A model generated the notes under the pieces. The model saw only the letters and a program-made list of their open reading frames with translations, was not told where the DNA came from and did not search any database. This document shows, in pieces, positions 1-64,000 of a stretch of DNA of 64,000 bases. Location: the IMG/VR virus record IMGVR_UViG_3300050119_000072, positions 22,656 to 86,655 of that record; one strand, written 5' to 3'. Every line of letters begins with the position of its first letter. Position 1 is the first letter of the stretch. The DNA is from a virus. The position numbers were made by a program, and so were the translations under genes.

Positions 1-225
1 CGGCGTACTTTCGGCCACGAGCGCAAGCCGCCTCACCCACACCAGGCCGGCGGGTTGCCGCCGATGGCCGCGTCCGGCCCGATGCCCGGTCAATCCGAGT
101 TCGACGGCGGCGAGGAAGCCGCCCAGCGCCAGGGCATGCGCTCCGCCCGCGGCGCGCCGCCGACCGACGGCAGCAACGCGCCCGCGCCGCAGATGTCCGG
201 CGACGGCGATTTCGACGACCTGTAG
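1..225 (+). CDS. 3' end of hypothetical protein, truncated by window edge
   Basis: Frame 1 open from base 1 to TAG 223-225, ends ...SGDGDFDDL. Confidence 0.6.
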   Translation, partial: RRTFGHERKPPHPHQAGGLPPMAASGPMPGQSEFDGGEEAAQRQGMRSARGAPPTDGSNAPAPQMSGDGDFDDL

Positions 226-231
226 GCGCTC

Positions 232-570
232 ATGCCGGACCCGCGCTGCCGCATTGTCAACGTGCGGCCGAAGGGCAATCTGCGGCTGTTCCCGGGCGTT
301 TCCAGGATCAACATGCCGCTGGCCTTACAGCCAGAGCCCAACGTGATCGCGATGGTCGAGCACCTGCTCGATCGCGCCAAACGCGGCGAGATCCAGGGCG
401 TTGCGGCCGCGCTCGTCACCGCCGACGGGCAGACCGCGTCGAATTGGGCTGGCGCCGGGCGGTTCTCCTGCGCGCTTCTGATCGGCTCGCTCCAGGTCCT
501 TGCGACTGAACTGGGGCTGGATTCTCTGCGGAAGCCTGCAATTTCACCATTTCCAGACGAGAGCGCCTGA
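232..570 (+). CDS. Hypothetical phage protein
   Basis: 112 aa ORF, GC3-rich, stop overlaps next start (TGATG). Confidence 0.7.
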   Translation: MPDPRCRIVNVRPKGNLRLFPGVSRINMPLALQPEPNVIAMVEHLLDRAKRGEIQGVAAALVTADGQTASNWAGAGRFSCALLIGSLQVLATELGLDSLRKPAISPFPDESA

Positions 571-818
571 TGCGATACCTCGCGCCGCTTGCCGTTGCTG
601 CCGTCATGGCGGCGTCGTTCCCCGCGCGCGCCGGCGTCGAGGACACCATGCGCGGGGCAATCGATTCCGAATGGTCCGGCAACCACGAAGCGCAGGACCG
701 CGACTGGCAGCAGTTCAACGACCAGCGCAATGTGCCCCGCCCGCGCGCGCGCCATTTCGATCCGATCCCCGGCAAGCCCTGCGACAAGTGCAAGACCTTC
801 CGGAAGCCGCGGGATTGA
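570..818 (+). CDS. Small putative exported protein with CxxC
   Basis: Signal-peptide-like N-terminus (MRYLAPLAVAAVMAASFPARA), CDKC near C-terminus. Confidence 0.6.
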   Translation: MRYLAPLAVAAVMAASFPARAGVEDTMRGAIDSEWSGNHEAQDRDWQQFNDQRNVPRPRARHFDPIPGKPCDKCKTFRKPRD

Positions 819-821
819 AGC

Positions 822-1058
822 ATGCCGTGGGGCCCCGAAGACGCCAGCGCCAAGACCAAGAAGGCGAACACGCCGAAACGCCAGCGACAATGGAGCCACA
901 TCGCCAACGGCGTCCTCGCCAAGACCGGCGACGATAAGCGGGCGATCATGGAGGCAAACGGCGTGCTCGCGCGCGAGGCGCACATGCCGGGCAAGACGGA
1001 ATTCAGCGCCGACGAAGAGCGCGCCATGCGCCACGCCCGCCGCAAAAAGCGCAGGTAA
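822..1058 (+). CDS. Small basic hypothetical phage protein
   Basis: 78 aa, tight packing with neighbours. Confidence 0.65.
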   Translation: MPWGPEDASAKTKKANTPKRQRQWSHIANGVLAKTGDDKRAIMEANGVLAREAHMPGKTEFSADEERAMRHARRKKRR

Positions 1059-1061
1059 CCC

Positions 1062-1706
1062 ATGGGCTTTACCCCGATCATCCCGTGGAAGTCCGCCTGC
1101 AACACGGACAGAGAGGCGCGCGCGGCGCTCGACGGCCATTCGCCGGACGTCCCAAAGATACCTGCGGTCATGGGTCCCCCGACCCTTTGGACCGAGGCGC
1201 TGGCCGACAAGATCATCGAGCACCTCGGCGCGGGCATGACCTTCGCCGCGATCGGGCGCTTGGAGGATTGCCCAAGCCGGCGCACGCTTTACCGCTGGTG
1301 CCGGGACGACCTCGAATTTGCCTTTGACTGCGCCCGCGCGGAGAGAGACCACAGCGCGGCCGAAGCCAAGCGCATGCTCGATGAAATGTTCCGCGCCTGC
1401 CGGGAGGGCGTCCAAGCCGGCACGCCGCAGTCGATAGGCGAGGGCGAGACCACGCTGATCCTCGAAGCCAACCCCAAGATGACGCAGACATACGCCGACA
1501 AGCTGCAATGGGCGATCGAGTGCGAGTATCCGGAGAAATACGCGCCGTTCCGATATCGGCAGGTCGTGGCGGCGCCGGTGGCCGCGATCGGTAACGGCGA
1601 CGGCGCCAAGCTCATCAACCCCACCATGCCGCCGCGCGTGATCGAGAGCGATCCGATGCACGAGGCCATCGCGGCGTGGGGCAAAGCCTTGGCCACATTC
1701 AAATAA
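1062..1706 (+). CDS. terS: Terminase small subunit
   Basis: HTH-like segment (LADKIIEHLGAG...CPSRRTLYRW), W...YPEKY motif, directly upstream of terL; true start may be later. Confidence 0.8.
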   Translation: MGFTPIIPWKSACNTDREARAALDGHSPDVPKIPAVMGPPTLWTEALADKIIEHLGAGMTFAAIGRLEDCPSRRTLYRWCRDDLEFAFDCARAERDHSAAEAKRMLDEMFRACREGVQAGTPQSIGEGETTLILEANPKMTQTYADKLQWAIECEYPEKYAPFRYRQVVAAPVAAIGNGDGAKLINPTMPPRVIESDPMHEAIAAWGKALATFK

Positions 1707-1722
1707 TGACGCGGTCTATACA

Positions 1723-3531
1723 ATGGCAACGAGGGAATTGCGCGGCAGTCGATATCTGACCGCGCGCAATGAGCCGCTCGCTAGGTTCATCCTCGACCAA
1801 CTGCCGTTCCTGGACTTTCAGGAGACCCTGGAGTTCTACCGGCGCATTGAGCCGACGCTCGACGACAGCGGACGGGCACTCCTAGGATGCAATGATCGCT
1901 ACTACCTTTTCACTGGACTGCTCGGCCGCATCGACGGGCTGCATCCGTGGCTATTCGATCGCTGCCGAGAGGTCGAGGCCGATCCCGACGGCCACATCGA
2001 TTTGTGGTCCCGGTTCCATTTTAAGTCTAGTTTGATTACTCTCGCCGGTGCCATTCAAGAGATCGTGGTCAATCCCGAGATCAAGATCGCCATCTTCTCG
2101 GTGGTCAAACCGATCGCCGCCGCCTTCCTTTCGCAAATCAAGGAAGAGTTCGAGAACAACGATCATCTCAAGGCCGTCTACCACGACGTTCTCTACGCCA
2201 ATCCGCGCACGCTTGGCTCCGATGGGCGCCCGGCAAAGTGGGGTGTCGCGCGCGGTATCACGGTCAAGCGCAAATCGCGGCCGAAGGAGGCGACGGTCGA
2301 GGCGCACGGCCTGATCGACGGGCAGCCGACCTCCCGCCACTTTGACCTGCAGATTTACGACGACGTTGTCACGCAGGACTATCTTTCAGAAGAGAGCATC
2401 CGCAAGACCACCGCGCGCTGGGAAATGGCCGATAACCTCGGCTCGCACCTTGGCGTGCGCAAATGGATGCCTGGCACGCGCTACCACTACGCCGACACTT
2501 ACGGCATTATCATCGAGCGCAAGTCGCTCAAGCCACGCATCTATCCGGCGACGGACGACGGCACGCTCGAAGGCAAGCCGGTCTTTTTGACGCAAGCCCG
2601 CTGGGACGAGATCAAGCGGGACCAGCGATCGACCGTCTCCGCGCAGTGCCTGCTCAACCCAATCGCCGGCAACGAGGCGACGTTCCGCTCGACCTGGCTC
2701 AGGTTCTACGATGTCATCCCGGCGTTGATGAACGTCTACGTCCTTGTCGACCCCTCGAAGGGCTCCGGCGATAGGTCTGACCGAACGGCGATCGCAGTGA
2801 TTGGCGTGGACGCTGGCTCGAACAAGTACCTGCTGGATGGCGTTCGCCACCGCATGAAGCTGTCAGAGCGATGGGAGTTCGTGAAGCAGCTCAAGCGCAA
2901 GTGGGAAAGCCACCCCGGCGTGCAGATGGTCAAGGTTGGCTATGAGCGCTACGGCATGCAGGTAGACCTCGAGGTGATCGAGGACAATATGCAGCGCGAG
3001 AACAACCACTTCGAGATCGAGGAAATGAACACGCCGCGGCAGGGCGGCCACTCCAAGGACGACCGCATCGGCCGGCTTGAGCCAGACCTAAAAGGAGGCC
3101 GCTTCTATATCCCCGGCATCGCGCACCACCCGGATTTCAACGACAAGGGCACCGGCGTCTGCATGGTTGGCGTCTGGACCGAGGAAATGGCCAAGATATC
3201 CAAGGAGCAAGGGCGCCCCTCGCCGAACAATGTCGGGCAGGTATTCTACCGGCCCATGCGCGGGCTGACCAAGCGCCAGCAGAATTGCGAGATCACGGCG
3301 CAGAAGCACCGCATCGTCACCGCCATCAAGCGCCGGGACGAGAACAACGACGTCTACGACGTGACGCGCGCCTTCCTGGAAGAGCTGCTCCGTCACCCCT
3401 TTGCCCAGTACGTCGACTTTATCGACGCGGCGAGCCGCATTTACGACCTTGATCCCCAACCGCCCGTCGCCTACGAAGCTCAGAGCACAGAGCCAATCGG
3501 CATGGAATCGGACCAGGTGGCGCAGCTATGA
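1723..3531 (+). CDS. terL: Terminase large subunit
   Basis: Walker A-like SRFHFKSS, Walker B QIYDDV, GTRY motif, RNase H-like VLVDPS and VDFIDA. Confidence 0.9.
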   Translation: MATRELRGSRYLTARNEPLARFILDQLPFLDFQETLEFYRRIEPTLDDSGRALLGCNDRYYLFTGLLGRIDGLHPWLFDRCREVEADPDGHIDLWSRFHFKSSLITLAGAIQEIVVNPEIKIAIFSVVKPIAAAFLSQIKEEFENNDHLKAVYHDVLYANPRTLGSDGRPAKWGVARGITVKRKSRPKEATVEAHGLIDGQPTSRHFDLQIYDDVVTQDYLSEESIRKTTARWEMADNLGSHLGVRKWMPGTRYHYADTYGIIIERKSLKPRIYPATDDGTLEGKPVFLTQARWDEIKRDQRSTVSAQCLLNPIAGNEATFRSTWLRFYDVIPALMNVYVLVDPSKGSGDRSDRTAIAVIGVDAGSNKYLLDGVRHRMKLSERWEFVKQLKRKWESHPGVQMVKVGYERYGMQVDLEVIEDNMQRENNHFEIEEMNTPRQGGHSKDDRIGRLEPDLKGGRFYIPGIAHHPDFNDKGTGVCMVGVWTEEMAKISKEQGRPSPNNVGQVFYRPMRGLTKRQQNCEITAQKHRIVTAIKRRDENNDVYDVTRAFLEELLRHPFAQYVDFIDAASRIYDLDPQPPVAYEAQSTEPIGMESDQVAQL

Positions 3532-4004
3532 CGCGGGAATGGTCGGCGAACGGCATGCCCACGGCCGACGATATCGCCCTGGCGATCGTGCTCGCAGCAC
3601 GCGAATACGGCGAGGACCCGATCGAGGTGGCGTCCAGTGGGGGCTCCTGCTGCGGCGCGCGGGAGGCGGCCTTCGTGTCGCTTGAGTGCGTCTTCCCCTT
3701 GGCGCCGAAACCGATCCTTGCTCGCCTGGTCGGTGCCGGACCGAATTTTCTCGCCACCTTCCGCCGCGGATGGGGCAAGCCGGACCGCAAGAAGGCGTAT
3801 CAAATTCAGGTCAGCATTACTGACGCAATCTACGCGCAGCATTCCGAGGCGCGAATTATCAAGCCGGCACCGACGGTTAAGGCCCCGATGCGGCTCGGCA
3901 TGCGCCGCAGGGCCGTCGTCGATTGTCTCGACGTTACGGCCCATGTTATGGGTGATCCTGCGCCGGGCCGCTCTGCGCTCGCGCAACGAGGCAAGGATGG
4001 TTGA
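3528..4004 (+). CDS. Hypothetical protein
   Basis: ATGA overlap with terL stop. Confidence 0.6.
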   Translation: MTREWSANGMPTADDIALAIVLAAREYGEDPIEVASSGGSCCGAREAAFVSLECVFPLAPKPILARLVGAGPNFLATFRRGWGKPDRKKAYQIQVSITDAIYAQHSEARIIKPAPTVKAPMRLGMRRRAVVDCLDVTAHVMGDPAPGRSALAQRGKDG

Positions 4005-4007
4005 ACT

Positions 4008-4238
4008 ATGCCGCCCAACATCGCCTACGCCCCAGTGAAGAGCGGGAACATCAAGGAAGTCGGCTACGATCCGGCTTCGCGAACGCTTGGCGTGCGCTTC
4101 CACTCCGGCGCGACGTACCACTATGCGGACGTGTCGGCAGAGAAGCATGCCGCCCTGATGGCGGCTCCGAGCGTTGGTTCTCACCTGCACTCCAATATCA
4201 AAGGCGCGCATGCCTCGACGAAAGTAGATGCTCGTTAA
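4008..4238 (+). CDS. KTSC domain protein
   Basis: VKSGNIKEVGYD...L.VRFHSG..YHY..V...AAPSVG KTSC signature. Confidence 0.9.
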   Translation: MPPNIAYAPVKSGNIKEVGYDPASRTLGVRFHSGATYHYADVSAEKHAALMAAPSVGSHLHSNIKGAHASTKVDAR

Positions 4239-4263
4239 GCGCATCAACGAATAGGGGCTTCCC

Positions 4264-4572
4264 ATGGCGCCGCTCTATAAACCGCCAACCAAGGTGGTGA
4301 CCACGGAGGTGCCGTACCTCGCGCTGGTGACCCAGTACGATCCCGACTTCGAGCGACGCAAGCACCGCGAGGTGCAATACACATTTTCCGGCCAGATATT
4401 CTTTGCCGATCCGTACACCGCAAACACCTATGACCGGCGCTCCAACACGTACCCAGTCGGCCAACCGTACGGCGGACTCGATCCGCTCATCGAAGCTGCG
4501 CTCGCGCCGACCGTGGGCAACCCTGTGCCTGGCCTTTACGAAGGCGTCGACGACGGGATGGGCTGGGCCTGA
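4264..4572 (+). CDS. Hypothetical protein
   Basis: 102 aa, AGGGG upstream. Confidence 0.6.
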   Translation: MAPLYKPPTKVVTTEVPYLALVTQYDPDFERRKHREVQYTFSGQIFFADPYTANTYDRRSNTYPVGQPYGGLDPLIEAALAPTVGNPVPGLYEGVDDGMGWA

Positions 4573-4576
4573 CCGC

Positions 4577-4792
4577 ATGGCGAAGAAGTGCGACACGCCG
4601 CGCAAGGTCACTCTGCGTGGCGATCACTACGACGTGTGGGTCTGCGAGCACGGCCATGTCCACATCACTTTTTGCGAGGATGGCGTCTCGGTCATGATCG
4701 AGACGAGCATCGAGGCCTACGATTTGGGCAACGCGATCCTTCGCGGCTACGACGAGATTGAGGGCATTCCTCCCGCGTCGCGCCGCGCCTGA
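4577..4792 (+). CDS. Hypothetical protein
   Basis: ATG 4577 (MAKKCDTP) just after previous stop, GC3-rich. Confidence 0.6.
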   Translation: MAKKCDTPRKVTLRGDHYDVWVCEHGHVHITFCEDGVSVMIETSIEAYDLGNAILRGYDEIEGIPPASRRA

Positions 4793-4822
4793 CACCAATC
4801 CACCCTTATCCGTAACCTGATG

Positions 4823-4849
4823 AACCCGCCTTGGCGGGTTTCTTCTTTT
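4823..4849 (+). terminator. Putative intrinsic terminator
   Basis: AACCCGCC-TT-GGCGGGTT followed by TCTTCTTTT. Confidence 0.6.
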
Positions 4850-4864
4850 GGAGAGAGAAACGCC

Positions 4865-5488
4865 ATGGCGCAACAGACAGTCAACAGCAATTCCGTGCAG
4901 CCCTTGGGCATCCCGAACACGGGCTCAAGCACAGAACAGGGCGATACCTGGGACGCGGCCGTCGTCAAAATCAATGCGATGTTCACCGACCTCTACACCG
5001 GCGCGAAGGCGATGATCGCCGGTCTGGGAACCGCAGTGTTCGGCGCGTCCGGCAATATCAGCACGCAGGTCGGCGTCATCGGTTCCTCGGCCACCAACAC
5101 CACGCAGACGCTTTTGAGCTATGTGCTGCCGGCGAAGACGCTCAATGCAGTCGGCAACGGCATCATGGTAACGGCCTTTGGCCAGAAGGCGGCGAACGCT
5201 GCCGGCTGCACGCTGGCTCTCACCGTCGGCGGCATGACGGTCAATACCGGCAACGTCACTTCGAGCGGCTCGAGCTGGATGATGGAGGCCATGTTCTTCA
5301 AGAGCGCCTCGAACGCCCAGGTCGGCAACCTCAACGCATTGACCGGTCTCACCCCGGTGAAGACGGTTTCCGGCACCGACACGTCCGTCGACACCGGCAC
5401 GATCAACATCGCGGTGACCATGCTGGACGCCTCCGCCGGCCAGTCGAATATCCTGCTCGACGGACTCATCGTCGAGTTCTTCAACTAA
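4865..5488 (+). CDS. Ser/Thr/Gly-rich putative virion structural protein
   Basis: GGAGAGAG RBS; N-terminal G..GDT..A..KIN.MF.DLY motif typical of fibre/baseplate-type proteins; beta-strand pattern. Confidence 0.7.
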   Translation: MAQQTVNSNSVQPLGIPNTGSSTEQGDTWDAAVVKINAMFTDLYTGAKAMIAGLGTAVFGASGNISTQVGVIGSSATNTTQTLLSYVLPAKTLNAVGNGIMVTAFGQKAANAAGCTLALTVGGMTVNTGNVTSSGSSWMMEAMFFKSASNAQVGNLNALTGLTPVKTVSGTDTSVDTGTINIAVTMLDASAGQSNILLDGLIVEFFN

Positions 5489-5494
5489 CCGCGC

Positions 5495-5537
5495 GGCGTT
5501 TACCTTCCCGCAAGGCAATTGCGGGTAAGGGGACGCC
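5495..5537 (+). promoter_or_regulatory. Hairpin occluding the Shine-Dalgarno of the glycosyltransferase gene
   Basis: GGCGTT..CCTT.CCCGCAA pairs with TTGCGGG.AAGG.GACGCC, ending at base before ATG 5538. Confidence 0.6.
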
Positions 5538-6929
5538 ATGTGGTTCATGCCTTCCTACGGCCGCCCGGACGCTCTCCGACGCATGTTGGAGGCGCCCGGC
5601 GGCTGGCCGGATCATGTGGTTGTCCTTGTCAACGAGGACGATCCGGCGCTGAAAGAGTACGGGCGCGTATTCACAAGCGCACTCCCGCGCGATCCTCCGT
5701 GGCGCCTGCACTTCATCCCCGCCGGCTCCCGCTGCTCCGACGCCCACCGCTACATCACCACCAAATGGCCGGACGAAGCCTTCTACGGGCTGCTGTGCGA
5801 CGATCAGTGGCCGGTGACGCCAGGCTGGCATGAGGCGCTGGTCAGGGCGGCCGGCTCCAAGTTCATCTCGACGCCGGCGGGCGAGCCGAATTTCCCGCTG
5901 CTGCGCAACGCCCTCGTCCTGGGCGGCGACCTGGTGCGCGCCATGGGCACGCTGGTCCCGGCGCCCGTGAAGCACAACTTCGAGGACAATATCTGGGACC
6001 GCATCGCGGCCGACTTCAATATCCTGGTGCCGCTGCCGGACGTTATCGTCGAGCACCGCCATTGGGTGCACGGCACGGCAAAAAAAGACGCCACCTATGA
6101 GCGGGGTTCCGCCGACGCCATCGAGGACCGCAAAATCTTCGAGACGTGGCTGGCGAGCGCCGATCGCATGGAAATGTGCCGCCGCATCGGCAAACTGCTT
6201 GATGTGTCGGGCATAACGACCATTGACCCCAAAAAGGTCCGGCTTGCCATCGTGGTGCCGATCGGGGACGAAGTGGTCGATATCGCCTATCACAAGTCGC
6301 TCAACGCCACGATTATGCTGCTGGCGCAATGCGGTATCAGCCTCTCGATCATGGAGGCCGCCGGTGGGAGCCACATCGGCAAGGCGCGAGAGCGCGTGCT
6401 CTGGCTGGCAATGCACGACTACAAGCCCACGCATCTGCTGTTTATCGATGCCGACATGGGATGGGACGCCAAGCAGGTCACGCGGCTGCTGTGCGCCGAC
6501 CATGAATTCGCGGCGATCGCCGGCGTGCGCAAGACCGACGAGGTGAAGGTCTGCTGCAACTTCCTGCCGACCGAAGAGCGCCACCCGGTCACAAACTTCC
6601 TCAAGGTCCGTGACGTGGGCTTCGCCTTCGTTCTGCTCAAGACCTCCGTGGTCGACAAGCTGTGCAAGGCCTATCCGGATCTCGAATACAATTGCGGGGA
6701 CAAGCGCGAATGGGCGCTGTTCCTCGACATGATCGATAAAAAAGACAAGACCAACGGCCTCCGCGGCGAGCGGCTGTCGGAGGACTTTTCCTTCTGCCGG
6801 CGCTGGCGCGCCATAGGCGGCGACATCTTCCTCGACGACGAGGCCGCGATTATCCACGCCGGCCGCAAGGAATACACCGGCAGAGCCGCCGACAAGTTGC
6901 CCTACGCAAAACCGGCCGCCACCGCTTAA
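5538..6929 (+). CDS. Tandem GT-A fold glycosyltransferase
   Basis: Domain 1 PSYGRP, LCDD, EDN, EHRH; domain 2 LLFIDAD, GFAFVL, LSEDFSFCRRW, H.G. Confidence 0.85.
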   Translation: MWFMPSYGRPDALRRMLEAPGGWPDHVVVLVNEDDPALKEYGRVFTSALPRDPPWRLHFIPAGSRCSDAHRYITTKWPDEAFYGLLCDDQWPVTPGWHEALVRAAGSKFISTPAGEPNFPLLRNALVLGGDLVRAMGTLVPAPVKHNFEDNIWDRIAADFNILVPLPDVIVEHRHWVHGTAKKDATYERGSADAIEDRKIFETWLASADRMEMCRRIGKLLDVSGITTIDPKKVRLAIVVPIGDEVVDIAYHKSLNATIMLLAQCGISLSIMEAAGGSHIGKARERVLWLAMHDYKPTHLLFIDADMGWDAKQVTRLLCADHEFAAIAGVRKTDEVKVCCNFLPTEERHPVTNFLKVRDVGFAFVLLKTSVVDKLCKAYPDLEYNCGDKREWALFLDMIDKKDKTNGLRGERLSEDFSFCRRWRAIGGDIFLDDEAAIIHAGRKEYTGRAADKLPYAKPAATA

Positions 6930-6941
6930 AGGCTTCCCATC

Positions 6942-7178
6942 ATGTCGCAGAGCGAAACCTCCGGCCCAAAGATAGGGCAGACGGTGATCTATTCGCCGTC
7001 GGCCGGCGTCACGTACCCCGCCATGCTGATCGCGGTCGCCGCAGGCACCGGGCTTGTGCGCCTCACCGTGTTTCAGCCAGGCGCGACCTTCCTCGACGCA
7101 CAAAACGTCCCCTACGACTACACGCGCAACATCGTGTTCCCGTCCTGGAGCTATCCAGGGCCGCAAAGCGGAATTTGA
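6942..7178 (+). CDS. Hypothetical phage protein
   Basis: 78 aa, PKIGQTVIY...PAML...V.LTVF...WSYP pattern. Confidence 0.7.
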   Translation: MSQSETSGPKIGQTVIYSPSAGVTYPAMLIAVAAGTGLVRLTVFQPGATFLDAQNVPYDYTRNIVFPSWSYPGPQSGI

Positions 7179-7181
7179 CGC

Positions 7182-7631
7182 ATGCCGCATGATCCCGTGA
7201 TCGAGAGCCAAGAAGTCGTCTTTCGCACGGGCAAGGACACGCCCGATCGCGTGGTGCTCAACCGGTACGAGGCGCCGGCTACGCCGGACAGCGGCATTGC
7301 CGAGGACCCCTATAAGGCGTCCGACCTTGCCGCATGCGCGCAGGCCATGCGCACGCTGGAAAAGCACTACCCCGGCCACTGCTTCCGCGTCATCCACGAC
7401 AGCAAGCAAGGCATTTGCCTCATGTCGATCCCGATTCTCATGGGGATCAACAACTACATGGCGGTCAATCTCAAGACGCACGCGCTCGACGATAGCCGCG
7501 TGATGAAGGCCGGCGGCGAGATACTTGAGCGCTACGGGCTCAAGCGCGGCGGCTTCGAGCTGACGCCGTTCCTCGACGCGCGGGCCAAACACTCGGCTCT
7601 CGTCGTCCCCAGCCGCAAGGTGCCTGGGTGA
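7182..7631 (+). CDS. Hypothetical phage protein
   Basis: LEKHYPGH...AGGEILERYGL motif. Confidence 0.75.
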   Translation: MPHDPVIESQEVVFRTGKDTPDRVVLNRYEAPATPDSGIAEDPYKASDLAACAQAMRTLEKHYPGHCFRVIHDSKQGICLMSIPILMGINNYMAVNLKTHALDDSRVMKAGGEILERYGLKRGGFELTPFLDARAKHSALVVPSRKVPG

Positions 7632-7840
7632 AAACCCGGGCCCCGCGCCTCGCGACCAACCAGCAACTCTATCGCTCGCTGCTGGTCCTGCGCCAAGACG
7701 CGATCGCCCGCGGCTTTCTCGGTCCCGGCACGCGCGTCTATGGCAACTCGCTGATCAGGCTCGGCACCGAACTGCTGGCGGCCGGAGTGACGTTCGATCA
7801 ACTGCCGCGCCTAACCGCAAAGGGACCGCATGAAACCTAA
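7628..7840 (+). CDS. Hypothetical protein
   Basis: GTGA overlap with upstream stop. Confidence 0.5.
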   Translation: MKTRAPRLATNQQLYRSLLVLRQDAIARGFLGPGTRVYGNSLIRLGTELLAAGVTFDQLPRLTAKGPHET

Positions 7841-8159
7841 GATGATCGCCGGAGCGAATGCCAACCCGGGCGCGCCGCGCGGCTGGGACCCGAAGAAAGA
7901 CGGCCACTGTGGCACGCTTCCGATCCGCTACACGGAAGACGCAGACGGCCGCATTGCACAATGCGAGAGCGCATGGGAGCCGAGCGCGGAAGAACTCGCC
8001 CTGTTGAACGCCGGCGGCTCCGTCATCCTTCGCGTAATCGGTTGGCAGGTTCCGGTCGCGCTGTATGTCGAGCCTGCGGACAAGGCGTTTCAAAACAGCA
8101 GAAGAAGCCCACGCGGCATATTGTGCCGCTGCTTCAAAATACTTCGGCAAATTCGCTAG
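7830..8159 (+). CDS. Hypothetical phage protein
   Basis: GAP.GWD...C.TLP...SAWEP..EEL..LNAG motif; AAGGGA RBS. Confidence 0.7.
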   Translation: MKPKMIAGANANPGAPRGWDPKKDGHCGTLPIRYTEDADGRIAQCESAWEPSAEELALLNAGGSVILRVIGWQVPVALYVEPADKAFQNSRRSPRGILCRCFKILRQIR

Positions 8160-8288
8160 AGCCGCCTAACCAATCACTGCACGGATTGAGAACCGCGCGA
8201 TCGACGCGCAGCAATCCTGTATGCGGGAGTGCTCCCCATTCTTCGATCAAAACCAAGTGGCGAGGACGGCACCAATGGTGTCCGGGCG

Positions 8289-10784
8289 ATGCCAATTACG
8301 ATAAACCAGAATGCCGTCCCACCGGGCGAGGACGGCTTGACCAATGGCGCCGGCTACGAGAACGACGCGGCCGCGCAGGCTGAGCATCCGGACGGCAACG
8401 ACACCACCACCTCGCGGCCCAGTATCGACTTCCTTCAATTGGTCCGCGAGGCCGAGGATCAGTCGTCGCTCTATCAGGCGCAGGTCAACCGCACAGCATG
8501 GTCGCAATCCCTGCGCGCCTTCCACAACGAGCATTACGTCGGCTCAAAATACACCAAGCCGGAATGGCGCGGCAGATCCCGCCTGTTTGTGCCAAAGACG
8601 CGCGCCGCAGTGCGCAAGGATGGCGCCGCGGTCGCGGCCTCGATGTTCAACAACATCGACGCCATCAACTGCCTGGCCGGCAATGACGGCGATCCCGTAC
8701 AGCGCGCATCGGCCGCGCTCATGGAGGAACTGGTCAACTACCGGACCAACCGGTCGTCGGGCAAAGCGGCGCTGCCGTGGTTCCTGGTCTCGATGGGCTG
8801 CCGGCAGGATTCGGTGCTCACCGGCGTTTGCCTATCAAAGCAAAGCTGGAAGCAGACATGGCGCAAGACCGGCGCCACCCGCGCGCACGAACTCAATCCC
8901 GCGACGAACGTCTATGAGGAACGCGAGCGCGCTCACTATTCGCTCGATATCGACCGGCCCGACATGCAGGGCATCCCGGCGGAGAACTATTGCATCGATC
9001 CGGCCGCGGACTGGACCAATCCGGCGCAAACAGCGGCCTATCTTCTCATCAAATGGCCGATGCAGATTGACGAAATTCGCGAGAAGCAGGACGCGCCGGT
9101 CAATCCATGGAACGAAGTCGACGAGTCGGTGCTGAAAAGCTCGGTCGAGAACACCAAGTTTGACGCCTCTGCAATCCGCCGCGCGCGAGAAATGGGCCTC
9201 GATCGATACGACGAAACCCAGACCGGCATGACCTTCCAAATCGTGTGGGTCTATGAAGTCTTTATGCGGGTCGAGGGCGAGGATTATACCTTCTACTCGG
9301 TCGGCGATAAGGACTTTCTGACCAACCCCAAGCCCGTCAGCGAGGTTTACCCGGAGCAATTCGGCGAGCGACCGCTTGCCTTGGGCTACGGCGCGCTCGA
9401 AGCGCACCGCATTTACCCCATGGCGCCGGTCGAGTCGTGGCAGCCATTGCAAATCGAGACCAACGATATCCGCAATCTGGCCTTGGACGCGACCAAGCAG
9501 AACGTAATGCCGATCTCGAAGGTGAGACGCGGTCGCCAGATCGACCTCGACCAGGTGCGCAGGCGCTCGGCGGGGGCCTCGATCATCGTCACGGACCCCA
9601 CCGACGTCACATGGGAGACGCCGCCGCAGCTAGGGCAGGCCCCGGTGGAAATGGGGCGCGAGCTTGGCCTCGAGTTTGACGACCTCTCCGGCCAGCAGAA
9701 CTACGGCACGGTCGAAAACAACAACGCCCTTGGCAAGACCTTGGGCGGCTTGAAGCTTGCGGCTGGTTCCGCCAACGCTGTGCAGGAATACGATATCCGG
9801 GTCTGGATCGAGACATGGGCGCAGCCAGCGCTGTCTCAAGTCGTGCGCCTCGAACAATACTACGAGAGCAGCGCCAAGGTGCTCGGCTTGTGCGGGCAGA
9901 AGGCAAAGCTCCTGCAAAAGTATGGCGTCAGCGCCATCACCAACGAACTGCTGGAAAACGAGATCACCGTCCGCGTTTCGGTCGGGCTTGGCGCCGGCGA
10001 TCCCCAGCAGCGCCTAGCCAAGTTTCAATCGGCGACGCAAGTCGTCGCCCCATTGCTGGCGCAGACCAAGGAATTCCAGTCAGGCCAAGTCGAACTCAAT
10101 TGGGAAGCTGTGGCAGAGGAAGTGTTTGGCGCGGCCGGCTATCACGACGGCGGCTCGCGCTTCTTCAAGGACAACGGCGCGCCGGCGCAGAACCCCACCG
10201 CCGCCCTCAATATCCAGAAGCTGCAATCGGAAATCGAGAAAAACGACCGGATGGGCAAGGGGTCATTGCTCACGGGCCTTGCCAACGTCGCGAAGGTCGC
10301 GCTGGGCAAGAAAGACTTGGAAGCGAGCACCGTCGATATGCTCATGGGGCACCAGGAGACGGCGCGGCAGATGGGTCAGGCGCACGGTCACCAGACTAAC
10401 CAGACGCGGCTTGCCGCCATGGAACACGGCCACCGTCACGGCATGGCCATCAACGAACATCGCCGCAGCTTGACCAACGACGCGCATTCGCGCGCCCAGG
10501 CCGAGCGCGAATTTCAGCAGAATCAGTCTGACGCTGCTGGTGGGGGTGCGGGGATGGATGGTGCCGAGGCGGGAAGCGGGCCTTCCGGCCCCGCTCCGGC
10601 CGCACCGTCTAGCGCGGGTGCTCCGGCCTCGCCCTCTGCATCCCCACCTCCCGACCATGCAATGCTCGCCCAACTACTTGCGGCCGGGCACCTGCAATTC
10701 ACGCGCGGCCCTGACGGTCGCATATCCGGCATAGCGATGCCGCCGCAGCGCGCGCTCCCGCCGCCGCAACCAGCACAGCAATAG
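8289..10784 (+). CDS. Portal protein
   Basis: About 830 aa; RSRLFVPKTR, IDPAADW, N..LD..KQ motifs; lies between terL and capsid genes; start may be 8229. Confidence 0.85.
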   Translation: MPITINQNAVPPGEDGLTNGAGYENDAAAQAEHPDGNDTTTSRPSIDFLQLVREAEDQSSLYQAQVNRTAWSQSLRAFHNEHYVGSKYTKPEWRGRSRLFVPKTRAAVRKDGAAVAASMFNNIDAINCLAGNDGDPVQRASAALMEELVNYRTNRSSGKAALPWFLVSMGCRQDSVLTGVCLSKQSWKQTWRKTGATRAHELNPATNVYEERERAHYSLDIDRPDMQGIPAENYCIDPAADWTNPAQTAAYLLIKWPMQIDEIREKQDAPVNPWNEVDESVLKSSVENTKFDASAIRRAREMGLDRYDETQTGMTFQIVWVYEVFMRVEGEDYTFYSVGDKDFLTNPKPVSEVYPEQFGERPLALGYGALEAHRIYPMAPVESWQPLQIETNDIRNLALDATKQNVMPISKVRRGRQIDLDQVRRRSAGASIIVTDPTDVTWETPPQLGQAPVEMGRELGLEFDDLSGQQNYGTVENNNALGKTLGGLKLAAGSANAVQEYDIRVWIETWAQPALSQVVRLEQYYESSAKVLGLCGQKAKLLQKYGVSAITNELLENEITVRVSVGLGAGDPQQRLAKFQSATQVVAPLLAQTKEFQSGQVELNWEAVAEEVFGAAGYHDGGSRFFKDNGAPAQNPTAALNIQKLQSEIEKNDRMGKGSLLTGLANVAKVALGKKDLEASTVDMLMGHQETARQMGQAHGHQTNQTRLAAMEHGHRHGMAINEHRRSLTNDAHSRAQAEREFQQNQSDAAGGGAGMDGAEAGSGPSGPAPAAPSSAGAPASPSASPPPDHAMLAQLLAAGHLQFTRGPDGRISGIAMPPQRALPPPQPAQQ

Positions 10785-10792
10785 AGGACGAC

Positions 10793-11224
10793 ATGGCAGA
10801 TTTTGGCGTCGGCAATAACACATTGGCCCCGACGATTGGGCAGCCACAAACGGTCGTCGATAGCGGCGCGATTATCACGCTCACCAATGCCGGCGCTGGA
10901 ACGACCAATAGCGCTGACCAGGAAAACAATGGCGGCCGTGGTCTTGCCGTCGTGCTCGATATCACCGCCAATTCCGGGACTATCGACGTCACGCTCAACA
11001 TTCAGGTCAAGGACAAGGCGTCCGGCAAATATATCACGTTACTGTCGTCCGTCTCAAAAACGGCCACCGGGACATACCGGTACGTGGTCTATCCGACCAT
11101 TACCGCGTCAGCCAATTTGATTGCGCAAGACGTTCTGCCGGAAATCTGGCGCCTGCAAGTCGTATGCGGCGCCGGCTCATCCCCGCAGGTCACCTTGACC
11201 GCCGGCGCGTGCGTCATCCCCTAA
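10793..11224 (+). CDS. Thr/Ser-rich beta-sandwich putative virion protein
   Basis: GAGGA RBS; LDITA..GT..VTLNIQ.KD.ASGKY pattern. Confidence 0.7.
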   Translation: MADFGVGNNTLAPTIGQPQTVVDSGAIITLTNAGAGTTNSADQENNGGRGLAVVLDITANSGTIDVTLNIQVKDKASGKYITLLSSVSKTATGTYRYVVYPTITASANLIAQDVLPEIWRLQVVCGAGSSPQVTLTAGACVIP

Positions 11225-11239
11225 CGCTGGAAACGCTGA

Positions 11240-12769
11240 ATGCGAGAGGAAACCCGCGACCTCACCATCGGCGAAGCGCTCGACCTCGGCTGCCAGATGG
11301 CGCTGGCAGGCCGCAATCTCGATGCCATCGGGCTCTTCAAAGGCGTCCTCATCCATGAGCCGGAGAACTTTGAGGCGATGGAGCGGCTCGGCTCATCCCT
11401 CTTCGAGCTCAAGCGCTACCACGAAGCGCTGTATTATTTCTGGCGCGGCCGCAAGCTATGCCGCCGCCATCCGCTCGCCCTGACCAATTACGGGCTCACC
11501 GTCTCCCAGCTTGGGCACTGGGAGGAAGGGTTGGCCGAGCTTCAAAAAGCCGTTGCCATCATCGAGCGCGGCAAGCATGAGGTCGCGCCGGCGGTCAAGT
11601 CCTTGGTCTACAACAACCTGGGCAACGCCTTGCAGCGGGTCGAGAAATTCGCGGAAGCGCTCGCCTACCTCGACAAAGGCATTGCGCTCAACCCGCAGGA
11701 TCACTTCCCGCACTACAATCGCGGCGTCGCGCTCCTGCGACTCAACCGGCACAAGGAAGCGGTCGCGTCTCTAGATCGTTGCCTGACGCTCAAGCCAAAC
11801 GACCAGGAGGCGCTTTACAATCGGTCCATGGGGCGCCTGCTGCTCGGCGACATGCAAGGCGGCTTTGCCGACTACGATGCTCGGCTGCTGACCTCTGAGA
11901 ACACCGTCGTCAACCTTGGTCTGCCGGCGGACAAGAAGTGGGACGGTGGCGACCTCGCCGGCAAGACCATCCTTGTGCACTGCGAGCAAGGGCTTGGCGA
12001 CGATATCCAGTTTCTGCGGTTCCTGCCGGCGCTGCGCGAGAAGAACCCCGCGCGAATCCTGCTGGTGCCGCACTCAGCCATCACGCCAATGATCGCTCCG
12101 ATGGAGGGCATGACCATCCGGCCCTCTGGCGTCCCAATCGACTTCGGAGAATTCGATTGCTGGGTAGCGCTGATGTCGCTCCCGCACTACCTCGGGCTGG
12201 ATCAGGAGACATTGCTGCCGGCTTCGTGGCAGCCCGTTATCGAACCCTCGCGGATCGCCGCATGGCGCATGAAGCTGGACCTTGACGCGAAGCGCCTCAA
12301 GGTCGGGGTGTGCTGGGCCGGCAACTGGCTCCATAAAAACGACAAGCATCGCTCAATCCCCTTGGCCAAGTTTGCGCCATTGTTCGACGCGATGGGTGTC
12401 ACCTTCGTCAGCCTGCAACAGTTGCGCCCTGGCGAGAACAAGGAATTTGATACGCTGGTCGCGAACAACACGGACCTGCGCTCGTTCTACTTCGACGACT
12501 TTCGCGACACTGCGGCAGCCATGCTCAATCTCGACATGGTGATATCGGTAGATACGTCAGTGGCTCATCTTGCGGCGACGCTCGGCATCCCGACCAAAGT
12601 GCTGGTTCCTGCCTTCGGAACCGATTGGCGATGGGGACTGGGGCGCTCTGACTCGCCATGGTATCGGTCGGCCACCATTTATCGACAGCCGAAAGTCGGA
12701 GATTGGGTCTCCGTCATCGACAAGCTTCGCGCCGAATTGACGCGCCAAGCCATGATCTGGCCCGCATGA
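11240..12769 (+). CDS. TPR-repeat GT-B (GT9/FlmG-like) glycosyltransferase
   Basis: TPR helices (YNNLGNAL, HYNRGVAL) then EQGLGDDIQFLR, VGVCWAG, LDMVISVDTSVAHLA, DWRW. Confidence 0.9.
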   Translation: MREETRDLTIGEALDLGCQMALAGRNLDAIGLFKGVLIHEPENFEAMERLGSSLFELKRYHEALYYFWRGRKLCRRHPLALTNYGLTVSQLGHWEEGLAELQKAVAIIERGKHEVAPAVKSLVYNNLGNALQRVEKFAEALAYLDKGIALNPQDHFPHYNRGVALLRLNRHKEAVASLDRCLTLKPNDQEALYNRSMGRLLLGDMQGGFADYDARLLTSENTVVNLGLPADKKWDGGDLAGKTILVHCEQGLGDDIQFLRFLPALREKNPARILLVPHSAITPMIAPMEGMTIRPSGVPIDFGEFDCWVALMSLPHYLGLDQETLLPASWQPVIEPSRIAAWRMKLDLDAKRLKVGVCWAGNWLHKNDKHRSIPLAKFAPLFDAMGVTFVSLQQLRPGENKEFDTLVANNTDLRSFYFDDFRDTAAAMLNLDMVISVDTSVAHLAATLGIPTKVLVPAFGTDWRWGLGRSDSPWYRSATIYRQPKVGDWVSVIDKLRAELTRQAMIWPA

Positions 12770-13554
12770 TGGCAAAGCTCGATCTGCGGACGGTTACCCT
12801 CGTCGCCGTAGAAACAAGGGCGCATGAATTGATGCGCATGGCGATCGACGATTGCCTGGCGCTGGCCGACTTCGGCGGCATCCTGATCTGCTCGGATAAC
12901 TTCAAGCACCTCAATGTGCTCGGCGCGGACCTTGTGCAGGTCAAGGATTGGCCGGAGAAGGTCGGCTGGTCGCGCTATTTCTGGCAGGGCGTCGGGCAAC
13001 ACGTGCACACGCCGTACACGCTCAATATCCAATGGGATAGCTGGATCTGGTGTCCGGCGATGTGGTTCCCGGAATACCTCGATTACGACTACATCGGCGC
13101 GCCCTGGTGGCACGAAGATGGGCTCAACGTCGGCAACGGCGGGTTCTGCATCCGGTCGAAGCGGTTGCTCGACTACATGGCGAGGCACAGCGAGACCTTC
13201 CCGATCACCACCAGCAATGACGACGCTCTGGTTTGCCGCACCTATCGCAGGAAGCTAGAACAAGAGGGCTTCCGCTGGGCGCCGGAAGGCTTGGCCTTCC
13301 AGTTCTCGCTCGAATGTCCGCGCGACGTGCTCATCAACAACGAGCTAAAAACCTCGATCCCTCTGCCAGACCTGCCGCATTTCGGGTTTCACGGAATGCA
13401 CGCATGGCCGTTTGTGCTCAATGAGAACGCGCTGGTAAAGCGCACGCTGCTGGCGCTCTCGAACAAGTACATTCGCAATACCCGTATGCCGGGCCAACTC
13501 TTCAATATGGCCCCATGGCTCGCGCCGCTCGTCGGCGCTGAACTCGCCTCTTAA
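12766..13554 (+). CDS. DUF5672-like putative glycosyltransferase
   Basis: IQWDS, YDYIGAPW, VGNGGFCIRS, FGFHG motifs; ATGA overlap. Confidence 0.85.
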   Translation: MMAKLDLRTVTLVAVETRAHELMRMAIDDCLALADFGGILICSDNFKHLNVLGADLVQVKDWPEKVGWSRYFWQGVGQHVHTPYTLNIQWDSWIWCPAMWFPEYLDYDYIGAPWWHEDGLNVGNGGFCIRSKRLLDYMARHSETFPITTSNDDALVCRTYRRKLEQEGFRWAPEGLAFQFSLECPRDVLINNELKTSIPLPDLPHFGFHGMHAWPFVLNENALVKRTLLALSNKYIRNTRMPGQLFNMAPWLAPLVGAELAS

Positions 13555-13669
13555 TCCGTCGTCGATAGAGCTTCGGGGAGATATCCCCCGTGAGAACGGC
13601 GCAGCGCGCCGCGTTACGCAGCATTGCGCTGCACCACCACACCCCAGACCAAACAAGAAGGAATATCGC

Positions 13670-14140
13670 ATGGCCTATTATGCGCTCTCGGGCACTCAAG
13701 CTACCGTCACATCAGCCTACAAAGGCGTTGCTGCTACTTGGTGCCCGGCCACCGTGCGCCGTGCCAAATGGTACGAATTCACGCTTGGCGCGACCGCCAA
13801 TCCGAACGCGACCGACACCTATTTGCAGTTCGACATTTCACGCTTGTCCGGCACCACATCGCTCGCCGGCACCGCGCTCACGCCGAATCCGCTCGATCCG
13901 GCCGACCAGGCTGCGGCGACGCTCGCCGCCGGCAACCTGACCACGGAGGTCAATTCGGCCATCCTGGGTGTCTCGCTCTACAACACCGGCATCAACCAGC
14001 GCGCCACGACCCGCTGGATTGCGGCGCAGGAATCGCAATTCCTGATCTCGCCGGCGACGGCTCAGAACGGCCTGGAACTGCGGGTTCAGTCCTCGACGTT
14101 TGCTTCGACCTGCGATGGCCAAGTGAGTTTTGTGGAATAG
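13670..14140 (+). CDS. Thr/Ala-rich putative virion structural protein
   Basis: AAGGA RBS, beta-rich, structural-type composition. Confidence 0.7.
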   Translation: MAYYALSGTQATVTSAYKGVAATWCPATVRRAKWYEFTLGATANPNATDTYLQFDISRLSGTTSLAGTALTPNPLDPADQAAATLAAGNLTTEVNSAILGVSLYNTGINQRATTRWIAAQESQFLISPATAQNGLELRVQSSTFASTCDGQVSFVE

Positions 14141-14162
14141 GCCGTAGCGATTCGGTAACCAA

Positions 14163-14195
14163 GTCTGGGTATCCCAATCAAAAGGAAGCCCAGAC
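14163..14195 (+). promoter_or_regulatory. Hairpin occluding the Shine-Dalgarno of the FkbM gene
   Basis: GTCTGGGT.TCC pairs with GGA.GCCCAGAC, ending at base before ATG 14196. Confidence 0.55.
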
Positions 14196-14996
14196 ATGGC
14201 CCAGCGCGTCAAGACACCTTTTGTCCTCGCATCTACCGCGCATGGGCCGGTGATCTTAAACCACCTCGATTTTCGCCAGTTGGATAAGGGCGGCGTCGAG
14301 CTTGGCGTCGGTCTCGATATCCTCGTCCACGGCGAATTCGATCTGCCGCTAATCTCCATGACCTGCGGCGCGCTGGAAATACGCCGGCGCGAACGCGGGG
14401 CTGGCGTCGTCGCGCTCGATTGCGGCGCCAACATCGGGATTTACACGCTCGAATGGGCGCGAAGAATGGAAGGCTGGGGCCGCGTCCTAGCCTTTGAGCC
14501 GCAAGAGCGAATCTATTACGCCCTTGCCGGCAATATCGCGCTCAACAACCTGTTCAACGCCCAAGCGATCAATAGCGCTATCGGTGCCAAGCGTGACGTC
14601 ATCGATATGCGTGTGCCGGATTACTGTGTGCCGGGCCAGTTTGGCGGCCTATCGCTGAATGGCCGACTTGAAATTGGGCAAGAAGTTACGACGTTGGCTC
14701 CGCTTCAAGTCATCCCGATCGATGATCTTGGGCTGCGTCGCGTTGATTTCATCAAACTCGATATCGAGGGGATGGAGCCGGACGCGCTCGCCGGCGCCCG
14801 CAAGACCATCGAGACCAGCAAGCCATTTATGCTGGTAGAGTGGATCAAATGCGGCAAAGAGCCGATTGAGGCGTTCATGGCCTCTGTAAGCTTTGAGACC
14901 GTCACGCTCGGCATGAATTTGCTGTGCGGGCCGGCCGGCAATGAATTCACGGCGCGCATGCGGGAATTGTCCGAGCAGCGGGCAGTGCCGCAATGA
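14196..14996 (+). CDS. FkbM-family methyltransferase
   Basis: LDCGANIG, AFEP, VDFIKLDIEGME. Confidence 0.9.
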   Translation: MAQRVKTPFVLASTAHGPVILNHLDFRQLDKGGVELGVGLDILVHGEFDLPLISMTCGALEIRRRERGAGVVALDCGANIGIYTLEWARRMEGWGRVLAFEPQERIYYALAGNIALNNLFNAQAINSAIGAKRDVIDMRVPDYCVPGQFGGLSLNGRLEIGQEVTTLAPLQVIPIDDLGLRRVDFIKLDIEGMEPDALAGARKTIETSKPFMLVEWIKCGKEPIEAFMASVSFETVTLGMNLLCGPAGNEFTARMRELSEQRAVPQ

Positions 14997-16417
14997 GCGA
15001 GTTAGCCGAACGCCTCTTTGAGCAGGCTTTGACCGCCATCCGCGGGCGCGCCACCGATCACGCCAAGGCGCTTCTGGTCGAGGTGATTAAGCTCAAGCCG
15101 GAAATGTACGAGGCCTGGTTGCTTCGCGGCAATCTGCTTCACTCGACCGAGCAGCCGTTCGAGGCGCTTTTACATTACGACCGCGCCATATCGATCAACG
15201 GCAAGCGCCACGATGCCTGGAACAATCGCGGGCTGGCGTTTGGCGATATCGGCATGTTTGCCGCTGCCGAAGATTGCTTCCGCAAGTCGCTTGCGATTGC
15301 GCCGTCGGTCGAGCCCCACATGGGCTTGGCCAATATGTTCTGCACGCTCATGCGGCTTGAGGACGCGGCTACCGAATATCGGGCCGCAATCTCCATCGAG
15401 CGAAACCCGGAAGCCAGTTTCAATCTGGGTGTCACGTTGCTTGGCCTTGGCCAATGGGACGAGGGCTTTGGCGAATACGAACAGCGCTGGCTCAATACGC
15501 CGATGCCGCCGCGGGCCTATCGGGATTATCCGAAATGGACTGGCGAGGATTTGACCGGCAAGCGCATTGTGCTTTACCCGGAGCAAGGGTACGGCGACGA
15601 GATCATGGCGCTGCGGTTTGCAGGTCTGCTTACACAGCGCTACCCCATCGCGGAAATCGTCGTTCAGGCGCGCGGGCCGATGCTGCGGCTGGTCAAAGGC
15701 AACAGTGCGTTTATCGAGTACGTGGTGCCGATGCACGCCGACGAACAGCCGGCAGCCGATTTTTCGTGCCCGCTGCTCGATGTTCCGATGGTGCTGGGCC
15801 TCACGCCCAAAGACGCTCCATTCATGGGGCAGTGGACGAAATATCTGCGAGCGCCGGATCAGCGCATGGTGGACACCTGGCGCAAGCGGCTCAAAGCCAA
15901 TTTGCCGCCGGGCCTCAATGTCGGGCTGTGCTGGTCGTCCGGTTCGCACATGAACACCGCCAAGGCTTCGGCCTTGATGAAATCCATTCCACTACCCCGG
16001 TTAAAAGGTCTCGCGTTGCCGGGTGTAAATCTAATCTCGCTGCAAAAGCCTGCCGAGACTATTCCTAACGGGTTTCCGATCACGGCAGATTGGATCGATG
16101 ATTGCCACGACTTTGCGGATACTGCGGCGCTAATCGAAGCGCTCGATCTGGTGATATCGGTCGATACCTCCGTCGCGCACCTGGCCGGGGCGCTGGGCAA
16201 GCCGGTCTGGAATTTCGTGCGCTTTAGCGGCTACTGGCCGTGGCTGGCGCCAAGCCTATTGCCAAATCCACATAATGCGATCTGGTATCCGTCAATGCGG
16301 CTTTTACGCCAACCGGGCCTGAGTAATTGGGTCGGACCGATCGAGACCGCGACCGCTTGGCTCAGGTCGGAAGTCGAGGCGTGGAAGCAACGCCCAGAGA
16401 GCAAAGCCTCCGCATGA
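14993..16417 (+). CDS. Second TPR-repeat GT-B glycosyltransferase
   Basis: TPRs (AWNNRG), EQGYGD, VGLCWS, LDLVISVDTSVAHLAGALG. Confidence 0.9.
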   Translation: MSELAERLFEQALTAIRGRATDHAKALLVEVIKLKPEMYEAWLLRGNLLHSTEQPFEALLHYDRAISINGKRHDAWNNRGLAFGDIGMFAAAEDCFRKSLAIAPSVEPHMGLANMFCTLMRLEDAATEYRAAISIERNPEASFNLGVTLLGLGQWDEGFGEYEQRWLNTPMPPRAYRDYPKWTGEDLTGKRIVLYPEQGYGDEIMALRFAGLLTQRYPIAEIVVQARGPMLRLVKGNSAFIEYVVPMHADEQPAADFSCPLLDVPMVLGLTPKDAPFMGQWTKYLRAPDQRMVDTWRKRLKANLPPGLNVGLCWSSGSHMNTAKASALMKSIPLPRLKGLALPGVNLISLQKPAETIPNGFPITADWIDDCHDFADTAALIEALDLVISVDTSVAHLAGALGKPVWNFVRFSGYWPWLAPSLLPNPHNAIWYPSMRLLRQPGLSNWVGPIETATAWLRSEVEAWKQRPESKASA

Positions 16418-16782
16418 AAACCATGGTCATCACCATTGCCGATCCGGCCGACGGCGATCTGGTCATCGTGAACGCGGAAGCGCCGCGCGGCGGCAAAACC
16501 AGTGTTAAACACCGCGTCATTGGCGCTCGCCAGCGGCCAGTGCTCGACGAGCATGGCTTTGCTACGTCCGTCGAGGACGTGCCGGCACAGACCGCGCGCG
16601 ATATAGCCGTAATCATGGCCGAACTGCTCACCGGCGGCTGGTTGCCGGGGCAGATGGAAGCCAAGCCAAAAGGTGACAACGGCGCACTTGTCGTCCATTG
16701 CACACAGGATTTTAGCGACCTCAAATTCTCGACTGAGGTGCACGGCGACGGCGGGACGAAAGCAACCTTGGAAGAATTCTGA
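16414..16782 (+). CDS. Hypothetical protein
   Basis: ATGA overlap at 16414 (MKTMV). Confidence 0.6.
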   Translation: MKTMVITIADPADGDLVIVNAEAPRGGKTSVKHRVIGARQRPVLDEHGFATSVEDVPAQTARDIAVIMAELLTGGWLPGQMEAKPKGDNGALVVHCTQDFSDLKFSTEVHGDGGTKATLEEF

Positions 16783-17081
16783 TGCTGCGCGAAGGCGGCT
16801 ACATCGTCACGACCGATCCAGACCCTACCAAGAGCAAGGGGCAAAAGGCGGTCGTGGAAATGTCAACCGTTACCTGCGGCCACAACGGCGAACTGGTCGC
16901 GGTGCCGGCGATGTGCAAGCCGGAAAATATGCCATACGAGCTTTGCTGGGGCTGCCGGCGGTTTATCTGTCGCCGCTGCGCCGCCGAAATGCACCGCACA
17001 CTTAAGTGCGAAGTTATAGAGACCAAGCTTGAGCGCGAGGAAGAGCGGGCGCGGTTTGGGCGTAGTCTGGTGGGAGGATGA
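16782..17081 (+). CDS. Cys-rich small protein (possible Zn-binding)
   Basis: CGH, CWGC, CRRC motifs. Confidence 0.7.
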   Translation: MLREGGYIVTTDPDPTKSKGQKAVVEMSTVTCGHNGELVAVPAMCKPENMPYELCWGCRRFICRRCAAEMHRTLKCEVIETKLEREEERARFGRSLVGG

Positions 17082-17377
17082 CCAAGATGAGCGCAGCAAG
17101 ACGACAGCGTAAGGGCGTTCCTCAACCGGCTCCCGCAGGTCCGCAAGCGCCACCGGAACGCCGTGTCCCGGCGGTCAACTGCGCTGGCTGCAAGTTCGTC
17201 GATGCACTCAATGTGCAGCAACCATTCTGCCGCCGCTTTCCGGCCCAGCTTGTTGTCGTACCCCGCGTCAACGACGCCGACACCGGCGTGCGCAAGTTCT
17301 TTCCTATCGTCGATCTGATCTACGATTGGTGCGGCGAGCACGTGCCACAATCAACGCCGGATAAAACCGTCGGCTAG
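17078..17377 (+). CDS. Cys-rich small phage protein
   Basis: CAGC...CRRFP...DWCGE; GGAGG RBS. Confidence 0.75.
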   Translation: MTKMSAARRQRKGVPQPAPAGPQAPPERRVPAVNCAGCKFVDALNVQQPFCRRFPAQLVVVPRVNDADTGVRKFFPIVDLIYDWCGEHVPQSTPDKTVG

Positions 17378-17403
17378 TTTGTCGTTTCATTCCACTGCGA
17401 TCT

Positions 17404-17432
17404 AAGGCGCCTTTACCGGCGCCTTTTTCTTT
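17404..17432 (+). terminator. Putative intrinsic terminator
   Basis: AAGGCGCC-TTTACC-GGCGCCTT followed by T-run. Confidence 0.65.
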
Positions 17433-17447
17433 GGGCGGCCGCGATCA

Positions 17448-18935
17448 ATGACAGTCATCTATCTCACCGTCGGCACAAAATGGGTCGCGCCGCAAAATTG
17501 GAGCAACACCGGCGCGACGATTGAGTTGATTGGCGGAGGCGGTGGTGGCGTCTCAGTTGCCGGCGGCGTCGGTGGCGGCGGTGGCGGCGGCCAATATGTA
17601 GTCACGACGACGCCAAATATCGTAGCCGGCACAACCTACTCTTACGTGATCGGCCAAGGCGGCGCGGCCAACGCCAACGGCACAAATACAACCTTCACCG
17701 ATGGCGGCGGGACTTACACCGCACACGCCGGTCAGACCGGATCAACCATCACTGGCGGGGCAGGTGGCACCGGCGCAGGCGGTGGGACTGGCTCGAACGT
17801 CGGTGGCGCTGGCGGCAACGCATCGACGGATGCAGGCGGCGGCGGCGGCGCTGGTGGCGCGACCGGCGCAGGCACGGCGGGCGCAGCCGGCACAATCGGC
17901 GGCGATGGTGCTGGTGGTTCGGGCGACGCTGGCGCAGGCGGCGCTGGCGGTACGGCGGCAGGCGGCGTTGGCGGCGCAGGCTCCGAATGGACCGCGACAG
18001 GATTAAACGGCGGCGCGGCAGGCTCCGGCGGCGGCGGCGGCGGCAAGCAAGCTGGGACCGGCGGCGCCGGCGGATTGTATGGGGCGGGCGGCGGCGGCGG
18101 CGCGACGGGTGGTGCGGGCAAAAACGGCATCATCGTCATCACCTATACGCCGACATCGCAGCCAACGATTTACATTTTCAAAGACCTCACGGTCACGAAT
18201 TTTTCGACGCCATCCGATTGCATAGTCGCAAATTATCTTGTCGTCGCTGGCGGCGGCGGGGCCGGCTATTCGCAGGCCGGCGGCGGCGGCGGCGGCCAAG
18301 TATTGACCGGCGGCCAAACTCCGGTCGCCGGCGCGAATTACGCACTATCAATTGGCGCCGGCGGCACGGCTGGTACAGGCGCCGGCGTCGCAACGAATGG
18401 TTCCAACTCTGTCTTTACTGGGGTTTCCACTGTCACGGCGACGGGCGGCTTAAAATCTGGCGATAACGGCGCTAACAACGGCGCTAATTCAGGCTCGGGA
18501 AATGCCGGCGGCACCGGCGGCGGCGGTGGTGGCGGCGGCGGTGGTGGCGGTGGCAACGGCGGAGTCGGCTCAAATAATTCCGGTAATAACGGCGGCAATG
18601 GCGGCATCGGTACATCGAGCACCATATCGGGAGCCTCGGTTGGTTACGGCGGCGGTGGTGGCGGCGGCGGCCATGCGGGAGGGAGCGGCGGCACTGCGAC
18701 CTCTGGCGGTGGCAATGCTGGTCAAACGCCGGATTCGCCAGGGCTCAACGGCACTGCAAATACTGGCGGCGGTGGTGGCGGCGGCAGCAATAGCGCGGCA
18801 GCCCAAGCCGGCGGTGGCGGCGGTTCGGGCATCATCATTATCAGTTACTCGACCACGCCATCGCATGTGCCATACGATCAAAGCGCAGACGCCCTCATTC
18901 GTGAAATGAACCGCTCGCAGATGGTGGCATACTAA
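17448..18935 (+). CDS. Glycine-rich fibre-like protein with two Gly-rich domains
   Basis: IGGGGGG...GKNGIIVITY and VAGGGG...GSGIIIISY domain brackets. Confidence 0.85.
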   Translation: MTVIYLTVGTKWVAPQNWSNTGATIELIGGGGGGVSVAGGVGGGGGGGQYVVTTTPNIVAGTTYSYVIGQGGAANANGTNTTFTDGGGTYTAHAGQTGSTITGGAGGTGAGGGTGSNVGGAGGNASTDAGGGGGAGGATGAGTAGAAGTIGGDGAGGSGDAGAGGAGGTAAGGVGGAGSEWTATGLNGGAAGSGGGGGGKQAGTGGAGGLYGAGGGGGATGGAGKNGIIVITYTPTSQPTIYIFKDLTVTNFSTPSDCIVANYLVVAGGGGAGYSQAGGGGGGQVLTGGQTPVAGANYALSIGAGGTAGTGAGVATNGSNSVFTGVSTVTATGGLKSGDNGANNGANSGSGNAGGTGGGGGGGGGGGGGNGGVGSNNSGNNGGNGGIGTSSTISGASVGYGGGGGGGGHAGGSGGTATSGGGNAGQTPDSPGLNGTANTGGGGGGGSNSAAAQAGGGGGSGIIIISYSTTPSHVPYDQSADALIREMNRSQMVAY

Positions 18936-19999
18936 TGTCACGCAAAATTTTATACCCGGCGATTGCGCTCATAGCAGCGCAAAGCGCTGGCATGGGGCCG
19001 AACGACATTGTCGGCGGCTTTCACCCGGAATCGCCAGTCGTTTTTGTGCGGCCGTTCAACGCGGCATTGCAGCAGCACACCACGCAAGTGCTGCGGCCGA
19101 TTCCCAATCAGTTAAGCGTTGAAGGCGTCTACGCGCAGCCGCCTGATGTTTTTGCCAAGCCATTTCCGGCGAGCGAACAGCAATTCTCGGCGCATGATCC
19201 ACGCGCCGTACCAGACCAATTAAATGTTGAGGGCGTCTATTTTCAGTCGCCGGACGTTTTCGCAAAACCGTTCCCGGCGCACGAACAACAGTTCAACAGT
19301 TTCCAGCCGCAAGGGTTTGTCAAATCGACGTTCCCCGATGGCTGGCGCAGTTACCAGTGGGAATATCGGTTTGCCAAGCCGTTCCCCGTCGCTGAACAGC
19401 AATTCTCGACCTATTTCAAATTCCCGCCTGGCGTTGTCCCGCAGGGCTGGTATCCGCACGAACCGGAAGTATTTGCCAAACCGTTCCCGGTCACCGAGCA
19501 AAGCTTCCAGCCGGTCCGGGAACCGGTGCCACCACCGCCTCCTGGCTTTGGCTGGTGGGGTTATCAGTTCAATTATGCTTTCACCAAGCCGTTTAACGCG
19601 GCATTGCAGCAATTTCAGGCGTGGGATTTGGTCGGCGCTGTTCCGCCGAACCTGCCGCCTGGCGCCGGCAAGCGCTACAAAAAGCCCACCGATTATCTCC
19701 CCGAGCCGCCTTGGGACGTTAAGCCCAATAAGCCGTTCCGTCCGGTCTGGGATAAACCCAAGGGCGGCGAGATCGAGCAGCCGGCCAAGGTCGCCACGCC
19801 AGCCGGACCGCCGCCGCTGCCGCCGGCGAGCATCTTCGGCCCACCGGGATATGCACAGCGGCCGGCGCTCAATCTGCCGAATTTTAACAATTATGCGCCA
19901 CAAGACCCGCACGGACTCGCGCAGCGCATGAACGACGCGCAGGACTTGAGCGATGCCGTCGCCGTGCTCAAGGCATTAGGGCTGATATCGCAAGGGTAG
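18935..19999 (+). CDS. Pro/Phe-rich repeat protein
   Basis: Six copies of a F(A/T/V)(K/R)PF...(E/L)QQ motif. Confidence 0.75.
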   Translation: MSRKILYPAIALIAAQSAGMGPNDIVGGFHPESPVVFVRPFNAALQQHTTQVLRPIPNQLSVEGVYAQPPDVFAKPFPASEQQFSAHDPRAVPDQLNVEGVYFQSPDVFAKPFPAHEQQFNSFQPQGFVKSTFPDGWRSYQWEYRFAKPFPVAEQQFSTYFKFPPGVVPQGWYPHEPEVFAKPFPVTEQSFQPVREPVPPPPPGFGWWGYQFNYAFTKPFNAALQQFQAWDLVGAVPPNLPPGAGKRYKKPTDYLPEPPWDVKPNKPFRPVWDKPKGGEIEQPAKVATPAGPPPLPPASIFGPPGYAQRPALNLPNFNNYAPQDPHGLAQRMNDAQDLSDAVAVLKALGLISQG

Positions 20000-20002
20000 C
20001 GT

Positions 20003-20407
20003 ATGGCGGAAGACCCGGTCCAGCGGCTTGCAAAACTGCGGATCATCAAGGCCAGCGCCGACCTCGACGTCCAATTCTCGGTCAAGCGCGCCGATCGCCC
20101 CTCGATCGAGATATTGCGCTTGCTGCGCGATGCCGCGGCAACATCACTCGCCGCAATGGTCTTCCTCAACCTCGACGACCCGGCAGACCTTATCAAATGC
20201 AAGGTCATGCAGAATGAGGTCAAGCGCTACGACGAGTGGGTCGGCTGGCTGCGCCAGATCGTAAATGAAGGGCGCGAACTCGACCGCCAAATGAGCGACG
20301 ACGAGCGCAACGAAATGCTCGATATCCTCATGTCGACCGGCGAAGGCCAGGAAGAAGCGATCGCGCTCGGCCTGGTCGACCCCAATAAGCGCGGCGCCGA
20401 AGAATAA
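20003..20407 (+). CDS. Hypothetical protein upstream of scaffold
   Basis: 134 aa helical ORF. Confidence 0.7.
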   Translation: MAEDPVQRLAKLRIIKASADLDVQFSVKRADRPSIEILRLLRDAAATSLAAMVFLNLDDPADLIKCKVMQNEVKRYDEWVGWLRQIVNEGRELDRQMSDDERNEMLDILMSTGEGQEEAIALGLVDPNKRGAEE

Positions 20408-20438
20408 GGCCGCCGGCTATCAAGCACTGATTTCGCAA

Positions 20439-20462
20439 GAGGCGCCACCCGGCGCCTTTTTG
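20439..20462 (+). terminator. Putative intrinsic terminator
   Basis: AGGCGCC-ACCC-GGCGCCT followed by T-run. Confidence 0.6.
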
Positions 20463-20485
20463 CATTTGAGGGAGCCAAGACCCGT

Positions 20486-21811
20486 ATGCCTGCACCGGAC
20501 AAGCAGACCCAAGAGAGAGAATCGGCGGACCGCGCCAAAGCGGGCGTAGTCCCCGGGGAGGGCGGCGAAGCCCTCAATGCCATCGACGACGGCGCGCCAG
20601 GCGCCGATCCCGCACCGGCAGCCCGGCAAGCGCCGGCAGCCGAACCCGCACCGAAGCCTGCGCCCGTCCCGCGCAGTCGGCAGGACGACGCGCGCAACGC
20701 CATCACGGCGCGCTTCCGCACCGATCGCGGGCAGGAAGCCGCAGACAACGCCGACGATGTGAGCGAATTCACCCGCAGCGGCATGCCTCCGGAATTCGCG
20801 GAGAACAACGCGGCTGTCGCCGAACCGCCGCCGCAAGAACCCGAGCCGGCCGCGCCAGAGCCCACTGCCGCTGAGCCCGTCGCACTGCCCAAGACCGTGA
20901 AGGTCAAGGTGCGCGGCCAGGAGCAGGAACTCCCGCTCGAAACCGTTATTGCCGAAGCGCAAAAGGCGCTCGCCGGCGAAAGCTATCTCAGCGAAGGCCG
21001 AAAAGCGCTCGAAGAGATCGAGCGCCGCCTTCGCGCGACCCCAGATCCGGCTGTACGTGGCCAGACGCAGCAACACCCCGCTGCGACGAACGACGTGCAG
21101 CCTACTGCCCCGGCTCCCGCCGATGGCGTCGATCCTCAGCACCCCGAGGACCTGATCCAGAAGCTTATGGAGACGATGCAATTTGGCGACCCCGCCGAAG
21201 CCCGCAACCTGCTCGAAAACACCCTTTCGGGAATGGTCGCAGCCAAAGTGGCGCCCGCCGTCAACGCGGCACTGCAATCCGATCGCCTTAAAGACGAAGG
21301 CGCCAAGACCGCAGCCGTCCTCGCTGACTTTGAGACCAAGCACGCCGACATTGCAGCCGATCCACGCGCTCGCGCGGTGATCGAGCAAGATGTCATCGGC
21401 CAACAGGTCGATGATCTCCGCAAGCTCGGCGTCGACCCCGCCAAGATCAGGCCAGACGGATTGTCCCCGACACCAGGGGACATTGCCGAGGCCCACAAAT
21501 GGTATCGCTCGCAAGGGCACAAGCTGACCACTCCGGCAGACATGCTCGAGACCGGCTTGAAAAATTACCTCGATTGGCGCGGGCCGAAAACGAACACGCC
21601 ACCGGCCAACCCGGCAACGCCGCCAACGCTCGACGTCACTGTCGATCGCACGGTGCGCCGCCAGGCCATCCCACAACAGCCCGGACGAGCCGCAGTACCC
21701 CGTCAGGACCCTCAACGCAGCCAGCCCGCGCCAGCGCGGGACCGCTCGAGGATCGTCCAAGACGAGATCGCACGGCGCAACGCCCCACGGGGAAAAGTCG
21801 CCGTCAGCTAA
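20486..21811 (+). CDS. Capsid scaffolding protein
   Basis: Acidic/Pro-rich N-terminus, VKVKVRGQEQE...AQK motif, directly upstream of MCP. Confidence 0.8.
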   Translation: MPAPDKQTQERESADRAKAGVVPGEGGEALNAIDDGAPGADPAPAARQAPAAEPAPKPAPVPRSRQDDARNAITARFRTDRGQEAADNADDVSEFTRSGMPPEFAENNAAVAEPPPQEPEPAAPEPTAAEPVALPKTVKVKVRGQEQELPLETVIAEAQKALAGESYLSEGRKALEEIERRLRATPDPAVRGQTQQHPAATNDVQPTAPAPADGVDPQHPEDLIQKLMETMQFGDPAEARNLLENTLSGMVAAKVAPAVNAALQSDRLKDEGAKTAAVLADFETKHADIAADPRARAVIEQDVIGQQVDDLRKLGVDPAKIRPDGLSPTPGDIAEAHKWYRSQGHKLTTPADMLETGLKNYLDWRGPKTNTPPANPATPPTLDVTVDRTVRRQAIPQQPGRAAVPRQDPQRSQPAPARDRSRIVQDEIARRNAPRGKVAVS

Positions 21812-21847
21812 AGCCGACGGGCTAAGTCACGAAAGGAAACTGCCACC

Positions 21848-21868
21848 ATGGCAGGGCAACTCTGGGTT
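21848..21868 (+). CDS. Major capsid protein exon 1 (MAGQLWV)
   Basis: AAAGGA RBS, ATG 21848; frame hits TGA after 11 codons unless spliced; splice site uncertain by 1 nt. Confidence 0.75.
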
Positions 21869-22960
21869 AATGCCCCCATCTGATCGCAAGATCAGAATGT
21901 GCACCGGATGAATTGCTGGGATAGCCTTAGAGCCTTGATCGCTACAGCGTGGCCCGCAAGGGCGAGCGCGAACGCGAAAAAGATCAAGGATTGGCCAATC
22001 AGCAGCCAAGCGCCATAGGAATATGGCGAAGGTTCAACGACTAGGTAAAGTAATCCAGACCGGATGAAATGCCCAAGAGCCTCCGGGACTTCACTGCCAA
22101 TAATTGAGGTATACGCGGCGCTTTCTGCGAAGAGAGATAGTAGCGTCGCGGTAAATCCAGTGCAGCACCTTCGCGCTGCCACCATATCCTGACAACCTCC
22201 AGCATTCTTTTGCTCTGGCCTTCGTAAGGCTTATGCCAGTGTGAGTGTGGATGGCGTTCGCAACACCATCAATAAAAGCGGACGTACCAAGAAAATAGAA
22301 CGCCTTTTTCGGCAACGCGCGAATGTGCCCGTCGCCGTCTAAAGAACCTCTCAGAAAATGTCGTTCTAAATGCCATGGAATGTTGGGATATCGAAGCGTC
22401 ACCGACTTACCGGGAACGATGCCGTGTTTCGCTAGATCAGCTACGAGCTTCTTGCTGTCGAATGTAATCTGTTTTCGCGGGCCTGATCCTGGAAAACCAC
22501 CAGGGGCCTTATCGAAAACACGAGCATCCGATTGCATCGCTCGCCGCAGATCATAAAGAATGTGTTTGTCTCGCACCTGTAGGGCAATACTGACTTGCTT
22601 TCCAGACCGAGAGACAGACCCATCGGCTGAAAGAAGGCCAAGGGCGTAAGCCTTTTGCTCGGTGTTAATTACCGCAAAAAAGTCGTGATCGAGGGCGTAC
22701 CGATTGACCCTCGGCTTCGTTGGAATGCCGTAATGCCGTCTCCAATCGCCAACTGATCGGCCAGTAACGCCGAACATCTTGCCGATTTGCTCATCGTGCT
22801 TGGTCTCGTAAAGCGCCATGAGCTTTGTTTTGGATACGCGCATTCGTGGTAACCTCCGGTACATACGTGTATCGTACCAGCAGAAGAAGTCAAGATATAG
22901 TCTGTGCTGCATGGAGACATGCAGGAGCGCTTCATAAACAGGAGCGCGCGAACATCAGCG
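21869..22960 (+). ncRNA. Group I intron 1 in major capsid gene
   Basis: P GAATTGCTGGGA, Q AATCAGCAG, R GTTCAACGACTA, S AAGATATAGTC; P1 GGGT/GCCC; P9 CTGCATG-GAGA-CATGCAG. Confidence 0.9.
22091..22843 (-). CDS. Intron-encoded double-motif LAGLIDADG homing endonuclease with N-terminal HTH
   Basis: AYALGLLSADGS and HFLRGSLDGDG; GGAGGT RBS before ATG 22843. Confidence 0.9.
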   Translation of the reverse strand: MRVSKTKLMALYETKHDEQIGKMFGVTGRSVGDWRRHYGIPTKPRVNRYALDHDFFAVINTEQKAYALGLLSADGSVSRSGKQVSIALQVRDKHILYDLRRAMQSDARVFDKAPGGFPGSGPRKQITFDSKKLVADLAKHGIVPGKSVTLRYPNIPWHLERHFLRGSLDGDGHIRALPKKAFYFLGTSAFIDGVANAIHTHTGISLTKARAKECWRLSGYGGSAKVLHWIYRDATISLRRKRRVYLNYWQ

Positions 22961-23226
22961 ATACCCGCCGAGGGTGGATATATGTACAGCGACGAGCTGT
23001 CCGATGTCCTCCGTCAGCAGGTTCAGCCCCTGACCAAGATGAGGCAACTTTGCGATGCCGAGGACGGCACCAAAAAGGGTCTCAATCGCGGTGATAAATA
23101 CAACTGGGACGTCTATTCCAACGTCGGTACGCAAGGCCGGCGCTTGGACGAAAGCGCACCGATCCCGGAGACGGGCTTCACCATCATCCAACATCAGTTG
23201 ACTGTCTACGAAGCCGGCAATTCGGT
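22961..23226 (+). CDS. Major capsid protein exon 2
   Basis: IPAEGGYMYSDELSDVLR...EAGNSV, N4-gp56-type MCP sequence. Confidence 0.85.
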
Positions 23227-23230
23227 TCTC

Positions 23231-23938
23231 TTAAACGGAGCCGCCTTGTCTCTTGCTGCCTAGCTTCTTGATGTAGAGCCTCACTTTTGGACCGTATGTC
23301 TCGGTCTTTTTGTGGCACTCAAAACATAATGTGCGCGCGTTTGTTGGGTCTAGCGCCCGATCTAGCGCGACGCAGATTGGCTCGATGTGATCGACGTTAA
23401 GAACGATCCTTGAACCTCTGCCTTTATGATTGCGGTCCCCGCATTCTTGGCAAGTCCAACGGTCACGCTTCAATATCGATCTACGAAACTCCTTGTATGC
23501 GGCGGTATCGCGAACTCCGCCGTCACCACCGAGCCAGTTACCGTGGTCCGGACCAGATGCAATGCCGTTCGGGTATTGCGCCTTAGTCAGACCAGCATTC
23601 CAGGCCACTTGGCCTTTCTTCGATTGAAGCCACCGTTTGCGAAGCTTCGGATCATTCCGAAGTCTCTCGTTGACCTTGGACCAATCGTTGAACGGCTCAT
23701 GCCCTGGTTGAAAGCCCATCCGTTCCAATGACGGGTGATCGGCCTTTGTCAGACCGTCGTTCCATGCCGGGATATTTCCGGTTTGGGTTTTACGGCAGTT
23801 TGGATGATGCCCGCGCTTGTAAATGGGGAATGTCGCTTTCCCATTTCGATCGCGATGGCGGTAGTTAAGACGCGCCTTAAAGCGCTCTTTGCAGCCGCAT
23901 TGGCAGACCTTGGTTTGATAGACGGCTTTCGTTGGCAT
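23231..23938 (-). CDS. Intron-encoded HNH endonuclease
   Basis: CQCGC N-terminus, RD.WTCQEC, VDHIEP, N.RTLCFECH; probable start 23938. Confidence 0.9.
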   Translation of the reverse strand: MPTKAVYQTKVCQCGCKERFKARLNYRHRDRNGKATFPIYKRGHHPNCRKTQTGNIPAWNDGLTKADHPSLERMGFQPGHEPFNDWSKVNERLRNDPKLRKRWLQSKKGQVAWNAGLTKAQYPNGIASGPDHGNWLGGDGGVRDTAAYKEFRRSILKRDRWTCQECGDRNHKGRGSRIVLNVDHIEPICVALDRALDPTNARTLCFECHKKTETYGPKVRLYIKKLGSKRQGGSV

Positions 23939-23945
23939 ACGGTAC

Positions 23946-23975
23946 ATTATACAGGAAAGCAGAAACAGAAGGCAA
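23946..23975 (-). promoter_or_regulatory. Sigma70-like promoter for intron 2 HNH (leaderless)
   Basis: TTGCCT-N18-TATAAT-N7-ATG on minus strand. Confidence 0.65.
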
Positions 23976-24186
23976 GGAAAATCGCGTGAAACGGGGAAAC
24001 TCTCTCTGAGACAATCCCGTAGGAAGCTACCGAGGGCCTTTGGTTCGGTAGAACCTCTAGAGACTAGGCTGTGAGTCCCAACAATAATCAGCCCACGAGC
24101 GCGCGACGCGAAAGCGAAAAGATAGTCCCATCAGCACGGCGACGTGTTGGAAGCCGCGGATAAAGAGCCGCAGCGAAGAAGAAATG

Positions 24187-24892
24187 TCCGTACACCGGCA
24201 AGCTAGTTGCGTTGGCGAAGCATCAAGTCGCCGCGATCATCGACAAGACGTTGAAGGACGACGCGCGCAAGTATTTTGACATCGAAGCGTATTTGCAGTT
24301 CAAGAACACTGCACTGCGCGCCGAACCGTCGAGCGGCACGTCCACCACCGCGATCAACCTCGACACCACGGGCACTGCCTCGGTGACGAACAACGTCGCG
24401 TTGGGCACCGGTCACATCAAGGCGATCGTCGACACGATGAAAGAACGCAACGTGCCGCCATTTACGGCGGACGATTACGTTGGCGTGTCGCACCCATCGA
24501 CCTGGCGTAACCTCAAGAACTCGCTCGAGACCATTCACCAATACACGGAGACTGGCCTCGCGCACATCTTCAACGGCGAGATTGGCCGTTACGAAAGCTG
24601 CCGCTTTGTCGAGCAGACCTTCATTCCGAAGGGCGGCGCGGCAAATGCGACGAGCTACGATCCGTGGGGCGGCGTTGCGCAGCCCTGGACTAACGGGCTC
24701 AGCTCGTGGGCTTTCATCATGGGCGGCGACACGGTGACGGAAGCCGTATGCGTGCCCGAAGAAATCCGCGCGAAAATCCCTGGTGACTTCGGCCGCTCAC
24801 GCGGCATCGCCTGGTATTACCTCGGCGGCTTTGGTCTGGTCCACACCGATGCGCTTAATGCGCGCGTCGTGATGTGGGACAGCGCAGCTTGA
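24187..24892 (+). CDS. Major capsid protein exon 3 (spliced product about 330 aa)
   Basis: PYTGKL...NGEIGRYE..RFVEQT...EEIRAKIPGDFGRSRGIAWYYLGGF. Confidence 0.9.
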
Positions 24893-24907
24893 GGAGGGTC
24901 AGCACAC

Positions 24908-25660
24908 ATGGCATACGAACAGGCTGACATTCGCGAGTATAGCTGGGGTCTAGATCAGACCTTCGGCGCCACCACCGTCACGCATCAGATCGTCGGGCCC
25001 AAGGGCAAGGTCGGTTTTGTGCGCGATATCTCGGTCGATTGCGCCACGTCGTTCTCTGGAACGGTTATTCCGGAAATCGACATTGGCCTTTCCTCTGGCG
25101 ATTACACCTTTGGGCGCTATCGTCTTGGAACGACCGCGTCCTCCGGTTACGGCGTTGGCCCGCACAGCGCGAGCCAGGAGGCCATCACCGGCAACCCGCC
25201 GCGCACTCTTGCGGATTACACGGGCCACGTCGTTCTCGACGGCGGCCCGCTCACGTCGCAAGGCATCGCCGGCGGCTCGTACAGCACGCAAGTGCCGGCG
25301 GGCCGTATTCCGGCATCGGGCTGGACGATCACGAACGTCGTCAATGGCACTAGCAACGTCTGTCGCGTTTACGCGAACGGATTGTCGGCGGCGCCTGGTG
25401 GCATTCAGGTCGGACAGACCGTGACGGTGCAGGGCGTCAGTGGCGCTACCGGCGTCAACGGCATCGCCAAAGTGTCGGCGGTCGACACCACGAACTACCA
25501 GTGGTTCGAACTCGGCGGCACGACCTTCGGCGGCACTTACACCAACGGAGGTATCGCCTTCCTGAGCGTGTTCGTGACCTTGCTGCAGGGCACGGGTTCT
25601 GGCGCTGGCGGCGGTTACGTCCGCGTCAAGATCCAGTGGATCGGTCCGGATACGCCGTAA
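24908..25660 (+). CDS. Capsid decoration/cement-like protein
   Basis: GAGGAG RBS directly after MCP, Gly/Thr-rich beta protein. Confidence 0.7.
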   Translation: MAYEQADIREYSWGLDQTFGATTVTHQIVGPKGKVGFVRDISVDCATSFSGTVIPEIDIGLSSGDYTFGRYRLGTTASSGYGVGPHSASQEAITGNPPRTLADYTGHVVLDGGPLTSQGIAGGSYSTQVPAGRIPASGWTITNVVNGTSNVCRVYANGLSAAPGGIQVGQTVTVQGVSGATGVNGIAKVSAVDTTNYQWFELGGTTFGGTYTNGGIAFLSVFVTLLQGTGSGAGGGYVRVKIQWIGPDTP

Positions 25661-25683
25661 TAGGCGGATTGCGAACACCAAAG

Positions 25684-25712
25684 AACGGGGGGCCATCCGG
25701 CTCCCCGTTTTC
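25684..25712 (+). terminator. Putative intrinsic terminator
   Basis: AACGGGGGGCC-ATCC-GGCTCCCCGTT followed by TT. Confidence 0.6.
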
Positions 25713-25731
25713 ACCAAGAAGGAGCACGCGC

Positions 25732-25968
25732 ATGCGTGGCATCGGACTTTTCTTCGGCGGCATGAACGGCAAACGAAACGACCCGGTCAAAGTTGTTGAC
25801 CCTCATCCGGTCCATGACTACGGCGATGACGTCGAGAAAGGAAATGCTGGACTTGACGGCTATACTTGCCTCAGTCGGGCAAATCCAAATGCGCAGGGAT
25901 CACCACCGCCCGTCGCTGGCGTAATTGGTCCGGTCTACAACGGGCCAGCAAATGATTTTGAGCAATGA
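25732..25968 (+). CDS. Hypothetical protein
   Basis: AAGGAG RBS, ATG 25732. Confidence 0.65.
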   Translation: MRGIGLFFGGMNGKRNDPVKVVDPHPVHDYGDDVEKGNAGLDGYTCLSRANPNAQGSPPPVAGVIGPVYNGPANDFEQ

Positions 25969-25974
25969 CGGGAC

Positions 25975-26688
25975 CTACAGTAAGCGTCCGTTCCTTTGCG
26001 CAAAGACAAGCGGGTCTGTCGCGTGCTTTTCCCGATTGCATTTAATACAAAGTAACTGAATGTTCTCAATGTAATTTGAGCCGCCTTTTGCTAATGGAAC
26101 ATAATGGTCGACTTCGTACTTTCCATTTAGCCTGCGGAAACAGAACGCGCATTTGCCGGACTGTTTATCATATAGGGCGTTGACTTGTTTCTGCGTGTGG
26201 CGACCTGCTGCCCCTCTTTCTTTGGCGCGACGGTTGCGGCGTTTTTGTTTACGCACGTCAGGATGACGTTTCTCCCACGCGCGTTTGGTGGCGTTTATCC
26301 GTATTTTGTGGCGCTCTCGGATGCGCCTGTCTTGTTTTCTTACTTTCGCAGGGTGCGTTTGCCTTTCTTTCTTATGTTTCTCTCTAATCGTTTCCGCGTT
26401 CCGCGAATAATAATCTTCGCCACAAGCTCGCAGCCCTTTTTGATACGCCTTAGCGCGCGGTAGTTCTACGTCTCTATTCCTCTCGTAGTGCCTGCGCCTC
26501 GCAGCCTTTTTCTTCGACGGATTTGCTGCGCTCCATATACGATAGGCTTCTGCGCAACACTCAACACATTGATTTTGGTGAGTGTAGCGCTCGCATACAT
26601 GACCGTTCTTGCACGAGACGCCAGAGTAATAACGCTTTAGCCCAGCGGCTTTGGCGTCGCGTCTACGCAGAATCATGGTGGTGCCCAT
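25975..26688 (-). CDS. Freestanding HNH homing endonuclease
   Basis: GLKRYYSG..CKNGH..ERY, CVEC, CAFC, VDHYVPLAKGGSN...NIQLLC..CN. Confidence 0.9.
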   Translation of the reverse strand: MGTTMILRRRDAKAAGLKRYYSGVSCKNGHVCERYTHQNQCVECCAEAYRIWSAANPSKKKAARRRHYERNRDVELPRAKAYQKGLRACGEDYYSRNAETIREKHKKERQTHPAKVRKQDRRIRERHKIRINATKRAWEKRHPDVRKQKRRNRRAKERGAAGRHTQKQVNALYDKQSGKCAFCFRRLNGKYEVDHYVPLAKGGSNYIENIQLLCIKCNREKHATDPLVFAQRNGRLL

Positions 26689-26738
26689 GACAAAAACTAG
26701 CACCGCCCCACGATAGCAATCAACCGAAAGGAAACACA

Positions 26739-27053
26739 ATGGCTAAAGATATGTCGAAGGGTCCCTACAAAAAGGATCACCCAGAAAATTTTATTGAAGG
26801 AGCCTTGACCGGTGGTCATGGTCCCTCGGAAGGCATCCACGAAACGCACGTCGATCGCCCGCACCAGACCATCAATACCGCGGTCGCAATGGACAACGTC
26901 AAGCTCGCAATGCCGATCAAGACCTCGATCCTCGACGATGAGTTCCCCGGCGGCGTGGACAACCTCAAGCATTCACTCAGCGGCGCGTCCGCGGTGAACG
27001 AGGAAGTCGGCGCGGCTGGACCGGTACGCCACATTATCGTACCTGGGCATTGA
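26739..27053 (+). CDS. Hypothetical protein
   Basis: AAAGGA RBS, GC3-rich. Confidence 0.7.
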   Translation: MAKDMSKGPYKKDHPENFIEGALTGGHGPSEGIHETHVDRPHQTINTAVAMDNVKLAMPIKTSILDDEFPGGVDNLKHSLSGASAVNEEVGAAGPVRHIIVPGH

Positions 27054-27054
27054 C

Positions 27055-27651
27055 CTACAAGTTGCTCCCGCCTGTCTCATCGATGGGCGGGGGCTTCTTG
27101 TGGTATCGTCGGTCTGCGCGTTTGGGTCGGCGGTTTAATGCCTGCTCGCTCCAAGTTGCCCATCGACAATTTGACGGCATGTAATTGCCGTCCCGGTCTG
27201 GGTATCTGTCGAGGGTTAGGTGTTCTGCGAAGCCGTTGGCTAATGCCCAATCACGGAAGCAGTGGACCGAATGCCATTCGGCGCACACGCGAATCCCGCG
27301 GCCGCCGTAGTATTCAAATTTCTCGGTCTTTGGATTCTCGCATCTATTCAGCATTGCCCTCCAAGCCCTGTATATCTTCGTGCCGTCCAATCCATGCTTC
27401 CGGTTAGCGCGGCCAGTCGCGGCAATAGCTTCGCGCTTTTGACACCCGCAACTCTTGGTATTGCCGCTTCTGACGCTTTCGAGGCGAGCGACCACCATTG
27501 TTCCGCAGTCGCATCGAAACCGCCAAAGTATCTTTCGACGTGTCCCCGCTTCGCGGCCCGCAGATTTAACCGCGGTCAATCTATTGAACCGCTGTCCAGG
27601 AGAGGTTTTTCGGCTATAGGGTGCGGCAGCCTTTGTCATGGGTCCATCCAT
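27055..27651 (-). CDS. Freestanding HNH-like endonuclease (YGGRGI type)
   Basis: GQRFNRL, CDCG, SCGC, YGGRGI.VC.EW, LTLDR...GNY.P.NCRWAT. Confidence 0.88.
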   Translation of the reverse strand: MDGPMTKAAAPYSRKTSPGQRFNRLTAVKSAGREAGTRRKILWRFRCDCGTMVVARLESVRSGNTKSCGCQKREAIAATGRANRKHGLDGTKIYRAWRAMLNRCENPKTEKFEYYGGRGIRVCAEWHSVHCFRDWALANGFAEHLTLDRYPDRDGNYMPSNCRWATWSEQALNRRPKRADRRYHKKPPPIDETGGSNL

Positions 27652-27701
27652 CGACTGAGGTTAGGCCCCCACAAGCGCGTCAACGCGGTGGGGGCCGCAC
27701 T

Positions 27702-27730
27702 TTTATAGAACTGAGTCGTACTCTACGCAA
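27702..27730 (-). promoter_or_regulatory. Sigma70-like promoter; a leader hairpin follows at about 27664-27696
   Basis: TTGCGT-N17-TATAAA; GGCCCCCAC...GTGGGGGCC inverted repeat downstream. Confidence 0.6.
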
Positions 27731-27756
27731 CGCTTACCAACCAAAGGAACCTCTCT

Positions 27757-28329
27757 ATGAGCGATACCGTACCCGTCATCCGTCTCGACCGATCAAAAGT
27801 TTTCTCCGAGGTGCACGGCGAGCGCACCCCGGAAGATCCGCACTACCACGTACATTATTGGCAAGGCGGCAAGGTCGGCAACGCCATCGTGCTCTTGCCA
27901 TTCGACGCCAACGGTCTGCTCGTCCCCGACGATGGCCGCAAAGAGCCTTTCATGGGCATGGGGTCGGACAGCAAGCCGGTCGAATATCGACCGCTCTATA
28001 ACCAGGCCATGCGCGACATGCTTGAGCGCAGGATGAAGCGGCTGGCTGTGCCGGCGGCGGCCGCCGACGCGGAAACCGACGAAACGCCTGGCGAAGGCGA
28101 GCCGGGAGATATGCCGGGCAATGATGGCGTGAACCTGGAGTCGTGGCTGCGCGGCGAAGCGCAATATCAGCCGCACCAGATCAAATCGGCGTTCAAAGAA
28201 CGCTACCACCGCAATGTGCAGAAGGTGTCGGAGATCGTCGTCGAGTTGGTCCTCGACGAAAAGCTGGTCGGGGAAGATGAAGTTTGCCCTGCTCTGGCCA
28301 AGCACCTGCCGGCGAAAGTCGCAGCCTAA
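27757..28329 (+). CDS. Hypothetical protein
   Basis: AAGGA RBS, GC3-rich. Confidence 0.75.
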   Translation: MSDTVPVIRLDRSKVFSEVHGERTPEDPHYHVHYWQGGKVGNAIVLLPFDANGLLVPDDGRKEPFMGMGSDSKPVEYRPLYNQAMRDMLERRMKRLAVPAAAADAETDETPGEGEPGDMPGNDGVNLESWLRGEAQYQPHQIKSAFKERYHRNVQKVSEIVVELVLDEKLVGEDEVCPALAKHLPAKVAA

Positions 28330-28349
28330 AACCACAGGCGATTTGTTGA

Positions 28350-28384
28350 AACGGCCGCTCCATCGGGGCGGCCGTTGTCGTTTC
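28350..28384 (+). terminator. Putative terminator hairpin
   Basis: AACGGCCGCTCC-ATC-GGGGCGGCCGTT then GTCGTTT. Confidence 0.5.
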
Positions 28385-28406
28385 TCTCGCGTGATCGAGT
28401 TTTGCC

Positions 28407-29306
28407 ATGGCGATGACGTATTCAAGCTTAATCGCCAGCAAAGGCAGTTCCGGCTCGATCGCCACGTGGGTGGCCTACTCGCTTCTGGATTTGCCGCCGA
28501 TCGTCGATGAGGCACAATCGCTGGTGTACGGCTTGTTGCGCTGCCGGGAAATGATGACGGAGTTAAGCTTCTCCGTTCCGGTCAACGGCTCATATATCGA
28601 CCTCCCGGACCGCTTTCTCGACCCTATCGGGCGCATGAAGCTAACGAGCTTCAACACGCCAATTCGCCACAAGGATTCCGGCTCGCTCCAACAAAACCGC
28701 AATTACGACGAGCTGTCCGGCACGCTCGGCGCCAATCCGTTCACAACCGTAGCGTCCTCCAATCTGGTGACAGTCGCGCTCGATGGCAGCGGGTTCACCC
28801 AGGACTCGGTGTTCAATACGTCGGGCGCCACGGCCTTTAACGGCGCCGCAATCAACGGCACGTTTCCGATCACGGATATTGCCGCCGATGGTAATAGCTT
28901 CACCATCGATATCTCCATTCTCGGCACCACGCCAAGCGCGTCTGGCGCAGGCGGCGGATCGGCTGTGGATTATATCTGCGACCAGCTTATCGCTGGCATA
29001 CCGCAGTGGTGGGCAATCTGGAACGAGCAACTCAAGTTTGACGTGGCGTTTAGCCAACAATCGCTCGGCAAGTTGCAATACTACCGCAGCCTCCCGTTGC
29101 TCTCGACCAGCAACCAAAGCAATTTTCTCACCAATCGATACCCGCAGTTAATGCGAACGGCCTGCGTCACCGCAGCCGCCGATTTTATGAAAGACGACGC
29201 CGAATATCAAAAGGGGCTCACGCGCCTCGAAACCCTCGTGCAGACCATCAGCATCGAAAATGATGGCCAGTTGCGCGGGATGGAATTGGACCCGTTCATC
29301 CCATGA
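28407..29306 (+). CDS. Head-tail adaptor protein
   Basis: MTYSSL...AQ..VY..LR.REM and YY...P.LS..N.SN.L...YP motifs. Confidence 0.75.
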   Translation: MAMTYSSLIASKGSSGSIATWVAYSLLDLPPIVDEAQSLVYGLLRCREMMTELSFSVPVNGSYIDLPDRFLDPIGRMKLTSFNTPIRHKDSGSLQQNRNYDELSGTLGANPFTTVASSNLVTVALDGSGFTQDSVFNTSGATAFNGAAINGTFPITDIAADGNSFTIDISILGTTPSASGAGGGSAVDYICDQLIAGIPQWWAIWNEQLKFDVAFSQQSLGKLQYYRSLPLLSTSNQSNFLTNRYPQLMRTACVTAAADFMKDDAEYQKGLTRLETLVQTISIENDGQLRGMELDPFIP

Positions 29307-31540
29307 CGTCCGATACATATTCCAGCACACTTGGCGTCCTCTTCATGGGGACAGGAAACGACAACAATACGTGGGGCACCAACGCCAACGCGGCCGTCTT
29401 TCAGATATTGGAAGATGCGATTGCCAATGTGCTCACATCGTCCGTCACCGGCGGCACGCTCGATCTTTCCGGTAGTCCGCCCCCGGCTGCGGCCTCACAA
29501 GTGCGCTTTGCTGCACTCGTGTTCACCGGTACGCTTGCCAGCGCGCAGACGATCCGCGTTCCGAACCTGCCAAAATTCTGGTGGGTCCAGAATGCGACCA
29601 GCGGCGCCTTCGCGCTGCAAATAGAAACTTATGCCAGTTCCACTGCCGGCACGCCGCAGACAATTCCGCAGAACTCTGGGTGGCAGCTTGTCTATTGCGA
29701 TGGGGCCGGCGATATCGTGGTATTCCCGTTCAATTCCATCCAGGTTCAAATGCCGGACGGCTCAAAGCTGCTGCCGAGCTATGCCTTTATAAACGACAGC
29801 ACGAGCGGCTTGTTTCTCCCGAGTGTAACGGTCACCGACGGCGCCATGGATGGCAGTACGTCGGCATTGCAATGCACGACGTCAAACCCGTTCCAGCCTT
29901 CCGATGTAGGGCGGCGTATTGTGGTGGCGGGCGCTGGCGCAGCCGGTGCCAATCTAGTTACTACGATTGCCGCGTATACGAGCCCAAGCGAGGTCTCCAC
30001 AACCGCCAACTCGCAGACTTTAGTGAGCGGCGCAACCGTCGCCTACGACGGCTTCAAAGTTGGCATCACTGCCGAGGGTGGCACATTCGGCATCATCATC
30101 AATCCATTGGGGATGAAGGCGTCTACAATTGGCTCAATAGTCGCCGGCGGCACAAATTACGCAATTGGCGACACCGTCGTTCCAACGGGCGGCACTGCAC
30201 TACGGAATTTCTTGCTCACTGTAGAGAGCGTGTCCGGCGGAGTGGTGACCGGGCTCACGATCACGGACGCCGGTCTCTATCATGCGGTGCCACCAAATCC
30301 TGTGGCTCAAGGGTCGACGTCTGGGTCCGGTTCAGGATTGACGGTCGATATTACTTGGGTGAATGCTAACCTTCTCTCCGCGCCAACGGGAACGTCGTTG
30401 CTGCCTGCGCTTGGTCTTTCAAGTTTTATGCAGGCGTTTGTCATTTTGGAAAGCGCGGTGGCGGCCGGCACCGCGCTAATCGCTGGCGGCGGCTTCGGCG
30501 CTCTTGCTGCCGCAAACACTGTTACGCAGCCGCTTCTTGCGCCTGGCGCAGCGCCGCTTCCTTACGTCGCCGCACAAATCAACGACAATCTGCACATCTT
30601 AAACGACGCCACAAACGCGACCCGCGATATTAACGTCACGCCTGGTCGCGTGCGCGATGACAGCGACGCCACAAATATCCAAGTCGCCGCGACTATGTAT
30701 AAGCGGCTCGATACCTCGTGGGTAGCCGGCGGCATTAGCGGGACGCCACAAGGCGCGTGCGATAGCGGCAGCAAAGGCACCAACCAAACTTGGCATGTTT
30801 TTGCTATAGGCTCATTGGCCAATTCGCCGGCAACCTACTCCCGCTCTGGCAGTACGGTGACGTTGAAGTTTGCCACAACGCCGCCAGGCGGAATTGGCAG
30901 CACTCTCCGTGTTATCGGGATTGGCGCAGGCTTCGACGGCATCTATCCTGTCACCGGCACCGGCACAGACGCGCTAACCTATACCAGTGGGACGTCCGGG
31001 ACCGTAAACACCACTTCGGTCCCCGCTGGAACTACAGCCGACCTATTCGATATTCTAGCGTCGCAAAGCTATAGCTCGCCAACCCTTCCGTCGGGCTGGA
31101 CGGTTAAACAATGCTTGGGCTCGATCCTTACGGACGTCGCAGACGCCAACATCATGCAGTTCACACAAGTCGGGGACGAATTCCGGCTGAGTGTGATGGT
31201 GCCAACGACCGCATCAATGTCGACCACTGCGTCTCTGGTCACGCTGGCAGCGTTGCCATTGGGTGTGAAGGTATATGCGGAACTGCGAATCTATTTCAGT
31301 CCCGGTGCAGCCGGCACTCAAATTGGTTTTATGCTGCAATCGCCGGATGAAACAGGCGTCAACGCCGCTCTCACCATTCCTGGTACGTGGCAGAGCATCG
31401 TACAGCAGGCGAGCGAATTTGAAGCGGTAGAGCGCACGAATACGTCCGCTCAAGTTCTTACGTCTCTTTCGGGCACTGGCGGCACCGTTGTCACGTTCGC
31501 GGTCAAAGGCTGGCGCGATCCACGACGCCGATTGTTCTAA
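29303..31540 (+). CDS. Tail fibre/receptor-binding protein
   Basis: G.D.NTWG..AN anchor motif, DG...PSY.F..D..SGLF, mosaic beta modules, lower GC. Confidence 0.8.
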   Translation: MTSDTYSSTLGVLFMGTGNDNNTWGTNANAAVFQILEDAIANVLTSSVTGGTLDLSGSPPPAAASQVRFAALVFTGTLASAQTIRVPNLPKFWWVQNATSGAFALQIETYASSTAGTPQTIPQNSGWQLVYCDGAGDIVVFPFNSIQVQMPDGSKLLPSYAFINDSTSGLFLPSVTVTDGAMDGSTSALQCTTSNPFQPSDVGRRIVVAGAGAAGANLVTTIAAYTSPSEVSTTANSQTLVSGATVAYDGFKVGITAEGGTFGIIINPLGMKASTIGSIVAGGTNYAIGDTVVPTGGTALRNFLLTVESVSGGVVTGLTITDAGLYHAVPPNPVAQGSTSGSGSGLTVDITWVNANLLSAPTGTSLLPALGLSSFMQAFVILESAVAAGTALIAGGGFGALAAANTVTQPLLAPGAAPLPYVAAQINDNLHILNDATNATRDINVTPGRVRDDSDATNIQVAATMYKRLDTSWVAGGISGTPQGACDSGSKGTNQTWHVFAIGSLANSPATYSRSGSTVTLKFATTPPGGIGSTLRVIGIGAGFDGIYPVTGTGTDALTYTSGTSGTVNTTSVPAGTTADLFDILASQSYSSPTLPSGWTVKQCLGSILTDVADANIMQFTQVGDEFRLSVMVPTTASMSTTASLVTLAALPLGVKVYAELRIYFSPGAAGTQIGFMLQSPDETGVNAALTIPGTWQSIVQQASEFEAVERTNTSAQVLTSLSGTGGTVVTFAVKGWRDPRRRLF

Positions 31541-31543
31541 GCC

Positions 31544-33634
31544 ATGTCGCAGGTTTCCCCGCTTCCGATTGCACCACCGCCAGGCGTGGTGGTTACGGAG
31601 ACTGATCGTGTGGCAGAGGGGCGCTGGATTGCGCCGTTCGATAAAATACGATTTGTAAAAGCGCGCGCGCAGAAGATTGGCGGCAATATCCGCGTTACTT
31701 CGACGCCTATGTCTGGCACCCCGCGCGCAATGTTGGCGTGGCGCGACTTTCTGCAAAATCAATACGTTGCGTCCGGGACGTATCGAAAGCTCTACGCCTT
31801 CGATAGCGGATACAATCTCACCGATATCACGCCGTTTTCCTCGACCGGTTCGCTTAATCAAGGCGGCATCGTCGCTCGCGGCGCGATTACGGGTGGCAGC
31901 CTCTATACCAACGGCACCTATACGAATGTGCCTCTTACTGGTGGGTCTGGCTCCGGGGCCAAGGCAACAGTCGTCGTCTCCGGCGGTGTCGTAAGCGCGG
32001 TCACGATTACAGCACCGGGCGACCTTTACAAAACATCGGATAGCCTTTCGGCAGTGGCTGCCAATATAGGTGGCACCGGTTCAGGTTTTGCCCTTGCAAT
32101 CAGTACGATTGGGCCGTTTTTTACGACGTCATCGTCGACCTCGGTGCAGGTGACGAACAAGGCCCATGGACGCAATGTCGGAGATACCGCAATTTACGCG
32201 GCCGCTGCGACATTTAATGGCGTGTCGATGGTCGGCAGCTTTATTGTCCAGACAGTTGTCGATGCAAACCACTACACTGTAACCGCGACGGCCACCGCGA
32301 CTGGCACCGGGTTCGGCGGCGGCAACTCCGTCACTTACAGTGACGAGATCCCGGTCGGGACAGAATTAGGTGCATACGGTCTTGGCTGGGGCGTTGGTCC
32401 GTGGGGCCTGGGAGAATGGGGCAACGCGCGCGGCGCATCAACTATCTTCACAGAGCCCCGCGTTTGGTCTCTCGATTATTTCGGTGACATTCTGGTCGCC
32501 ACCTATAACGGCGGCTCGCTCTGGTTTTTTGATCCAACCCAAGACGAGCCATGGCCGCGCGCCGTGGCTACCTTCGAAAGCCAAAGTGTCGTCAGCGCCC
32601 CGACTAATTTCCGCGCCATGTTTATTACGCCGGAGCGGTTTATCTTCGGATTGTGCGACGCGATGGTGGTCAACGTCTGTTCGCAGGGCGATCCGACCAT
32701 ATGGACGCCGGCAACGACAAACACGGCCTTCGCACGCACCTTGCAGAACGGCACCAAGCTCGTCAGCGGACGAGTGCTGGCACCGTTCATTTCGTTGGTA
32801 TGGTCGGACTCAGCGGTCTACCTGTTCCAATATACTGGCTCGCAATTCATCTATAATTCCAGCGTGGCCGGTCTCGATTGCGGCCTGATTGCGCCCGGCG
32901 CGGCTGTGACCGTAGATGGCGTCGCCTATTGGATGGGAGCCGATAATTTCTACTCCTACAACGGCTCGGTCTCCCGCATGCCGAATGTGGAAGATATCCG
33001 CCAATACGTATTCGACGCGGTTCCCGACACATTGGCCTTCCAGTGCACGGCAATCTACGTCGCCAAGTACCACGAAATATGGTGGTTCTATCCGACGGCC
33101 GGCGCGACCAATCCGACCAACTACGTCATCTTTCACATCAACGATCAATGCTGGTCGATTGGCACCGCGGATTTCTATTCGAGCGCTGGCGTTACCGCGG
33201 CGCGCGCCTCCGGCACGCATTTCACGCAAGGTGATACATCGCCTTTGATGGCCGGGACGGATGGGTACATATACAACCACGACCCGATTGGCGACACATT
33301 CAACGACAACGGCAATCCGCTGACGTGGACGCTGACGCTCGCTCCCTACGCGTTGCAAGAGGGCATTCAAAATATCGACGTGGAAGGCATCCTGTTCGAT
33401 TTCTTCGAGCAAAGCGGCAATATATCGGCAACGGTCAATATGTGGGACCGGCTCACCGACCTAGCGCCGATCGATACGCAGACCTCAATTATCCCAGACG
33501 CGCAGGCCGGGTTAACGGATTTTAGAGTGGGCGGCCGCTATCTTGCCATGACACTCACCTCGTCCGATCTCGGCAACTACATGCGCTACGGAAAGCCGGT
33601 CGCTTACCCAAAGACCGCTGGGCGCCGTCGCTGA
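31544..33634 (+). CDS. Tail tubular/nozzle (stabilisation) protein
   Basis: IRF....QKIGG, WG.G.WG, WSLDYFG, CGLIAP, YWMG..NFY.YNG, EIWWFYP. Confidence 0.8.
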   Translation: MSQVSPLPIAPPPGVVVTETDRVAEGRWIAPFDKIRFVKARAQKIGGNIRVTSTPMSGTPRAMLAWRDFLQNQYVASGTYRKLYAFDSGYNLTDITPFSSTGSLNQGGIVARGAITGGSLYTNGTYTNVPLTGGSGSGAKATVVVSGGVVSAVTITAPGDLYKTSDSLSAVAANIGGTGSGFALAISTIGPFFTTSSSTSVQVTNKAHGRNVGDTAIYAAAATFNGVSMVGSFIVQTVVDANHYTVTATATATGTGFGGGNSVTYSDEIPVGTELGAYGLGWGVGPWGLGEWGNARGASTIFTEPRVWSLDYFGDILVATYNGGSLWFFDPTQDEPWPRAVATFESQSVVSAPTNFRAMFITPERFIFGLCDAMVVNVCSQGDPTIWTPATTNTAFARTLQNGTKLVSGRVLAPFISLVWSDSAVYLFQYTGSQFIYNSSVAGLDCGLIAPGAAVTVDGVAYWMGADNFYSYNGSVSRMPNVEDIRQYVFDAVPDTLAFQCTAIYVAKYHEIWWFYPTAGATNPTNYVIFHINDQCWSIGTADFYSSAGVTAARASGTHFTQGDTSPLMAGTDGYIYNHDPIGDTFNDNGNPLTWTLTLAPYALQEGIQNIDVEGILFDFFEQSGNISATVNMWDRLTDLAPIDTQTSIIPDAQAGLTDFRVGGRYLAMTLTSSDLGNYMRYGKPVAYPKTAGRRR

Positions 33635-33650
33635 TGTTAAGGAATACACA

Positions 33651-33881
33651 ATGAGACCCGTGACCATTGATCCAAATAATGTCCCGGCGGCCCTCACAGA
33701 AATTCAGCGGGCGTCACATGAAAATGACGTTTGCGAAATGGCGCAGAACTTCGATTTTGACGCGGCGGTGACGCAGACAACGACGCTCGCGGTCGGGACG
33801 CCTTCGCTCGACAACGTGGTCAATGTGCTCGGCACGCTTCTGCAAATCCATCAGCGCGGCGGCTTGAACCGCACAACCTGA
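33651..33881 (+). CDS. Small hypothetical virion-module protein
   Basis: AAGGA RBS. Confidence 0.65.
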   Translation: MRPVTIDPNNVPAALTEIQRASHENDVCEMAQNFDFDAAVTQTTTLAVGTPSLDNVVNVLGTLLQIHQRGGLNRTT

Positions 33882-34291
33882 TGGATGCACTTGGCCCCGT
33901 CGAAATTCGCTACGCGAAGTCGGATGAGGATATCGTCGCTATCCACAAGTTCCTATGCCATGTGGCTGGCCCGACCTTGCCAGGACCGATCGCGGCCAAA
34001 GAAAGCATCGAGGAAATCTGGCGCTGCGTAAATCACGACGTCGCGCTGATGGCAATTCGCGGGCCACTTTTGGTGGGCACCTTTGGCATCATCAACCCCG
34101 CGTTCTGGTGGAACAACAAAATAAAGTTTCTAGCTAATCGCTGGCTTTTCGTCATCCCAGACTCGCACGCGCTTTTGCCGCTGGTGCGCGAAGGGGTGGC
34201 AATAGCCAAAGCGTCCGACCTCGAGCTGCACGTCTATGACGAGGCCAAAGGTCGCCTCCTGATATTCAACAAAAGCAAAAACAGGAACTAA
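33881..34291 (+). CDS. GNAT-like protein
   Basis: IRYA...DI..I, LVGTFGI, WW, W.FV.P; typical podophage position. Confidence 0.55.
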   Translation: MDALGPVEIRYAKSDEDIVAIHKFLCHVAGPTLPGPIAAKESIEEIWRCVNHDVALMAIRGPLLVGTFGIINPAFWWNNKIKFLANRWLFVIPDSHALLPLVREGVAIAKASDLELHVYDEAKGRLLIFNKSKNRN

Positions 34292-34295
34292 AGCC

Positions 34296-35453
34296 ATGTG
34301 CTTTGGATCATCCCAGCAATCAACCACCAATACCTCGTCCTCCGGGCCGTCGTGGCTGACCGGTGCCGCGCAAAGCAATCTTACGTCGGCGCAAAATCTG
34401 CAATCGGCTGGCTTCCAGCCTTTCACGGGACAGATGGTTGCGCCGGCCAGCGGTCAGCAGCAAACCTCGTTCGGGCTCGCTAACAATCTTTCCAATTCGG
34501 TCAATGGTGGCCCGATTGGATCGGAAGTGTCGAACGTCGCCAATGCGGCGCCTGGCTCCGTGACGCCGTCCACAATCTCGTCGGCCATGTCGCCCTACAT
34601 GAACGCCTATGTTGGCGACGCGCTGGCACCCCAAATCCAAAACCTGAATAATCAGGAGGCGTTGCAAAGCCAGTTAACGCAAGGGGCCGCGACGTCCGCC
34701 GGCGCCTTCGGCGATCCGCGCGCCACGATGTTACAGCAAAACCAGAACGCCAATAACAGCCTTCAAGAACAAGGCCTTGTTGGCAACGCCTATACCTCGG
34801 CGTTTAATACCGCGATCGGCGCCGGCGCGCAGGACGTATCGAACAACCTCAATGCGCAGACGACAAACGCCAATCTCGCCAACACCCAGAAGCAAACCGA
34901 CCTCGCGGCAGCAAATTTGCAGTATGGGCTTTCGAGCGGCGCGGCCAATCTGGAAAACACTTACGGCGGCCAGCAAACCGCGATCTCGCAGGCAGGTGAT
35001 ACCGCCAACTACAATCAATATCTTTTGGCGCAGCAATATCCCTTCCTCACCAGCCAGAACCTTAACCAGACGATTCAGGCGGCCACGCCAGGCGCCGGGC
35101 AAACCGGGACGTCGACCACATCGACGCCGAACAATTCGGGGTGGGGATTGCTCGGCACGCTGGCGGGCGTGGCGGCCGCGCCGTTCACAGGCGGACTGTC
35201 CCTCGCCGGATCGACGGCTCTCAATTTGGGCAACGCCGGCGGCACAGGCGGCGGACTCGGTGGCCTATACGCAGACGGCGGCCGCCCACCTGTCGGGAAG
35301 CCTTCAATCGTCGGCGAGCGCGGTCCGGAACTGTTCGTGCCCGATCGTCCCGGCACCATCATCCCGCATGAAGTGCTGCAAGCCGCGCGCAACAAGCGCG
35401 AGGCCAAGCACGGCAAGCCGAAGAAGAACATCAAACTCGGCATCGCGGCGTAA
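34296..35453 (+). CDS. Ejection/pilot protein
   Basis: MCFG.S..ST N-terminus, MSPY, GAFG..R, Gln/Asn/Ala-rich. Confidence 0.75.
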   Translation: MCFGSSQQSTTNTSSSGPSWLTGAAQSNLTSAQNLQSAGFQPFTGQMVAPASGQQQTSFGLANNLSNSVNGGPIGSEVSNVANAAPGSVTPSTISSAMSPYMNAYVGDALAPQIQNLNNQEALQSQLTQGAATSAGAFGDPRATMLQQNQNANNSLQEQGLVGNAYTSAFNTAIGAGAQDVSNNLNAQTTNANLANTQKQTDLAAANLQYGLSSGAANLENTYGGQQTAISQAGDTANYNQYLLAQQYPFLTSQNLNQTIQAATPGAGQTGTSTTSTPNNSGWGLLGTLAGVAAAPFTGGLSLAGSTALNLGNAGGTGGGLGGLYADGGRPPVGKPSIVGERGPELFVPDRPGTIIPHEVLQAARNKREAKHGKPKKNIKLGIAA

Positions 35454-35456
35454 GGA

Positions 35457-36122
35457 CTATATCAGGCGTCCGGTCTCGCGTGCATAGTCGATGGGGTCCT
35501 TGCGGCCCTTCGCCATGTTGCATGCGGGACAAAGGACTTGAATGTTCTTTGGCCAATTTGAGCCGCCCTTAGATAAGGGAATGATGTGGTCGACGTGATA
35601 TTGTCTGCCCAGTTTCTTTGGGCAATAAGCGCACTGGCCGGATTGGCGCTTTATGATGCTTGCCACGTCTGAGGCGGTATGAACGCCTTCGGCATGCTTC
35701 TCTCGTGCGCGGCGCGCGCGTGAAGCGTTCGCGCGTTGCGTCGGATATCTCTTCGCGTATTCGCGCCATAACGCGCGGCGAACGGATGGCGGCCTGTTCT
35801 TTGACTTTGCCACCAACGCAGCCCATTTTTCTGGGTTGCGGCGTTTCCAATCTCTTAGTTTCTCACGGCGGACTGCCTTGTCTTTTTTGTTAACGTGCTT
35901 TCTCCAATAAGCTCTGCACCGCTCTCTATTGTTTTCCTGCCATATTTTTCCATAGTTTTTGTCTCTTGGTTTTTTGCATTTGATACAGGCGACACATCTT
36001 CCTTCGTAAACGTATCGCTCAGAAACGTGTCCATTCGGACATGGCTCGCCCGTAAAATATCGCTTTGCGCCGATAGCGCGAGCTTCGCTCTTAGACAGAA
36101 TCGGGTGCTGCGGATCGGCCAT
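35457..36122 (-). CDS. Freestanding HNH homing endonuclease
   Basis: RYFTGEPCPNGHVSERY, CAYC, HVDHIIPLSKGGSN...NIQVLC..CN. Confidence 0.9.
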   Translation of the reverse strand: MADPQHPILSKSEARAIGAKRYFTGEPCPNGHVSERYVYEGRCVACIKCKKPRDKNYGKIWQENNRERCRAYWRKHVNKKDKAVRREKLRDWKRRNPEKWAALVAKSKNRPPSVRRALWREYAKRYPTQRANASRARRAREKHAEGVHTASDVASIIKRQSGQCAYCPKKLGRQYHVDHIIPLSKGGSNWPKNIQVLCPACNMAKGRKDPIDYARETGRLI

Positions 36123-36127
36123 TTGCT

Positions 36128-36155
36128 ATCTTAGCGGCGCGTAATCTGAATCCAA
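36128..36155 (-). promoter_or_regulatory. Sigma70-like promoter (leaderless)
   Basis: TTGGAT-N16-TAAGAT-N5-ATG. Confidence 0.5.
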
Positions 36156-36193
36156 CATCAAAAAGCTTCGTCGGAATACGACGGGAGGATATC

Positions 36194-37630
36194 TTGGGCG
36201 GCTTGCTTGATTTCTTAGATGATCCAAACGCGCTGTCGAACATTCTCGGCATTTCGCCGTCGACGCCAGCCGGGCCAATGAACAACATGAACGGCCCGGC
36301 TGCGGCCGCTATGTCCGGTCCCGTTCCGATGCCGCCGCCGCGGCCTGCGCAAGCGCCACAAATGCCGCCGCCCCAGGCAGCACCAGGCGGCAATGGCGCG
36401 CCCATGGCCACCAGCGACATGCTCGCCGGTGCCGATCCCATGCAAGGCCCTCCCGGCATGTATTTGGGCCTGAGCACGCAAACGCCTGACTTTGGCCCGA
36501 ACGGTCCGCCGATGCCGCCGCCAAACCCGAACGCGCCGAACGGCAATGTTGCCGGGGCCGGGGCGATCGCGGCCGGTGGCGATCAGGTGCCATTGCCGAC
36601 GCCAGCGCCGGGACTCGCGCAAGGTCTGCCGCAGGCGGCCGCTTTCAACGTCAATCGGCCGCCGGGCATGGAGCCTCCGATACCTCCGGCAGTCGGCGGG
36701 GGGGGCCTTCCGCCAGCCGCGCGCACGGCCATGGCGCCGGGTGGCTCGCCTCCCGGTGGGATGGCCGCATTCCCAGGTGGGCCGGCTGCGCTGGTGCCGG
36801 GGGCTACGCCCGGCGGCGCGGTGCCGAGCACGACCAGTGGCGGTCTCGCGGCGGCGCTCGGCCTCAATAATCCGAACACTGTCCGCAACATGATCGCAGC
36901 GGCTGGCAAGGGCCTCTCGGCCGTCGGTGCTCAACGTCCTGGTGCCAATGCCGGACAGGCATTTGCAGCCGGAGCCGGCGGATCGTTGCAGGGCCTGGCG
37001 CAATCGCAGCAGCAGCAATTCAACAACACGTCGACCGCCTTCAAGGACATGCTGGCGGCGAAGGCGCAGGGGAACAGCGTTGCTTTCAACACCGCGCGCA
37101 TGAACTACCTCAACGCGCGGGCGCAGAGCCTCACCACGAATGGCGGCACAGGCTCGAAGGCGTGGCAGAACACGCCGCTCGGTCAGGTCAATGTCATCGA
37201 GCAACGCGCGCAAGCCTATGACTCGCCGCGCCGCAAGTCGATCGACGCCGCGGTGCGCAGCGGCCAGATGGATGCCGATGCGGCGAAGGCGGCCTACGCC
37301 GACCTCGATACAAAGACCGAGCAGTTCAAGCAGAATATGTACAAGGCCGCGAAGATCGACCCCGCGCAGGCGGAGAAGATTAAGTCGGCTGGCGAGAACG
37401 CCACCAACCCGATCTCCACGAAGGGCATGTCGATCGATCAGTTCCACGCGCAGGTGCCGATGGGCGCTTGGTACGATAGCGGGAAGACCGACGACAAAGG
37501 CAAGCCAATCATCATGCAGCGCACGGTGCCCCCGCCTGGCGCGCAGGGTCCTAACGCCCAGGCACCGCAGCAGGGCAATCCCATGCAGACTTTCTACGAC
37601 GATCAAGAAGCCCTGCAACCGGCGGCGTAA
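36194..37630 (+). CDS. Internal virion/ejection protein
   Basis: GGAGG RBS with TTG start; Pro/Gly/Ala-rich N half, helical C half. Confidence 0.7.
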   Translation: MGGLLDFLDDPNALSNILGISPSTPAGPMNNMNGPAAAAMSGPVPMPPPRPAQAPQMPPPQAAPGGNGAPMATSDMLAGADPMQGPPGMYLGLSTQTPDFGPNGPPMPPPNPNAPNGNVAGAGAIAAGGDQVPLPTPAPGLAQGLPQAAAFNVNRPPGMEPPIPPAVGGGGLPPAARTAMAPGGSPPGGMAAFPGGPAALVPGATPGGAVPSTTSGGLAAALGLNNPNTVRNMIAAAGKGLSAVGAQRPGANAGQAFAAGAGGSLQGLAQSQQQQFNNTSTAFKDMLAAKAQGNSVAFNTARMNYLNARAQSLTTNGGTGSKAWQNTPLGQVNVIEQRAQAYDSPRRKSIDAAVRSGQMDADAAKAAYADLDTKTEQFKQNMYKAAKIDPAQAEKIKSAGENATNPISTKGMSIDQFHAQVPMGAWYDSGKTDDKGKPIIMQRTVPPPGAQGPNAQAPQQGNPMQTFYDDQEALQPAA

Positions 37631-37633
37631 AGT

Positions 37634-40600
37634 ATGGCACTCGCTGACCAGTTGGGCGCGGTTGATCCGCAAGGCATTGTCACCGGCTTGGTTGCCGACC
37701 AAGCGCCCGACCTTGTCCAAAACGATGGCAGCGTAGACCCGCAGTCCGTTCTCGATCGACTGATCCGCAAGGGTCTCAGTTCGGACCAGCAGAAAGCGCT
37801 TTCCGACGCGAAAACAAATGCGGCGCCAGACGGGATCGACCAGTTCGGCAAGACCAAGGAACAGGTCGACGCCGAGCCGCAGCCGGATTTCACCCAGTTC
37901 GGATCGGCGACGCCGCAATCCGCTCAACCGATACCAGGTGGTGGCACCGTCGCTGGTGGCGCTTGGGCAGGAGCGAAGTCTCTCGCGCAAGCGCCGATCA
38001 CGGCAACTGGCAAAGCCATTCAGGCGGCGGCGAGGACGGTCAACGATATCACCCCGACAATGGTGCAGACGGCCGGCGGCGAAGGTTCGCCGTTGTCCGT
38101 GGAGGATTTGACGCCGCCACCGGCTGAGCCGGTCCAGAAAAATCCGGTTCTGAGCAAAGTCTATAACGCCGGACAGGCGGTGCGAAACTTTGGCGAGCAA
38201 CAGATCCCGGTCTCCGAGGCGGAGAAGAAAACCTACCCGATATGGACCGGAGTCGGCTCTGCGGTCGGGACCCTTGCGCCGCTCGTCGCGCTTGGTGCGC
38301 TAAACCCCGAAGCGGCGATCGCTGGTGGCGCGGCCCTGTTCGGTGGCTCCGGATCGCAGGATACCTATGAGGCCGCGATCGCGCACGGCGCAGATCAAGA
38401 AACCGCCAGCGCGGCGGCCAATCTCTCAGGGTTAGCAAACGCCGCACTCGGTTCTGCGCCGATCGGCCTCGTCCTGCGGCCGTTCCAGAAGTTCATGCCC
38501 GCTGCGTCAGGCTATGCCGTGCGCATGCTCGCGCAGGCAGCGCAGAACGGCGTTGTTTTCGCCGGCATCGGCGAGGCGCAGGAATACATCGGCGAGCAAA
38601 TCGCCAAGGCCTATGACCCGAAAGCTGGTTATTCGCTCGATGCGAACCGCCTGATTGTGAGCCTCCTGTCCGGCGGATTGCTCGGCGCGGGCCACGCGGC
38701 CTACGACCGATATGCCACGGGGAAGGCCGTCTCCGACCTCTACAAGCTGAACCAACCGGCGGCGGGTGGCGAGGCTGATGATACCGCCCCCGGCGCGCTT
38801 CCGCGCCCCGATGCTGGCCCCGGTCCCGGACCTGGTCCTGGACAAGGGCCCGGGCCTGATACCGGCACAGGCGCAGGTGCTGGTGCCGGGCCTGGCGAAG
38901 CCGAGCCAGAATTCCAGCCGGACTTTTCTCCGGCAAAGCGCAGCACGCTCGAAAAGGTGGCTGCCGCCTACAGCACAAACCTCAAAGACGGTCACTCGGC
39001 AAAGGATATCTCGTCGTGGAGCGACGCCCAGTTGATGGCGTATCTCAATGATGCGGATAAAAGATCAAATCCGGCGAAAGCTGACGCGCCCGTCGCGACA
39101 CCCGGCACTCCCGACAACCCGATCAACCTGCAAACACCGCAGGACCTTGCGCATGCCGTTTCGGTCGCCGATGAGACATCGAGCCACGCGCAGGGCGAAG
39201 CCAATAACGCTCCGCGCGTGCACGCGGTCTGGAACGATCTGCCGATTACTTTGGAAACCGCCGGCGCCAACAATGTGCGACGCGGTGTGGCCGAGGACGG
39301 AACGCCATGGGAACAATCCATGGGCGGCCCGTCAGGATATTTCAAAGGAACGATCGGCGCTGACGGCGATCATGTCGATGTGACCGTAGGACCGCAGCCG
39401 GGGTCCAAGCAGGTCTACGTCATCGACGAGAAGGCGGCCGACACCGGAGACTTCCGCCAGCACAAGGTCATGATCGGGTTTGGAAACCAGATCGACGCTC
39501 TCAATGCCTATACGCAGCGCACGCAAGGCAAATCGGCAAAGATGGTCGGCGGCGTGCGCCTGTTCACGCCAGAACAGTTGAAGGACTGGCTCAAGACCGG
39601 AGACACCAAAGCGCCTCTCTCCGACACGATGACCGCCGCGGCGAAAGCCAAGGACGAGAGCATCCTGCCGGAAGATGCCGTACCAACGTCGCAGCACACA
39701 GACGCTGTTGATGGCGCGCTGCGAGCCGCCGGCGTCAATCCAGATGCCGTCCGCCCTGCCGACAAGGCCCGCGCCGCCGAGATCCACGCCGAAGGCGCGC
39801 CGGCAGATCAGGCTTTCCCCGTCGCCGTCGTGCGCGGGCTGGTCGATAGCGGCCACATCACACCGGACCAAGTTAGAGAGGCGATAGGCGATGAAGCAGC
39901 CGAAGGGGTATTGGGCACCGGCGGCCGGGCTCAACGCGGCGCACGCGCTGAGACACATGGCGCCGGCCCTGGTGGGGAGGCTGCCGCGCCCGCAAATGGC
40001 GTCGGTCCACGCGGCAATGAAGGTGGGAATGCCGAAGCTGCCAGCGGCGGCGAAAGTGGCGAGCCCGCTGTCGGCCAAAAGCCCGCTGGCAGTGCCGCGG
40101 GCGGGGAGCAACGTCGGGAAAACAATGGCGGGGCCGGCAACGGCGCTGCCGCAGGGGTCGCCAATGACCACAACGTCGCTGGGAGCGAACCCGGCGAGCG
40201 CGCTGAGCAAGCCCATCCTGAGCACAAAGCTACCGAAACTCCCGCCGCTGCCCTGATCGGCGCGCGCGTCAAATCGATGCCCGAGCACAAGGTCGTCGCC
40301 GCCGATGGAAAGTCGGTGCGCGTCGTCCCGGTGGTGACCGAGGCATCGAAGCTCATTGCGTCGTCAGATCCCGGATACGACAAGGACATTCAGCCGCGCG
40401 AGCGCGACCGCGCCGCGGCTCAAGCGCAGGTGCGCGAGATCGCGACCCGCCTTGATCCGGAACGTCTTGGATATTCCGCAGAAGCCGACCGTGGGGCGCC
40501 GATCGTCGGCCCCGACGGCATGGTCGAAAGCGGCAACGGCCGAGTAGCCGCCCTTCGTGCGCTCTACCGCACGAAGTCACCCAATGCCGAGCACTACCGC

Positions 40601-43600
40601 GCTTGGCTGGCTGTGCAGGGCGTTGACCTCTCAAAATACAAAGAGCCGGTGCTGGTGCGCCAGCGCGTGACAGAACTCGACGCCGCCGGCCGGCGCGGCT
40701 TTGCGATCGCCGCCAACCAGGCAGCCACCCTGTCAATGTCCGCGCCCGAGCGCGCTTTGGCCGACGCCGACCACCTCTCGTCGAACGTCCTCGGCCTCAT
40801 CAGAAACGGCGCCAACCTCGGTGCCGCCGAAAACCGTCCCTTCGTGCGCGCCTTTATTGCAGCGCTGCCTGCCTCCGAGCGCAGCGCGCTTGCAAACAAA
40901 GCCGGCGCCCTGAGCCAAGAGGGTCTCACGCGGGTTAAAAACGCCGTTCTGGCAAAGGCTTATGGCGACGCCGATGTGATCTCCCGGATCACGGAAGCCA
41001 CCGACGACGAAACGCGATCGGTGTCGAACGGCCTGGTTATGAGTGCTCCCATTTGGGCAAAATTCCGCGGCGAGGTCGAGGACGGCCGCGTGCGCCGGGA
41101 ATTCGACTTGACGCCCGATCTTATGGAGGCGGTCAAGCGCGTCACCGATATCCGCTCGCGCGGAGAAAATCTGGCTGGCTTCCTTGCGCAACATGATGGC
41201 TTTGACCAATTAAAGTCAGAGGTCGAGACCTGGATGCGGATGATGTACGATCCGCATGGCAAGCGGGTCGCGTCCGCCGCTGACATCGCGAAGGCCATCA
41301 GTTTCTACGCCGAAGAGGCAGGCAAGGTAACGACCGACCCGCGCTTGGGTCTCGATATCCCAGAGATAGAACCCGATGAAATCCAACGTGGTGCACATGC
41401 GAAAGCCCAAGACGTTCCGACCGGGGCCCGGGTTGGCAATGGGCCGAGCGGCAATGCGGCTCGGCAGGCACCGGGGCGACGTGGGGCTGGCGAAGGCGGG
41501 GAAGAACCTGGTCGACCAGAGCAACGCAGCGCTGACGGCGGGCGACTCCGCGACCAGCCCAGCCTCTTCGACGAGCCAGGACCCGACGGCAAGCGACAGT
41601 CCGTCCTCCCCGGCACCGAGCCTATCAGCGATGCCCGGCTTGCCCAGCGACGCGCCCTCGAGCGACTGAGGCCGAAGGCTGAGCAGAAGCCTGCGTACGA
41701 AGGGCTATTTTCACCACGCGAAAAGCAGGTCGACCTCGAAGAGGCGATCGCCAAGGCCAAGCCGGAAGGCATCGAAGCCGTCGCCGTGCGCGACCCGCAG
41801 AGCGGCCGCGTCTGGTCGGCCAAGGCGGTTCTCCACCCCGATCTGATCGAGCGGGCGGCACAAGACCTTGGCGTGCCAGAGGACAAGGCAGCGGACCGCC
41901 TAGAGCTTGGTTTCAAGAGCGACCGGGGCAGATTCCTCACGCGCGCCGAGGCGAGCGCCCTGGTGGGCGCCGGCGAGCTCCACGCGACCGAACTGAGTTG
42001 GACCCAGCGGGAATTGGCGGAAGCCGGGGTCGAGTCGTATCCCGGGGCTGCCAAAGCCAAGGCGCCTGTTACGCCAGCCGTAAGGGCGCCTATTGCAAAA
42101 GCGGCCGCCGCACCCAAAATTAAGAAGCAAGGCGCACCTGCTGCCCCCTCACTCTTCGATTGGGAAGAACGCAACAATGAGCGTCCAAGAACTCAAGGCG
42201 ATGGCGAGAAAACACTGGGAGGAATGGCTCCCGGACCGGGTGAAGGACCTCAAGTCACAAGGGCGCCTGAACGAGTCCTTGCAGGGAGCGGCGGACAGCG
42301 CGCAGACGGAGATCGAGCACCTGATGAAGCTGGGCTACCAGGAATTCGAGGCCAAGGAAGTCGCCCTGCCGAAGTTCATCCTGCTGCCGCCGGAGCCGGA
42401 TCAGGACGGCCTGGACGAGGAAATGCGGCAGGAACTGGCGGAGAAAGAAAGCCAGTACCGGAAGTTCCCACCGGTCCAAACGTAAAGCCGGCCGAGCGCC
42501 CGACACTTCCGGCAATCAATTACCGCATTACGGACGAGACCGAACTCGGCAAGGGCTCGGAAGGCGTCAAATTCCGCGACAACATCGCGGCCATCCAGGC
42601 GCTCAAAAACATCGAGCGCGAGGACCGCCGCGCGACGCCCGAAGAGCAGCGCCAGCTTGCGCGCTATGTCGGGTGGGGCGGACTGGCCAATGCCTTCCCC
42701 GATCTCAAGGGCGCATTCAAACCCGACTGGAAAGATCGTGGCGAGCAGCTCCAAGGTCTGCTGAACAAGGACGAGCACAGGGCCGCGCAGCATTCGACGC
42801 TCGCCGCGCACTACACGTCCAAGACCGTTATCGACGCCATGTGGAAGGCGGCGCAGCGGCTTGGCTTCAAAGGCGGCCTCTCGCTCGAAACGTCGCTCGG
42901 CACCGGCAATTTCATCGGCTTGGTGCCTGACGCGATCGCCGGCAAGACGCGCTTTGTCGGCGTCGAACTCGATGGCGTCACCGCGCGTATAGCAAAATTG
43001 CTATATCCGCAGGAAACGGTACTGCACTCCGGCTTCCAACGGGTGCCGATGCCGGACGGCGAATTCGTACTGAGCATCGGCAATCCGCCGTTTGGCTCCG
43101 AATCCCTGCGCTTCCAGCATAAGCCGGCGCTGCAGGGCTACTCGATCCACAATCAGTTCTTCCTGGCTGCGCTCGATGCTCTACAGCCGGGCGGTCTGCA
43201 TATCGGCGTTGTCTCTCATTTCTTGATGGATGCGCAGGATCAGTCCGCACGCCAGGCAATGGCGGTGAAGGCCAACCTGCTCGGCGCCATCCGCCTGCCT
43301 GATACCGCGTTCAAGGAAAACGCGCGGACAGAGGTGGTGACCGATATCGTGCTGATGCAGCGGCGCACGCCGGCTGATGAGAGCCAGATGGCCGAGTTGG
43401 TGCGGCTCGCGAACACGCCTGGGCACGGCAAGGAAGCGCAGGACGCCCGCGCGGTAGCGCGCAAAAAATTGACCGACGAAGCGCCATGGATTGAGACCGA
43501 CAAGGTCCGTGACCCGCTCGGCGGCGAGCCGATGACGGTCAACCAATACTTTGCAAAGCGACCGAAGATGATTGTCGGTCGGTTGGAGCGCTCTGGCACG

Positions 43601-46600
43601 ATGCGGGGCAAAGAGGAAGTCAACGTCAAGCTGGCTAAGGACGCCGATTTTGCCGGCATGCTAGACGCCGCTGTCGAGAACCTTCCCAAGAACAAGATCA
43701 ATCTCGACAACGAGGCGATCGACAACACGCTAGAGCGCTACAAGACGCTCGCCGATAGCATCCAGATTGCGCTCGCCGGCCATGAAGTCGGCCATGTCGA
43801 ATTCAACGACCGGGGGCAACTGACCCAGATCAGCGAGCGCGAAACTCCGTCCGGCGATTACGAGCCGACGCGCCGCGTGCTCAACGCGCAGTCGCCGTGG
43901 TCCCGCAAACTGCTGATGGACCCCAACGGGCAATGGTACACGCTGGAACCAAAGCTCAACGCCAAGGGCGAAAAGGTAAAGACCGGATTGCGCCTGGTCT
44001 ATGAGCGCAAGACGTTCCCCGATAACAAGGTCCCGGAAAACCTGCGGCTCGGCCAGCAGCGCTATGACCGGCTGGCCGATCTCGCTCGCCTGCGCGATCT
44101 CACCCGCAAACAGATCGTTTTAGAAACGCAGGACGCGCCGCCTGCGGATATGGAGAATAATCGCGGGCAGCTTGCGGCGTCCTACCGCGCGTTCACAGGC
44201 AAGCACGGCTTGCTGCATGAGCCGAGCAATATGCGGCTGCTCAACGAAATGCCGGACGGTCCGCTGCTCATGTCGCTGGAAAGCGGCTACCGCCCGGCCG
44301 TGACGACGGCCAAAGCCGCGCGCACCGGACAGCCGGTGCAGAAGCCATCGGCCAAGCCATCTGCCATCTTGTCTCGCCGCGTCGTGCCTAAATATGAGCC
44401 GCCGACCAAGGCCGAAACGGTTGGCGACGCCATCGGCATTGTCCTGTCCGAACGCGGGCGCATGGACCTCGCGCGCATCGGCGACTTGCTCGGCATCCCG
44501 GAGGACAAGGTTCCCGAGAAACTGAGCGAGGGGGACAAGCCGCTTGCCTTCCTCAATCCGGAAACAAAGGATTGGGAAGCGCGCCACGATTATCTCACCG
44601 GACCCGTGCGGCAGAAACTCATTGCCGCGCGCGAGGCTGGCCTCGCCAAGAACGTCAGCGAACTCGAAGCGGTACAGCCCGAGCGATGGGGGGCCGATAA
44701 GGTCACGCCCTATGTAGGGTCTAATTGGATACCGCCGAAGGTTTACGAGGATTTTGCCAAGCAACTGCTTGGCGTCGACGGTGCGGCGGTCAATTACTCG
44801 AAGGCCACCAATTCGTTCAACATGCTCACCGACGAATACGGGGGGGATAAGCAGGCGGAGTGGGGCACCCCAGACATGCCAGCGGATGCGATCCTCCGTG
44901 GCATGATGAATTCGCGTATTCCAAAGGTGATGCGCGAAGTGAGCGACGGCAACGGTGGCACACGGCGCTACGAGGACAAAGAGGCGTCATCCCTCGTCGT
45001 GCTCAAGGCGAACGAGATCGCGAGCGCCTTCGCCGATTGGGTCTTCCGTGACGCCGATAGGCGCAACCAGCTTGTCGACATCTTCAACGACAAGTTCAAT
45101 ACGCGCGTGCAGCGCCAGCATGACGGCGCTTTCCTAGCCCTCCCCGGCAAAAACCCGGAATATGGTTTGCGCCGCCATACCCGCAACGCCATCCGCCGCG
45201 GCATTTACGAACGCAATATGCTGGTCGACCATTGCGTCGGATCGGGCAAGACGTTCCTGGCGATCGCCCGCGCCATGGAGCGCAGGCGCATGGGGCTGTC
45301 GCGCAAGCCCATGGTGGCCGTCCCCAACCACCTGGTCGAGCAATGGGCTGCCGAGGCGCACCGGCTCTATCCAGGCGCCAAGGTGCTCGCCGCCGGCAAA
45401 AACCAATTCAATCGCCAGAACCGCCGCAAGCTCTTCGCCAAGATCGCTACGGGGGACCATGACCTTGTCATCGTTCCGCATTCCTCTTTCGGCTTTATCG
45501 GGATCTCGCCGGAGACCGAACTGCGCTTCCTCGAGGATCAATTGCGGGTGGCGCACGAGGCGGTACAGGCCGCGGCGGAGGAAGCAGCCGCTTCCGGCAT
45601 CGGCGGCTTCCGCAAGCCGTTCACGGTCAAGGAAGCCGAGCGCCTGGTTACCAATATTGAGACCCGCATGGATGCGCTCCGGTCCGCGCGCCGAGACAAT
45701 ATGCTTAGTTTCGAGCAGATGGGCGTCGATGACCTGACGGTCGACGAGGCGCACGAATTTAAGAACCTGTTCTATTCCTCGCGCATGACCGGCGTGCGCG
45801 GCATGGGAGACAAGACCGGCTCGCAAAAATCGTTTGACCTTTACAACAAGGTCCGGGTGCTCAACGAAAGCCCGACGGGCACGGTTACGTTTTTGACGGG
45901 CACGCCGATATCTAACAGCGCCGTCGAAATGTATACGATGATGCGCTATCTCGCGGCGAAGGAACTGCGCGAGCTTGGCATTGAGCATTTCGACGCATGG
46001 CGCTCGCAATTCGTGTCTGCCGAGCCGAAATGGGAGCCAACGGAATCGGGTGGCTTGAAGGAAGTCACGCGCTTGGGCCGCAACTGGTCGAACATGCGCG
46101 CGCTGATGGACCTGTATTATTCCTTCACCGACTCGGTCACTCAGGAAGACATCAACAAGTGGTACGCCGAGGATAACGACGGCGCCGATTTCCCCATTCC
46201 GAAGGTCGTTGGCGGCGGCCGGCAGACGACCGTCGTGCAGCCGACCCCGGCGCAGCAAAGCATCCTGCACCAGGTCATCGACGGCTTTAACGACCTGCCG
46301 AACGAGCCTGACCCCGATGTGCGCAACGCCGAGCGCCTGCGGCTTATGGACCGGGCGCGCAAGGTGTCGCTCGACGCCAGAGCCGTCGACCCCCGCAATC
46401 CCAGCAAGGAAGAGGGCGGCAAGCTCGAGGCGATATCGGACCAGGCCGCGCGCATCTATCACAAGTGGACGAAAGACCTCGGCGCCCAACTCATCTTCCT
46501 CGATCGCAGCGTGCCGAAGGCCAAGGGCGACGACAAGATCATCAAGCAATACGATGATTTGATTGCGCGGCGCGATAAGGCCGTCGCCGACAAGGACGAG

Positions 46601-49600
46601 GGCGCGTTTCGCGCGGTCATTGACGACCTGGACAAATTCAACGCCAACGAGATCGAGGCTCTGCGGTCGGCCCAGAACGGCGGCTGGAACGCTTACGACC
46701 AGATCAAGAAAAACCTCATCGCGCGCGGTGTCCCGGCTGACGAAGTCCGCTTTATCCAAGAGGCCAATAACGACGCCGAAAAGCAGGCCCTGTTCGATGC
46801 TGTCAATGACGGCCGTATCCGGGTGCTGATTGGCTCTACCCAGCGCATGGGCGCCGGCACCAACGTCCAGGAGCGCCTTGTCGGGCTGCACCATGGCGAT
46901 GTGACCTGGAAGCCGTCAGATATCGAACAGCGGGAAGGCCGCATTATCCGGCAGCTCAACAAATTGCTGGACAAGTACGGCAAGGATTTTGCCGTCGAAA
47001 TTCACAACTACGTCACCGAGCGCACGGTCGACGCCAAAATGTGGGATTTGAACTCCGAAAAACTGCGCATGATTAACGGCATCCGTAAGTACGACGGCGC
47101 CTTCAACATGGAGTTTGAGGACGAGGACGCCGTAGGCATGGCCGAGATCGCGGCCTTGGCCTCCGGTGATCCATTGCTCATGGAGCGCGTGAAGCTCGGC
47201 GGCGAAATTGAAAAACTGGAAATGCAGGAACGCGGCTTCCGCCGCAAAATGTTCGGCATTGAGGACGCGGTGGCTGGGGCACAGCGCGCCATCACCGACT
47301 ACCCCGCCAAGATCGTGGAAGAGAAAGCGGCGTCCGACGATATGTATCGGCGGGTCGACGCGCTCAAAAAGGCAGTCGACGCCCGCAGCGTCACGATCGA
47401 TGGCAAAACGTACAAGTCGCGCATGGAAGCGACGGTCGCCGCGACCGACCGCATTGCGGAGATCAGGGGCGCTGACGAGGGCGCGAAATACTCGATCAAT
47501 GTCGACGGCGCCGACCTCACCAACAAGGAGACGATCCACGCAGCGATCGCCAGCGCCTTGGGAGATCAGGAGCCGTTCGAGGCCAAGATCGGCGGGGAGA
47601 CGGTCCGCGGTCGCTACGCCGCGGCCCACGCCATCCTCGAAAAGGTTCGTCCGATTATTTCGGAGATCACGGTCGAAAACCCGGAGCACACGGTAAAGCT
47701 GGGGACCATGCTGGGTGCTGATTTGGAAGCGACCGCGCGCCGCTCGGCTGCCGACGACTTCTACGTGACGCTGGCCCTGCGCCAGGACGGCCGCACCCTA
47801 GCTGCCGCGCAGACGTCGGGCCCGGTCAGCCGAAAAGAGCCGGCGCCGGCGACAATAGCCAGCGGCATCCGCAACCTCGAAAAGGACATCAACAATATCC
47901 TGCTTTCGCGCGGCGCGCTGATGCAGTCCCGCGTGGACGCCGCGAAAAAGGATCTCCCGGGATTGACCGCCCAGCTTGGGCAGACCTTCCCGCAGGCCGA
48001 AAAGCTGGTGGCCTTGCGCGATCGCCAGCGCGATCTCATCAATGAGCTCGATAGGCGGACCAAAGAGGCCGAAGGCAAAGGTGGGCCGCTCCCGACGCCG
48101 CCGAAACTCATTGGCGCCGGCGGCCGCCCCGTCGACGCCAAACTGACGGGCGTCGATGCGGAACAAGACGCGTTTCTCAAATCCAAGGGGATGACCTGGG
48201 AAGAAGCCGCGGCTCTGAGCAACAACCACCTGCGCCAGCTAGATCGCCAGTGGAGCGACGAGCACCCTGGCGAGCATGTGCCGCTGGTGCGCGTTGAGCG
48301 CTTTGATCCGGCTGATATCGAGGCCGATCCGGCGCGCTTCCAATACAGGGACAACGTGGTCAACGCGGAGACCGGCGTTACCGACAAGCCGATGCAATCC
48401 GGGTGGCAGCAAACCGCGCCGATGGTCGTCTGGCAGGATAAGGCAGGAGGAAATTTCGTCGTCGACGGGCACCATCGCCTTGAGCGCGCGAAGGCGCTTG
48501 AAGCGGCCGGCGAGAAGGTGCCGCTCGATGCCATCACCTTGCGCGAGAAAGACGGCATTACGCCGCAAATTGCCAAGGATTTTGGCCAGCGCCGCAATGA
48601 GCATCGCGAGGCCAACCGAGACCTGCGCGCAATCCCGGACGTCGACGATTATTTCGCGGCGGTGAAAGAGCGTCAGGAAGCCAATTCGGAAGCTGGAATA
48701 CCCATTCGCGCCGCCAATTCGGCCGAGACTGGAGTGCAAGCGGTTGGCATGAATTCGTCGGCGGACGCACCGCCCTCGACCCAGCCTTTACCCGGCTCCC
48801 ATGTCTCGACCTTTAGCGAGCCGCCGGCCATTTTCAGCAGCCGCGAGACGCCGCCATCGATCTTTGAAGGACCGACCAGGACGGTGAAGTTCTCGGATTT
48901 CTCGTTGGGTGCCATCGATCCAGCCTCTAAGAAAAATATAGTACAAGGGTCGAGCGATTTCAACGCTTTGCACGCCGAGGCGCAAAAAAACAAGGCCAGC
49001 CTTCTCAATAGGTTAGAAGAAATTGCGCGGGACGTACCAGGCGCAAAGGTCTATGGCGCCCGAGTCAAGGACTTGCCGGGCCTCGTCGAGAAGATCACGG
49101 CCAAGGGTCGCGCTCCCAATACGATCTCGGACTATCTCGGCGCGCGCGTCATCGTTGACAGCCCGGAGGCCATGCACGCCTTCATCGATCGCCTCGATCG
49201 GACCGGCGCCATTATTGAGGCCGAGAATTTCATCCGGTCGAGCAAGTTCGGATACCGCGCCTATCACCTGCAAGTCGGGCTTGGCGACGGCATGTCGGCG
49301 GAGCTGCAACTGGTGCCGCGTCCGCTTGCCGATGTCATGAGCGCTTCGCACGCGCGGCGACAGCCTGTGAAGCGGCTTGTCGCCGGAAAATCTCCGGCAG
49401 ACGACGCGCGCATCGAGCGCGCGTTGGCCGCGTCAACCAAGATACTGGACACCGCCTGGGCAAAGGCACCGGAGGCGTGGCGCACCTATGATGAGGATCA
49501 GCACCAGCAGCCGGCGGCGTTCGCAGAAGAAGCGCCGCAGGGCTGGACCGGCGCCGACACCCTTCCCGACTACACCCGCGCCTATACCGATCTTGGGCCG

Positions 49601-52600
49601 TTCCGCGCCGAGCCGGGACAGCCCTTGGGGCGCCAGGCGCAGGCCCACGTCATTGAGCGCGGGCGCCGCACCGGGCTCGAGCACATGGTCGCCTTTGACG
49701 AGGGCGGCAACGTCCTCGCCAATGGCCATGGTTCGCACCACGATATCGAAGTGCCGGCAAACCTGATTGCCGCGCTGGACAATCCGAAGTCCAGGATTGT
49801 GGTGCACCATAACCATCCGTCCGACGGCTCATTGAGCACGGTCGATATTTCGCAGCTCGCTAGGCCCGGCTTGGCGGCGATCTGGGCGCATGGCCACAAC
49901 GGCATGGTCAGCCGCGCCTCACTCACGGAGTACGCACGCCAGCGGTTTGCCAATGACAGCACCGACAATTTTCGCAAAGCGCTTTATCGCCTGAGCGATA
50001 TTGTCGGCGACTCCTTCCTGGCGCCGCTGCGCAAGGCAGTCGATGGCGGACTCATTACCCCTAAACGCGGCGATCACCTTTACGGCTATATGCTCGGGCT
50101 GGCGCTGCACCGCGCCGGCGTCATCGACTACAGCACCAACCACGCGGAATTCGCCTCCGATCTCGACCGCCTCGCCCTCGGCCCATATATCGATAAAGCG
50201 GCCACGGCCACCGCAGGAGTTCTTTTCAATGACCCACGCTCCATCCTCACTACGGCTGATCGACGAGCCGACACCACTCGCCACATTGCCGATCTGGGAA
50301 CGTCATTTGACCGCACTGAGGCTCTTGCCGGCCGATACCGACCTCAAGCCGGAAATGATCTCGCGCGCCGAGCAAGTTATCGCCCGCAAGAAGGCGGACC
50401 GGGCCAACTAAGACTGCCGGGATTTGCGGAGAGCGCGTCCAAGTTTGGCGGCGGCAAAAAACCGCCGCGGCCGCCAGGCGCTACACCGGACGATCCGCAG
50501 CATCCGGCATCGCGGAGCATCCGCAGCAAGATTGCCGATGCGCTCGGCTCTGAGTTTGCCTTGGCCGCCAAGGAGAAATTGCAGGACTACAACGCCCGCG
50601 TGGAAAAGCTGCAAAAAGAGGGCGAGCGCCTACAGAACATGACGGAGGCGCGCGCCCACGGATGGGTATCGGACAACCCGGAGAGCCCGCTGCCGGACAA
50701 CCAGCAATTCTACACGCTCAAGCGTCTCTTCCCAGGCAAGCGCGACAACGTGCGCCGGGCCTTTTACTCCAAGCACTTTTTGCCGCTGCGCGACCTGATC
50801 CGCAAGTCAGGCATGACGAAGGAACAAGCCGGGGACTATCTCTATTACAAGCACGCGCCGGAGCGGAACTTAAACGTCGGCAAGCTCTATCCCGGCAAGA
50901 CGTTCTCGCATGGCCAGGGCGATCCGATCAGCGGCACCATCAAGCCGGCGCACCCCTTCAACGAAGCCATGCGCGATGAAACCGTTGTCGGGGCCTCCGG
51001 CATGTCGACGAAGGCCGCGCGCGAGGGCGCTGCGGCGATGGAGAACGGGCCCAAGGGTGCGGCGTTCAAAGAGCTTGGGCGGCGGGCTGCCGCCATCCGC
51101 CAGTTCATCCATGAGCAATATCTGCGCGGCCATCTGGAAAGCGCAAAGACGCTCGCCGAATGGCACCGCACAAGCCCCAATTATGTCCCCCTGCGCGGCT
51201 GGGAAGATACTGCCGATGCAAAGCCCTTCGCCGATCAATTCAGCGGGCGCGGCGGCGGTGATATCCGCGGTGGCGAGTCCAAGCGCGCGCTCGGGCGGCG
51301 CACCAAAGCCGATAACCCACTTGTCGGCCTGATCGACCAGGCCTATCGCGCTGTCGATCGGGCGGAGAAAAACCTTGCCCTGATCGGCATGGGGCGCCTG
51401 CTGCAGGGCATCGGCCCGGAGGGGCGCAAAGAGATCGGCGTTGCCTTTGAACGCGGGCGCCCGAAGTCGGTCGTCGATCCCGGCACTGGGTTGGTTAAGA
51501 CTGTTGACGACGCCTTCGACGCCATGCGCGAGAACGCCGTCCACTTCAAGCACAACGGCAATGACCATTACGCCGTGTTCGACGACCTCAAGCTTGCCCG
51601 CGCCATCAAGCGCTGGTCGCCGTGGTCGGTTGCGCCGATCGAGTTGGCAAACCGGATCATGGGCAAATGGAAGAGCGCCCTGACGCATTACAACCCGCTC
51701 TTTATGCCGCGGCACATGGCGCGGTACTACATCGAGGGCCTCGCCAACTCATTCGAGCAGATGGAACACGGCTCGTTTAAGCCGATGAAATACGCGATCG
51801 ACGCGTTCCCGCTCATCGGTCCGGCGACGCGGGCGATCATCGCGCGGGAGCGCGGGCAGCCGGCCGGCGAACTCGGCCAGCATTGGGACGAAATGAAAGC
51901 CGGCGGCGGCGCGTCATCGCTCTTTTCAATGCGCGATTACGACGAGCTGCTAACGCGCCTGAGCAAAGAAGCAAAGGCGATAGGCCGCAAGGGGTACGAC
52001 CCGCGCGAGATTATGTCGATGGTGACGGAAGCCGTCGATAAGTTCACGTCCATGATCGACAACTCGACGCGCCTCGCCGCCTTTAGCCAGGCGCGGAAGG
52101 CTGGAAAGACAATTCAGCAGGCTTCCCTTGTCGCCAGGGAGGCGACAGTCGATTACAACCTCAAGGGCGATTGGGCAAAGGTGCTCGGCACCTGGGAGCC
52201 ATTCCAGAACGTCGCTACGCAAACCGGCTACCGCATGGGGGCGTCGCAAGGGCGCTCCCGCGTCATGCGCAAGGTGTTCCTTGGCATGACCGCCATCGGC
52301 TTTTTGTTGGGCATGTGGAACTACTACTTCGCCGGCGAGGACAAGGACAAAGTCCCATTCTTCGACAAAATACCGGAATGGACGAAGAGCAAGGAGCTTG
52401 CGCTTTATGTCGGCCTCACCGATTCCAAGGGGCGCCCGCAGCCAATCAGTTGGCCGGCGCCGTTTAACTATGCCTTCCCGGTCACCGCCGGATACGGCCT
52501 CGCCAGTCTATTCTTCAACCCGCATAGCTGGCCGCGCCAACTGGCGATGGTCGTTAAATCCTTTCTGTCCTCGTTCTCGCAAATTGGCGAAGATGGGCTC

Positions 52601-53062
52601 TCCTGGCACAATCTAGCGCCGGCGCTCATCCGGCCGATCATGGATCTCGGTTTGAACAAGTCGTGGACCGGCGGAATGATCCACACCCAACCGGAATGGC
52701 AAAAGGGTCCGAACGCTCAATCCGGTTTCCGGTTTACCGATCCGGTATGGAAAGAGGTCGCGCAATTCATCAATAATCACTCAGGCGGTACAGCAAGCCG
52801 TTCTGGGCTTTTGGATTTCTACCCGGAGGATATCCATTACCTCATCAATTCGTTCTTCGGCGGTCAAATGCGGGTGGGCGAAGATATCGCCGCTGTCTCG
52901 AGTGCTGTAGCAAAAGGTCAGCCAATTCCGCTTACAAAGGTCCCGATCGGCAGTATTTTCTACGGGACCGACTACGATAAATCTGACCAGGCAGCACAGC
53001 GCGAACGAGTGCACCAAGGCAACCATCCTTGGGAGCGGCCGATTTTCGGCATCGCCAGATAA
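37634..53062 (+). CDS. Giant DarB-like polyvalent internal virion protein (5142 aa)
   Basis: iPPase-like (GADGDHVDV, QHKVM), ddrB-ParB (QPRER, ESGNGR), N6-MTase (YVGWGG, GTGNF, NPPF), SNF2 (VGSGKT, VDEAH, TGTP, QREGR), ParB (VDGHHR), RelA/SpoT-like (RVK, D..GAR, GYRAYH, ELQ), JAB-like (E...HNHPS...S..D), LPD38-like C-terminus. Confidence 0.92.
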   Translation: MALADQLGAVDPQGIVTGLVADQAPDLVQNDGSVDPQSVLDRLIRKGLSSDQQKALSDAKTNAAPDGIDQFGKTKEQVDAEPQPDFTQFGSATPQSAQPIPGGGTVAGGAWAGAKSLAQAPITATGKAIQAAARTVNDITPTMVQTAGGEGSPLSVEDLTPPPAEPVQKNPVLSKVYNAGQAVRNFGEQQIPVSEAEKKTYPIWTGVGSAVGTLAPLVALGALNPEAAIAGGAALFGGSGSQDTYEAAIAHGADQETASAAANLSGLANAALGSAPIGLVLRPFQKFMPAASGYAVRMLAQAAQNGVVFAGIGEAQEYIGEQIAKAYDPKAGYSLDANRLIVSLLSGGLLGAGHAAYDRYATGKAVSDLYKLNQPAAGGEADDTAPGALPRPDAGPGPGPGPGQGPGPDTGTGAGAGAGPGEAEPEFQPDFSPAKRSTLEKVAAAYSTNLKDGHSAKDISSWSDAQLMAYLNDADKRSNPAKADAPVATPGTPDNPINLQTPQDLAHAVSVADETSSHAQGEANNAPRVHAVWNDLPITLETAGANNVRRGVAEDGTPWEQSMGGPSGYFKGTIGADGDHVDVTVGPQPGSKQVYVIDEKAADTGDFRQHKVMIGFGNQIDALNAYTQRTQGKSAKMVGGVRLFTPEQLKDWLKTGDTKAPLSDTMTAAAKAKDESILPEDAVPTSQHTDAVDGALRAAGVNPDAVRPADKARAAEIHAEGAPADQAFPVAVVRGLVDSGHITPDQVREAIGDEAAEGVLGTGGRAQRGARAETHGAGPGGEAAAPANGVGPRGNEGGNAEAASGGESGEPAVGQKPAGSAAGGEQRRENNGGAGNGAAAGVANDHNVAGSEPGERAEQAHPEHKATETPAAALIGARVKSMPEHKVVAADGKSVRVVPVVTEASKLIASSDPGYDKDIQPRERDRAAAQAQVREIATRLDPERLGYSAEADRGAPIVGPDGMVESGNGRVAALRALYRTKSPNAEHYRAWLAVQGVDLSKYKEPVLVRQRVTELDAAGRRGFAIAANQAATLSMSAPERALADADHLSSNVLGLIRNGANLGAAENRPFVRAFIAALPASERSALANKAGALSQEGLTRVKNAVLAKAYGDADVISRITEATDDETRSVSNGLVMSAPIWAKFRGEVEDGRVRREFDLTPDLMEAVKRVTDIRSRGENLAGFLAQHDGFDQLKSEVETWMRMMYDPHGKRVASAADIAKAISFYAEEAGKVTTDPRLGLDIPEIEPDEIQRGAHAKAQDVPTGARVGNGPSGNAARQAPGRRGAGEGGEEPGRPEQRSADGGRLRDQPSLFDEPGPDGKRQSVLPGTEPISDARLAQRRALERLRPKAEQKPAYEGLFSPREKQVDLEEAIAKAKPEGIEAVAVRDPQSGRVWSAKAVLHPDLIERAAQDLGVPEDKAADRLELGFKSDRGRFLTRAEASALVGAGELHATELSWTQRELAEAGVESYPGAAKAKAPVTPAVRAPIAKAAAAPKIKKQGAPAAPSLFDWEERNNERPRTQGDGEKTLGGMAPGPGEGPQVTRAPERVLAGSGGQRADGDRAPDEAGLPGIRGQGSRPAEVHPAAAGAGSGRPGRGNAAGTGGERKPVPEVPTGPNVKPAERPTLPAINYRITDETELGKGSEGVKFRDNIAAIQALKNIEREDRRATPEEQRQLARYVGWGGLANAFPDLKGAFKPDWKDRGEQLQGLLNKDEHRAAQHSTLAAHYTSKTVIDAMWKAAQRLGFKGGLSLETSLGTGNFIGLVPDAIAGKTRFVGVELDGVTARIAKLLYPQETVLHSGFQRVPMPDGEFVLSIGNPPFGSESLRFQHKPALQGYSIHNQFFLAALDALQPGGLHIGVVSHFLMDAQDQSARQAMAVKANLLGAIRLPDTAFKENARTEVVTDIVLMQRRTPADESQMAELVRLANTPGHGKEAQDARAVARKKLTDEAPWIETDKVRDPLGGEPMTVNQYFAKRPKMIVGRLERSGTMRGKEEVNVKLAKDADFAGMLDAAVENLPKNKINLDNEAIDNTLERYKTLADSIQIALAGHEVGHVEFNDRGQLTQISERETPSGDYEPTRRVLNAQSPWSRKLLMDPNGQWYTLEPKLNAKGEKVKTGLRLVYERKTFPDNKVPENLRLGQQRYDRLADLARLRDLTRKQIVLETQDAPPADMENNRGQLAASYRAFTGKHGLLHEPSNMRLLNEMPDGPLLMSLESGYRPAVTTAKAARTGQPVQKPSAKPSAILSRRVVPKYEPPTKAETVGDAIGIVLSERGRMDLARIGDLLGIPEDKVPEKLSEGDKPLAFLNPETKDWEARHDYLTGPVRQKLIAAREAGLAKNVSELEAVQPERWGADKVTPYVGSNWIPPKVYEDFAKQLLGVDGAAVNYSKATNSFNMLTDEYGGDKQAEWGTPDMPADAILRGMMNSRIPKVMREVSDGNGGTRRYEDKEASSLVVLKANEIASAFADWVFRDADRRNQLVDIFNDKFNTRVQRQHDGAFLALPGKNPEYGLRRHTRNAIRRGIYERNMLVDHCVGSGKTFLAIARAMERRRMGLSRKPMVAVPNHLVEQWAAEAHRLYPGAKVLAAGKNQFNRQNRRKLFAKIATGDHDLVIVPHSSFGFIGISPETELRFLEDQLRVAHEAVQAAAEEAAASGIGGFRKPFTVKEAERLVTNIETRMDALRSARRDNMLSFEQMGVDDLTVDEAHEFKNLFYSSRMTGVRGMGDKTGSQKSFDLYNKVRVLNESPTGTVTFLTGTPISNSAVEMYTMMRYLAAKELRELGIEHFDAWRSQFVSAEPKWEPTESGGLKEVTRLGRNWSNMRALMDLYYSFTDSVTQEDINKWYAEDNDGADFPIPKVVGGGRQTTVVQPTPAQQSILHQVIDGFNDLPNEPDPDVRNAERLRLMDRARKVSLDARAVDPRNPSKEEGGKLEAISDQAARIYHKWTKDLGAQLIFLDRSVPKAKGDDKIIKQYDDLIARRDKAVADKDEGAFRAVIDDLDKFNANEIEALRSAQNGGWNAYDQIKKNLIARGVPADEVRFIQEANNDAEKQALFDAVNDGRIRVLIGSTQRMGAGTNVQERLVGLHHGDVTWKPSDIEQREGRIIRQLNKLLDKYGKDFAVEIHNYVTERTVDAKMWDLNSEKLRMINGIRKYDGAFNMEFEDEDAVGMAEIAALASGDPLLMERVKLGGEIEKLEMQERGFRRKMFGIEDAVAGAQRAITDYPAKIVEEKAASDDMYRRVDALKKAVDARSVTIDGKTYKSRMEATVAATDRIAEIRGADEGAKYSINVDGADLTNKETIHAAIASALGDQEPFEAKIGGETVRGRYAAAHAILEKVRPIISEITVENPEHTVKLGTMLGADLEATARRSAADDFYVTLALRQDGRTLAAAQTSGPVSRKEPAPATIASGIRNLEKDINNILLSRGALMQSRVDAAKKDLPGLTAQLGQTFPQAEKLVALRDRQRDLINELDRRTKEAEGKGGPLPTPPKLIGAGGRPVDAKLTGVDAEQDAFLKSKGMTWEEAAALSNNHLRQLDRQWSDEHPGEHVPLVRVERFDPADIEADPARFQYRDNVVNAETGVTDKPMQSGWQQTAPMVVWQDKAGGNFVVDGHHRLERAKALEAAGEKVPLDAITLREKDGITPQIAKDFGQRRNEHREANRDLRAIPDVDDYFAAVKERQEANSEAGIPIRAANSAETGVQAVGMNSSADAPPSTQPLPGSHVSTFSEPPAIFSSRETPPSIFEGPTRTVKFSDFSLGAIDPASKKNIVQGSSDFNALHAEAQKNKASLLNRLEEIARDVPGAKVYGARVKDLPGLVEKITAKGRAPNTISDYLGARVIVDSPEAMHAFIDRLDRTGAIIEAENFIRSSKFGYRAYHLQVGLGDGMSAELQLVPRPLADVMSASHARRQPVKRLVAGKSPADDARIERALAASTKILDTAWAKAPEAWRTYDEDQHQQPAAFAEEAPQGWTGADTLPDYTRAYTDLGPFRAEPGQPLGRQAQAHVIERGRRTGLEHMVAFDEGGNVLANGHGSHHDIEVPANLIAALDNPKSRIVVHHNHPSDGSLSTVDISQLARPGLAAIWAHGHNGMVSRASLTEYARQRFANDSTDNFRKALYRLSDIVGDSFLAPLRKAVDGGLITPKRGDHLYGYMLGLALHRAGVIDYSTNHAEFASDLDRLALGPYIDKAATATAGVLFNDPRSILTTADRRADTTRHIADLGTSFDRTEALAGRYRPQAGNDLARRASYRPQEGGPGQLRLPGFAESASKFGGGKKPPRPPGATPDDPQHPASRSIRSKIADALGSEFALAAKEKLQDYNARVEKLQKEGERLQNMTEARAHGWVSDNPESPLPDNQQFYTLKRLFPGKRDNVRRAFYSKHFLPLRDLIRKSGMTKEQAGDYLYYKHAPERNLNVGKLYPGKTFSHGQGDPISGTIKPAHPFNEAMRDETVVGASGMSTKAAREGAAAMENGPKGAAFKELGRRAAAIRQFIHEQYLRGHLESAKTLAEWHRTSPNYVPLRGWEDTADAKPFADQFSGRGGGDIRGGESKRALGRRTKADNPLVGLIDQAYRAVDRAEKNLALIGMGRLLQGIGPEGRKEIGVAFERGRPKSVVDPGTGLVKTVDDAFDAMRENAVHFKHNGNDHYAVFDDLKLARAIKRWSPWSVAPIELANRIMGKWKSALTHYNPLFMPRHMARYYIEGLANSFEQMEHGSFKPMKYAIDAFPLIGPATRAIIARERGQPAGELGQHWDEMKAGGGASSLFSMRDYDELLTRLSKEAKAIGRKGYDPREIMSMVTEAVDKFTSMIDNSTRLAAFSQARKAGKTIQQASLVAREATVDYNLKGDWAKVLGTWEPFQNVATQTGYRMGASQGRSRVMRKVFLGMTAIGFLLGMWNYYFAGEDKDKVPFFDKIPEWTKSKELALYVGLTDSKGRPQPISWPAPFNYAFPVTAGYGLASLFFNPHSWPRQLAMVVKSFLSSFSQIGEDGLSWHNLAPALIRPIMDLGLNKSWTGGMIHTQPEWQKGPNAQSGFRFTDPVWKEVAQFINNHSGGTASRSGLLDFYPEDIHYLINSFFGGQMRVGEDIAAVSSAVAKGQPIPLTKVPIGSIFYGTDYDKSDQAAQRERVHQGNHPWERPIFGIAR
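39891..40256 (+). CDS. Candidate nested gene A (+1 frame) after the iPPase domain
   Basis: GAGAGG upstream; GC3-rich in this frame while host frame is a G/A/E linker. Confidence 0.4.
   Translation: MKQPKGYWAPAAGLNAAHALRHMAPALVGRLPRPQMASVHAAMKVGMPKLPAAAKVASPLSAKSPLAVPRAGSNVGKTMAGPATALPQGSPMTTTSLGANPASALSKPILSTKLPKLPPLP
41376..41669 (+). CDS. Candidate nested gene B (+1 frame) after the ddrB-ParB domain
   Basis: GC3 bias moves to this frame; helical-looking core LAMGRAAMRLGRHRGDVGLAKAGKNLV. Confidence 0.5.
   Translation: MKSNVVHMRKPKTFRPGPGLAMGRAAMRLGRHRGDVGLAKAGKNLVDQSNAALTAGDSATSPASSTSQDPTASDSPSSPAPSLSAMPGLPSDAPSSD
42177..42485 (+). CDS. Nested gene C (+1 frame), TnpV-like helical protein, before the MTase domain
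   Basis: 102 aa, strongly GC3-rich, globular helical sequence; host frame shows atypical A/T-ending codons. Confidence 0.75.
   Translation: MSVQELKAMARKHWEEWLPDRVKDLKSQGRLNESLQGAADSAQTEIEHLMKLGYQEFEAKEVALPKFILLPPEPDQDGLDEEMRQELAEKESQYRKFPPVQT
48673..48915 (-). CDS. Nested antisense gene D between ParB and RelA/SpoT-like domains
   Basis: 80 aa, GAGG/GGA upstream, own promoter, globular-looking VETWEPGKGWVEGG. Confidence 0.7.
   Translation of the reverse strand: MAPNEKSENFTVLVGPSKIDGGVSRLLKMAGGSLKVETWEPGKGWVEGGASADEFMPTACTPVSAELAARMGIPASELAS
48935..48963 (-). promoter_or_regulatory. Sigma70 promoter embedded in the giant CDS
   Basis: TTGAAA-N17-TATATT in a local AT-rich patch 20 nt upstream of ATG 48915. 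Confidence 0.7.
50229..50411 (+). CDS. Nested gene E (+1 frame) after the JAB-like domain
   Basis: CAGGAG RBS 10 nt upstream; 60 aa helical hairpin-like LIDEPTPLATLPIWERHL...ISRAEQVIA. Confidence 0.65.
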   Translation: MTHAPSSLRLIDEPTPLATLPIWERHLTALRLLPADTDLKPEMISRAEQVIARKKADRAN

Positions 53063-53077
53063 CTCAGAGGAACAGAT

Positions 53078-53500
53078 ATGGCTTCGATAGGTCCGCGCCG
53101 GGCATCGCCGGCGCTTGTCTGGTTGGTCGCTGTTCTGAGCGCGGCCGTACTTGTCATATACCTATGCCGCTGGTCGCCGGCGCAGGCACGCGACTACGGG
53201 CAATATGCCGACGCCGCGCCGGCAGTGCGCGATTGGTACAAGGCGCAGGAATTAACGCCGGCAGCGCAACAGCGATTTGCCTTCAAATCTTGCTGCGATA
53301 ATTCGGACGTTGTCCGAACCCAGTTCCGCGTCAACTCTGGCTCCGGCGCCGACGAATGGTTCTGGCTGCACGACGGTAAGTGGGAGCGCATACCGGACGA
53401 CGTAATCCATTGGGGCGAAGTCGCACCGGGGGGCCAAGCCGTCATGTTTGCGCTCGATGGGCGCCCGACGTGTTTCTACCCGGCCGAAAGCGGCAATTAA
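53078..53500 (+). CDS. Membrane-anchored/exported Cys-containing protein
   Basis: GAGGA RBS, N-terminal TM, SCC..SD and CFYP motifs. Confidence 0.75.
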   Translation: MASIGPRRASPALVWLVAVLSAAVLVIYLCRWSPAQARDYGQYADAAPAVRDWYKAQELTPAAQQRFAFKSCCDNSDVVRTQFRVNSGSGADEWFWLHDGKWERIPDDVIHWGEVAPGGQAVMFALDGRPTCFYPAESGN

Positions 53501-53510
53501 GGCATCCACC

Positions 53511-53726
53511 ATGTTCTCCAATCTTCTAATCCCAGAATGGCGTACCGCCCATCAACTATGGAGCGTCCGCGTAGCGATCTTCTGGACGCTGGTAAAGGCG
53601 ATCGCTTCGATCTGGTTTGCCTTCGCCGGCTATATTCCGCTGTCGTGGCTGGTAGCAGGCTCGATCTTCATTGAATTGTCCCTGCTCGCCGCGCGCCTCA
53701 CCAAACAGCCAGGGATCGACGAATGA
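53511..53726 (+). CDS. Holin-like membrane protein
   Basis: LI.EWR.A...WSVR, two TMs, AARL.KQ; upstream of lysozyme. Confidence 0.7.
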   Translation: MFSNLLIPEWRTAHQLWSVRVAIFWTLVKAIASIWFAFAGYIPLSWLVAGSIFIELSLLAARLTKQPGIDE

Positions 53727-54226
53727 CCGATACGACAGTATCGATTCCCGCCGCCGCGCGCGGTCGCGCTCCGGCTGGCGCCGTCGCCATAACCGTCGCC
53801 TTTTTAGGTGTCTGGGAGGGCTGCGATCATGTTGCACGCCACCAGGCGATCGACCCGTCTGGCGTCATCACCTATTGCAACGGACTGACCAACTACGACG
53901 ACAAGAACGTGCGTCCGGGGCAGGTGTTCTCCGACGCCGATTGCGCGAGGCTCCTGGCCGGCGCGCTCCCGCGCTACATCAAAATGGTCGATCGGCAGAT
54001 CAAGGTGAAGATGCCGCCACACCGCTATGCCGCGGTCCTGTCGTTCACCTTTAACGAGGGCGAAGGCACGCTGCACAAGTCGAGCATCCGCGTTGACCTC
54101 AACGCCGGCCGCGTTCCGCAGGCTTGCGAGGACTTCCTCAAATACGACATAGCCAACCACAAGGTCTTGGTTGGCTTGGAAAATCGGCGCCGCGCCGAGC
54201 GCCTCTACTGCCTCCGAGAGGATTGA
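53723..54226 (+). CDS. Endolysin, GH24 lysozyme (possibly SAR-type)
   Basis: WEG...D..G..T.C.G.T catalytic pattern, SFTFN.G, GL.NRR.AE. Confidence 0.92.
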   Translation: MTDTTVSIPAAARGRAPAGAVAITVAFLGVWEGCDHVARHQAIDPSGVITYCNGLTNYDDKNVRPGQVFSDADCARLLAGALPRYIKMVDRQIKVKMPPHRYAAVLSFTFNEGEGTLHKSSIRVDLNAGRVPQACEDFLKYDIANHKVLVGLENRRRAERLYCLRED

Positions 54227-54227
54227 A

Positions 54228-54551
54228 ATGTTCGACCATCTCACAATCAAGCTCGCCTTTGCCGGCATCGGGCACCTGCTCGCCGACTATTCCATTGCCT
54301 CGCTCGTTGCCGGCGCCCTGCTCGTCGGCTCGTTCTTCGTCGACGAGGTGCCGCTGTTGGGCAAGGTGAGTGCCGACATGCGGTGGGCTGCGGTGTTCAT
54401 CATTGGGTGCCTAGTCTGGGGCGCGCATATCCAGCACGACGACGACCTGCGGTGGATGGCCAAGCAGACCGTCATCAATGGTGCCGTGTCACACGCAACC
54501 ACGAAGCCAAACGTCGATCCGAATAAGGACAAGTTCGACAGCCCGGAGTAA
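54228..54551 (+). CDS. Inner-membrane spanin-like protein
   Basis: GAGGA RBS, TM segments, follows endolysin. Confidence 0.55.
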   Translation: MFDHLTIKLAFAGIGHLLADYSIASLVAGALLVGSFFVDEVPLLGKVSADMRWAAVFIIGCLVWGAHIQHDDDLRWMAKQTVINGAVSHATTKPNVDPNKDKFDSPE

Positions 54552-54558
54552 TGCCGCC

Positions 54559-54783
54559 ATGAGAACATTTCTGCTTCTGCTGCCGCTTGGCCTGTTACTG
54601 GGCGGCTGTGCCACTACCGATGGAGCGCTCTCGATCATGGCTCCGGTCTGCCAAGCGCTGATCGGCCCAATCCATTACACGTCGCACAACGCCAAGAGCC
54701 CACGCTATGCGGCGGCGGCTCTTGCGCCGGATCTGGCGGCGAGGAACAGCGTCGGCGAACGCCTACACTGCCCTGGCTATTGA
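54559..54783 (+). CDS. Outer-membrane spanin-like lipoprotein
   Basis: Lipobox LLGGC, further Cys residues. Confidence 0.7.
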   Translation: MRTFLLLLPLGLLLGGCATTDGALSIMAPVCQALIGPIHYTSHNAKSPRYAAAALAPDLAARNSVGERLHCPGY

Positions 54784-54854
54784 TCTAGGGTAACGCCATG
54801 ACAAACCTCAAAAAAGGACGCACCGCCGACAGGCGATGCGATGGAGACCAGACC

Positions 54855-55094
54855 ATGTCTATGACAACGCAAGAGGTCGAGCACATCGCCGTAACCGCCG
54901 CAAAAGTCGCGGTCAACGAGACACTCAGGGTTCTCGGCATCGACGTGAGTAACCCGTTTGAGGTGCAGCAGGACATGGCGCATTTGCGGTTCTGGCGCAC
55001 GGCGTTTAACGGCGCCATCGGCCGCTTGACGATGATTGGCCTCATCGGCATGTTCGCCGTATCCGCATTCATCGCGGTAATCAAGTTTCGCTAA
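54855..55094 (+). CDS. Small membrane protein in lysis cassette
   Basis: GGAG RBS; AV.ETL..LGID...P.E.Q.D..HLR motif plus C-terminal TM. Confidence 0.7.
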   Translation: MSMTTQEVEHIAVTAAKVAVNETLRVLGIDVSNPFEVQQDMAHLRFWRTAFNGAIGRLTMIGLIGMFAVSAFIAVIKFR

Positions 55095-55153
55095 TCCCGG
55101 CTAACATGCCGGCTTAGGTGGCCCACACCCACCTGTCTGAGAGCGACCACTCA

Positions 55154-55190
55154 AGCGCCCTGGCTTCGGCCGGGGCGCTCTTTTTTTATT
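55154..55190 (+). terminator. Intrinsic terminator ending the late operon
   Basis: AGCGCCCTGGC-TTCG-GCCGGGGCGCT followed by CTTTTTTT. Confidence 0.85.
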
Positions 55191-55278
55191 CAGTTGTGAT
55201 TGTCTTGCGGGTCATATCTGGCGATGACTATCGCCAAGGCAAAGACAAAAAACCCTGCTGCGAGGGGGATCGCGGTGA

Positions 55279-55488
55279 TCAGCCACATGACTTGGCCCCT
55301 ATGTTCAACAAAGCCGTAGGCAGCAACATTGCTGCCAGCGGCGTGGTTAGTAGGAAGATTGCCAGCGACGAAGCGAAGCCAATGAAGCAACGCAATATGC
55401 CGTCGCCATTTGAGTTGGCAACAAAGCCGATGCTCCCTGAAAACCAAATCAGGGAAATAAAAGAGATAACCTGAATAGCCATCATCAT
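55279..55488 (-). CDS. Small membrane protein
   Basis: Hydrophobic 69 aa ORF in leftward array. Confidence 0.5.
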   Translation of the reverse strand: MMMAIQVISFISLIWFSGSIGFVANSNGDGILRCFIGFASSLAIFLLTTPLAAMLLPTALLNIGAKSCG

Positions 55489-55496
55489 CGGCGGGC

Positions 55497-55727
55497 CTAT
55501 TTCGCCAACGCGGCGACCTTCTGTTCGTGGTAATAGTCCTGAGCCTCTTTCGCGGCCTCGGTCGCAATGCGTTCCAAAAGATCGCCAGATAAAACTTGCC
55601 CCAGGCCGGACGGCGCGACTGAGATATAGCCGCCGTTTGATGCGGGTATTTTTCGGATGCGGCGCTCGATGCGCGTATGAAGCGGGGTGTTCATTGGGGC
55701 GGCCTCTATATCCAAGTTAGAGTTCAA
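55497..55727 (-). CDS. Hypothetical protein
   Basis: Leftward array; likely start at MNTP after GAGG. Confidence 0.55.
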   Translation of the reverse strand: MNSNLDIEAAPMNTPLHTRIERRIRKIPASNGGYISVAPSGLGQVLSGDLLERIATEAAKEAQDYYHEQKVAALAK

Positions 55728-56046
55728 GGGCAGCGCGAGCGAGCGCAGGGCCTTTATGGCCCATGCACTTCTCAGTGAAGTAGACGCCGCTCACGCTAAA
55801 ATTCTCCGCTTCGTCAAGTAGCTTTTCGAGAGCGTTGGTTAGCTGCTCAATCTTGTAGTCTCGGCTCATCAACTTGGTGCCGATTTCGGAAAACTCGTCA
55901 TAGCCGAGCGTGACGGTTTCCGGCTTCTCGCGCGAGAATAAAGCAATACCCGGCTCGCAGCAGTTGACCGCTACAGCCTCCATGCCGATCCCGTTATCGA
56001 CGTAGTGGTAAGGGTCATGGCCGCAGAATGGGCATCGTTCAGACAT
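55717..56046 (-). CDS. Hypothetical protein with CPFC motif
   Basis: CPFCG...VDNGIG; C-terminal ARAAL. Confidence 0.7.
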   Translation of the reverse strand: MSERCPFCGHDPYHYVDNGIGMEAVAVNCCEPGIALFSREKPETVTLGYDEFSEIGTKLMSRDYKIEQLTNALEKLLDEAENFSVSGVYFTEKCMGHKGPALARAALEL

Positions 56047-56058
56047 TCGGGGGTCTTT

Positions 56059-56238
56059 CTACAGGATGAACAAGAGACTGGCGTAGGCGGCGAGGGCGAG
56101 TAGTCCGACCCACCCCGGCACCGTGCCAGACACGTCAACCAATCCGACGAGCAGCGCGACCGAAAACAGCGTCAGGCCAAGGAGGGCGATCAATATCCAC
56201 GCTGGCGTCTTGCTGATTTGGCTTAGGTCGTGTCGCAT
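56059..56238 (-). CDS. 59-aa membrane protein (not in ORF track)
   Basis: AAGGA RBS, MRHDLSQ..., two TM segments. Confidence 0.6.
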   Translation of the reverse strand: MRHDLSQISKTPAWILIALLGLTLFSVALLVGLVDVSGTVPGWVGLLALAAYASLLFIL

Positions 56239-56297
56239 CGGGGGAAATCCTTCAAGTCTTGTCTCGTTTCAGTTTGCCACAGTGTGGGCAGCGCCGA

Positions 56298-56600
56298 TCA
56301 TAGACCTCTATCGCGCAAGGCTCGCAGTACCAGCTTTTCGGCTTGCGCGGCATCGGCCTCTACTGACTGGCGTATTGCATCGGCGATGTGCTTGCCAGTT
56401 GAAGGCACCATCGCATTACCCGGTGGACTGCCGGGGCGCTCGTAAATGTAGAGAAACTGTGCAGGAAATTCCTCTGCAATCTTGGCGCACCGCTCGCGCT
56501 CGGCGGCAATCGCGAAGGCTATATCCTCGCGCAGAATTGCATGCCGGTTCATAATGTCGCTGGCTTGGTTTAGATCACTATCGAATATGGCGATTGGCAT
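56298..56600 (-). CDS. Hypothetical protein with AERERCAKIA module
   Basis: Shares segment with 57161-57370. Confidence 0.65.
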   Translation of the reverse strand: MPIAIFDSDLNQASDIMNRHAILREDIAFAIAAERERCAKIAEEFPAQFLYIYERPGSPPGNAMVPSTGKHIADAIRQSVEADAAQAEKLVLRALRDRGL

Positions 56601-56616
56601 GGGTGGGGTTCCACAT

Positions 56617-56955
56617 TCAGATTTTGTTGACGGTTTCTGGCATAAGGAGTTTTTTCATATAGGCTCGATGTTCTGCCCATCCTATTTGCCGCCCTATATC
56701 GTGCCCGCGCTGGTAAGCAGCGGCTACCGCCGCTTCAAGTTCTGACCGATACCGGCACCACGCCGCCTTGAAGGCAACGGCCTCCGCGCCGTCGATCCAA
56801 ATTGCGTTGGCCCAACTATCAACCTCGTGATCCCATTTGGTGTGCTTGGTCACGACCACGAGGCCAAGAGAATTGTCGGTTTCGATGTGTTGCACATCGG
56901 CCAGCGGGACGATCACGTTCTTGCCGCTGTAGATGCTTTCGGTCACAGTCTGCAT
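56617..56955 (-). CDS. Hypothetical protein
   Basis: 112 aa, AAGGA upstream. Confidence 0.65.
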   Translation of the reverse strand: MQTVTESIYSGKNVIVPLADVQHIETDNSLGLVVVTKHTKWDHEVDSWANAIWIDGAEAVAFKAAWCRYRSELEAAVAAAYQRGHDIGRQIGWAEHRAYMKKLLMPETVNKI

Positions 56956-56963
56956 TTCGGGGC

Positions 56964-57152
56964 CTATTCCTTCAAGGCTGTGGTGGCTGCGCCATAGCAG
57001 AGTGAAATGTCTAGCAGCATTTGATCCCGGCTTCGTTCTCTGGGGGAAAGTCCCCTGGCGATAGTTTCAAGCGCCGCACACAGCCGTTTTATTTTGGCGT
57101 CCTTGTTGTCTTGGTCCTGGGCAGCTTTGCACGCTTCTGTAAATTCACCCAT
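56964..57152 (-). CDS. Hypothetical protein
   Basis: 62 aa in tightly packed array. Confidence 0.55.
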   Translation of the reverse strand: MGEFTEACKAAQDQDNKDAKIKRLCAALETIARGLSPRERSRDQMLLDISLCYGAATTALKE

Positions 57153-57160
57153 GATCGGGC

Positions 57161-57370
57161 CTAACTTGTCTGGCGGATTGCATCCGCGATGTGCTTGCCA
57201 GTTGAAGGCACCATCGCGTTACCCGGAGGACTGCCGGGGCGGTCATAGATATGAAGAACCTGCGCCGGGAAATCTTCCGCGATCTTGGCACATCGCTCGC
57301 GCTCGGCGGCGACGGCCAGCGTAATAACTTCCACCTTCTTGGCGTAGGGTTCGTTTTCGGTTGTTGGCAT
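57161..57370 (-). CDS. Hypothetical protein with AERERCAKIA module
   Basis: Shares segment with 56298-56600. Confidence 0.65.
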   Translation of the reverse strand: MPTTENEPYAKKVEVITLAVAAERERCAKIAEDFPAQVLHIYDRPGSPPGNAMVPSTGKHIADAIRQTS

Positions 57371-57377
57371 TTTGGAC

Positions 57378-57578
57378 CTATTCCTTCAAATTTGCGAGCG
57401 CGTTGATTGCGGCCAAGCGGGCGGAACGGAGGCCCTGCACAAAAGCCTGCTGTGCGGCGTGGACGTGTTCCGAGTAAAAGCCCTCGGCGCTGATGCCGTC
57501 CCTCGGCTCAGCGTCAATTCGTTCCTCGATGCGGTCGAAGATTGCGCGCTGCTGTGGCGTTTTGCAGATCATGGGCAT
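57378..57578 (-). CDS. Hypothetical protein
   Basis: ATG 57578 right after upstream stop. Confidence 0.55.
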   Translation of the reverse strand: MPMICKTPQQRAIFDRIEERIDAEPRDGISAEGFYSEHVHAAQQAFVQGLRSARLAAINALANLKE

Positions 57579-57583
57579 CGGAC

Positions 57584-57769
57584 CTATCGTGACAAGTTGC
57601 GGATTGCCTGCCCGCGACTGATGAGAGATAACTGCATCAGGCAATGGCGGCACGGTTGCGTGTAGGGGCTGTAACCTTCGTCCCGGCAGGTATGCGAGTC
57701 AGTATCTGCGGCAACTGCGCTGATGCGGCTTTCGATTGCCTTTAATTCCGTTCGGTGTGCTGCGTTCAT
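57584..57769 (-). CDS. Hypothetical protein (Cys/His)
   Basis: ATG 57769; HTC...CRHC. Confidence 0.55.
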   Translation of the reverse strand: MNAAHRTELKAIESRISAVAADTDSHTCRDEGYSPYTQPCRHCLMQLSLISRGQAIRNLSR

Positions 57770-57783
57770 TTTCGGGGGCTCTA

Positions 57784-58125
57784 TTAACTGCCAGCCCACA
57801 GGCCGACAACGCGCCCGTGAACTGTGATGTATCGCTTGTAAATGTTGTCGCTAAATTCGATCCCTTGGCAGGGAATTTTGCGCCCGAAAATCTCGACGGT
57901 CGTTTGGCCGTGTACGGGTGAGAGCGCCGGGTGGAGTAGAAGTTCGCTGCCGCGATTGACACACCGCTTCACCACCGGGTCGCGGTCCTTGATCTGCACA
58001 AGGTAAATGCCGTTGTCTTCGACTTCGGTTTGAGCGGCGTCGATTACCACTTCCATGTCGGGAAAGTTATGACCGCCGGGGCGGCGTTCCAAAGCGCCTG
58101 AAAGCTCGGTGATTCCTTGCAGCAT
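57784..58125 (-). CDS. Hypothetical protein, first gene of leftward array
   Basis: AGAGGA RBS before ATG 58125. Confidence 0.65.
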   Translation of the reverse strand: MLQGITELSGALERRPGGHNFPDMEVVIDAAQTEVEDNGIYLVQIKDRDPVVKRCVNRGSELLLHPALSPVHGQTTVEIFGRKIPCQGIEFSDNIYKRYITVHGRVVGLWAGS

Positions 58126-58168
58126 TTTCGGGGCGTCCTCTAACAGTCGGTGTCCAATTCTCACGACC

Positions 58169-58222
58169 TATATACGCCCTTGCTATTGACTTGTCCAGAC
58201 CCAAACTGTATTATCTGGACAA
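58169..58222. promoter_or_regulatory. Overlapping divergent sigma70 promoters with palindromic operator
   Basis: Plus TTGACT-N17-TATTAT-N7-ATG; minus TGGACA-N17-TATATA; inverted repeat TTGTCCAGA (58191-58199) / TCTGGACAA (58214-58222). Confidence 0.75.
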
Positions 58223-58779
58223 TGGCAAAAACAGTCCACATGAACCGCCGCGCCTACATCAACCCGCTGCCCGGCTATTCGGAAGCGGCGCAGCGTGCCG
58301 ATATTCTAAACAGCGGCCCGATTGACGAATGGTACGTCGAAAGCCAGCGCGTTACCCGCGCCGACTTCATCAAGCACCTGCGGGCCGGGGATCGCGCCGT
58401 AGTTGCCAACTTTGCCTGCTTGGCGAAGGCGCACGGCAGAATCGACAGCAGGTTGTCTGACCTACTGGAAGCTGCCGGGGATATCAGGGCCAAGTGCTGC
58501 ATCCTGATGGCACAGACCGATTTATGGGTCAGTAAGGCGTCATTGGCTGCGGCCCGCGCCTTCCTGCTCAAAGAGCGCAACGTCAAGAACGGGTCGGCCA
58601 AGAAGATCAATCTAACCGACGCACAAGTGAAGCGGGTGTTGGAGGTCTGCGACAGCAAGCGGTACACCAACGACCGGCAGCGCCTCACTGCCCTCAAGAA
58701 AGAGGGCATAGACATTGGCCGCACGTTCATGGTGACGACCATACCACAGATTGCCCGCGAGCGCGGGATAACGATTTAG
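58222..58779 (+). CDS. Serine resolvase-like protein with degenerate catalytic motif
   Basis: RAYINP...Q...E...R...LRAGD.AVV....LA...DL pattern parallels the resolvase N-domain; C-terminal HTH-like region. Confidence 0.55.
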   Translation: MAKTVHMNRRAYINPLPGYSEAAQRADILNSGPIDEWYVESQRVTRADFIKHLRAGDRAVVANFACLAKAHGRIDSRLSDLLEAAGDIRAKCCILMAQTDLWVSKASLAAARAFLLKERNVKNGSAKKINLTDAQVKRVLEVCDSKRYTNDRQRLTALKKEGIDIGRTFMVTTIPQIARERGITI

Positions 58780-59258
58780 GAGCGACCGTGAGTGTTCACT
58801 TTAGCAGCAAGACCGACCTGTGGGAAACGCCGCAAGCGTTCTTCGACAAGTACCATGCTCGCTACAAGTTCACGTTCGACGTTTGCGCCACTTACGAGAA
58901 CGCCAAGTGCGAAAGATTTTATACCGAAAAAGAAAATGCCCTCACTCAGCCGTGGGAGGGCATCTGCTGGATGAATCCGCCCTATGGTCGGACAATCGGA
59001 TTGTGGATGCGAAAGGCGTTTGACAGTTTCAAGGAAGGCGCAACGGTCGTCTGTCTTGTCCCGGCTCGCACTGATACGAATTGGTGGCACGACTACGCGA
59101 TGAAAGGCGAGATTGAGTTTATCAAAGGCCGTCTAAAGTTCGGCGGCCACAAAAACTCAGCGCCGTTTCCTTCTGCGGTTGTCGCCTTCGATGATCGCGT
59201 GAGAATGTGGAAACATAATTATTGGGATGCCCGTCAAGCATCCCAGTCAAAATAGGAG
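58774..59258 (+). repeat. Direct repeat copy 1 (dam cassette)
   Basis: Appears identical to 62317-62536 plus 63736-64000. Confidence 0.9.
58788..59255 (+). CDS. dam: Phage DNA N6-adenine methyltransferase (Dam-type)
   Basis: W.TP..FF, FTFDVCA, WMNPPYG, LVPARTDT.WW, GRLKF, SAPFPS. Confidence 0.92.
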   Translation: MSVHFSSKTDLWETPQAFFDKYHARYKFTFDVCATYENAKCERFYTEKENALTQPWEGICWMNPPYGRTIGLWMRKAFDSFKEGATVVCLVPARTDTNWWHDYAMKGEIEFIKGRLKFGGHKNSAPFPSAVVAFDDRVRMWKHNYWDARQASQSK

Positions 59259-59264
59259 AATTTA

Positions 59265-59642
59265 ATGCTCAAAGAACTTCGCGGGGCGAACGCTGCACGG
59301 CAAGCAGAGTGGGACCCGGACGACAAGATCACGCTCGCCTATCGCGGCAATGAATTGGCTGGCGAGGTTGGTGAGGCCTGCAACGTCATCAAGAAGCTTG
59401 CCCGCGAGCGTCTTGGCATACGCGGTAGCCGGTCCACGGTTGGCGATCTTGCCGACGAATTGGCCGATGTAATTATTTGCGTCGATTTGATCGCCATGTC
59501 CGAAGGCATCGACCTAGACGCGGCAGTGTCGCGCAAGTTCAACTGGGCCTCAGAAAAATATGGCTTGAAAACTCGGCTCGCCAGCGAGCATGACCGACGC
59601 TTGGATATGGAACGGCGAAATCGTTCGCTGCTCGAACAATAA
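59265..59642 (+). CDS. MazG-like nucleotide pyrophosphohydrolase
   Basis: ELAGEVGEACNVIKK...DELADV...KFN. Confidence 0.85.
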   Translation: MLKELRGANAARQAEWDPDDKITLAYRGNELAGEVGEACNVIKKLARERLGIRGSRSTVGDLADELADVIICVDLIAMSEGIDLDAAVSRKFNWASEKYGLKTRLASEHDRRLDMERRNRSLLEQ

Positions 59643-59655
59643 TTAGGAGCCGAGC

Positions 59656-60105
59656 GTGAAAGAGCCGGTCGATCACATCTTGCGCCCGCAGCTTCCTTGG
59701 CGCGATGGCGCGAACGCTATCACTGAGTGCGGCTATGACGGCACCAAGGTAAAGACAATTACACGCGATGAGTTTCAGCAGCGTCTAAAAGACTTCGGGC
59801 GGCAGCGAACGGCAATGATTAGCTGCATGACTTGTTCGGACACCGCTGGACGTTACGGTACTTGGGACGATGACCCGCGCCGCGCTATCCAGCGCGAGGT
59901 CGAATGGGAATGTCGCTGGCGAAACACTAACGAACATGGCCTGCGCTTGAGGGATGAACTAACCGCTATCGCCACCTTGATCGAAGCGCACCGCGACGAG
60001 TTTGATGCCCTTGTCTCCGGTAACGAACAGCGCCGCGAGTGGCTTGAGAAAAAGGCGGCGATGCAGAGCAAGCCGAAAGAGTCCACAAAACCACGTTTGA
60101 TATAG
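59656..60105 (+). CDS. Hypothetical protein (H/C motifs)
   Basis: AGGAG RBS, HILR, TECG, CMTC. Confidence 0.7.
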   Translation: MKEPVDHILRPQLPWRDGANAITECGYDGTKVKTITRDEFQQRLKDFGRQRTAMISCMTCSDTAGRYGTWDDDPRRAIQREVEWECRWRNTNEHGLRLRDELTAIATLIEAHRDEFDALVSGNEQRREWLEKKAAMQSKPKESTKPRLI

Positions 60106-60116
60106 AGGAGTTTGAA

Positions 60117-60284
60117 ATGGCCGGCCTACTCGCTTTAGGACTCCTCGGTATGATTATCTCGTGCGTATGCGCGCTACTGGCGCTCGGAGATATGAACGAC
60201 CGTTTCAGGGTCATCGTATGTCTGCTCGGCATGGCGTTCGGTGCCGCGCTCTTGTTCGGTGCCATATCTCAGTCGCCGGTTTGA
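60117..60284 (+). CDS. 55-aa membrane protein (not in ORF track)
   Basis: GAGGAG RBS, two hydrophobic segments. Confidence 0.6.
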   Translation: MAGLLALGLLGMIISCVCALLALGDMNDRFRVIVCLLGMAFGAALLFGAISQSPV

Positions 60285-60304
60285 ATTAAGAGGAGCCGAC
60301 CGGC

Positions 60305-60490
60305 ATGTGCAGCACTTTTCTCGGCCCCGGTGAAAGCGGTCCTTGGGCGCGGCTTGGCTGGCGCAAGGCTCGCGCTGGTGATCGGGCGGCGGTCTATACT
60401 TCTAGCTGCGTGACTTGTCGCCGCGTTTGGATTTGGCCGCACAGTACAACGCCAAAAATTCCTGCCGTGTTTTATATCGGCACAAGGTAG
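60305..60490 (+). CDS. Hypothetical protein
   Basis: GAGGAG RBS. Confidence 0.5.
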   Translation: MCSTFLGPGESGPWARLGWRKARAGDRAAVYTSSCVTCRRVWIWPHSTTPKIPAVFYIGTR

Positions 60491-60499
60491 AGGAGCGAC

Positions 60500-61282
60500 A
60501 TGCGCGTTCTCGATCTTTTCAGCGGCATAGGCGGCTTTAGCCTTGGCCTAGAGCGCGCGGGGATGCAGACCGTGGCTTTCTGTGAGAGCGAGCCTTTTGC
60601 GCGCAAAGTCTTAGCTAAACACTGGCCGGAGATTCCGATTTATGACGATGTTCGCAGCCTTACCGCAGAGCGACTTGTTTGCGACGGCGTTAGCGCCGAA
60701 ATCATCTGCGGAGGATTCCCGTGCCAAGGAATCTCAACTGCCGGCCAACACAAAGGTCTCGGCGACGACCGATCCGGTCTGTGGTCTGAGTTCGCCCGTC
60801 TTATTGGCGAAGTACGACCGCGCTACGCGATTGTGGAAAACGTTGGCACCCTCACGCGGAACGGGCTCGGCCGCGTTCTCGGAGACTTGGCCGAGATCGG
60901 GTTCGATGCGGAATGGGATCGCATACCAGCGTCAGCCGTTGGCGCGCCACACCGCCGGGATAGAACCTGGATCGTGGCCTACCCCCAAGGCGCAGGAGGA
61001 CGGCCGATCTCCTGCGGCGTGGGAGAAGGCACGGATGCGTGGCTACGAAGTCAGGAAAGCGAAGGGCATTTCTTCGGGTGGTCCGGCGAGTTCGCGCGGC
61101 TCCTTGTCGGTCGCGGTGCAAATCGCCGAGGGACGCCGTGGGAAGTTGAACCCCGACTGGAGAGAATGGCTAATGGGGTTCCCGATCAAATGGACAGAAC
61201 TCGCGTGACCGGATTGGCCGTTGTCCCGCAAGTTGTCGAACTAATCGGGCGCGCGATTGTGTGCGCCGAAGGTCTGAATTAA
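60500..61282 (+). CDS. dcm: C5 cytosine DNA methyltransferase, alpha chain
   Basis: DLFSGIGG, GGFPCQ, ENV, HRRDR, motif X G.AVVPQV; motif IX not seen in this frame. Confidence 0.92.
   Translation: MRVLDLFSGIGGFSLGLERAGMQTVAFCESEPFARKVLAKHWPEIPIYDDVRSLTAERLVCDGVSAEIICGGFPCQGISTAGQHKGLGDDRSGLWSEFARLIGEVRPRYAIVENVGTLTRNGLGRVLGDLAEIGFDAEWDRIPASAVGAPHRRDRTWIVAYPQGAGGRPISCGVGEGTDAWLRSQESEGHFFGWSGEFARLLVGRGANRRGTPWEVEPRLERMANGVPDQMDRTRVTGLAVVPQVVELIGRAIVCAEGLN
60642..61208 (+). CDS. Overlapping beta chain of the C5-MTase (TRD/motif IX)
   Basis: WPRSG.MRNG, WPTP.A, LNPDWREWLMGFP..WT; start uncertain. Confidence 0.75.
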   Translation: MTMFAALPQSDLFATALAPKSSAEDSRAKESQLPANTKVSATTDPVCGLSSPVLLAKYDRATRLWKTLAPSRGTGSAAFSETWPRSGSMRNGIAYQRQPLARHTAGIEPGSWPTPKAQEDGRSPAAWEKARMRGYEVRKAKGISSGGPASSRGSLSVAVQIAEGRRGKLNPDWREWLMGFPIKWTELA

Positions 61283-61291
61283 GAGGAGAAT

Positions 61292-61486
61292 TTGATGAGC
61301 GCAAAAATAGATGCTCGCACAATGGCGGTTGCTAAAATCATTAGCAACAAAAACGGCCATGCCGATAACTATGCTTGGGAGATTGAAGGCGGTGGCTTCA
61401 TTCCCGCATGGGCCATGTACGTCAGCGAAGCGACGAAGGCAATTGCTCAAGCTGATCTAATTGTCCAAGTCGGCAAGACGAAATAG
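61292..61486 (+). CDS. Hypothetical protein
   Basis: GAGGAG RBS; W..Y..EA..AI motif. Confidence 0.6.
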   Translation: MMSAKIDARTMAVAKIISNKNGHADNYAWEIEGGGFIPAWAMYVSEATKAIAQADLIVQVGKTK

Positions 61487-61494
61487 GAGCGACC

Positions 61495-62322
61495 GTGCAG
61501 CCGTTGGCGATTGATCTGTTTTGTGGCCTTGGCGGCTGGACTGACGGCCTCCTGGCCGAAGGCTATGACGTGATCGGCTTCGACATTGAGCGGCACGAAT
61601 ACGGCGAGCATCGCTACCCGGCCCAACTCGTCATTCAGGACGTTTGCACGCTCCACGGCTCGCAGTTCAAGGATGCCGCCTTGATCGTCGCCTCACCGCC
61701 ATGCCAAGCCTACAGCTATATGGCGATGCCGTGGAAGCTTGCGAAGGCTAAGGCTAAGGCGATCAGAGCAGACACTACTGGCGAAAAGCTCGCAGCCCTC
61801 AATAAACTGTTTAACGAATGCTTCCGCATTCAGCGCGAGGCGTCCCTTGCCGCGGGACAGCACATTCCTATGCTGGTCGAGAATGTGCGCGGTGCTCAGC
61901 CTTGGGTGGGTCGCGCTCAAGGAAACTACGGGTCGTTCTATTTGTGGGGTGACGTGCCGGCATCAATGCCGCCGACTTTGAAAGCTGCCAAGGTTCCCGG
62001 CTTTCGGTTTGACGGGTCTGGAAAGTCTTTCCAGACCGCCTCCGTGAAACACCACAACGATGCGGTGAAGGTGCCGAGCGACAGCGGGCGCCGTACTGAC
62101 AAAGGCAAAGGTGCGAGGTTCGCGTCACGCGATTGTGGGATTGAAGGCGCTGGCATAAAAAACGGAAACGATTGGTTTGGCGCTGGCGAGAATTGTTCTG
62201 CTCAGCGTCGGCACGGGTCGAAGTCAATCGGTCGCAAGATGGCGTCAGCGATGATCGCCAAGATACCGCTTCCGCTCAGTCGCCACATCGCGGCTGTGTA
62301 CGCAATCCCTCACGATATTTAG
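61495..62322 (+). CDS. Second C5 cytosine methyltransferase-like protein
   Basis: IDLFCGLGG, ASPPCQ, ENV, C-terminal AKIPLPLS. Confidence 0.85.
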   Translation: MQPLAIDLFCGLGGWTDGLLAEGYDVIGFDIERHEYGEHRYPAQLVIQDVCTLHGSQFKDAALIVASPPCQAYSYMAMPWKLAKAKAKAIRADTTGEKLAALNKLFNECFRIQREASLAAGQHIPMLVENVRGAQPWVGRAQGNYGSFYLWGDVPASMPPTLKAAKVPGFRFDGSGKSFQTASVKHHNDAVKVPSDSGRRTDKGKGARFASRDCGIEGAGIKNGNDWFGAGENCSAQRRHGSKSIGRKMASAMIAKIPLPLSRHIAAVYAIPHDI

Positions 62323-62590
62323 GAGCGACCGTGAGTGTTCACTTTAGCAGCAAGACCGACCTGTGGGAAACGCCGCAAGCGTTCTTCGACAAGTACCATG
62401 CTCGCTACAAGTTCACGTTCGACGTTTGCGCCACTTACGAGAACGCCAAGTGCGAAAGATTTTATACCGAAAAAGAAAATGCCCTCACTCAGCCGTGGGA
62501 GGGCATCTGCTGGATGAATCCGCCCTATGGTCGGACCATGCTTATCCGGTTGACACCCAAGAACTGTGAGACCCACTAGGGCTAGATGAC

Positions 62591-62965
62591 ATGAACGAAG
62601 CATTCTTGATCGGCGGCGGTCAGATTCACCGGATCATCGGCGAGCGCGGCGAGACGCCCCCTTGTCCGGAGGCCAAGTTCAAACGCGGCGACGTGGTGAA
62701 GGTCCGCCGTAATCAGGCGGTAGGCCATTTCCCGCCCGAATTGATCGTGCTTGTCGCAATCCCACCCGGCTTTTCGCCGGATGACGCGATGGCCGATTTG
62801 TTCGGGGAAGCGCGCCCGCTGATGAAGCAGGTTGGCCGCCGCGTCGTCTCCTACATCCTCTGCCGTGAGGGCGACCCTACGGCCTACACCTGCCGAGAGC
62901 GCGATTTGCTGCCGAGCGGAAAAGAGGCGGTCGAAATCGGCACAGTTTCGAGGGGCGCGCCATGA
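62591..62965 (+). CDS. Cargo gene 1, hypothetical
   Basis: 124 aa, KFKRGDVV (SH3/KOW-like start). Confidence 0.7.
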   Translation: MNEAFLIGGGQIHRIIGERGETPPCPEAKFKRGDVVKVRRNQAVGHFPPELIVLVAIPPGFSPDDAMADLFGEARPLMKQVGRRVVSYILCREGDPTAYTCRERDLLPSGKEAVEIGTVSRGAP

Positions 62966-63396
62966 CGGACGCCGCAAAACGACGTTTCGGGCCGACACCG
63001 TGGACTTGCACGGTTTGCGGCGGTGAAAACGAGATGTTCCGCTCGGAGTGCAAACACTGTGAACGCGAGCCGCGCCGGACACTCACTGACGGAACGCAGA
63101 TTTATCCGGGGCATCGCAGCATCCTGAAGGAAGGCCCGCGCGCGGGCCAGCAAGAGGGGTATGTGGTGCTGGCGGACGAAGAGCGCGCCAAAGGCTTTGT
63201 GAGGCCCGTGCGGAGCTCCTATAGGCACCTAAAGTGCGGGACCGTCACGACAATGGGCCAAACGCTGGCGGAAACCTACGCCCGCGACCCCAAATTCTAC
63301 AGCGGCACGTTCTGCTGCGGTTGCGGCACGCATTTCCCTGTGGGGGAGGCTGGCGAGTTTGTCTGGGATGGGACTAACGAAAAGGTCGGGACATGA
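62962..63396 (+). CDS. Cargo gene 2, Zn-finger protein
   Basis: RanBP2-like W.C..C...N......C..C plus ERAKGFVRPVR...AETYARDP.FY..TFC..C. Confidence 0.8.
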   Translation: MTDAAKRRFGPTPWTCTVCGGENEMFRSECKHCEREPRRTLTDGTQIYPGHRSILKEGPRAGQQEGYVVLADEERAKGFVRPVRSSYRHLKCGTVTTMGQTLAETYARDPKFYSGTFCCGCGTHFPVGEAGEFVWDGTNEKVGT

Positions 63397-63671
63397 CGAC
63401 CAAGCATTCCCCGCTCAGCGCCCTCAAAGCGCAGGCCGACAAGATCGCGGCAACACTAAAGGCAGCCGATCGCGGCGAGAAAATCGACGTGCGGTTTGCC
63501 GAAAAGATCGACGCGGCGCGCGGTAAGGACGTTTTCAAGGTCGGAATCGTCATGGATGACAAGGTCATCATGATCGACATGCCGTGGGCGACAATCCGCA
63601 GCGCCAGCGAAGCCGGGTTGTCCGAATACATCGTGCGGCAGATGCGGGAGGCGCGCGATGCCGTCAACTGA
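63393..63671 (+). CDS. Cargo gene 3, hypothetical
   Basis: 92 aa, ATGA overlap. Confidence 0.7.
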   Translation: MTTKHSPLSALKAQADKIAATLKAADRGEKIDVRFAEKIDAARGKDVFKVGIVMDDKVIMIDMPWATIRSASEAGLSEYIVRQMREARDAVN

Positions 63672-64000
63672 GCAAACACAACATGTAGGGGGCTCCAATG
63701 CCGTTGGGTGTCAACCGGATAAGCATGGGTCGGACAATCGGATTGTGGATGCGAAAGGCGTTTGACAGTTTCAAGGAAGGCGCAACGGTCGTCTGTCTTG
63801 TCCCGGCTCGCACTGATACGAATTGGTGGCACGACTACGCGATGAAAGGCGAGATTGAGTTTATCAAAGGCCGTCTAAAGTTCGGCGGCCACAAAAACTC
63901 AGCGCCGTTTCCTTCTGCGGTTGTCGCCTTCGATGATCGCGTGAGAATGTGGAAACATAATTATTGGGATGCCCGTCAAGCATCCCAGTCAAAATAGGAG

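What the first reader, a model, noticed from the sequence alone, without database searches (positions are those of the whole stretch)
21848..24892. Major capsid gene split by two group I introns, with a 7-codon first exon
Seen: two full P/Q/R/S cores. Removing 21869-22960 and 23227-24186 gives a continuous ~330-aa MCP (MAGQLWV-IPAEGGYMYS...GNSV-PYTGKL). Established: characterised phage group I introns are mostly in DNA-metabolism genes. Two in the gene for the most abundant virion protein make capsid synthesis doubly splicing-dependent.
Basis: partly seen in the sequence, partly recalled or inferred. Interest (0 to 1): 0.75.

Follow-up and report, generated by a model that had tools for sequence, protein, structure and literature searches.

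The report
Capsid gene with two self-splicing introns

Summary
Confirmed. Window 21848-24892 holds an N4-gp56-family major capsid gene in three exons. Joined, they give 993 nt = 330 aa, gap-free against 330-aa uninterrupted relatives (up to 97% identical). Both inserts are group I ribozymes: RF00028 gives 47.2 bits (E 8e-10) and 30.4 bits (E 8.6e-5), both under the 50-bit cut-off. Homologous introns in relatives score up to 86 bits and show compensatory pair changes.

Intron 2 (23227-24186) is canonical: U.G wobble in a 7-bp P1, 5-bp P10, terminal G.

The only wobble pair is U21867.G21872. The solution that is in frame with a terminal G in both this phage and its one homologue is 21867-22958, cut after G21866. 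That is one base before the wobble U, as shown by RT-PCR for group B IStrons. Residue 7 is then Ala, not Val.

Each intron carries an antisense endonuclease gene (LAGLIDADG, HNH).

Capsid-gene introns with antisense endonucleases are published (mycobacteriophage LittleE), and this scan's notes record the layout in at least 42 other genomes. Relatives carry introns at about 14 capsid-gene positions. No RNA data could be obtained. This is a new member of a known kind.

The parts
21848..21866 (+).
   Evidence: MAGQLW is the conserved N-terminus of the family. A Shine-Dalgarno-like AAAGGA lies at 21832-21837 (read directly).
21867..22958 (+). Intron 1, group I, 1092 nt (reader: 21869-22960). P1 is 21864-21867/21872-21875 with wobble U21867.G21872. 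P2 is 21879-21885/21890-21896. The P3-P7 half spans about 21898-22090. J8/7-P7-P9-P9.1 and the tail span about 22890-22958.
   Evidence: RF00028 47.2 bits, E 8e-10. The homologue L017 scores 50.7 bits. P1 and P2 fold as stated. P4-P6 covariation: 16 of 35 pairs. Junction analysis.
22091..22843 (-). LAGLIDADG-type homing endonuclease gene, antisense, inside the P8 loop of intron 1. The open frame runs up to 22912; the start at 22843 is inferred from the L017 homologue.
   Evidence: Pfam LAGLIDADG_3 30.6 bits (cut-off 22.5). phrog_4645 'endonuclease' E 1.4e-46. 71% aa identity to the L017 intron ORF and 51% to the L009 ORF.
22959..23226 (+). Capsid exon 2 (reader: from 22961)
   Evidence: Colinear with residues 7/8-96 of uninterrupted relatives.
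23227..24186 (+). Intron 2, group I (IA2/td-like core in its last ~270 nt), 960 nt. P1 is 23223-23229/23237-23243 with wobble U23226.G23240. The P10 guide is 23235-23239. The terminal G is 24186.
   Evidence: RF00028 30.4 bits, E 8.6e-5. P1 stem. Only one U/G junction lies among the best colinear joins. It fits a consensus fold of 8 capsid-gene introns in which 19 of 31 pairs have compensatory changes. A homologue sits at the same site in L052.
23231..23947 (-). HNH homing endonuclease gene, antisense, between P1 and P2 of intron 2. Its last codons overlap the guide sequence.
   Evidence: Pfam HNH 28.9 bits (cut-off 21.4). 18 PHROG families at E up to 0.001, 16 of them named 'HNH endonuclease'. 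37% aa identity to the antisense ORF of the L052 intron.
23946..23975 (-). Promoter-like site (TTGCCT, 18 nt, TATAAT) directly upstream of, and overlapping, the first ATG of the HNH gene
   Evidence: 10 of 12 matches. The scan as a whole found 4 sites against 3.2 expected, so this is suggestive only.
24187..24892 (+). Capsid exon 3, including the TGA stop
   Evidence: 48% identity to the PTXU04 'putative major capsid protein'. 97% identity to P0015, named 'N4-gp56 family major capsid protein' by its source.

Best explanation
[quoted passage not shown] Both must be removed to make the 330-aa N4-gp56-type capsid protein.

Intron 2 works in the textbook way. The last four exon bases, CGGU, pair with GCCG of the guide; the U.G wobble marks the cut; the first five bases of exon 3 pair with the adjoining ACGGA (P10); and the terminal G 24186 marks the 3' site. 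Codon 96 (Val) is rebuilt from GU + U.

Intron 1 most likely spans 21867-22958 and is cut after G21866, one base upstream of the wobble U. That U pairs with G21872 directly next to the P1 loop. Exons are ligated after G22958, giving Ala at residue 7.

Each intron houses a homing endonuclease gene on the opposite strand (LAGLIDADG in the P8 loop of intron 1; HNH between P1 and P2 of intron 2), probably transcribed from its own promoter. These enzymes would cut intron-less capsid alleles of co-infecting relatives and copy the intron in.

Shown here: exon colinearity, ribozyme cores, covariation, P1/P10 pairings, and endonuclease families and their orientation. Inferred: actual splicing, the exact intron 1 junction, endonuclease activity and promoter use.
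For: Colinearity:
- Joined exons are 330 aa with no gaps at either junction against PTXU04 and D279 and P0015.
- 71 of 80 IMG/VR loci carry the gene as one uninterrupted stretch matching residues 1-330; most of the 80 metagenome loci do too.

Ribozymes:
- RF00028 hits at E 8e-10 and 8.6e-5.
- In interrupted relatives, 9 hits in 6 loci with 8 above the cut-off, and 7 hits in 15 loci with 6 above.
- Compensatory changes occur in 16 of 35 pairs and 19 of 31 pairs. P2, P6 and P9.1 of intron 1 differ from L017 by paired changes.

Intron 2 junction:
- It is the single U/G pair among the best colinear joins. The P1 stem is found by two tools.

Intron 1 junction:
- Cutting after GGG and after the G that precedes CG/CA is in frame, ends in G and keeps family length in both phages. 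It also reproduces the intron-less DNA, TGG GCN AT(A/C) CCC.
- Group B IStrons insert after AGGG/TGGG/GAGG and begin with a U that forms the wobble next to a loop. BcISt1 was shown by RT-PCR and sequencing to splice after the G (PMC4227781, section 18 and passages).

Endonucleases.
Against: - No RNA evidence: no RNA run was listed, so splicing itself is not shown.
- Both window introns score below Rfam's curated 50-bit cut-off.
- Only one homologous intron at this site exists in the collections searched. That contig (L017) also has another intron whose colinear 3' border is an A, so it may not be a reliable guide.
- I did not test whether the intron 1 ribozyme is related to IStron ribozymes.
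- The capsid assignment rests on homology and names. TIGR04387 scores 41.8 bits on relative P0015, under its cut-off of 60. The fold model was poor (pLDDT 57); its best match is the N4 capsid, at Foldseek E 7e-3 only.
Confidence: 0.85

Rival explanations
1. Intron 1 splices exactly where the reader placed it (exon ends at U21868, intron ends at G22960). Residue 7 is then Val and the first exon has 7 codons.
For: It has U before and G at the end, is in frame, and gives 330 aa. Val at residue 7 occurs once among 62 distinct intron-less N-termini, so it is tolerated.
Against: U21868 can pair with the guide G only through a 3-base loop plus a U/C mismatch (-0.3 against -5.2 kcal/mol). In L017 the same border would be A before and A at the end. 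The ligated DNA would differ from intron-less alleles at two bases of codon 7, whereas the shifted join reproduces them.
Confidence: 0.2
2. Intron 1 uses the canonical wobble site (after U21867) and a canonical terminal G. This is out of frame for nearby Gs, so the capsid gene is broken (a defective genome). Alternatively the 3' site lies further upstream (G22950) and adds three residues.
For: The wobble helix is conserved. An in-frame solution with three (window) or four (L017) extra residues exists (read).
Against: The record is an 86,655-bp genome with terminal repeats, rated 100% complete. Ribozyme and endonuclease are conserved between two phages whose introns are only 70% identical. The tail motif G[CU]GAACA that would become coding is intronic in L123, where the junction is unambiguous, and it would be read in different frames in the two phages. 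The spacing between W6 and GG12-13 is fixed in all 62 intron-less versions found by a pattern that requires that spacing, and also in PTXU04 and D279.
Confidence: 0.08
3. The inserts are not spliced. They are free-standing endonuclease insertions, and the capsid protein is made from an internal start or as separate pieces. An intein origin is a further variant.
For: Free-standing antisense HNH genes do sit between neighbouring late genes. An in-frame GTG/ATG lies upstream of exon 2 inside intron 1.
Against: Exon 1 would be a 6-7 residue peptide. The inserts carry complete group I cores on the capsid strand and have exact guide pairings to both flanking exons. The in-frame starts are not conserved in L017. 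Inteins are excluded because the endonuclease frames are on the other strand and the + strand frames hold stops.
Confidence: 0.03

Closest known systems
Major capsid gene intron of mycobacteriophage LittleE (Pope et al. 2013, PMC3706429; passages read)
   Same: A phage major capsid gene is interrupted by an ~0.8-kb intron, probably group I (U before, G at the end). An HNH endonuclease gene inside it is transcribed in the opposite direction to the capsid gene. Splicing was shown by RT-PCR and N-terminal protein sequencing.
   Different: LittleE has one intron; here there are two in one capsid gene, of two ribozyme types and with two endonuclease families. LittleE is a siphovirus of a Gram-positive host with an HK97-like capsid carrying a delta domain. 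This is an N4-gp56-type capsid, and no splicing data exist for it.
Group B IStrons, e.g. BcISt1 of Bacillus cereus (Tourasse et al. 2014, PMC4227781; section 18 and passages read)
   Same: The 5' exon ends in GGG. The first intron base is a U that forms the U-G pair right next to a loop. For BcISt1, splicing was shown to occur after the G, one base before that U. Intron 1 here (and in L017) has the same arrangement, and only that join is in frame with a terminal G in both.
   Different: IStrons carry IS200/IS605-type transposase genes and sit in bacterial chromosomes and Clostridium phages. Intron 1 carries an antisense LAGLIDADG gene in a phage capsid gene. Relatedness of the ribozymes was not tested, and the shifted cut is inferred here, not measured.
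Phage T4 td / nrdB / nrdD introns (IA2 subgroup); recalled, not checked in a call
   Same: Intron 2 shows the P7.1/P7.2-type extra helices between P7 and P3', GNRA-capped P8 and P9, and a guide that pairs with both exons (read from the alignment).
   Different: The T4 endonuclease genes lie on the same strand as the intron and the host genes are for nucleotide metabolism. Here the gene is antisense and the host gene is structural.
Phage Twort gene with three group I introns (Landthaler & Shub 1999; seen only as a title in the reference list of PMC6669764) and intron-rich 'Jug' gut phages (PMC12880540; passages read)
   Same: Several group I introns in one phage gene. In Jug phages, many essential phage genes are interrupted (terL, nrdD and DNA polymerase genes), and 37 of 76 predicted introns were supported by metatranscriptome reads.
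   Different: Those cases are in other genes and other phage groups.

Membership tests
Group I intron (RF00028), intron 1 | Conserved catalytic core (P3-P9, with the P/Q/R/S elements) recognised by the covariance model | tested here: met
   47.2 bits, E 8e-10, full model 1-253. This is 2.8 bits under the curated cut-off. The homologue at the same site in L017 scores 50.7 bits, over the cut-off. P4-P6 covariation: 16 of 35 pairs.
Group I intron (RF00028), intron 1 | 5' exon ends with a U that forms a U.G wobble with the guide in P1 | tested here: not met
The only wobble is U21867.G21872. A cut after it is out of frame with the nearby terminal Gs. The in-frame join follows G21866, a known rare variant in group B IStrons. 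The cut site itself was not measured.
Group I intron (RF00028), intron 1 | Intron ends with G (omega G) | tested here: met
The L017 homologue has G only under the preferred join.
Group I intron (RF00028), intron 2 | Conserved catalytic core recognised by the covariance model | tested here: inconclusive
   30.4 bits, E 8.6e-5 in a 7.5-kb search, and not listed in the whole-window search. It does fit the consensus fold of 8 capsid-gene introns, 6 of which are over the cut-off; 19 of 31 pairs have compensatory changes.
Group I intron (RF00028), intron 2 | U.G wobble at the 5' site, P10 with the 3' exon, terminal G | tested here: met
   U23226.G23240 lies inside a 7-bp P1. UCCGU of exon 3 is complementary to ACGGA 23235-23239 (read directly). 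G24186 is the terminal G. This is the only U/G pair among the best colinear joins.
Group I intron (both) | Self-splicing with guanosine, or spliced RNA in vivo | not testable with these tools
   No RNA run was listed for the stretch.
LAGLIDADG homing endonuclease | LAGLIDADG domain | tested here: met
   Pfam PF14528 30.6 bits, over the 22.5 cut-off, one stretch (residues 63-103). phrog_4645 E 1.4e-46. Cleavage activity was not tested.
HNH homing endonuclease | HNH nuclease motif | tested here: met
   Pfam PF01844 28.9 bits, over the 21.4 cut-off, residues 166-214. Activity was not tested.
N4-gp56 family major capsid protein (TIGR04387) | Match to the family model over its cut-off | tested here: inconclusive
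   Tested on the 97-98% identical relative P0015: 41.8 bits against a cut-off of 60, E 8e-11. phrog_1357 'major head protein' E 1.8e-12. Relative P0020 scores Pfam Phage_capsid_3 at 31.5 bits, over 23. Sources name the relatives 'N4-gp56 family major capsid protein'. Best Foldseek hit is the phage N4 capsid, E 7e-3, from a low-confidence model. A profile search against solved structures found 0 matches.

The most novel reading that the evidence does not exclude
Intron 1 is a homing-endonuclease-carrying phage member of the rare class of group I ribozymes that cut one nucleotide upstream of the U.G wobble; so far this has been shown by experiment only for transposon-linked group B IStrons. If so, the 'shifted' splice-site rule is a property of a ribozyme lineage shared between IStrons and phage homing introns. 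This capsid gene, with a canonical intron 2 beside it as an internal control, would be a natural system for working out how the cut site is measured.
Probability: 0.5. Interest if true: 0.55.

Novelty: new member of a known kind. Interest (0 to 1): 0.4.

Why it matters
The capsid protein is needed in hundreds of copies per particle. Two obligatory splicing steps in its mRNA make virion yield depend on ribozyme efficiency, and they expose intron-less relatives to two endonucleases aimed at an essential late gene.

Across relatives, the same ~330-codon gene carries introns at about 14 different positions. Different ribozyme and endonuclease types occupy the same site in different phages. The family is therefore a good natural data set for intron mobility.

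The likely one-base-shifted 5' splice site of intron 1 is a rare, testable exception to the U.G rule.

For annotation, gene callers split or truncate this capsid gene. Database proteins of 226-254 and 316 aa look like such fragments.

Tried and rejected
- RNA evidence: no RNA holder was listed for 21700-25000.
- Rfam at gathering threshold found nothing in the window. The whole-window E-value search listed only intron 1.
- More introns at the codon-7 site: an intron-core pattern in IMG/VR gave 4 contigs. One was the L017 contig and the other three had the core in other genes. An exon 1 + P1 pattern gave only the L017 contig in IMG/VR. In the genome collection it gave 3 chance matches, none a capsid gene.
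- Database proteins of 316 aa (P0017, P0022, P0033 and others) start at Met15 and may carry an intron at codon 7 or 13.
- Intron 1 junction models rejected or down-weighted:
  - a terminal C (cut at the wobble, 3' border after C22959), because a terminal C cannot occupy the G site (established mechanism);
  - a 3' site inside the G[CU]GAACA tail, which is intronic in L123;
  - exon 1 ending at U21863, which loses the invariant Trp and has no pairing;
  - a ribosomal +1 shift on a canonically spliced mRNA, for which no known shift motif is present.
- P10 for intron 1 is too weak to decide between the remaining models.
- Inteins, group II introns and a split capsid protein were rejected; see the rival explanations.
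- Structure: the AlphaFold model of relative P0015 was poor (mean pLDDT 57). Foldseek gave only weak capsid matches, and the profile search of solved structures gave none.
- Literature: searches found no paper on introns in N4-gp56-type capsid genes. That is only as wide as those four searches. Supplements were not opened.
- The output was cut in the middle, so the rows for part of L061 and for L099, L108 and L123 were not seen.
Full report
**Setting.** The window is bases 22656-86655 of an 86,655-bp virus record with direct terminal repeats, rated 100% complete. The late genes around the finding are all on the + strand.

**The gene.**
- Exon 3 (24188-24889 in frame) matches capsid proteins of 42 phage records at up to 48% identity. 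These include the 'putative major capsid protein' of Escherichia phage PTXU04.
- The large protein collection holds 4220 relatives at E up to 0.001. The best, P0015, is 97% identical over exon 3 and 330 aa long, and several sources name these proteins 'N4-gp56 family major capsid protein'.
- Joining 21848-21868, 22961-23226 and 24187-24892 by coordinates gives 993 nt = 330 aa. This aligns to PTXU04 (323 aa) and D279 (317 aa) without a gap at either junction, and is identical to P0015 at 322 of 330 positions.
- Family models on P0015 give TIGR04387 at 41.8 bits (below its cut-off of 60), phrog_1357 'major head protein' at E 1.8e-12, and weak Pfam capsid hits.
- A structure model was of low confidence (pLDDT 57). 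Its best fold match, still weak, was the phage N4 capsid.

**Are the inserts introns?**
- Rfam's group I model hits the + strand at 21858-22924 (47.2 bits, E 8e-10) and 23920-24149 (30.4 bits, E 8.6e-5). Both are under the 50-bit curated score, so nothing was listed at 'gathering'.
- The capsid reading frame runs into stops in both inserts.
- Independent support comes from relatives:
  - Of 80 IMG/VR loci, 71 carry the gene as one uninterrupted match to residues 1-330, 3 are cut by the locus end, and 6 are interrupted.
  - Of 80 metagenome loci, 12 are interrupted. Two of these are the same contigs as IMG/VR loci. Four more start their capsid match deep inside the contig.
  - In those interrupted genes Rfam finds 9 group I hits in 6 loci (8 over the cut-off, up to 75.6 bits) and 7 hits in 15 loci (6 over the cut-off, up to 86.4 bits).
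- Consensus folding of six intron-1-type cores gives 35 pairs, 16 with compensatory double changes.
- Folding of eight capsid-gene introns including intron 2 gives 31 pairs, 19 with such changes.

**Intron 2 (23227-24186) is textbook.**
- Exon 2 ends CGGU. These bases and the next three intron bases pair with GGAGCCG in a 7-bp P1, with wobble U23226.G23240.
- The first five bases of exon 3 (UCCGU) are complementary to ACGGA, immediately 5' of the P1 part of the guide; this is a regular P10. The intron ends in G24186.
- The same held for 15 of the 16 interruptions whose rows were visible in that truncated output.
- L052 has a homologous ribozyme at the same site.
- L009 has a different ribozyme there: the intron-1 type, with a LAGLIDADG gene 51% identical to that of intron 1.

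**Intron 1 is real, but its borders need care.**
- Only one homologue sits at the same site, in L017. It is 70% identical (768 of 1092 aligned bases), with paired changes in P2, P6 and P9.1 and an intact antisense endonuclease gene 71% identical in protein.
- In both phages the only wobble helix is GGGU/GCCC, with the U.G next to the loop.
- A cut after the wobble U (21867) is out of frame with the nearby terminal Gs.
- One solution works in both phages. Cutting after the GGG (G21866) and after the G that precedes CG (window) or CA (L017) is in frame, ends in G and keeps family length. It also reproduces the DNA of intron-less alleles, TGG GCN AT(A/C) CCC, giving Ala7 as in P0015.
- Among 62 distinct intron-less N-termini, residue 7 is A 29, S 22, T 7, L 2, G 1 and V 1.
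The paper states that they insert after AGGG, TGGG or GAGG and begin with a U whose U-G pair is followed directly by a loop. It also shows by RT-PCR and sequencing that BcISt1 splices after the G, with the U absent from the ligated exons (PMC4227781).
The protein is 330 aa in the first two cases.

**Endonuclease genes.**
- Intron 1 carries a LAGLIDADG-type gene on the minus strand (22091-22843; the frame is open to 22912) in the P8 loop.
- Intron 2 carries an HNH gene on the minus strand (23231-23947) between P1 and P2. Its last codons overlap the guide sequence.
- A TTGCCT-18-TATAAT site lies at 23975-23946 on the minus strand, and its -10 box overlaps the first ATG. A start at the fourth codon (ATG 23938) on a leaderless mRNA is therefore possible. 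The scan as a whole was not above chance, with 4 sites against 3.2 expected.

**Mechanism (inferred).**
- The late pre-mRNA folds and both ribozymes excise themselves. The endonucleases, made from their own antisense transcripts, cut intron-less capsid alleles of co-infecting relatives and drive homing.
- The start codon lies only 16-19 nt from the P1 strand of intron 1. An initiating ribosome and P1 formation would therefore compete, and un-spliced RNA would yield only an 11-residue peptide ending at a UGA in P2 (read). The title of a 1993 paper in the IStron reference list says that translation across a 5' splice site interferes with splicing; I did not read that paper.

**What is known.**
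- A capsid-gene intron with an oppositely oriented HNH gene, spliced in vivo, is published for mycobacteriophage LittleE. That paper also cites a capsid-gene intron in phage Tuc2009 (PMC3706429).
- Multi-intron phage genes and intron-rich phages are published.
- This scan's notes list 46 findings in at least 42 genomes that hold the searched words (major, capsid, group, intron, antisense, homing, endonuclease). All 8 notes shown describe capsid-gene introns with antisense endonuclease genes. Further notes describe non-canonical group I junctions.
- The finding is therefore sound but is a new member of a known kind.
- Its particular points are:
  - two introns of different types in one capsid gene;
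  - a 19-21 nt first exon;
  - a probable one-base-shifted 5' cut;
  - membership of a phage clade whose capsid gene carries introns at about 14 positions, roughly codons 7, 8, 13, 35/36, 54, 56, 57, 89, 93/94, 96, ~123, ~144, ~186-191, 279, 306 and 309/310. These positions come from tblastn ends and junction enumeration and several are approximate.

Noticed in passing
window 25975-26739 (-) and 27055-27651 (-): Two further antisense endonuclease genes sit between late genes: an HNH / endonuclease VII-like gene, and one matching phrog_374 'HNH endonuclease' at E 1e-60. In relatives L006 and L007 the flanking genes are only about 50-90 nt apart, so these are free-standing intergenic insertions, not introns. 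L017 shares the second one (65% identity).
   Followed up: partly
L130:2675-2714: A 40-nt insert lies after codon 13 of the capsid gene. It has a P1-like pairing (GGCGGUU with GACCGCC, including a U.G), U before and G at its end, and is in frame, but it has no catalytic core. It resembles the 'mini-introns' noted elsewhere in this scan.
   Followed up: partly
L017:5129-5456 versus L123:3453-3744: Homologous introns lie in codon 306. The L123 junction is canonical (U / G). In L017 the colinear 3' border follows an A, and no nearby G keeps the frame without adding about four residues.
   Followed up: partly
L009:3237-4499 versus window 23227-24186 and L052:3664-4499: The same insertion site (codon 96) is occupied by two different ribozyme/endonuclease types in different phages: intron-1 type with LAGLIDADG in L009, and td-like with HNH in the window and L052. 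All three have the guide core GGAGCCG.
   Followed up: partly
L061:1576-1835 and 1908-2124: Two group I model hits (69.7 and 53.2 bits) lie in tandem inside a single ~570-nt interruption near codon 189 of the capsid gene. This may be tandem or nested introns.
   Followed up: no
L088 (IMG/VR giant-virus MAG contig), L086, L087: The 26-base P3/P4 core pattern of intron 1 occurs exactly in three other viral contigs in other genes. One is a 175-kb contig labelled as a giant-virus MAG, where the intron is short and has no endonuclease gene.
   Followed up: no
window 21840-21854: A 5-bp hairpin (CUGCC / GGCAG) encloses the capsid start codon. L017 keeps it with a C-to-U change that gives a G.U pair. 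Intron-less relatives listed mostly lack it.
   Followed up: no
window 37634-53062 (+): A single open reading frame of 5142 codons lies downstream in the same phage.
   Followed up: no
proteins P0017, P0022, P0033 (316 aa); P0025, P0032, P0037, P0040 (226-235 aa); P0019 (254 aa): These database 'proteins' of close relatives start at Met15, just after codon 96, or inside an intron upstream of GNSV. They look like gene-caller fragments of intron-split capsid genes.
   Followed up: no

What the first reader, a model, noticed from the sequence alone, without database searches (positions are those of the whole stretch)
48673..49450. Antisense gene with its own promoter immediately upstream of the RelA/SpoT-like domain
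Seen: on the minus strand TTGAAA-N17-TATATT (48963-48935), then GAGG/GGA and ATG 48915 opening an 80-aa ORF with a globular-looking core (LKVETWEPGKGWVEGG...ELAARMGIP). The promoter explains the AT-rich patch encoding KKNIVQ in the host frame. Established: small alarmone synthetase toxins (toxSAS) are neutralised by adjacent small antitoxins. Inference: this ORF is the antitoxin for the RelA/SpoT-like domain, or for the ParB domain on its other side, and is transcribed by host RNA polymerase independently of late genes.
Basis: partly seen in the sequence, partly recalled or inferred. Interest (0 to 1): 0.85.

Follow-up and report, generated by a model that had tools for sequence, protein, structure and literature searches.

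The report
Antisense inhibitor gene inside giant phage gene
A small gene, read backwards inside a 15-kb phage gene, is conserved with its own promoter in related phages and probably makes an inhibitor of the alarmone-synthetase-like enzyme domain encoded next to it on the other strand.

Summary
The minus strand carries TTGAAA-N17-TATATT (48963-48935), GAGG (48927-48924) and ATG 48915, which opens an 80-aa ORF ending at 48673. It lies inside a 5142-aa phage polyvalent protein gene.

ORF length alone means nothing. The gene holds 39 antisense ORFs of 80 aa or more.

Comparative evidence shows a real gene. Nine relatives were fetched through sense-strand patterns in the RelA/SpoT domain. In all 10 loci the same antisense frame is open for 73-87 codons.

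I resampled only sense third positions.
- Antisense protein similarity is about 10-11 SD above null in the overlap block and at null in the adjacent domain.
- The constraint sits only where the third base changes the antisense residue: 86.5% vs 55.4%.
- The ribosome-binding site, the promoter match and the stop placement clearly exceed null; the start codon does so only modestly.

The family has 35 metagenomic members, including multi-domain forms, with no Pfam or PDB relative. A co-fold with the RelA/SpoT-like domain scores 0.84 against 0.00 for the best control, over the catalytic motifs.

The likeliest reading is a nested inhibitor or immunity gene. Toxicity, neutralisation and expression are untested.

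The parts
37634..53062 (+). Host gene: 5142-aa polyvalent (injected-type) protein with InPase, ddrB-ParB, SNF2/helicase, RelA_SpoT and LPD38 domains
   Evidence: ORF list. Pfam hits. Neighbours are virion or ejection proteins and an endolysin.
48673..48915 (-). Nested antisense gene: 80 codons plus TGA. The predicted fold is a four-stranded beta sheet with a short helix.
   Evidence: Open in 10 of 10 loci at 73-87 aa. Antisense similarity is z = +10.7/+11.0 above the synonymous-resampling null. Split-box test: 0.865 vs 0.554. 35 family members. AF2 pLDDT 75.6, pTM 0.60.
48924..48927 (-). Shine-Dalgarno core GAGG, 8 nt before the ATG
   Evidence: GAGG at the same offset in 8 of 10 loci against 3.1 +/- 1.3 expected (2 of 3000 resamples reach it). 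Any SD core in 9 of 10 against 3.4.
48935..48940 (-). -10 hexamer TATATT
   Evidence: Aligned -10-like hexamers occur in relatives. Summed promoter matches are 89 against 73.3 +/- 2.3 (0 of 3000). The sense strand uses rare A/T-ending codons here.
48958..48963 (-). -35 hexamer TTGAAA, 17-nt spacer to the -10
48695..48919 (+). Dual-coding block: a P/S/T-rich sense 'linker' (GIPIRAAN...LGAID) that is the reverse-strand imprint of the nested gene
   Evidence: Alignment columns 86-164. Both frames are constrained. The sliding-window signal is confined to about columns 80-180.
48887..49480 (+). RelA/SpoT-like (small alarmone synthetase-like) module of the giant protein. The Pfam core lies at about 49061-49312. 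It is the predicted target of the nested protein.
   Evidence: Pfam RelA_SpoT 28.0 bits, cut-off 27. A profile hits RelP/RelQ/Rel structures, best E 2.8e-9. Invariant R59 K61 D82 R87 G122 Y123 E139 Q141. Co-fold score 0.84 vs 0.00.
50229..50411 (+). Second nested ORF (+1 frame, 60 aa, LIDxPxPxxTLxxWExHL motif). The motif is fused to the antisense-gene domain in metagenomic proteins P0166 and P0168.
   Evidence: tblastn finds it in the +1 frame in the window, L003 and L002. +1-frame identity is 0.49-0.67 against a null of 0.29-0.33, z 4.3-5.2.

Best explanation
The DNA just upstream of the RelA/SpoT-like domain codes on both strands. The plus strand supplies a P/S/T-rich linker of the giant virion-delivered protein. 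The minus strand holds an independent transcription unit: a sigma-70-type promoter, a short leader with GAGG, and an ATG. It makes an ~80-aa beta-rich protein of a new family.

This protein binds the catalytic cleft of the neighbouring RelA/SpoT-like (toxSAS-like) domain and keeps it inactive in the cell where the giant protein is made. Host RNA polymerase could produce it before or independently of the late giant gene. When the giant protein is ejected into a new host it travels without the inhibitor, and the domain can act there.

Shown computationally: the gene is under purifying selection together with its expression signals; in protein-only homologues its sense imprint lies directly upstream of the domain; free-standing or multi-domain homologues exist; a controlled co-fold supports binding at the active site.

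Inferred: translation in vivo, toxicity of the domain, inhibition, timing, and loss of the inhibitor at ejection.
For: (1) Loci. Nine relatives were fetched with sense-strand patterns inside the RelA/SpoT domain, so the search was blind to the antisense frame. In 10 of 10 loci the sense frame is open for at least 1075 codons and the antisense frame sharing third positions is open for 73-87 aa.

(2) Third-position resampling, 2000 draws, two codon models.
- Overlap block: antisense BLOSUM sum 5841 against about 4640 +/- 110 (z +10.7/+11.0; 0 of 2000 reach it). Stops 0 against 4.5-5.1 expected.
- Control block (RelA/SpoT domain, same frame): z -0.6/-1.1, stops 51 against 46-49.

(3) Specificity.
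- At antisense four-fold boxes, third-base identity is 0.365 against 0.389 (z -0.9).
- At split boxes the antisense residue is kept in 0.865 of pairs against 0.554 (z +10.5).
- In the control block the z values are 0.7 and 1.3.

(4) Frame and subset controls.
- Only this one of five alternative frames shows the signal: z 10.0 against 1.4 or less.
- Divergent subsets give z 4.8-6.7.
- The signal is confined to the ORF and its upstream region.

(5) Expression signals beyond the sense-protein requirement.
- SD core in 9 of 10 loci against 3.4 expected (2 of 3000).
- Promoter matches 89 against 73.3 +/- 2.3 (0 of 3000).
- ATG in 8 of 10 against 5.0 (89 of 3000).
- Stop within 12 codons of the conserved block in 8 of 9 loci against 1.5 +/- 1.0 (0 of 3000).

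(6) Family. There are 35 members. They include P0165 with two tandem copies and P0162, P0166 and P0168 with other N-terminal regions. Invariant residues are D20 G21 R25 E37 W39 W45 P62. AF2 pLDDT is 75.6.

(7) Linkage.
- The domain follows the ORF in all 10 loci, which is by construction of the fetch.
- The other neighbour varies.
- The sense imprint lies directly upstream of the domain in 47 of the 48 homologues where it was detected.

(8) Co-fold.
- ipSAE is 0.84 (runs 0.88, 0.79, 0.84) against a best of 3 controls of 0.00.
- In the tool's calibration this mark was reached by 58 of 80 solved complexes and 2 of 110 mismatched pairs.
- The runs share at least 81% of contacts, and partner pLDDT is at least 83.
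- Small-protein D20-G22 touch T79-D82. The interface also covers G122-H127 and the N-terminal K15-V19 motif.
- No like complex was detected by sequence or fold.

(9) Catalytic motifs of the domain are intact.
Against: - The start codon is GTG in L003 and ATC in L005. ATG conservation is only modestly above null (89 of 3000).
- The family shows no similarity to known toxSAS antitoxins or immunity proteins. Pfam found nothing and a PDB profile search found nothing at E up to 10.
- The RelA_SpoT Pfam score (28.0) is only just over its cut-off of 27. Nothing here shows the domain is toxic.
- 74 of 122 sense homologues with enough upstream sequence gave no hit to my 10-sequence HMM of the sense imprint. 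By eye some of these carry a diverged version, while others (P0053, P0062, P0072, P0081) clearly have a different upstream region. The pairing is therefore not universal for this domain clade.
- The sense frame of the block is itself constrained (0.842 vs 0.576, z 9.3, with a cruder null). The sense peptide may have a function of its own.
- The co-fold is a model built on my own shallow alignments (16 and 15 rows), so its calibration holds only roughly.
- All loci are metagenomic. The genomic context of the longer family members could not be seen.
- The codon models are approximations.
Confidence: 0.6

Rival explanations
1. The gene is real and binds the RelA/SpoT-like domain, but its role is different. 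It could give superinfection or kin immunity against the same domain injected by related phages. Or it could be a co-packaged regulatory or chaperone subunit that tunes or stabilises the enzyme rather than blocking it.
For: The selection and co-fold evidence is the same. A host-type promoter would allow early or constitutive expression. Immunity proteins that bind phage-associated MuF-Apk2 toxins are described in the abstract of PMC12226406.
Against: No tyrosine integrase was found in the complete 86,655-bp genome with direct terminal repeats, so a lysogen-protection role has no support. The predicted interface covers the catalytic motifs, which fits inhibition better than activation.
Confidence: 0.22
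2. The ORF is a shadow ORF of a GC-rich gene. Its apparent conservation is a by-product of selection on the sense protein or on an RNA or DNA element, and no protein is made.
For: Antisense ORFs of 80 aa or more cover 81% of the giant gene. In this frame the two proteins share third positions, so conservation of one carries over to the other. The sense frame is constrained too.
Against: Third positions are constrained only where they change the antisense residue: z +10.5 against -0.9 at four-fold boxes. There is no signal in the other four frames or in the adjacent domain. SD, stop and promoter are all above null. Multi-domain homologues carry the same domain. The fold is predicted with confidence.
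Confidence: 0.06
3. The small protein is the partner of the ParB-like domain on its other side, or of the giant protein as a whole, and not of the RelA/SpoT-like domain.
For: In the window and in L003 a ParB-like domain (DGHHRL motif, by eye) lies directly on the other side.
Against: In L009, L002, L005, L006 and L008 the corresponding neighbour is not homologous. It is Helicase_C in L002 and RadC in L005. The RelA/SpoT-like domain is present in all 10 loci, though they were fetched through that domain. The co-fold favours RelA/SpoT. A ParB co-fold was not run.
Confidence: 0.05

Closest known systems
toxSAS toxin-antitoxin and effector-immunity pairs (FaRel2-ATfaRel2, FaRel/Tas1-Tis1)
   Same: A RelA/SpoT-homologue synthetase domain is paired with a small structured protein that blocks a substrate site. 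I read the abstract of PMC11782079 and the search listing for PMC7229694. Here the co-fold places the small protein over the catalytic motifs.
   Different: The small protein has no detectable sequence relation to those antitoxins, and no fold match was found. The enzyme is one domain of a 5142-aa virion-type protein, not a free toxin. The partner gene is nested antisense inside the enzyme's own gene, not an adjacent cistron.
MuF-Apk2 polymorphic toxins of temperate phages with their immunity proteins
   Same: A phage-associated multidomain protein carries a RelA/SpoT-like pyrophosphokinase domain that is countered by a specific binding immunity protein (abstract of PMC12226406).
   Different: I read only that abstract and cannot say how the immunity genes are arranged there. 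Here the gene is antisense and fully nested. No integrase was found in this genome, and the carrier is a polyvalent protein with LPD38 rather than MuF.
Polyvalent proteins (Iyer, Burroughs, Anand, de Souza and Aravind 2017, PMC5512222)
   Same: The host gene fits the class. It has many enzymatic domains in one polypeptide, including InPase, ddrB-ParB, LPD38 and RelA/SpoT. A passage of the paper says RelA/SpoT domains occur in polyvalent proteins and are proposed to trigger an alarmone-like response.
   Different: The words 'overlapping' and 'antisense' occur 0 times in that paper's main text. Nested partner genes are not described there.
Known nested or overlapping genes (antisense overlapping genes in Pseudomonas and E. 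coli)
   Same: Two proteins come from one stretch of DNA, and purifying selection is used as evidence for the alternative frame. I saw only the search listings for PMC8850804 and PMC9927249.
   Different: Here the nested gene is antisense. It is conserved across loci sharing only 32-66% sense identity with the window, carries its own conserved promoter, and is predicted to bind the protein domain encoded next to it on the other strand.

Membership tests
Overlapping (dual-coding) protein gene | Alternative frame open in homologues | tested here: met
   10 of 10 loci, 73-87 aa. Stops in the block are 0 against 4.5-5.3 expected.
Overlapping (dual-coding) protein gene | Purifying selection on the alternative frame beyond what the main frame imposes | tested here: met
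   z +10.7/+11.0. Split-box 0.865 vs 0.554 with the four-fold control at null. Frame, subset and sliding-window controls agree.
Overlapping (dual-coding) protein gene | Own start, ribosome-binding site and promoter | tested here: met
   SD in 9 of 10 loci, promoter sum 89 vs 73.3, ATG in 8 of 10. Stop placement in 8 of 9 loci.
Overlapping (dual-coding) protein gene | Transcript and protein detected | not testable with these tools
   The phage is uncultivated and comes from a metagenome. This needs strand-specific RNA-seq, 5' RACE, ribosome profiling or mass spectrometry.
toxSAS-antitoxin / effector-immunity pair | RelA/SpoT-homologue synthetase domain with catalytic motifs | tested here: met
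   Pfam RelA_SpoT 28.0 bits against a cut-off of 27. Profile hits to RelP, RelQ and Rel structures, best E 2.8e-9. Invariant R59 K61 D82 G122 Y123 E139 Q141.
toxSAS-antitoxin / effector-immunity pair | Domain is toxic when expressed alone | not testable with these tools
   Needs expression in a laboratory strain.
toxSAS-antitoxin / effector-immunity pair | Cognate small-protein gene genetically linked to the toxin | tested here: met
   Adjacent in 10 of 10 loci, with the other neighbour variable. These loci were fetched through the RelA/SpoT domain, so its presence there is by construction. The sense imprint is adjacent in 47 of the 48 homologues where it was detected, and was detected in 48 of 122.
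toxSAS-antitoxin / effector-immunity pair | Direct binding and neutralisation | tested here: inconclusive
   The co-fold supports binding: 0.84 against 0.00 for the best of 3 controls. It is a model only, and neutralisation is untested.
toxSAS-antitoxin / effector-immunity pair | Homology of the small protein to known antitoxin or immunity families (Tis1, ATfaRel2 pZFD, Panacea) | tested here: inconclusive
   No Pfam hit at E up to 10. No PDB sequence hit at E up to 10. Foldseek best E is 1.0 and VIA best Z is 3.3. A missing fold match does not exclude a relation.
Polyvalent protein (host gene) | Many unrelated effector domains in one polypeptide of a phage or conjugative element, with polyvalent-protein-associated domains | tested here: met
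   InPase, ddrB-ParB, SNF2/ResIII/Helicase_C, RelA_SpoT and LPD38. Phage structural and lysis neighbours.

The most novel reading that the evidence does not exclude
Polyvalent protein genes of phages may carry a hidden layer of nested genes in their 'linkers', antisense or +1 frame. Each would encode the cognate inhibitor of the adjacent enzymatic domain, so that effector domain and immunity gene recombine as one self-contained cassette. The ~80-aa family described here lacks Tyr, His and Gln across the window's 80-aa copy (by eye from the sequence). It may have arisen, or long evolved, under overprinting. In other genomes the nested peptides occur fused into single multi-domain proteins (P0166, P0168).
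Probability: 0.35. Interest if true: 0.92.

Novelty: new variant of a known kind. Interest (0 to 1): 0.85.

Why it matters
Fully nested antisense protein-coding genes with strong comparative support are rare in bacteria and phages. This one has ten divergent loci, internal controls and conserved expression signals.

It shows that 'disordered linkers' in giant phage proteins can be the imprint of a gene on the other strand. Standard gene callers and annotation pipelines suppress such genes.

It would also explain how a phage can synthesise a potentially growth-arresting alarmone-synthetase-like effector in its own producer cell. It yields a new small-protein family predicted to block RelA/SpoT-type enzymes. 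And it suggests that effector and immunity functions in polyvalent proteins travel as a single dual-coding cassette.

A second nested ORF in the same gene shows a similar signal, so the phenomenon may be general.

Tried and rejected
- ORF length as evidence was rejected. The gene holds 39 antisense ORFs of 80 aa or more.
- The promoter scan alone is weak: 5 sites against 3.5 +/- 2.0.
- blastn of 48300-49500 against GenBank phages found no match.
- Single-protein scans for relatives in viral and genome contigs found none. The A4 scan of genome contigs also found none.
- tblastn of the 80-aa protein against GenBank phages and PLSDB plasmids found no match.
- The ESM Atlas gave no usable hit.
- Fold searches of the AF2 model gave nothing useful. 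Foldseek against the PDB had a best E of 1.0. VIA wide had a best Z of 3.3, matching propeller-blade-like sheets. This shows neither a new fold nor absence of relatives.
- Pfam found nothing for the ORF, P0001, P0002, P0005 or the +1 ORF.
- Sequencing runs: no RNA holder listed. Two of the four listed DNA runs hold at least half of the sampled words, both labelled peat metagenomes, and one of them may be the source. The other two hold small shares that I did not lay.
- The T7-type RNA polymerase family search of the genome is uninformative, because nothing rang in any control genome.
- Viral-contig scans with P0165, P0162 and P0164, meant to show the context of longer family members, gave no new locus. 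P0162 only re-found the contig of L001. Whether these forms are free-standing therefore rests on their sequences alone.
- A strict regular expression for the sense imprint (51 of 122) was replaced by an HMM (48 of 122). Both undercount by eye.
- Literature: searches and a term search inside PMC5512222 found no report of nested or antisense partner genes in polyvalent proteins. Supplementary files were not consulted.
Full report
**Setting.** The window is part of a complete 86,655-bp virus genome with direct terminal repeats. Its DNA is held in peat-metagenome runs. Positions 37634-53062 (+) form one 5142-aa ORF. It carries InPase, ddrB-ParB, SNF2/ResIII/Helicase_C, RelA_SpoT and LPD38 domains. 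It lies between virion or ejection-type genes and an endolysin. This makes it a polyvalent protein in the sense of Iyer et al. 2017 (PMC5512222). I read the passages found, which state that RelA/SpoT domains occur in such proteins. The RelA_SpoT Pfam core maps to about 49061-49312.

**The observation.** The minus strand reads TTGAAA (48963-48958), 17 nt, TATATT (48940-48935), 7 nt, GAGG (48927-48924), 8 nt, ATG 48915. An 80-codon ORF follows, ending at TGA 48675-48673. The elements are real.

Taken alone they prove little. The scan finds 5 promoter-like sites in 16 kb against 3.5 +/- 2.0 in shuffles. The giant gene contains 39 antisense ORFs of 80 aa or more, covering 81% of its length. The ORF lies in the antisense frame whose third positions coincide with sense third positions (and my arithmetic). 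In that frame a stop can arise only opposite a sense Tyr, His or Gln codon, so openness is cheap.

**First hint.** A word-indexed search with the antisense translation found five metagenomic 'hypothetical proteins' at 51-72% identity. They share invariant blocks. In this frame arrangement, conservation of either protein carries over to the other. DNA of relatives chosen without regard to the antisense frame was therefore needed.

**Relatives.** HMMER against 1.84 billion representatives found 751 sense homologues of the ParB-linker-RelA/SpoT piece at E up to 1e-3. Many alignments start at query position 120-150. So the P/S/T-rich 'linker' belongs to a conserved module with the RelA/SpoT domain.

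I therefore built a small sense alignment (A4) and scanned contig collections. The search patterns lay inside the RelA/SpoT domain ([EKH][VF]Y[GAN][SA]RVKD and R[AP][PA][NS]TISDY). The scans returned 6 metagenome loci and 5 viral loci. Three of the viral loci duplicate others, leaving nine distinct relatives. Their sense identity to the window is 32-66%. In all ten loci the sense frame is open for at least 1075 codons.

**The ORF in relatives.** In 10 of 10 loci the same antisense frame is open over the homologous block, for 73-87 aa.
- The start codon at the aligned column is ATG in 8, GTG in L003 and ATC in L005.
- The stop is TGA in 9 of 10.
- In four loci (L004, L006, L008, L009) an in-frame stop lies 1-14 codons upstream, so the conserved Met is the first ATG.

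**Selection test.** I kept every sense amino acid and codon box fixed. I resampled only sense third positions from each locus's own codon usage, with and without next-base context.
- In the overlap block (75 columns) the antisense BLOSUM sum is 5841 against about 4640 +/- 110 (z +10.7 and +11.0; 0 of 2000 resamples reach it).
- Identity there is 0.432 against 0.384, and stops are 0 against 4.5-5.1 expected.
- In the adjacent RelA/SpoT domain (176 columns, same frame) the observed value sits at null (z -0.6 and -1.1), with 51 stops against 46-49.

**Internal control.** Where the antisense codon lies in a four-fold box, third-base identity between loci is at null (0.365 vs 0.389, z -0.9). Synonymous sites are therefore saturated and there is no generic conservation. 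Where the third base decides the antisense residue, the residue is kept in 86.5% of pairs against 55.4% (z +10.5, 0 of 2000). In the control block these z values are 0.7 and 1.3.

**Further controls.**
- Of five alternative frames, only this one shows the signal: z 10.0, with the others at 1.4 or less.
- Subsets of the most divergent loci give z 4.8-6.7, with the control block at 0.1-1.4.
- A sliding window confines the signal to about columns 80-180.

Mean BLOSUM per pair in the block is 2.02 for the antisense frame and 1.81 for the sense frame. In the domain it is 0.96 and 1.99.

**Reverse test.** Holding the antisense residues fixed, the sense frame is also constrained in the block (0.842 vs 0.576, z 9.3). 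The null here is cruder. The block is truly dual-coding.

**Expression signals (3000 resamples).** All were tested against the same kind of null.
- A Shine-Dalgarno core occurs in 9 of 10 loci against 3.4 +/- 1.4 expected (2 of 3000).
- GAGG sits at the same offset in 8 of 10 against 3.1 (2 of 3000).
- ATG occurs in 8 of 10 against 5.0 (89 of 3000).
- The summed best -35/-10 match is 89 against 73.3 +/- 2.3 (0 of 3000).
- A/T at sense third positions in the 12 codons upstream of the start is 62 of 120 against 31.7 +/- 4.5 (0 of 3000).

The aligned upstream regions show -35-like and -10-like hexamers at constant spacing. In 8 of 9 loci a stop lies within 12 codons of the end of the conserved block, against 1.5 +/- 1.0 expected (0 of 3000). 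L012 was left out because it lacks those columns.

The AT-rich KKNIVQ patch is thus partly a conserved sense motif (K/R-x-I/V-x-Q). It is also partly promoter-driven codon choice.

**The protein family.** A profile of 15 sequences (A5) has invariant D20, G21, R25, E37, W39, W45 and P62. It finds 35 proteins among the 8000 candidates scored. All are metagenomic, with no name and no Pfam domain.

Several are clearly more than a shadow of a linker.
- P0165 has two tandem copies followed by hydrophobic stretches (by eye).
- P0162, P0157 and P0158 carry helical N-terminal repeats.
- P0166 and P0168 carry other regions rich in Tyr, His and Gln.

AlphaFold2 with A5 gives pLDDT 75.6 and pTM 0.60, with four strands and a short helix. 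No sequence or fold relative appears among solved structures. There is no hit in GenBank phages, PLSDB or the ESM Atlas.

**Link to the RelA/SpoT-like domain.** The loci were fetched through the RelA/SpoT domain, so its presence beside the ORF in all ten says little by itself. The informative points are these.
- The neighbour on the other side varies. It is ParB-like in the window and L003 (by eye), Helicase_C in L002 and RadC/JAB in L005. Upstream sequences are otherwise non-homologous.
- Among 122 protein-only homologues with at least 100 residues upstream of the domain, 48 hit an HMM of the sense imprint. In 47 of these it lies directly upstream.
- The other 74 gave no hit. Some look diverged, and some (for example P0053, P0062, P0072, P0081) have a different upstream region.

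The domain keeps the synthetase motifs (RxK, DxxGxR, GYRxxH, ExQ). Its profile hits RelP, RelQ and Rel structures, with best E 2.8e-9.

**Co-fold.** I co-folded the domain (A6, 198 aa) with the small protein (A5).
- The score is 0.84 (three runs: 0.88, 0.79, 0.84), against 0.00 for the best of three controls.
- In the tool's calibration this mark was reached by 58 of 80 solved complexes and 2 of 110 mismatched pairs.
- The runs agree in at least 81% of contacts, and partner pLDDT is at least 83.
- The model supports binding but does not show it, and my own alignments make the calibration approximate.
- The interface pairs the invariant D20-G22 of the small protein with T79-D82 (TISDY). It also covers G122-H127 (GYRAxH), the C-terminal helices and the N-terminal K15-V19 motif.

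**Mechanism.** Structured antitoxin and immunity domains neutralise toxSAS enzymes by occluding a substrate site (abstract of PMC11782079). Phage-associated MuF-Apk2 toxins have binding immunity proteins (abstract of PMC12226406).

The most likely reading is therefore a nested inhibitor or immunity gene. It would protect the producer cell from the RelA/SpoT-like effector domain until the giant protein is packaged and ejected without it. I give this reading 0.6, and about 0.9 that the gene is real. No integrase was found. That favours self-protection during lytic growth over lysogen immunity, but weakly.

**Novelty.** The kind (alarmone-synthetase-like effector plus protein inhibitor) is known. 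What is new:
- the small-protein family;
- its antisense, fully nested position inside the effector's own gene;
- the conservation of that dual-coding cassette with its promoter.

My searches found no report of nested partner genes in polyvalent proteins.

**In passing.** Earlier first-reader notes of this scan list four further +1-frame nested ORFs. I tested one, at 50229-50411.
- Its LIDxPxPxxTLxxWExHL peptide is in the +1 frame in the window, L003 and L002.
- Its +1-frame identity is 0.49-0.67 against a null of 0.29-0.33 (z 4.3-5.2). That exceeds the sense identity there, which is 0.34-0.53.
- The same motif is fused to the antisense-gene domain in P0166 and P0168.
- P0168 residues 128-174 resemble the window's +1 ORF at 41406-41546.

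Noticed in passing
window 50229-50411 (+); L003 4020-4229; L002 4812-4991: A second nested ORF lies in the +1 frame after the RadC/JAB-like domain, with the motif LIDxPxPxxTLxxWExHL. Its +1-frame identity is 0.49-0.67 against a null of 0.29-0.33 (z 4.3-5.2) in three loci, and the Met and stop are conserved. The motif is fused to the antisense-gene domain in P0166, P0168 and P0001.
   Followed up: partly
window 41406-41546 (+): Residues 128-174 of metagenomic protein P0168 match this +1-frame stretch (47% identity, E 8.6e-8). P0168 thus looks like a fusion of three peptides that are nested separately in the window.
   Followed up: partly
window 48648-48676 (-): A further promoter-like site, CTGACG-N17-AATAAT (9 of 12), lies right at the 3' end of the antisense ORF. 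No terminator-like site was reported downstream of the ORF.
   Followed up: no
window 49650-49920 (+): The sense protein after the RelA/SpoT-like domain reads HNHPS...S..D, a RadC/JAB-type motif (by eye). In L005 a RadC-like JAB domain (Pfam E 6.3e-18) lies upstream of the module instead. The domain order is shuffled between relatives.
   Followed up: partly
protein P0165 (family member; no locus): It has two tandem copies of the small-protein domain, followed by hydrophobic, membrane-anchor-like stretches (by eye). Its genomic context is unknown.
   Followed up: no
window 48676-48915 (-): The window's 80-aa antisense protein has no Tyr, His or Gln, by eye from its sequence. These are the residues whose codons can create stops on the sense strand in this frame. 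This fits long evolution under overlap, or origin by overprinting.
   Followed up: no
whole genome (G000, 86,655 bp): The genome is complete with direct terminal repeats, and no tyrosine integrase was detected. Its DNA is held in peat-metagenome runs.
   Followed up: partly
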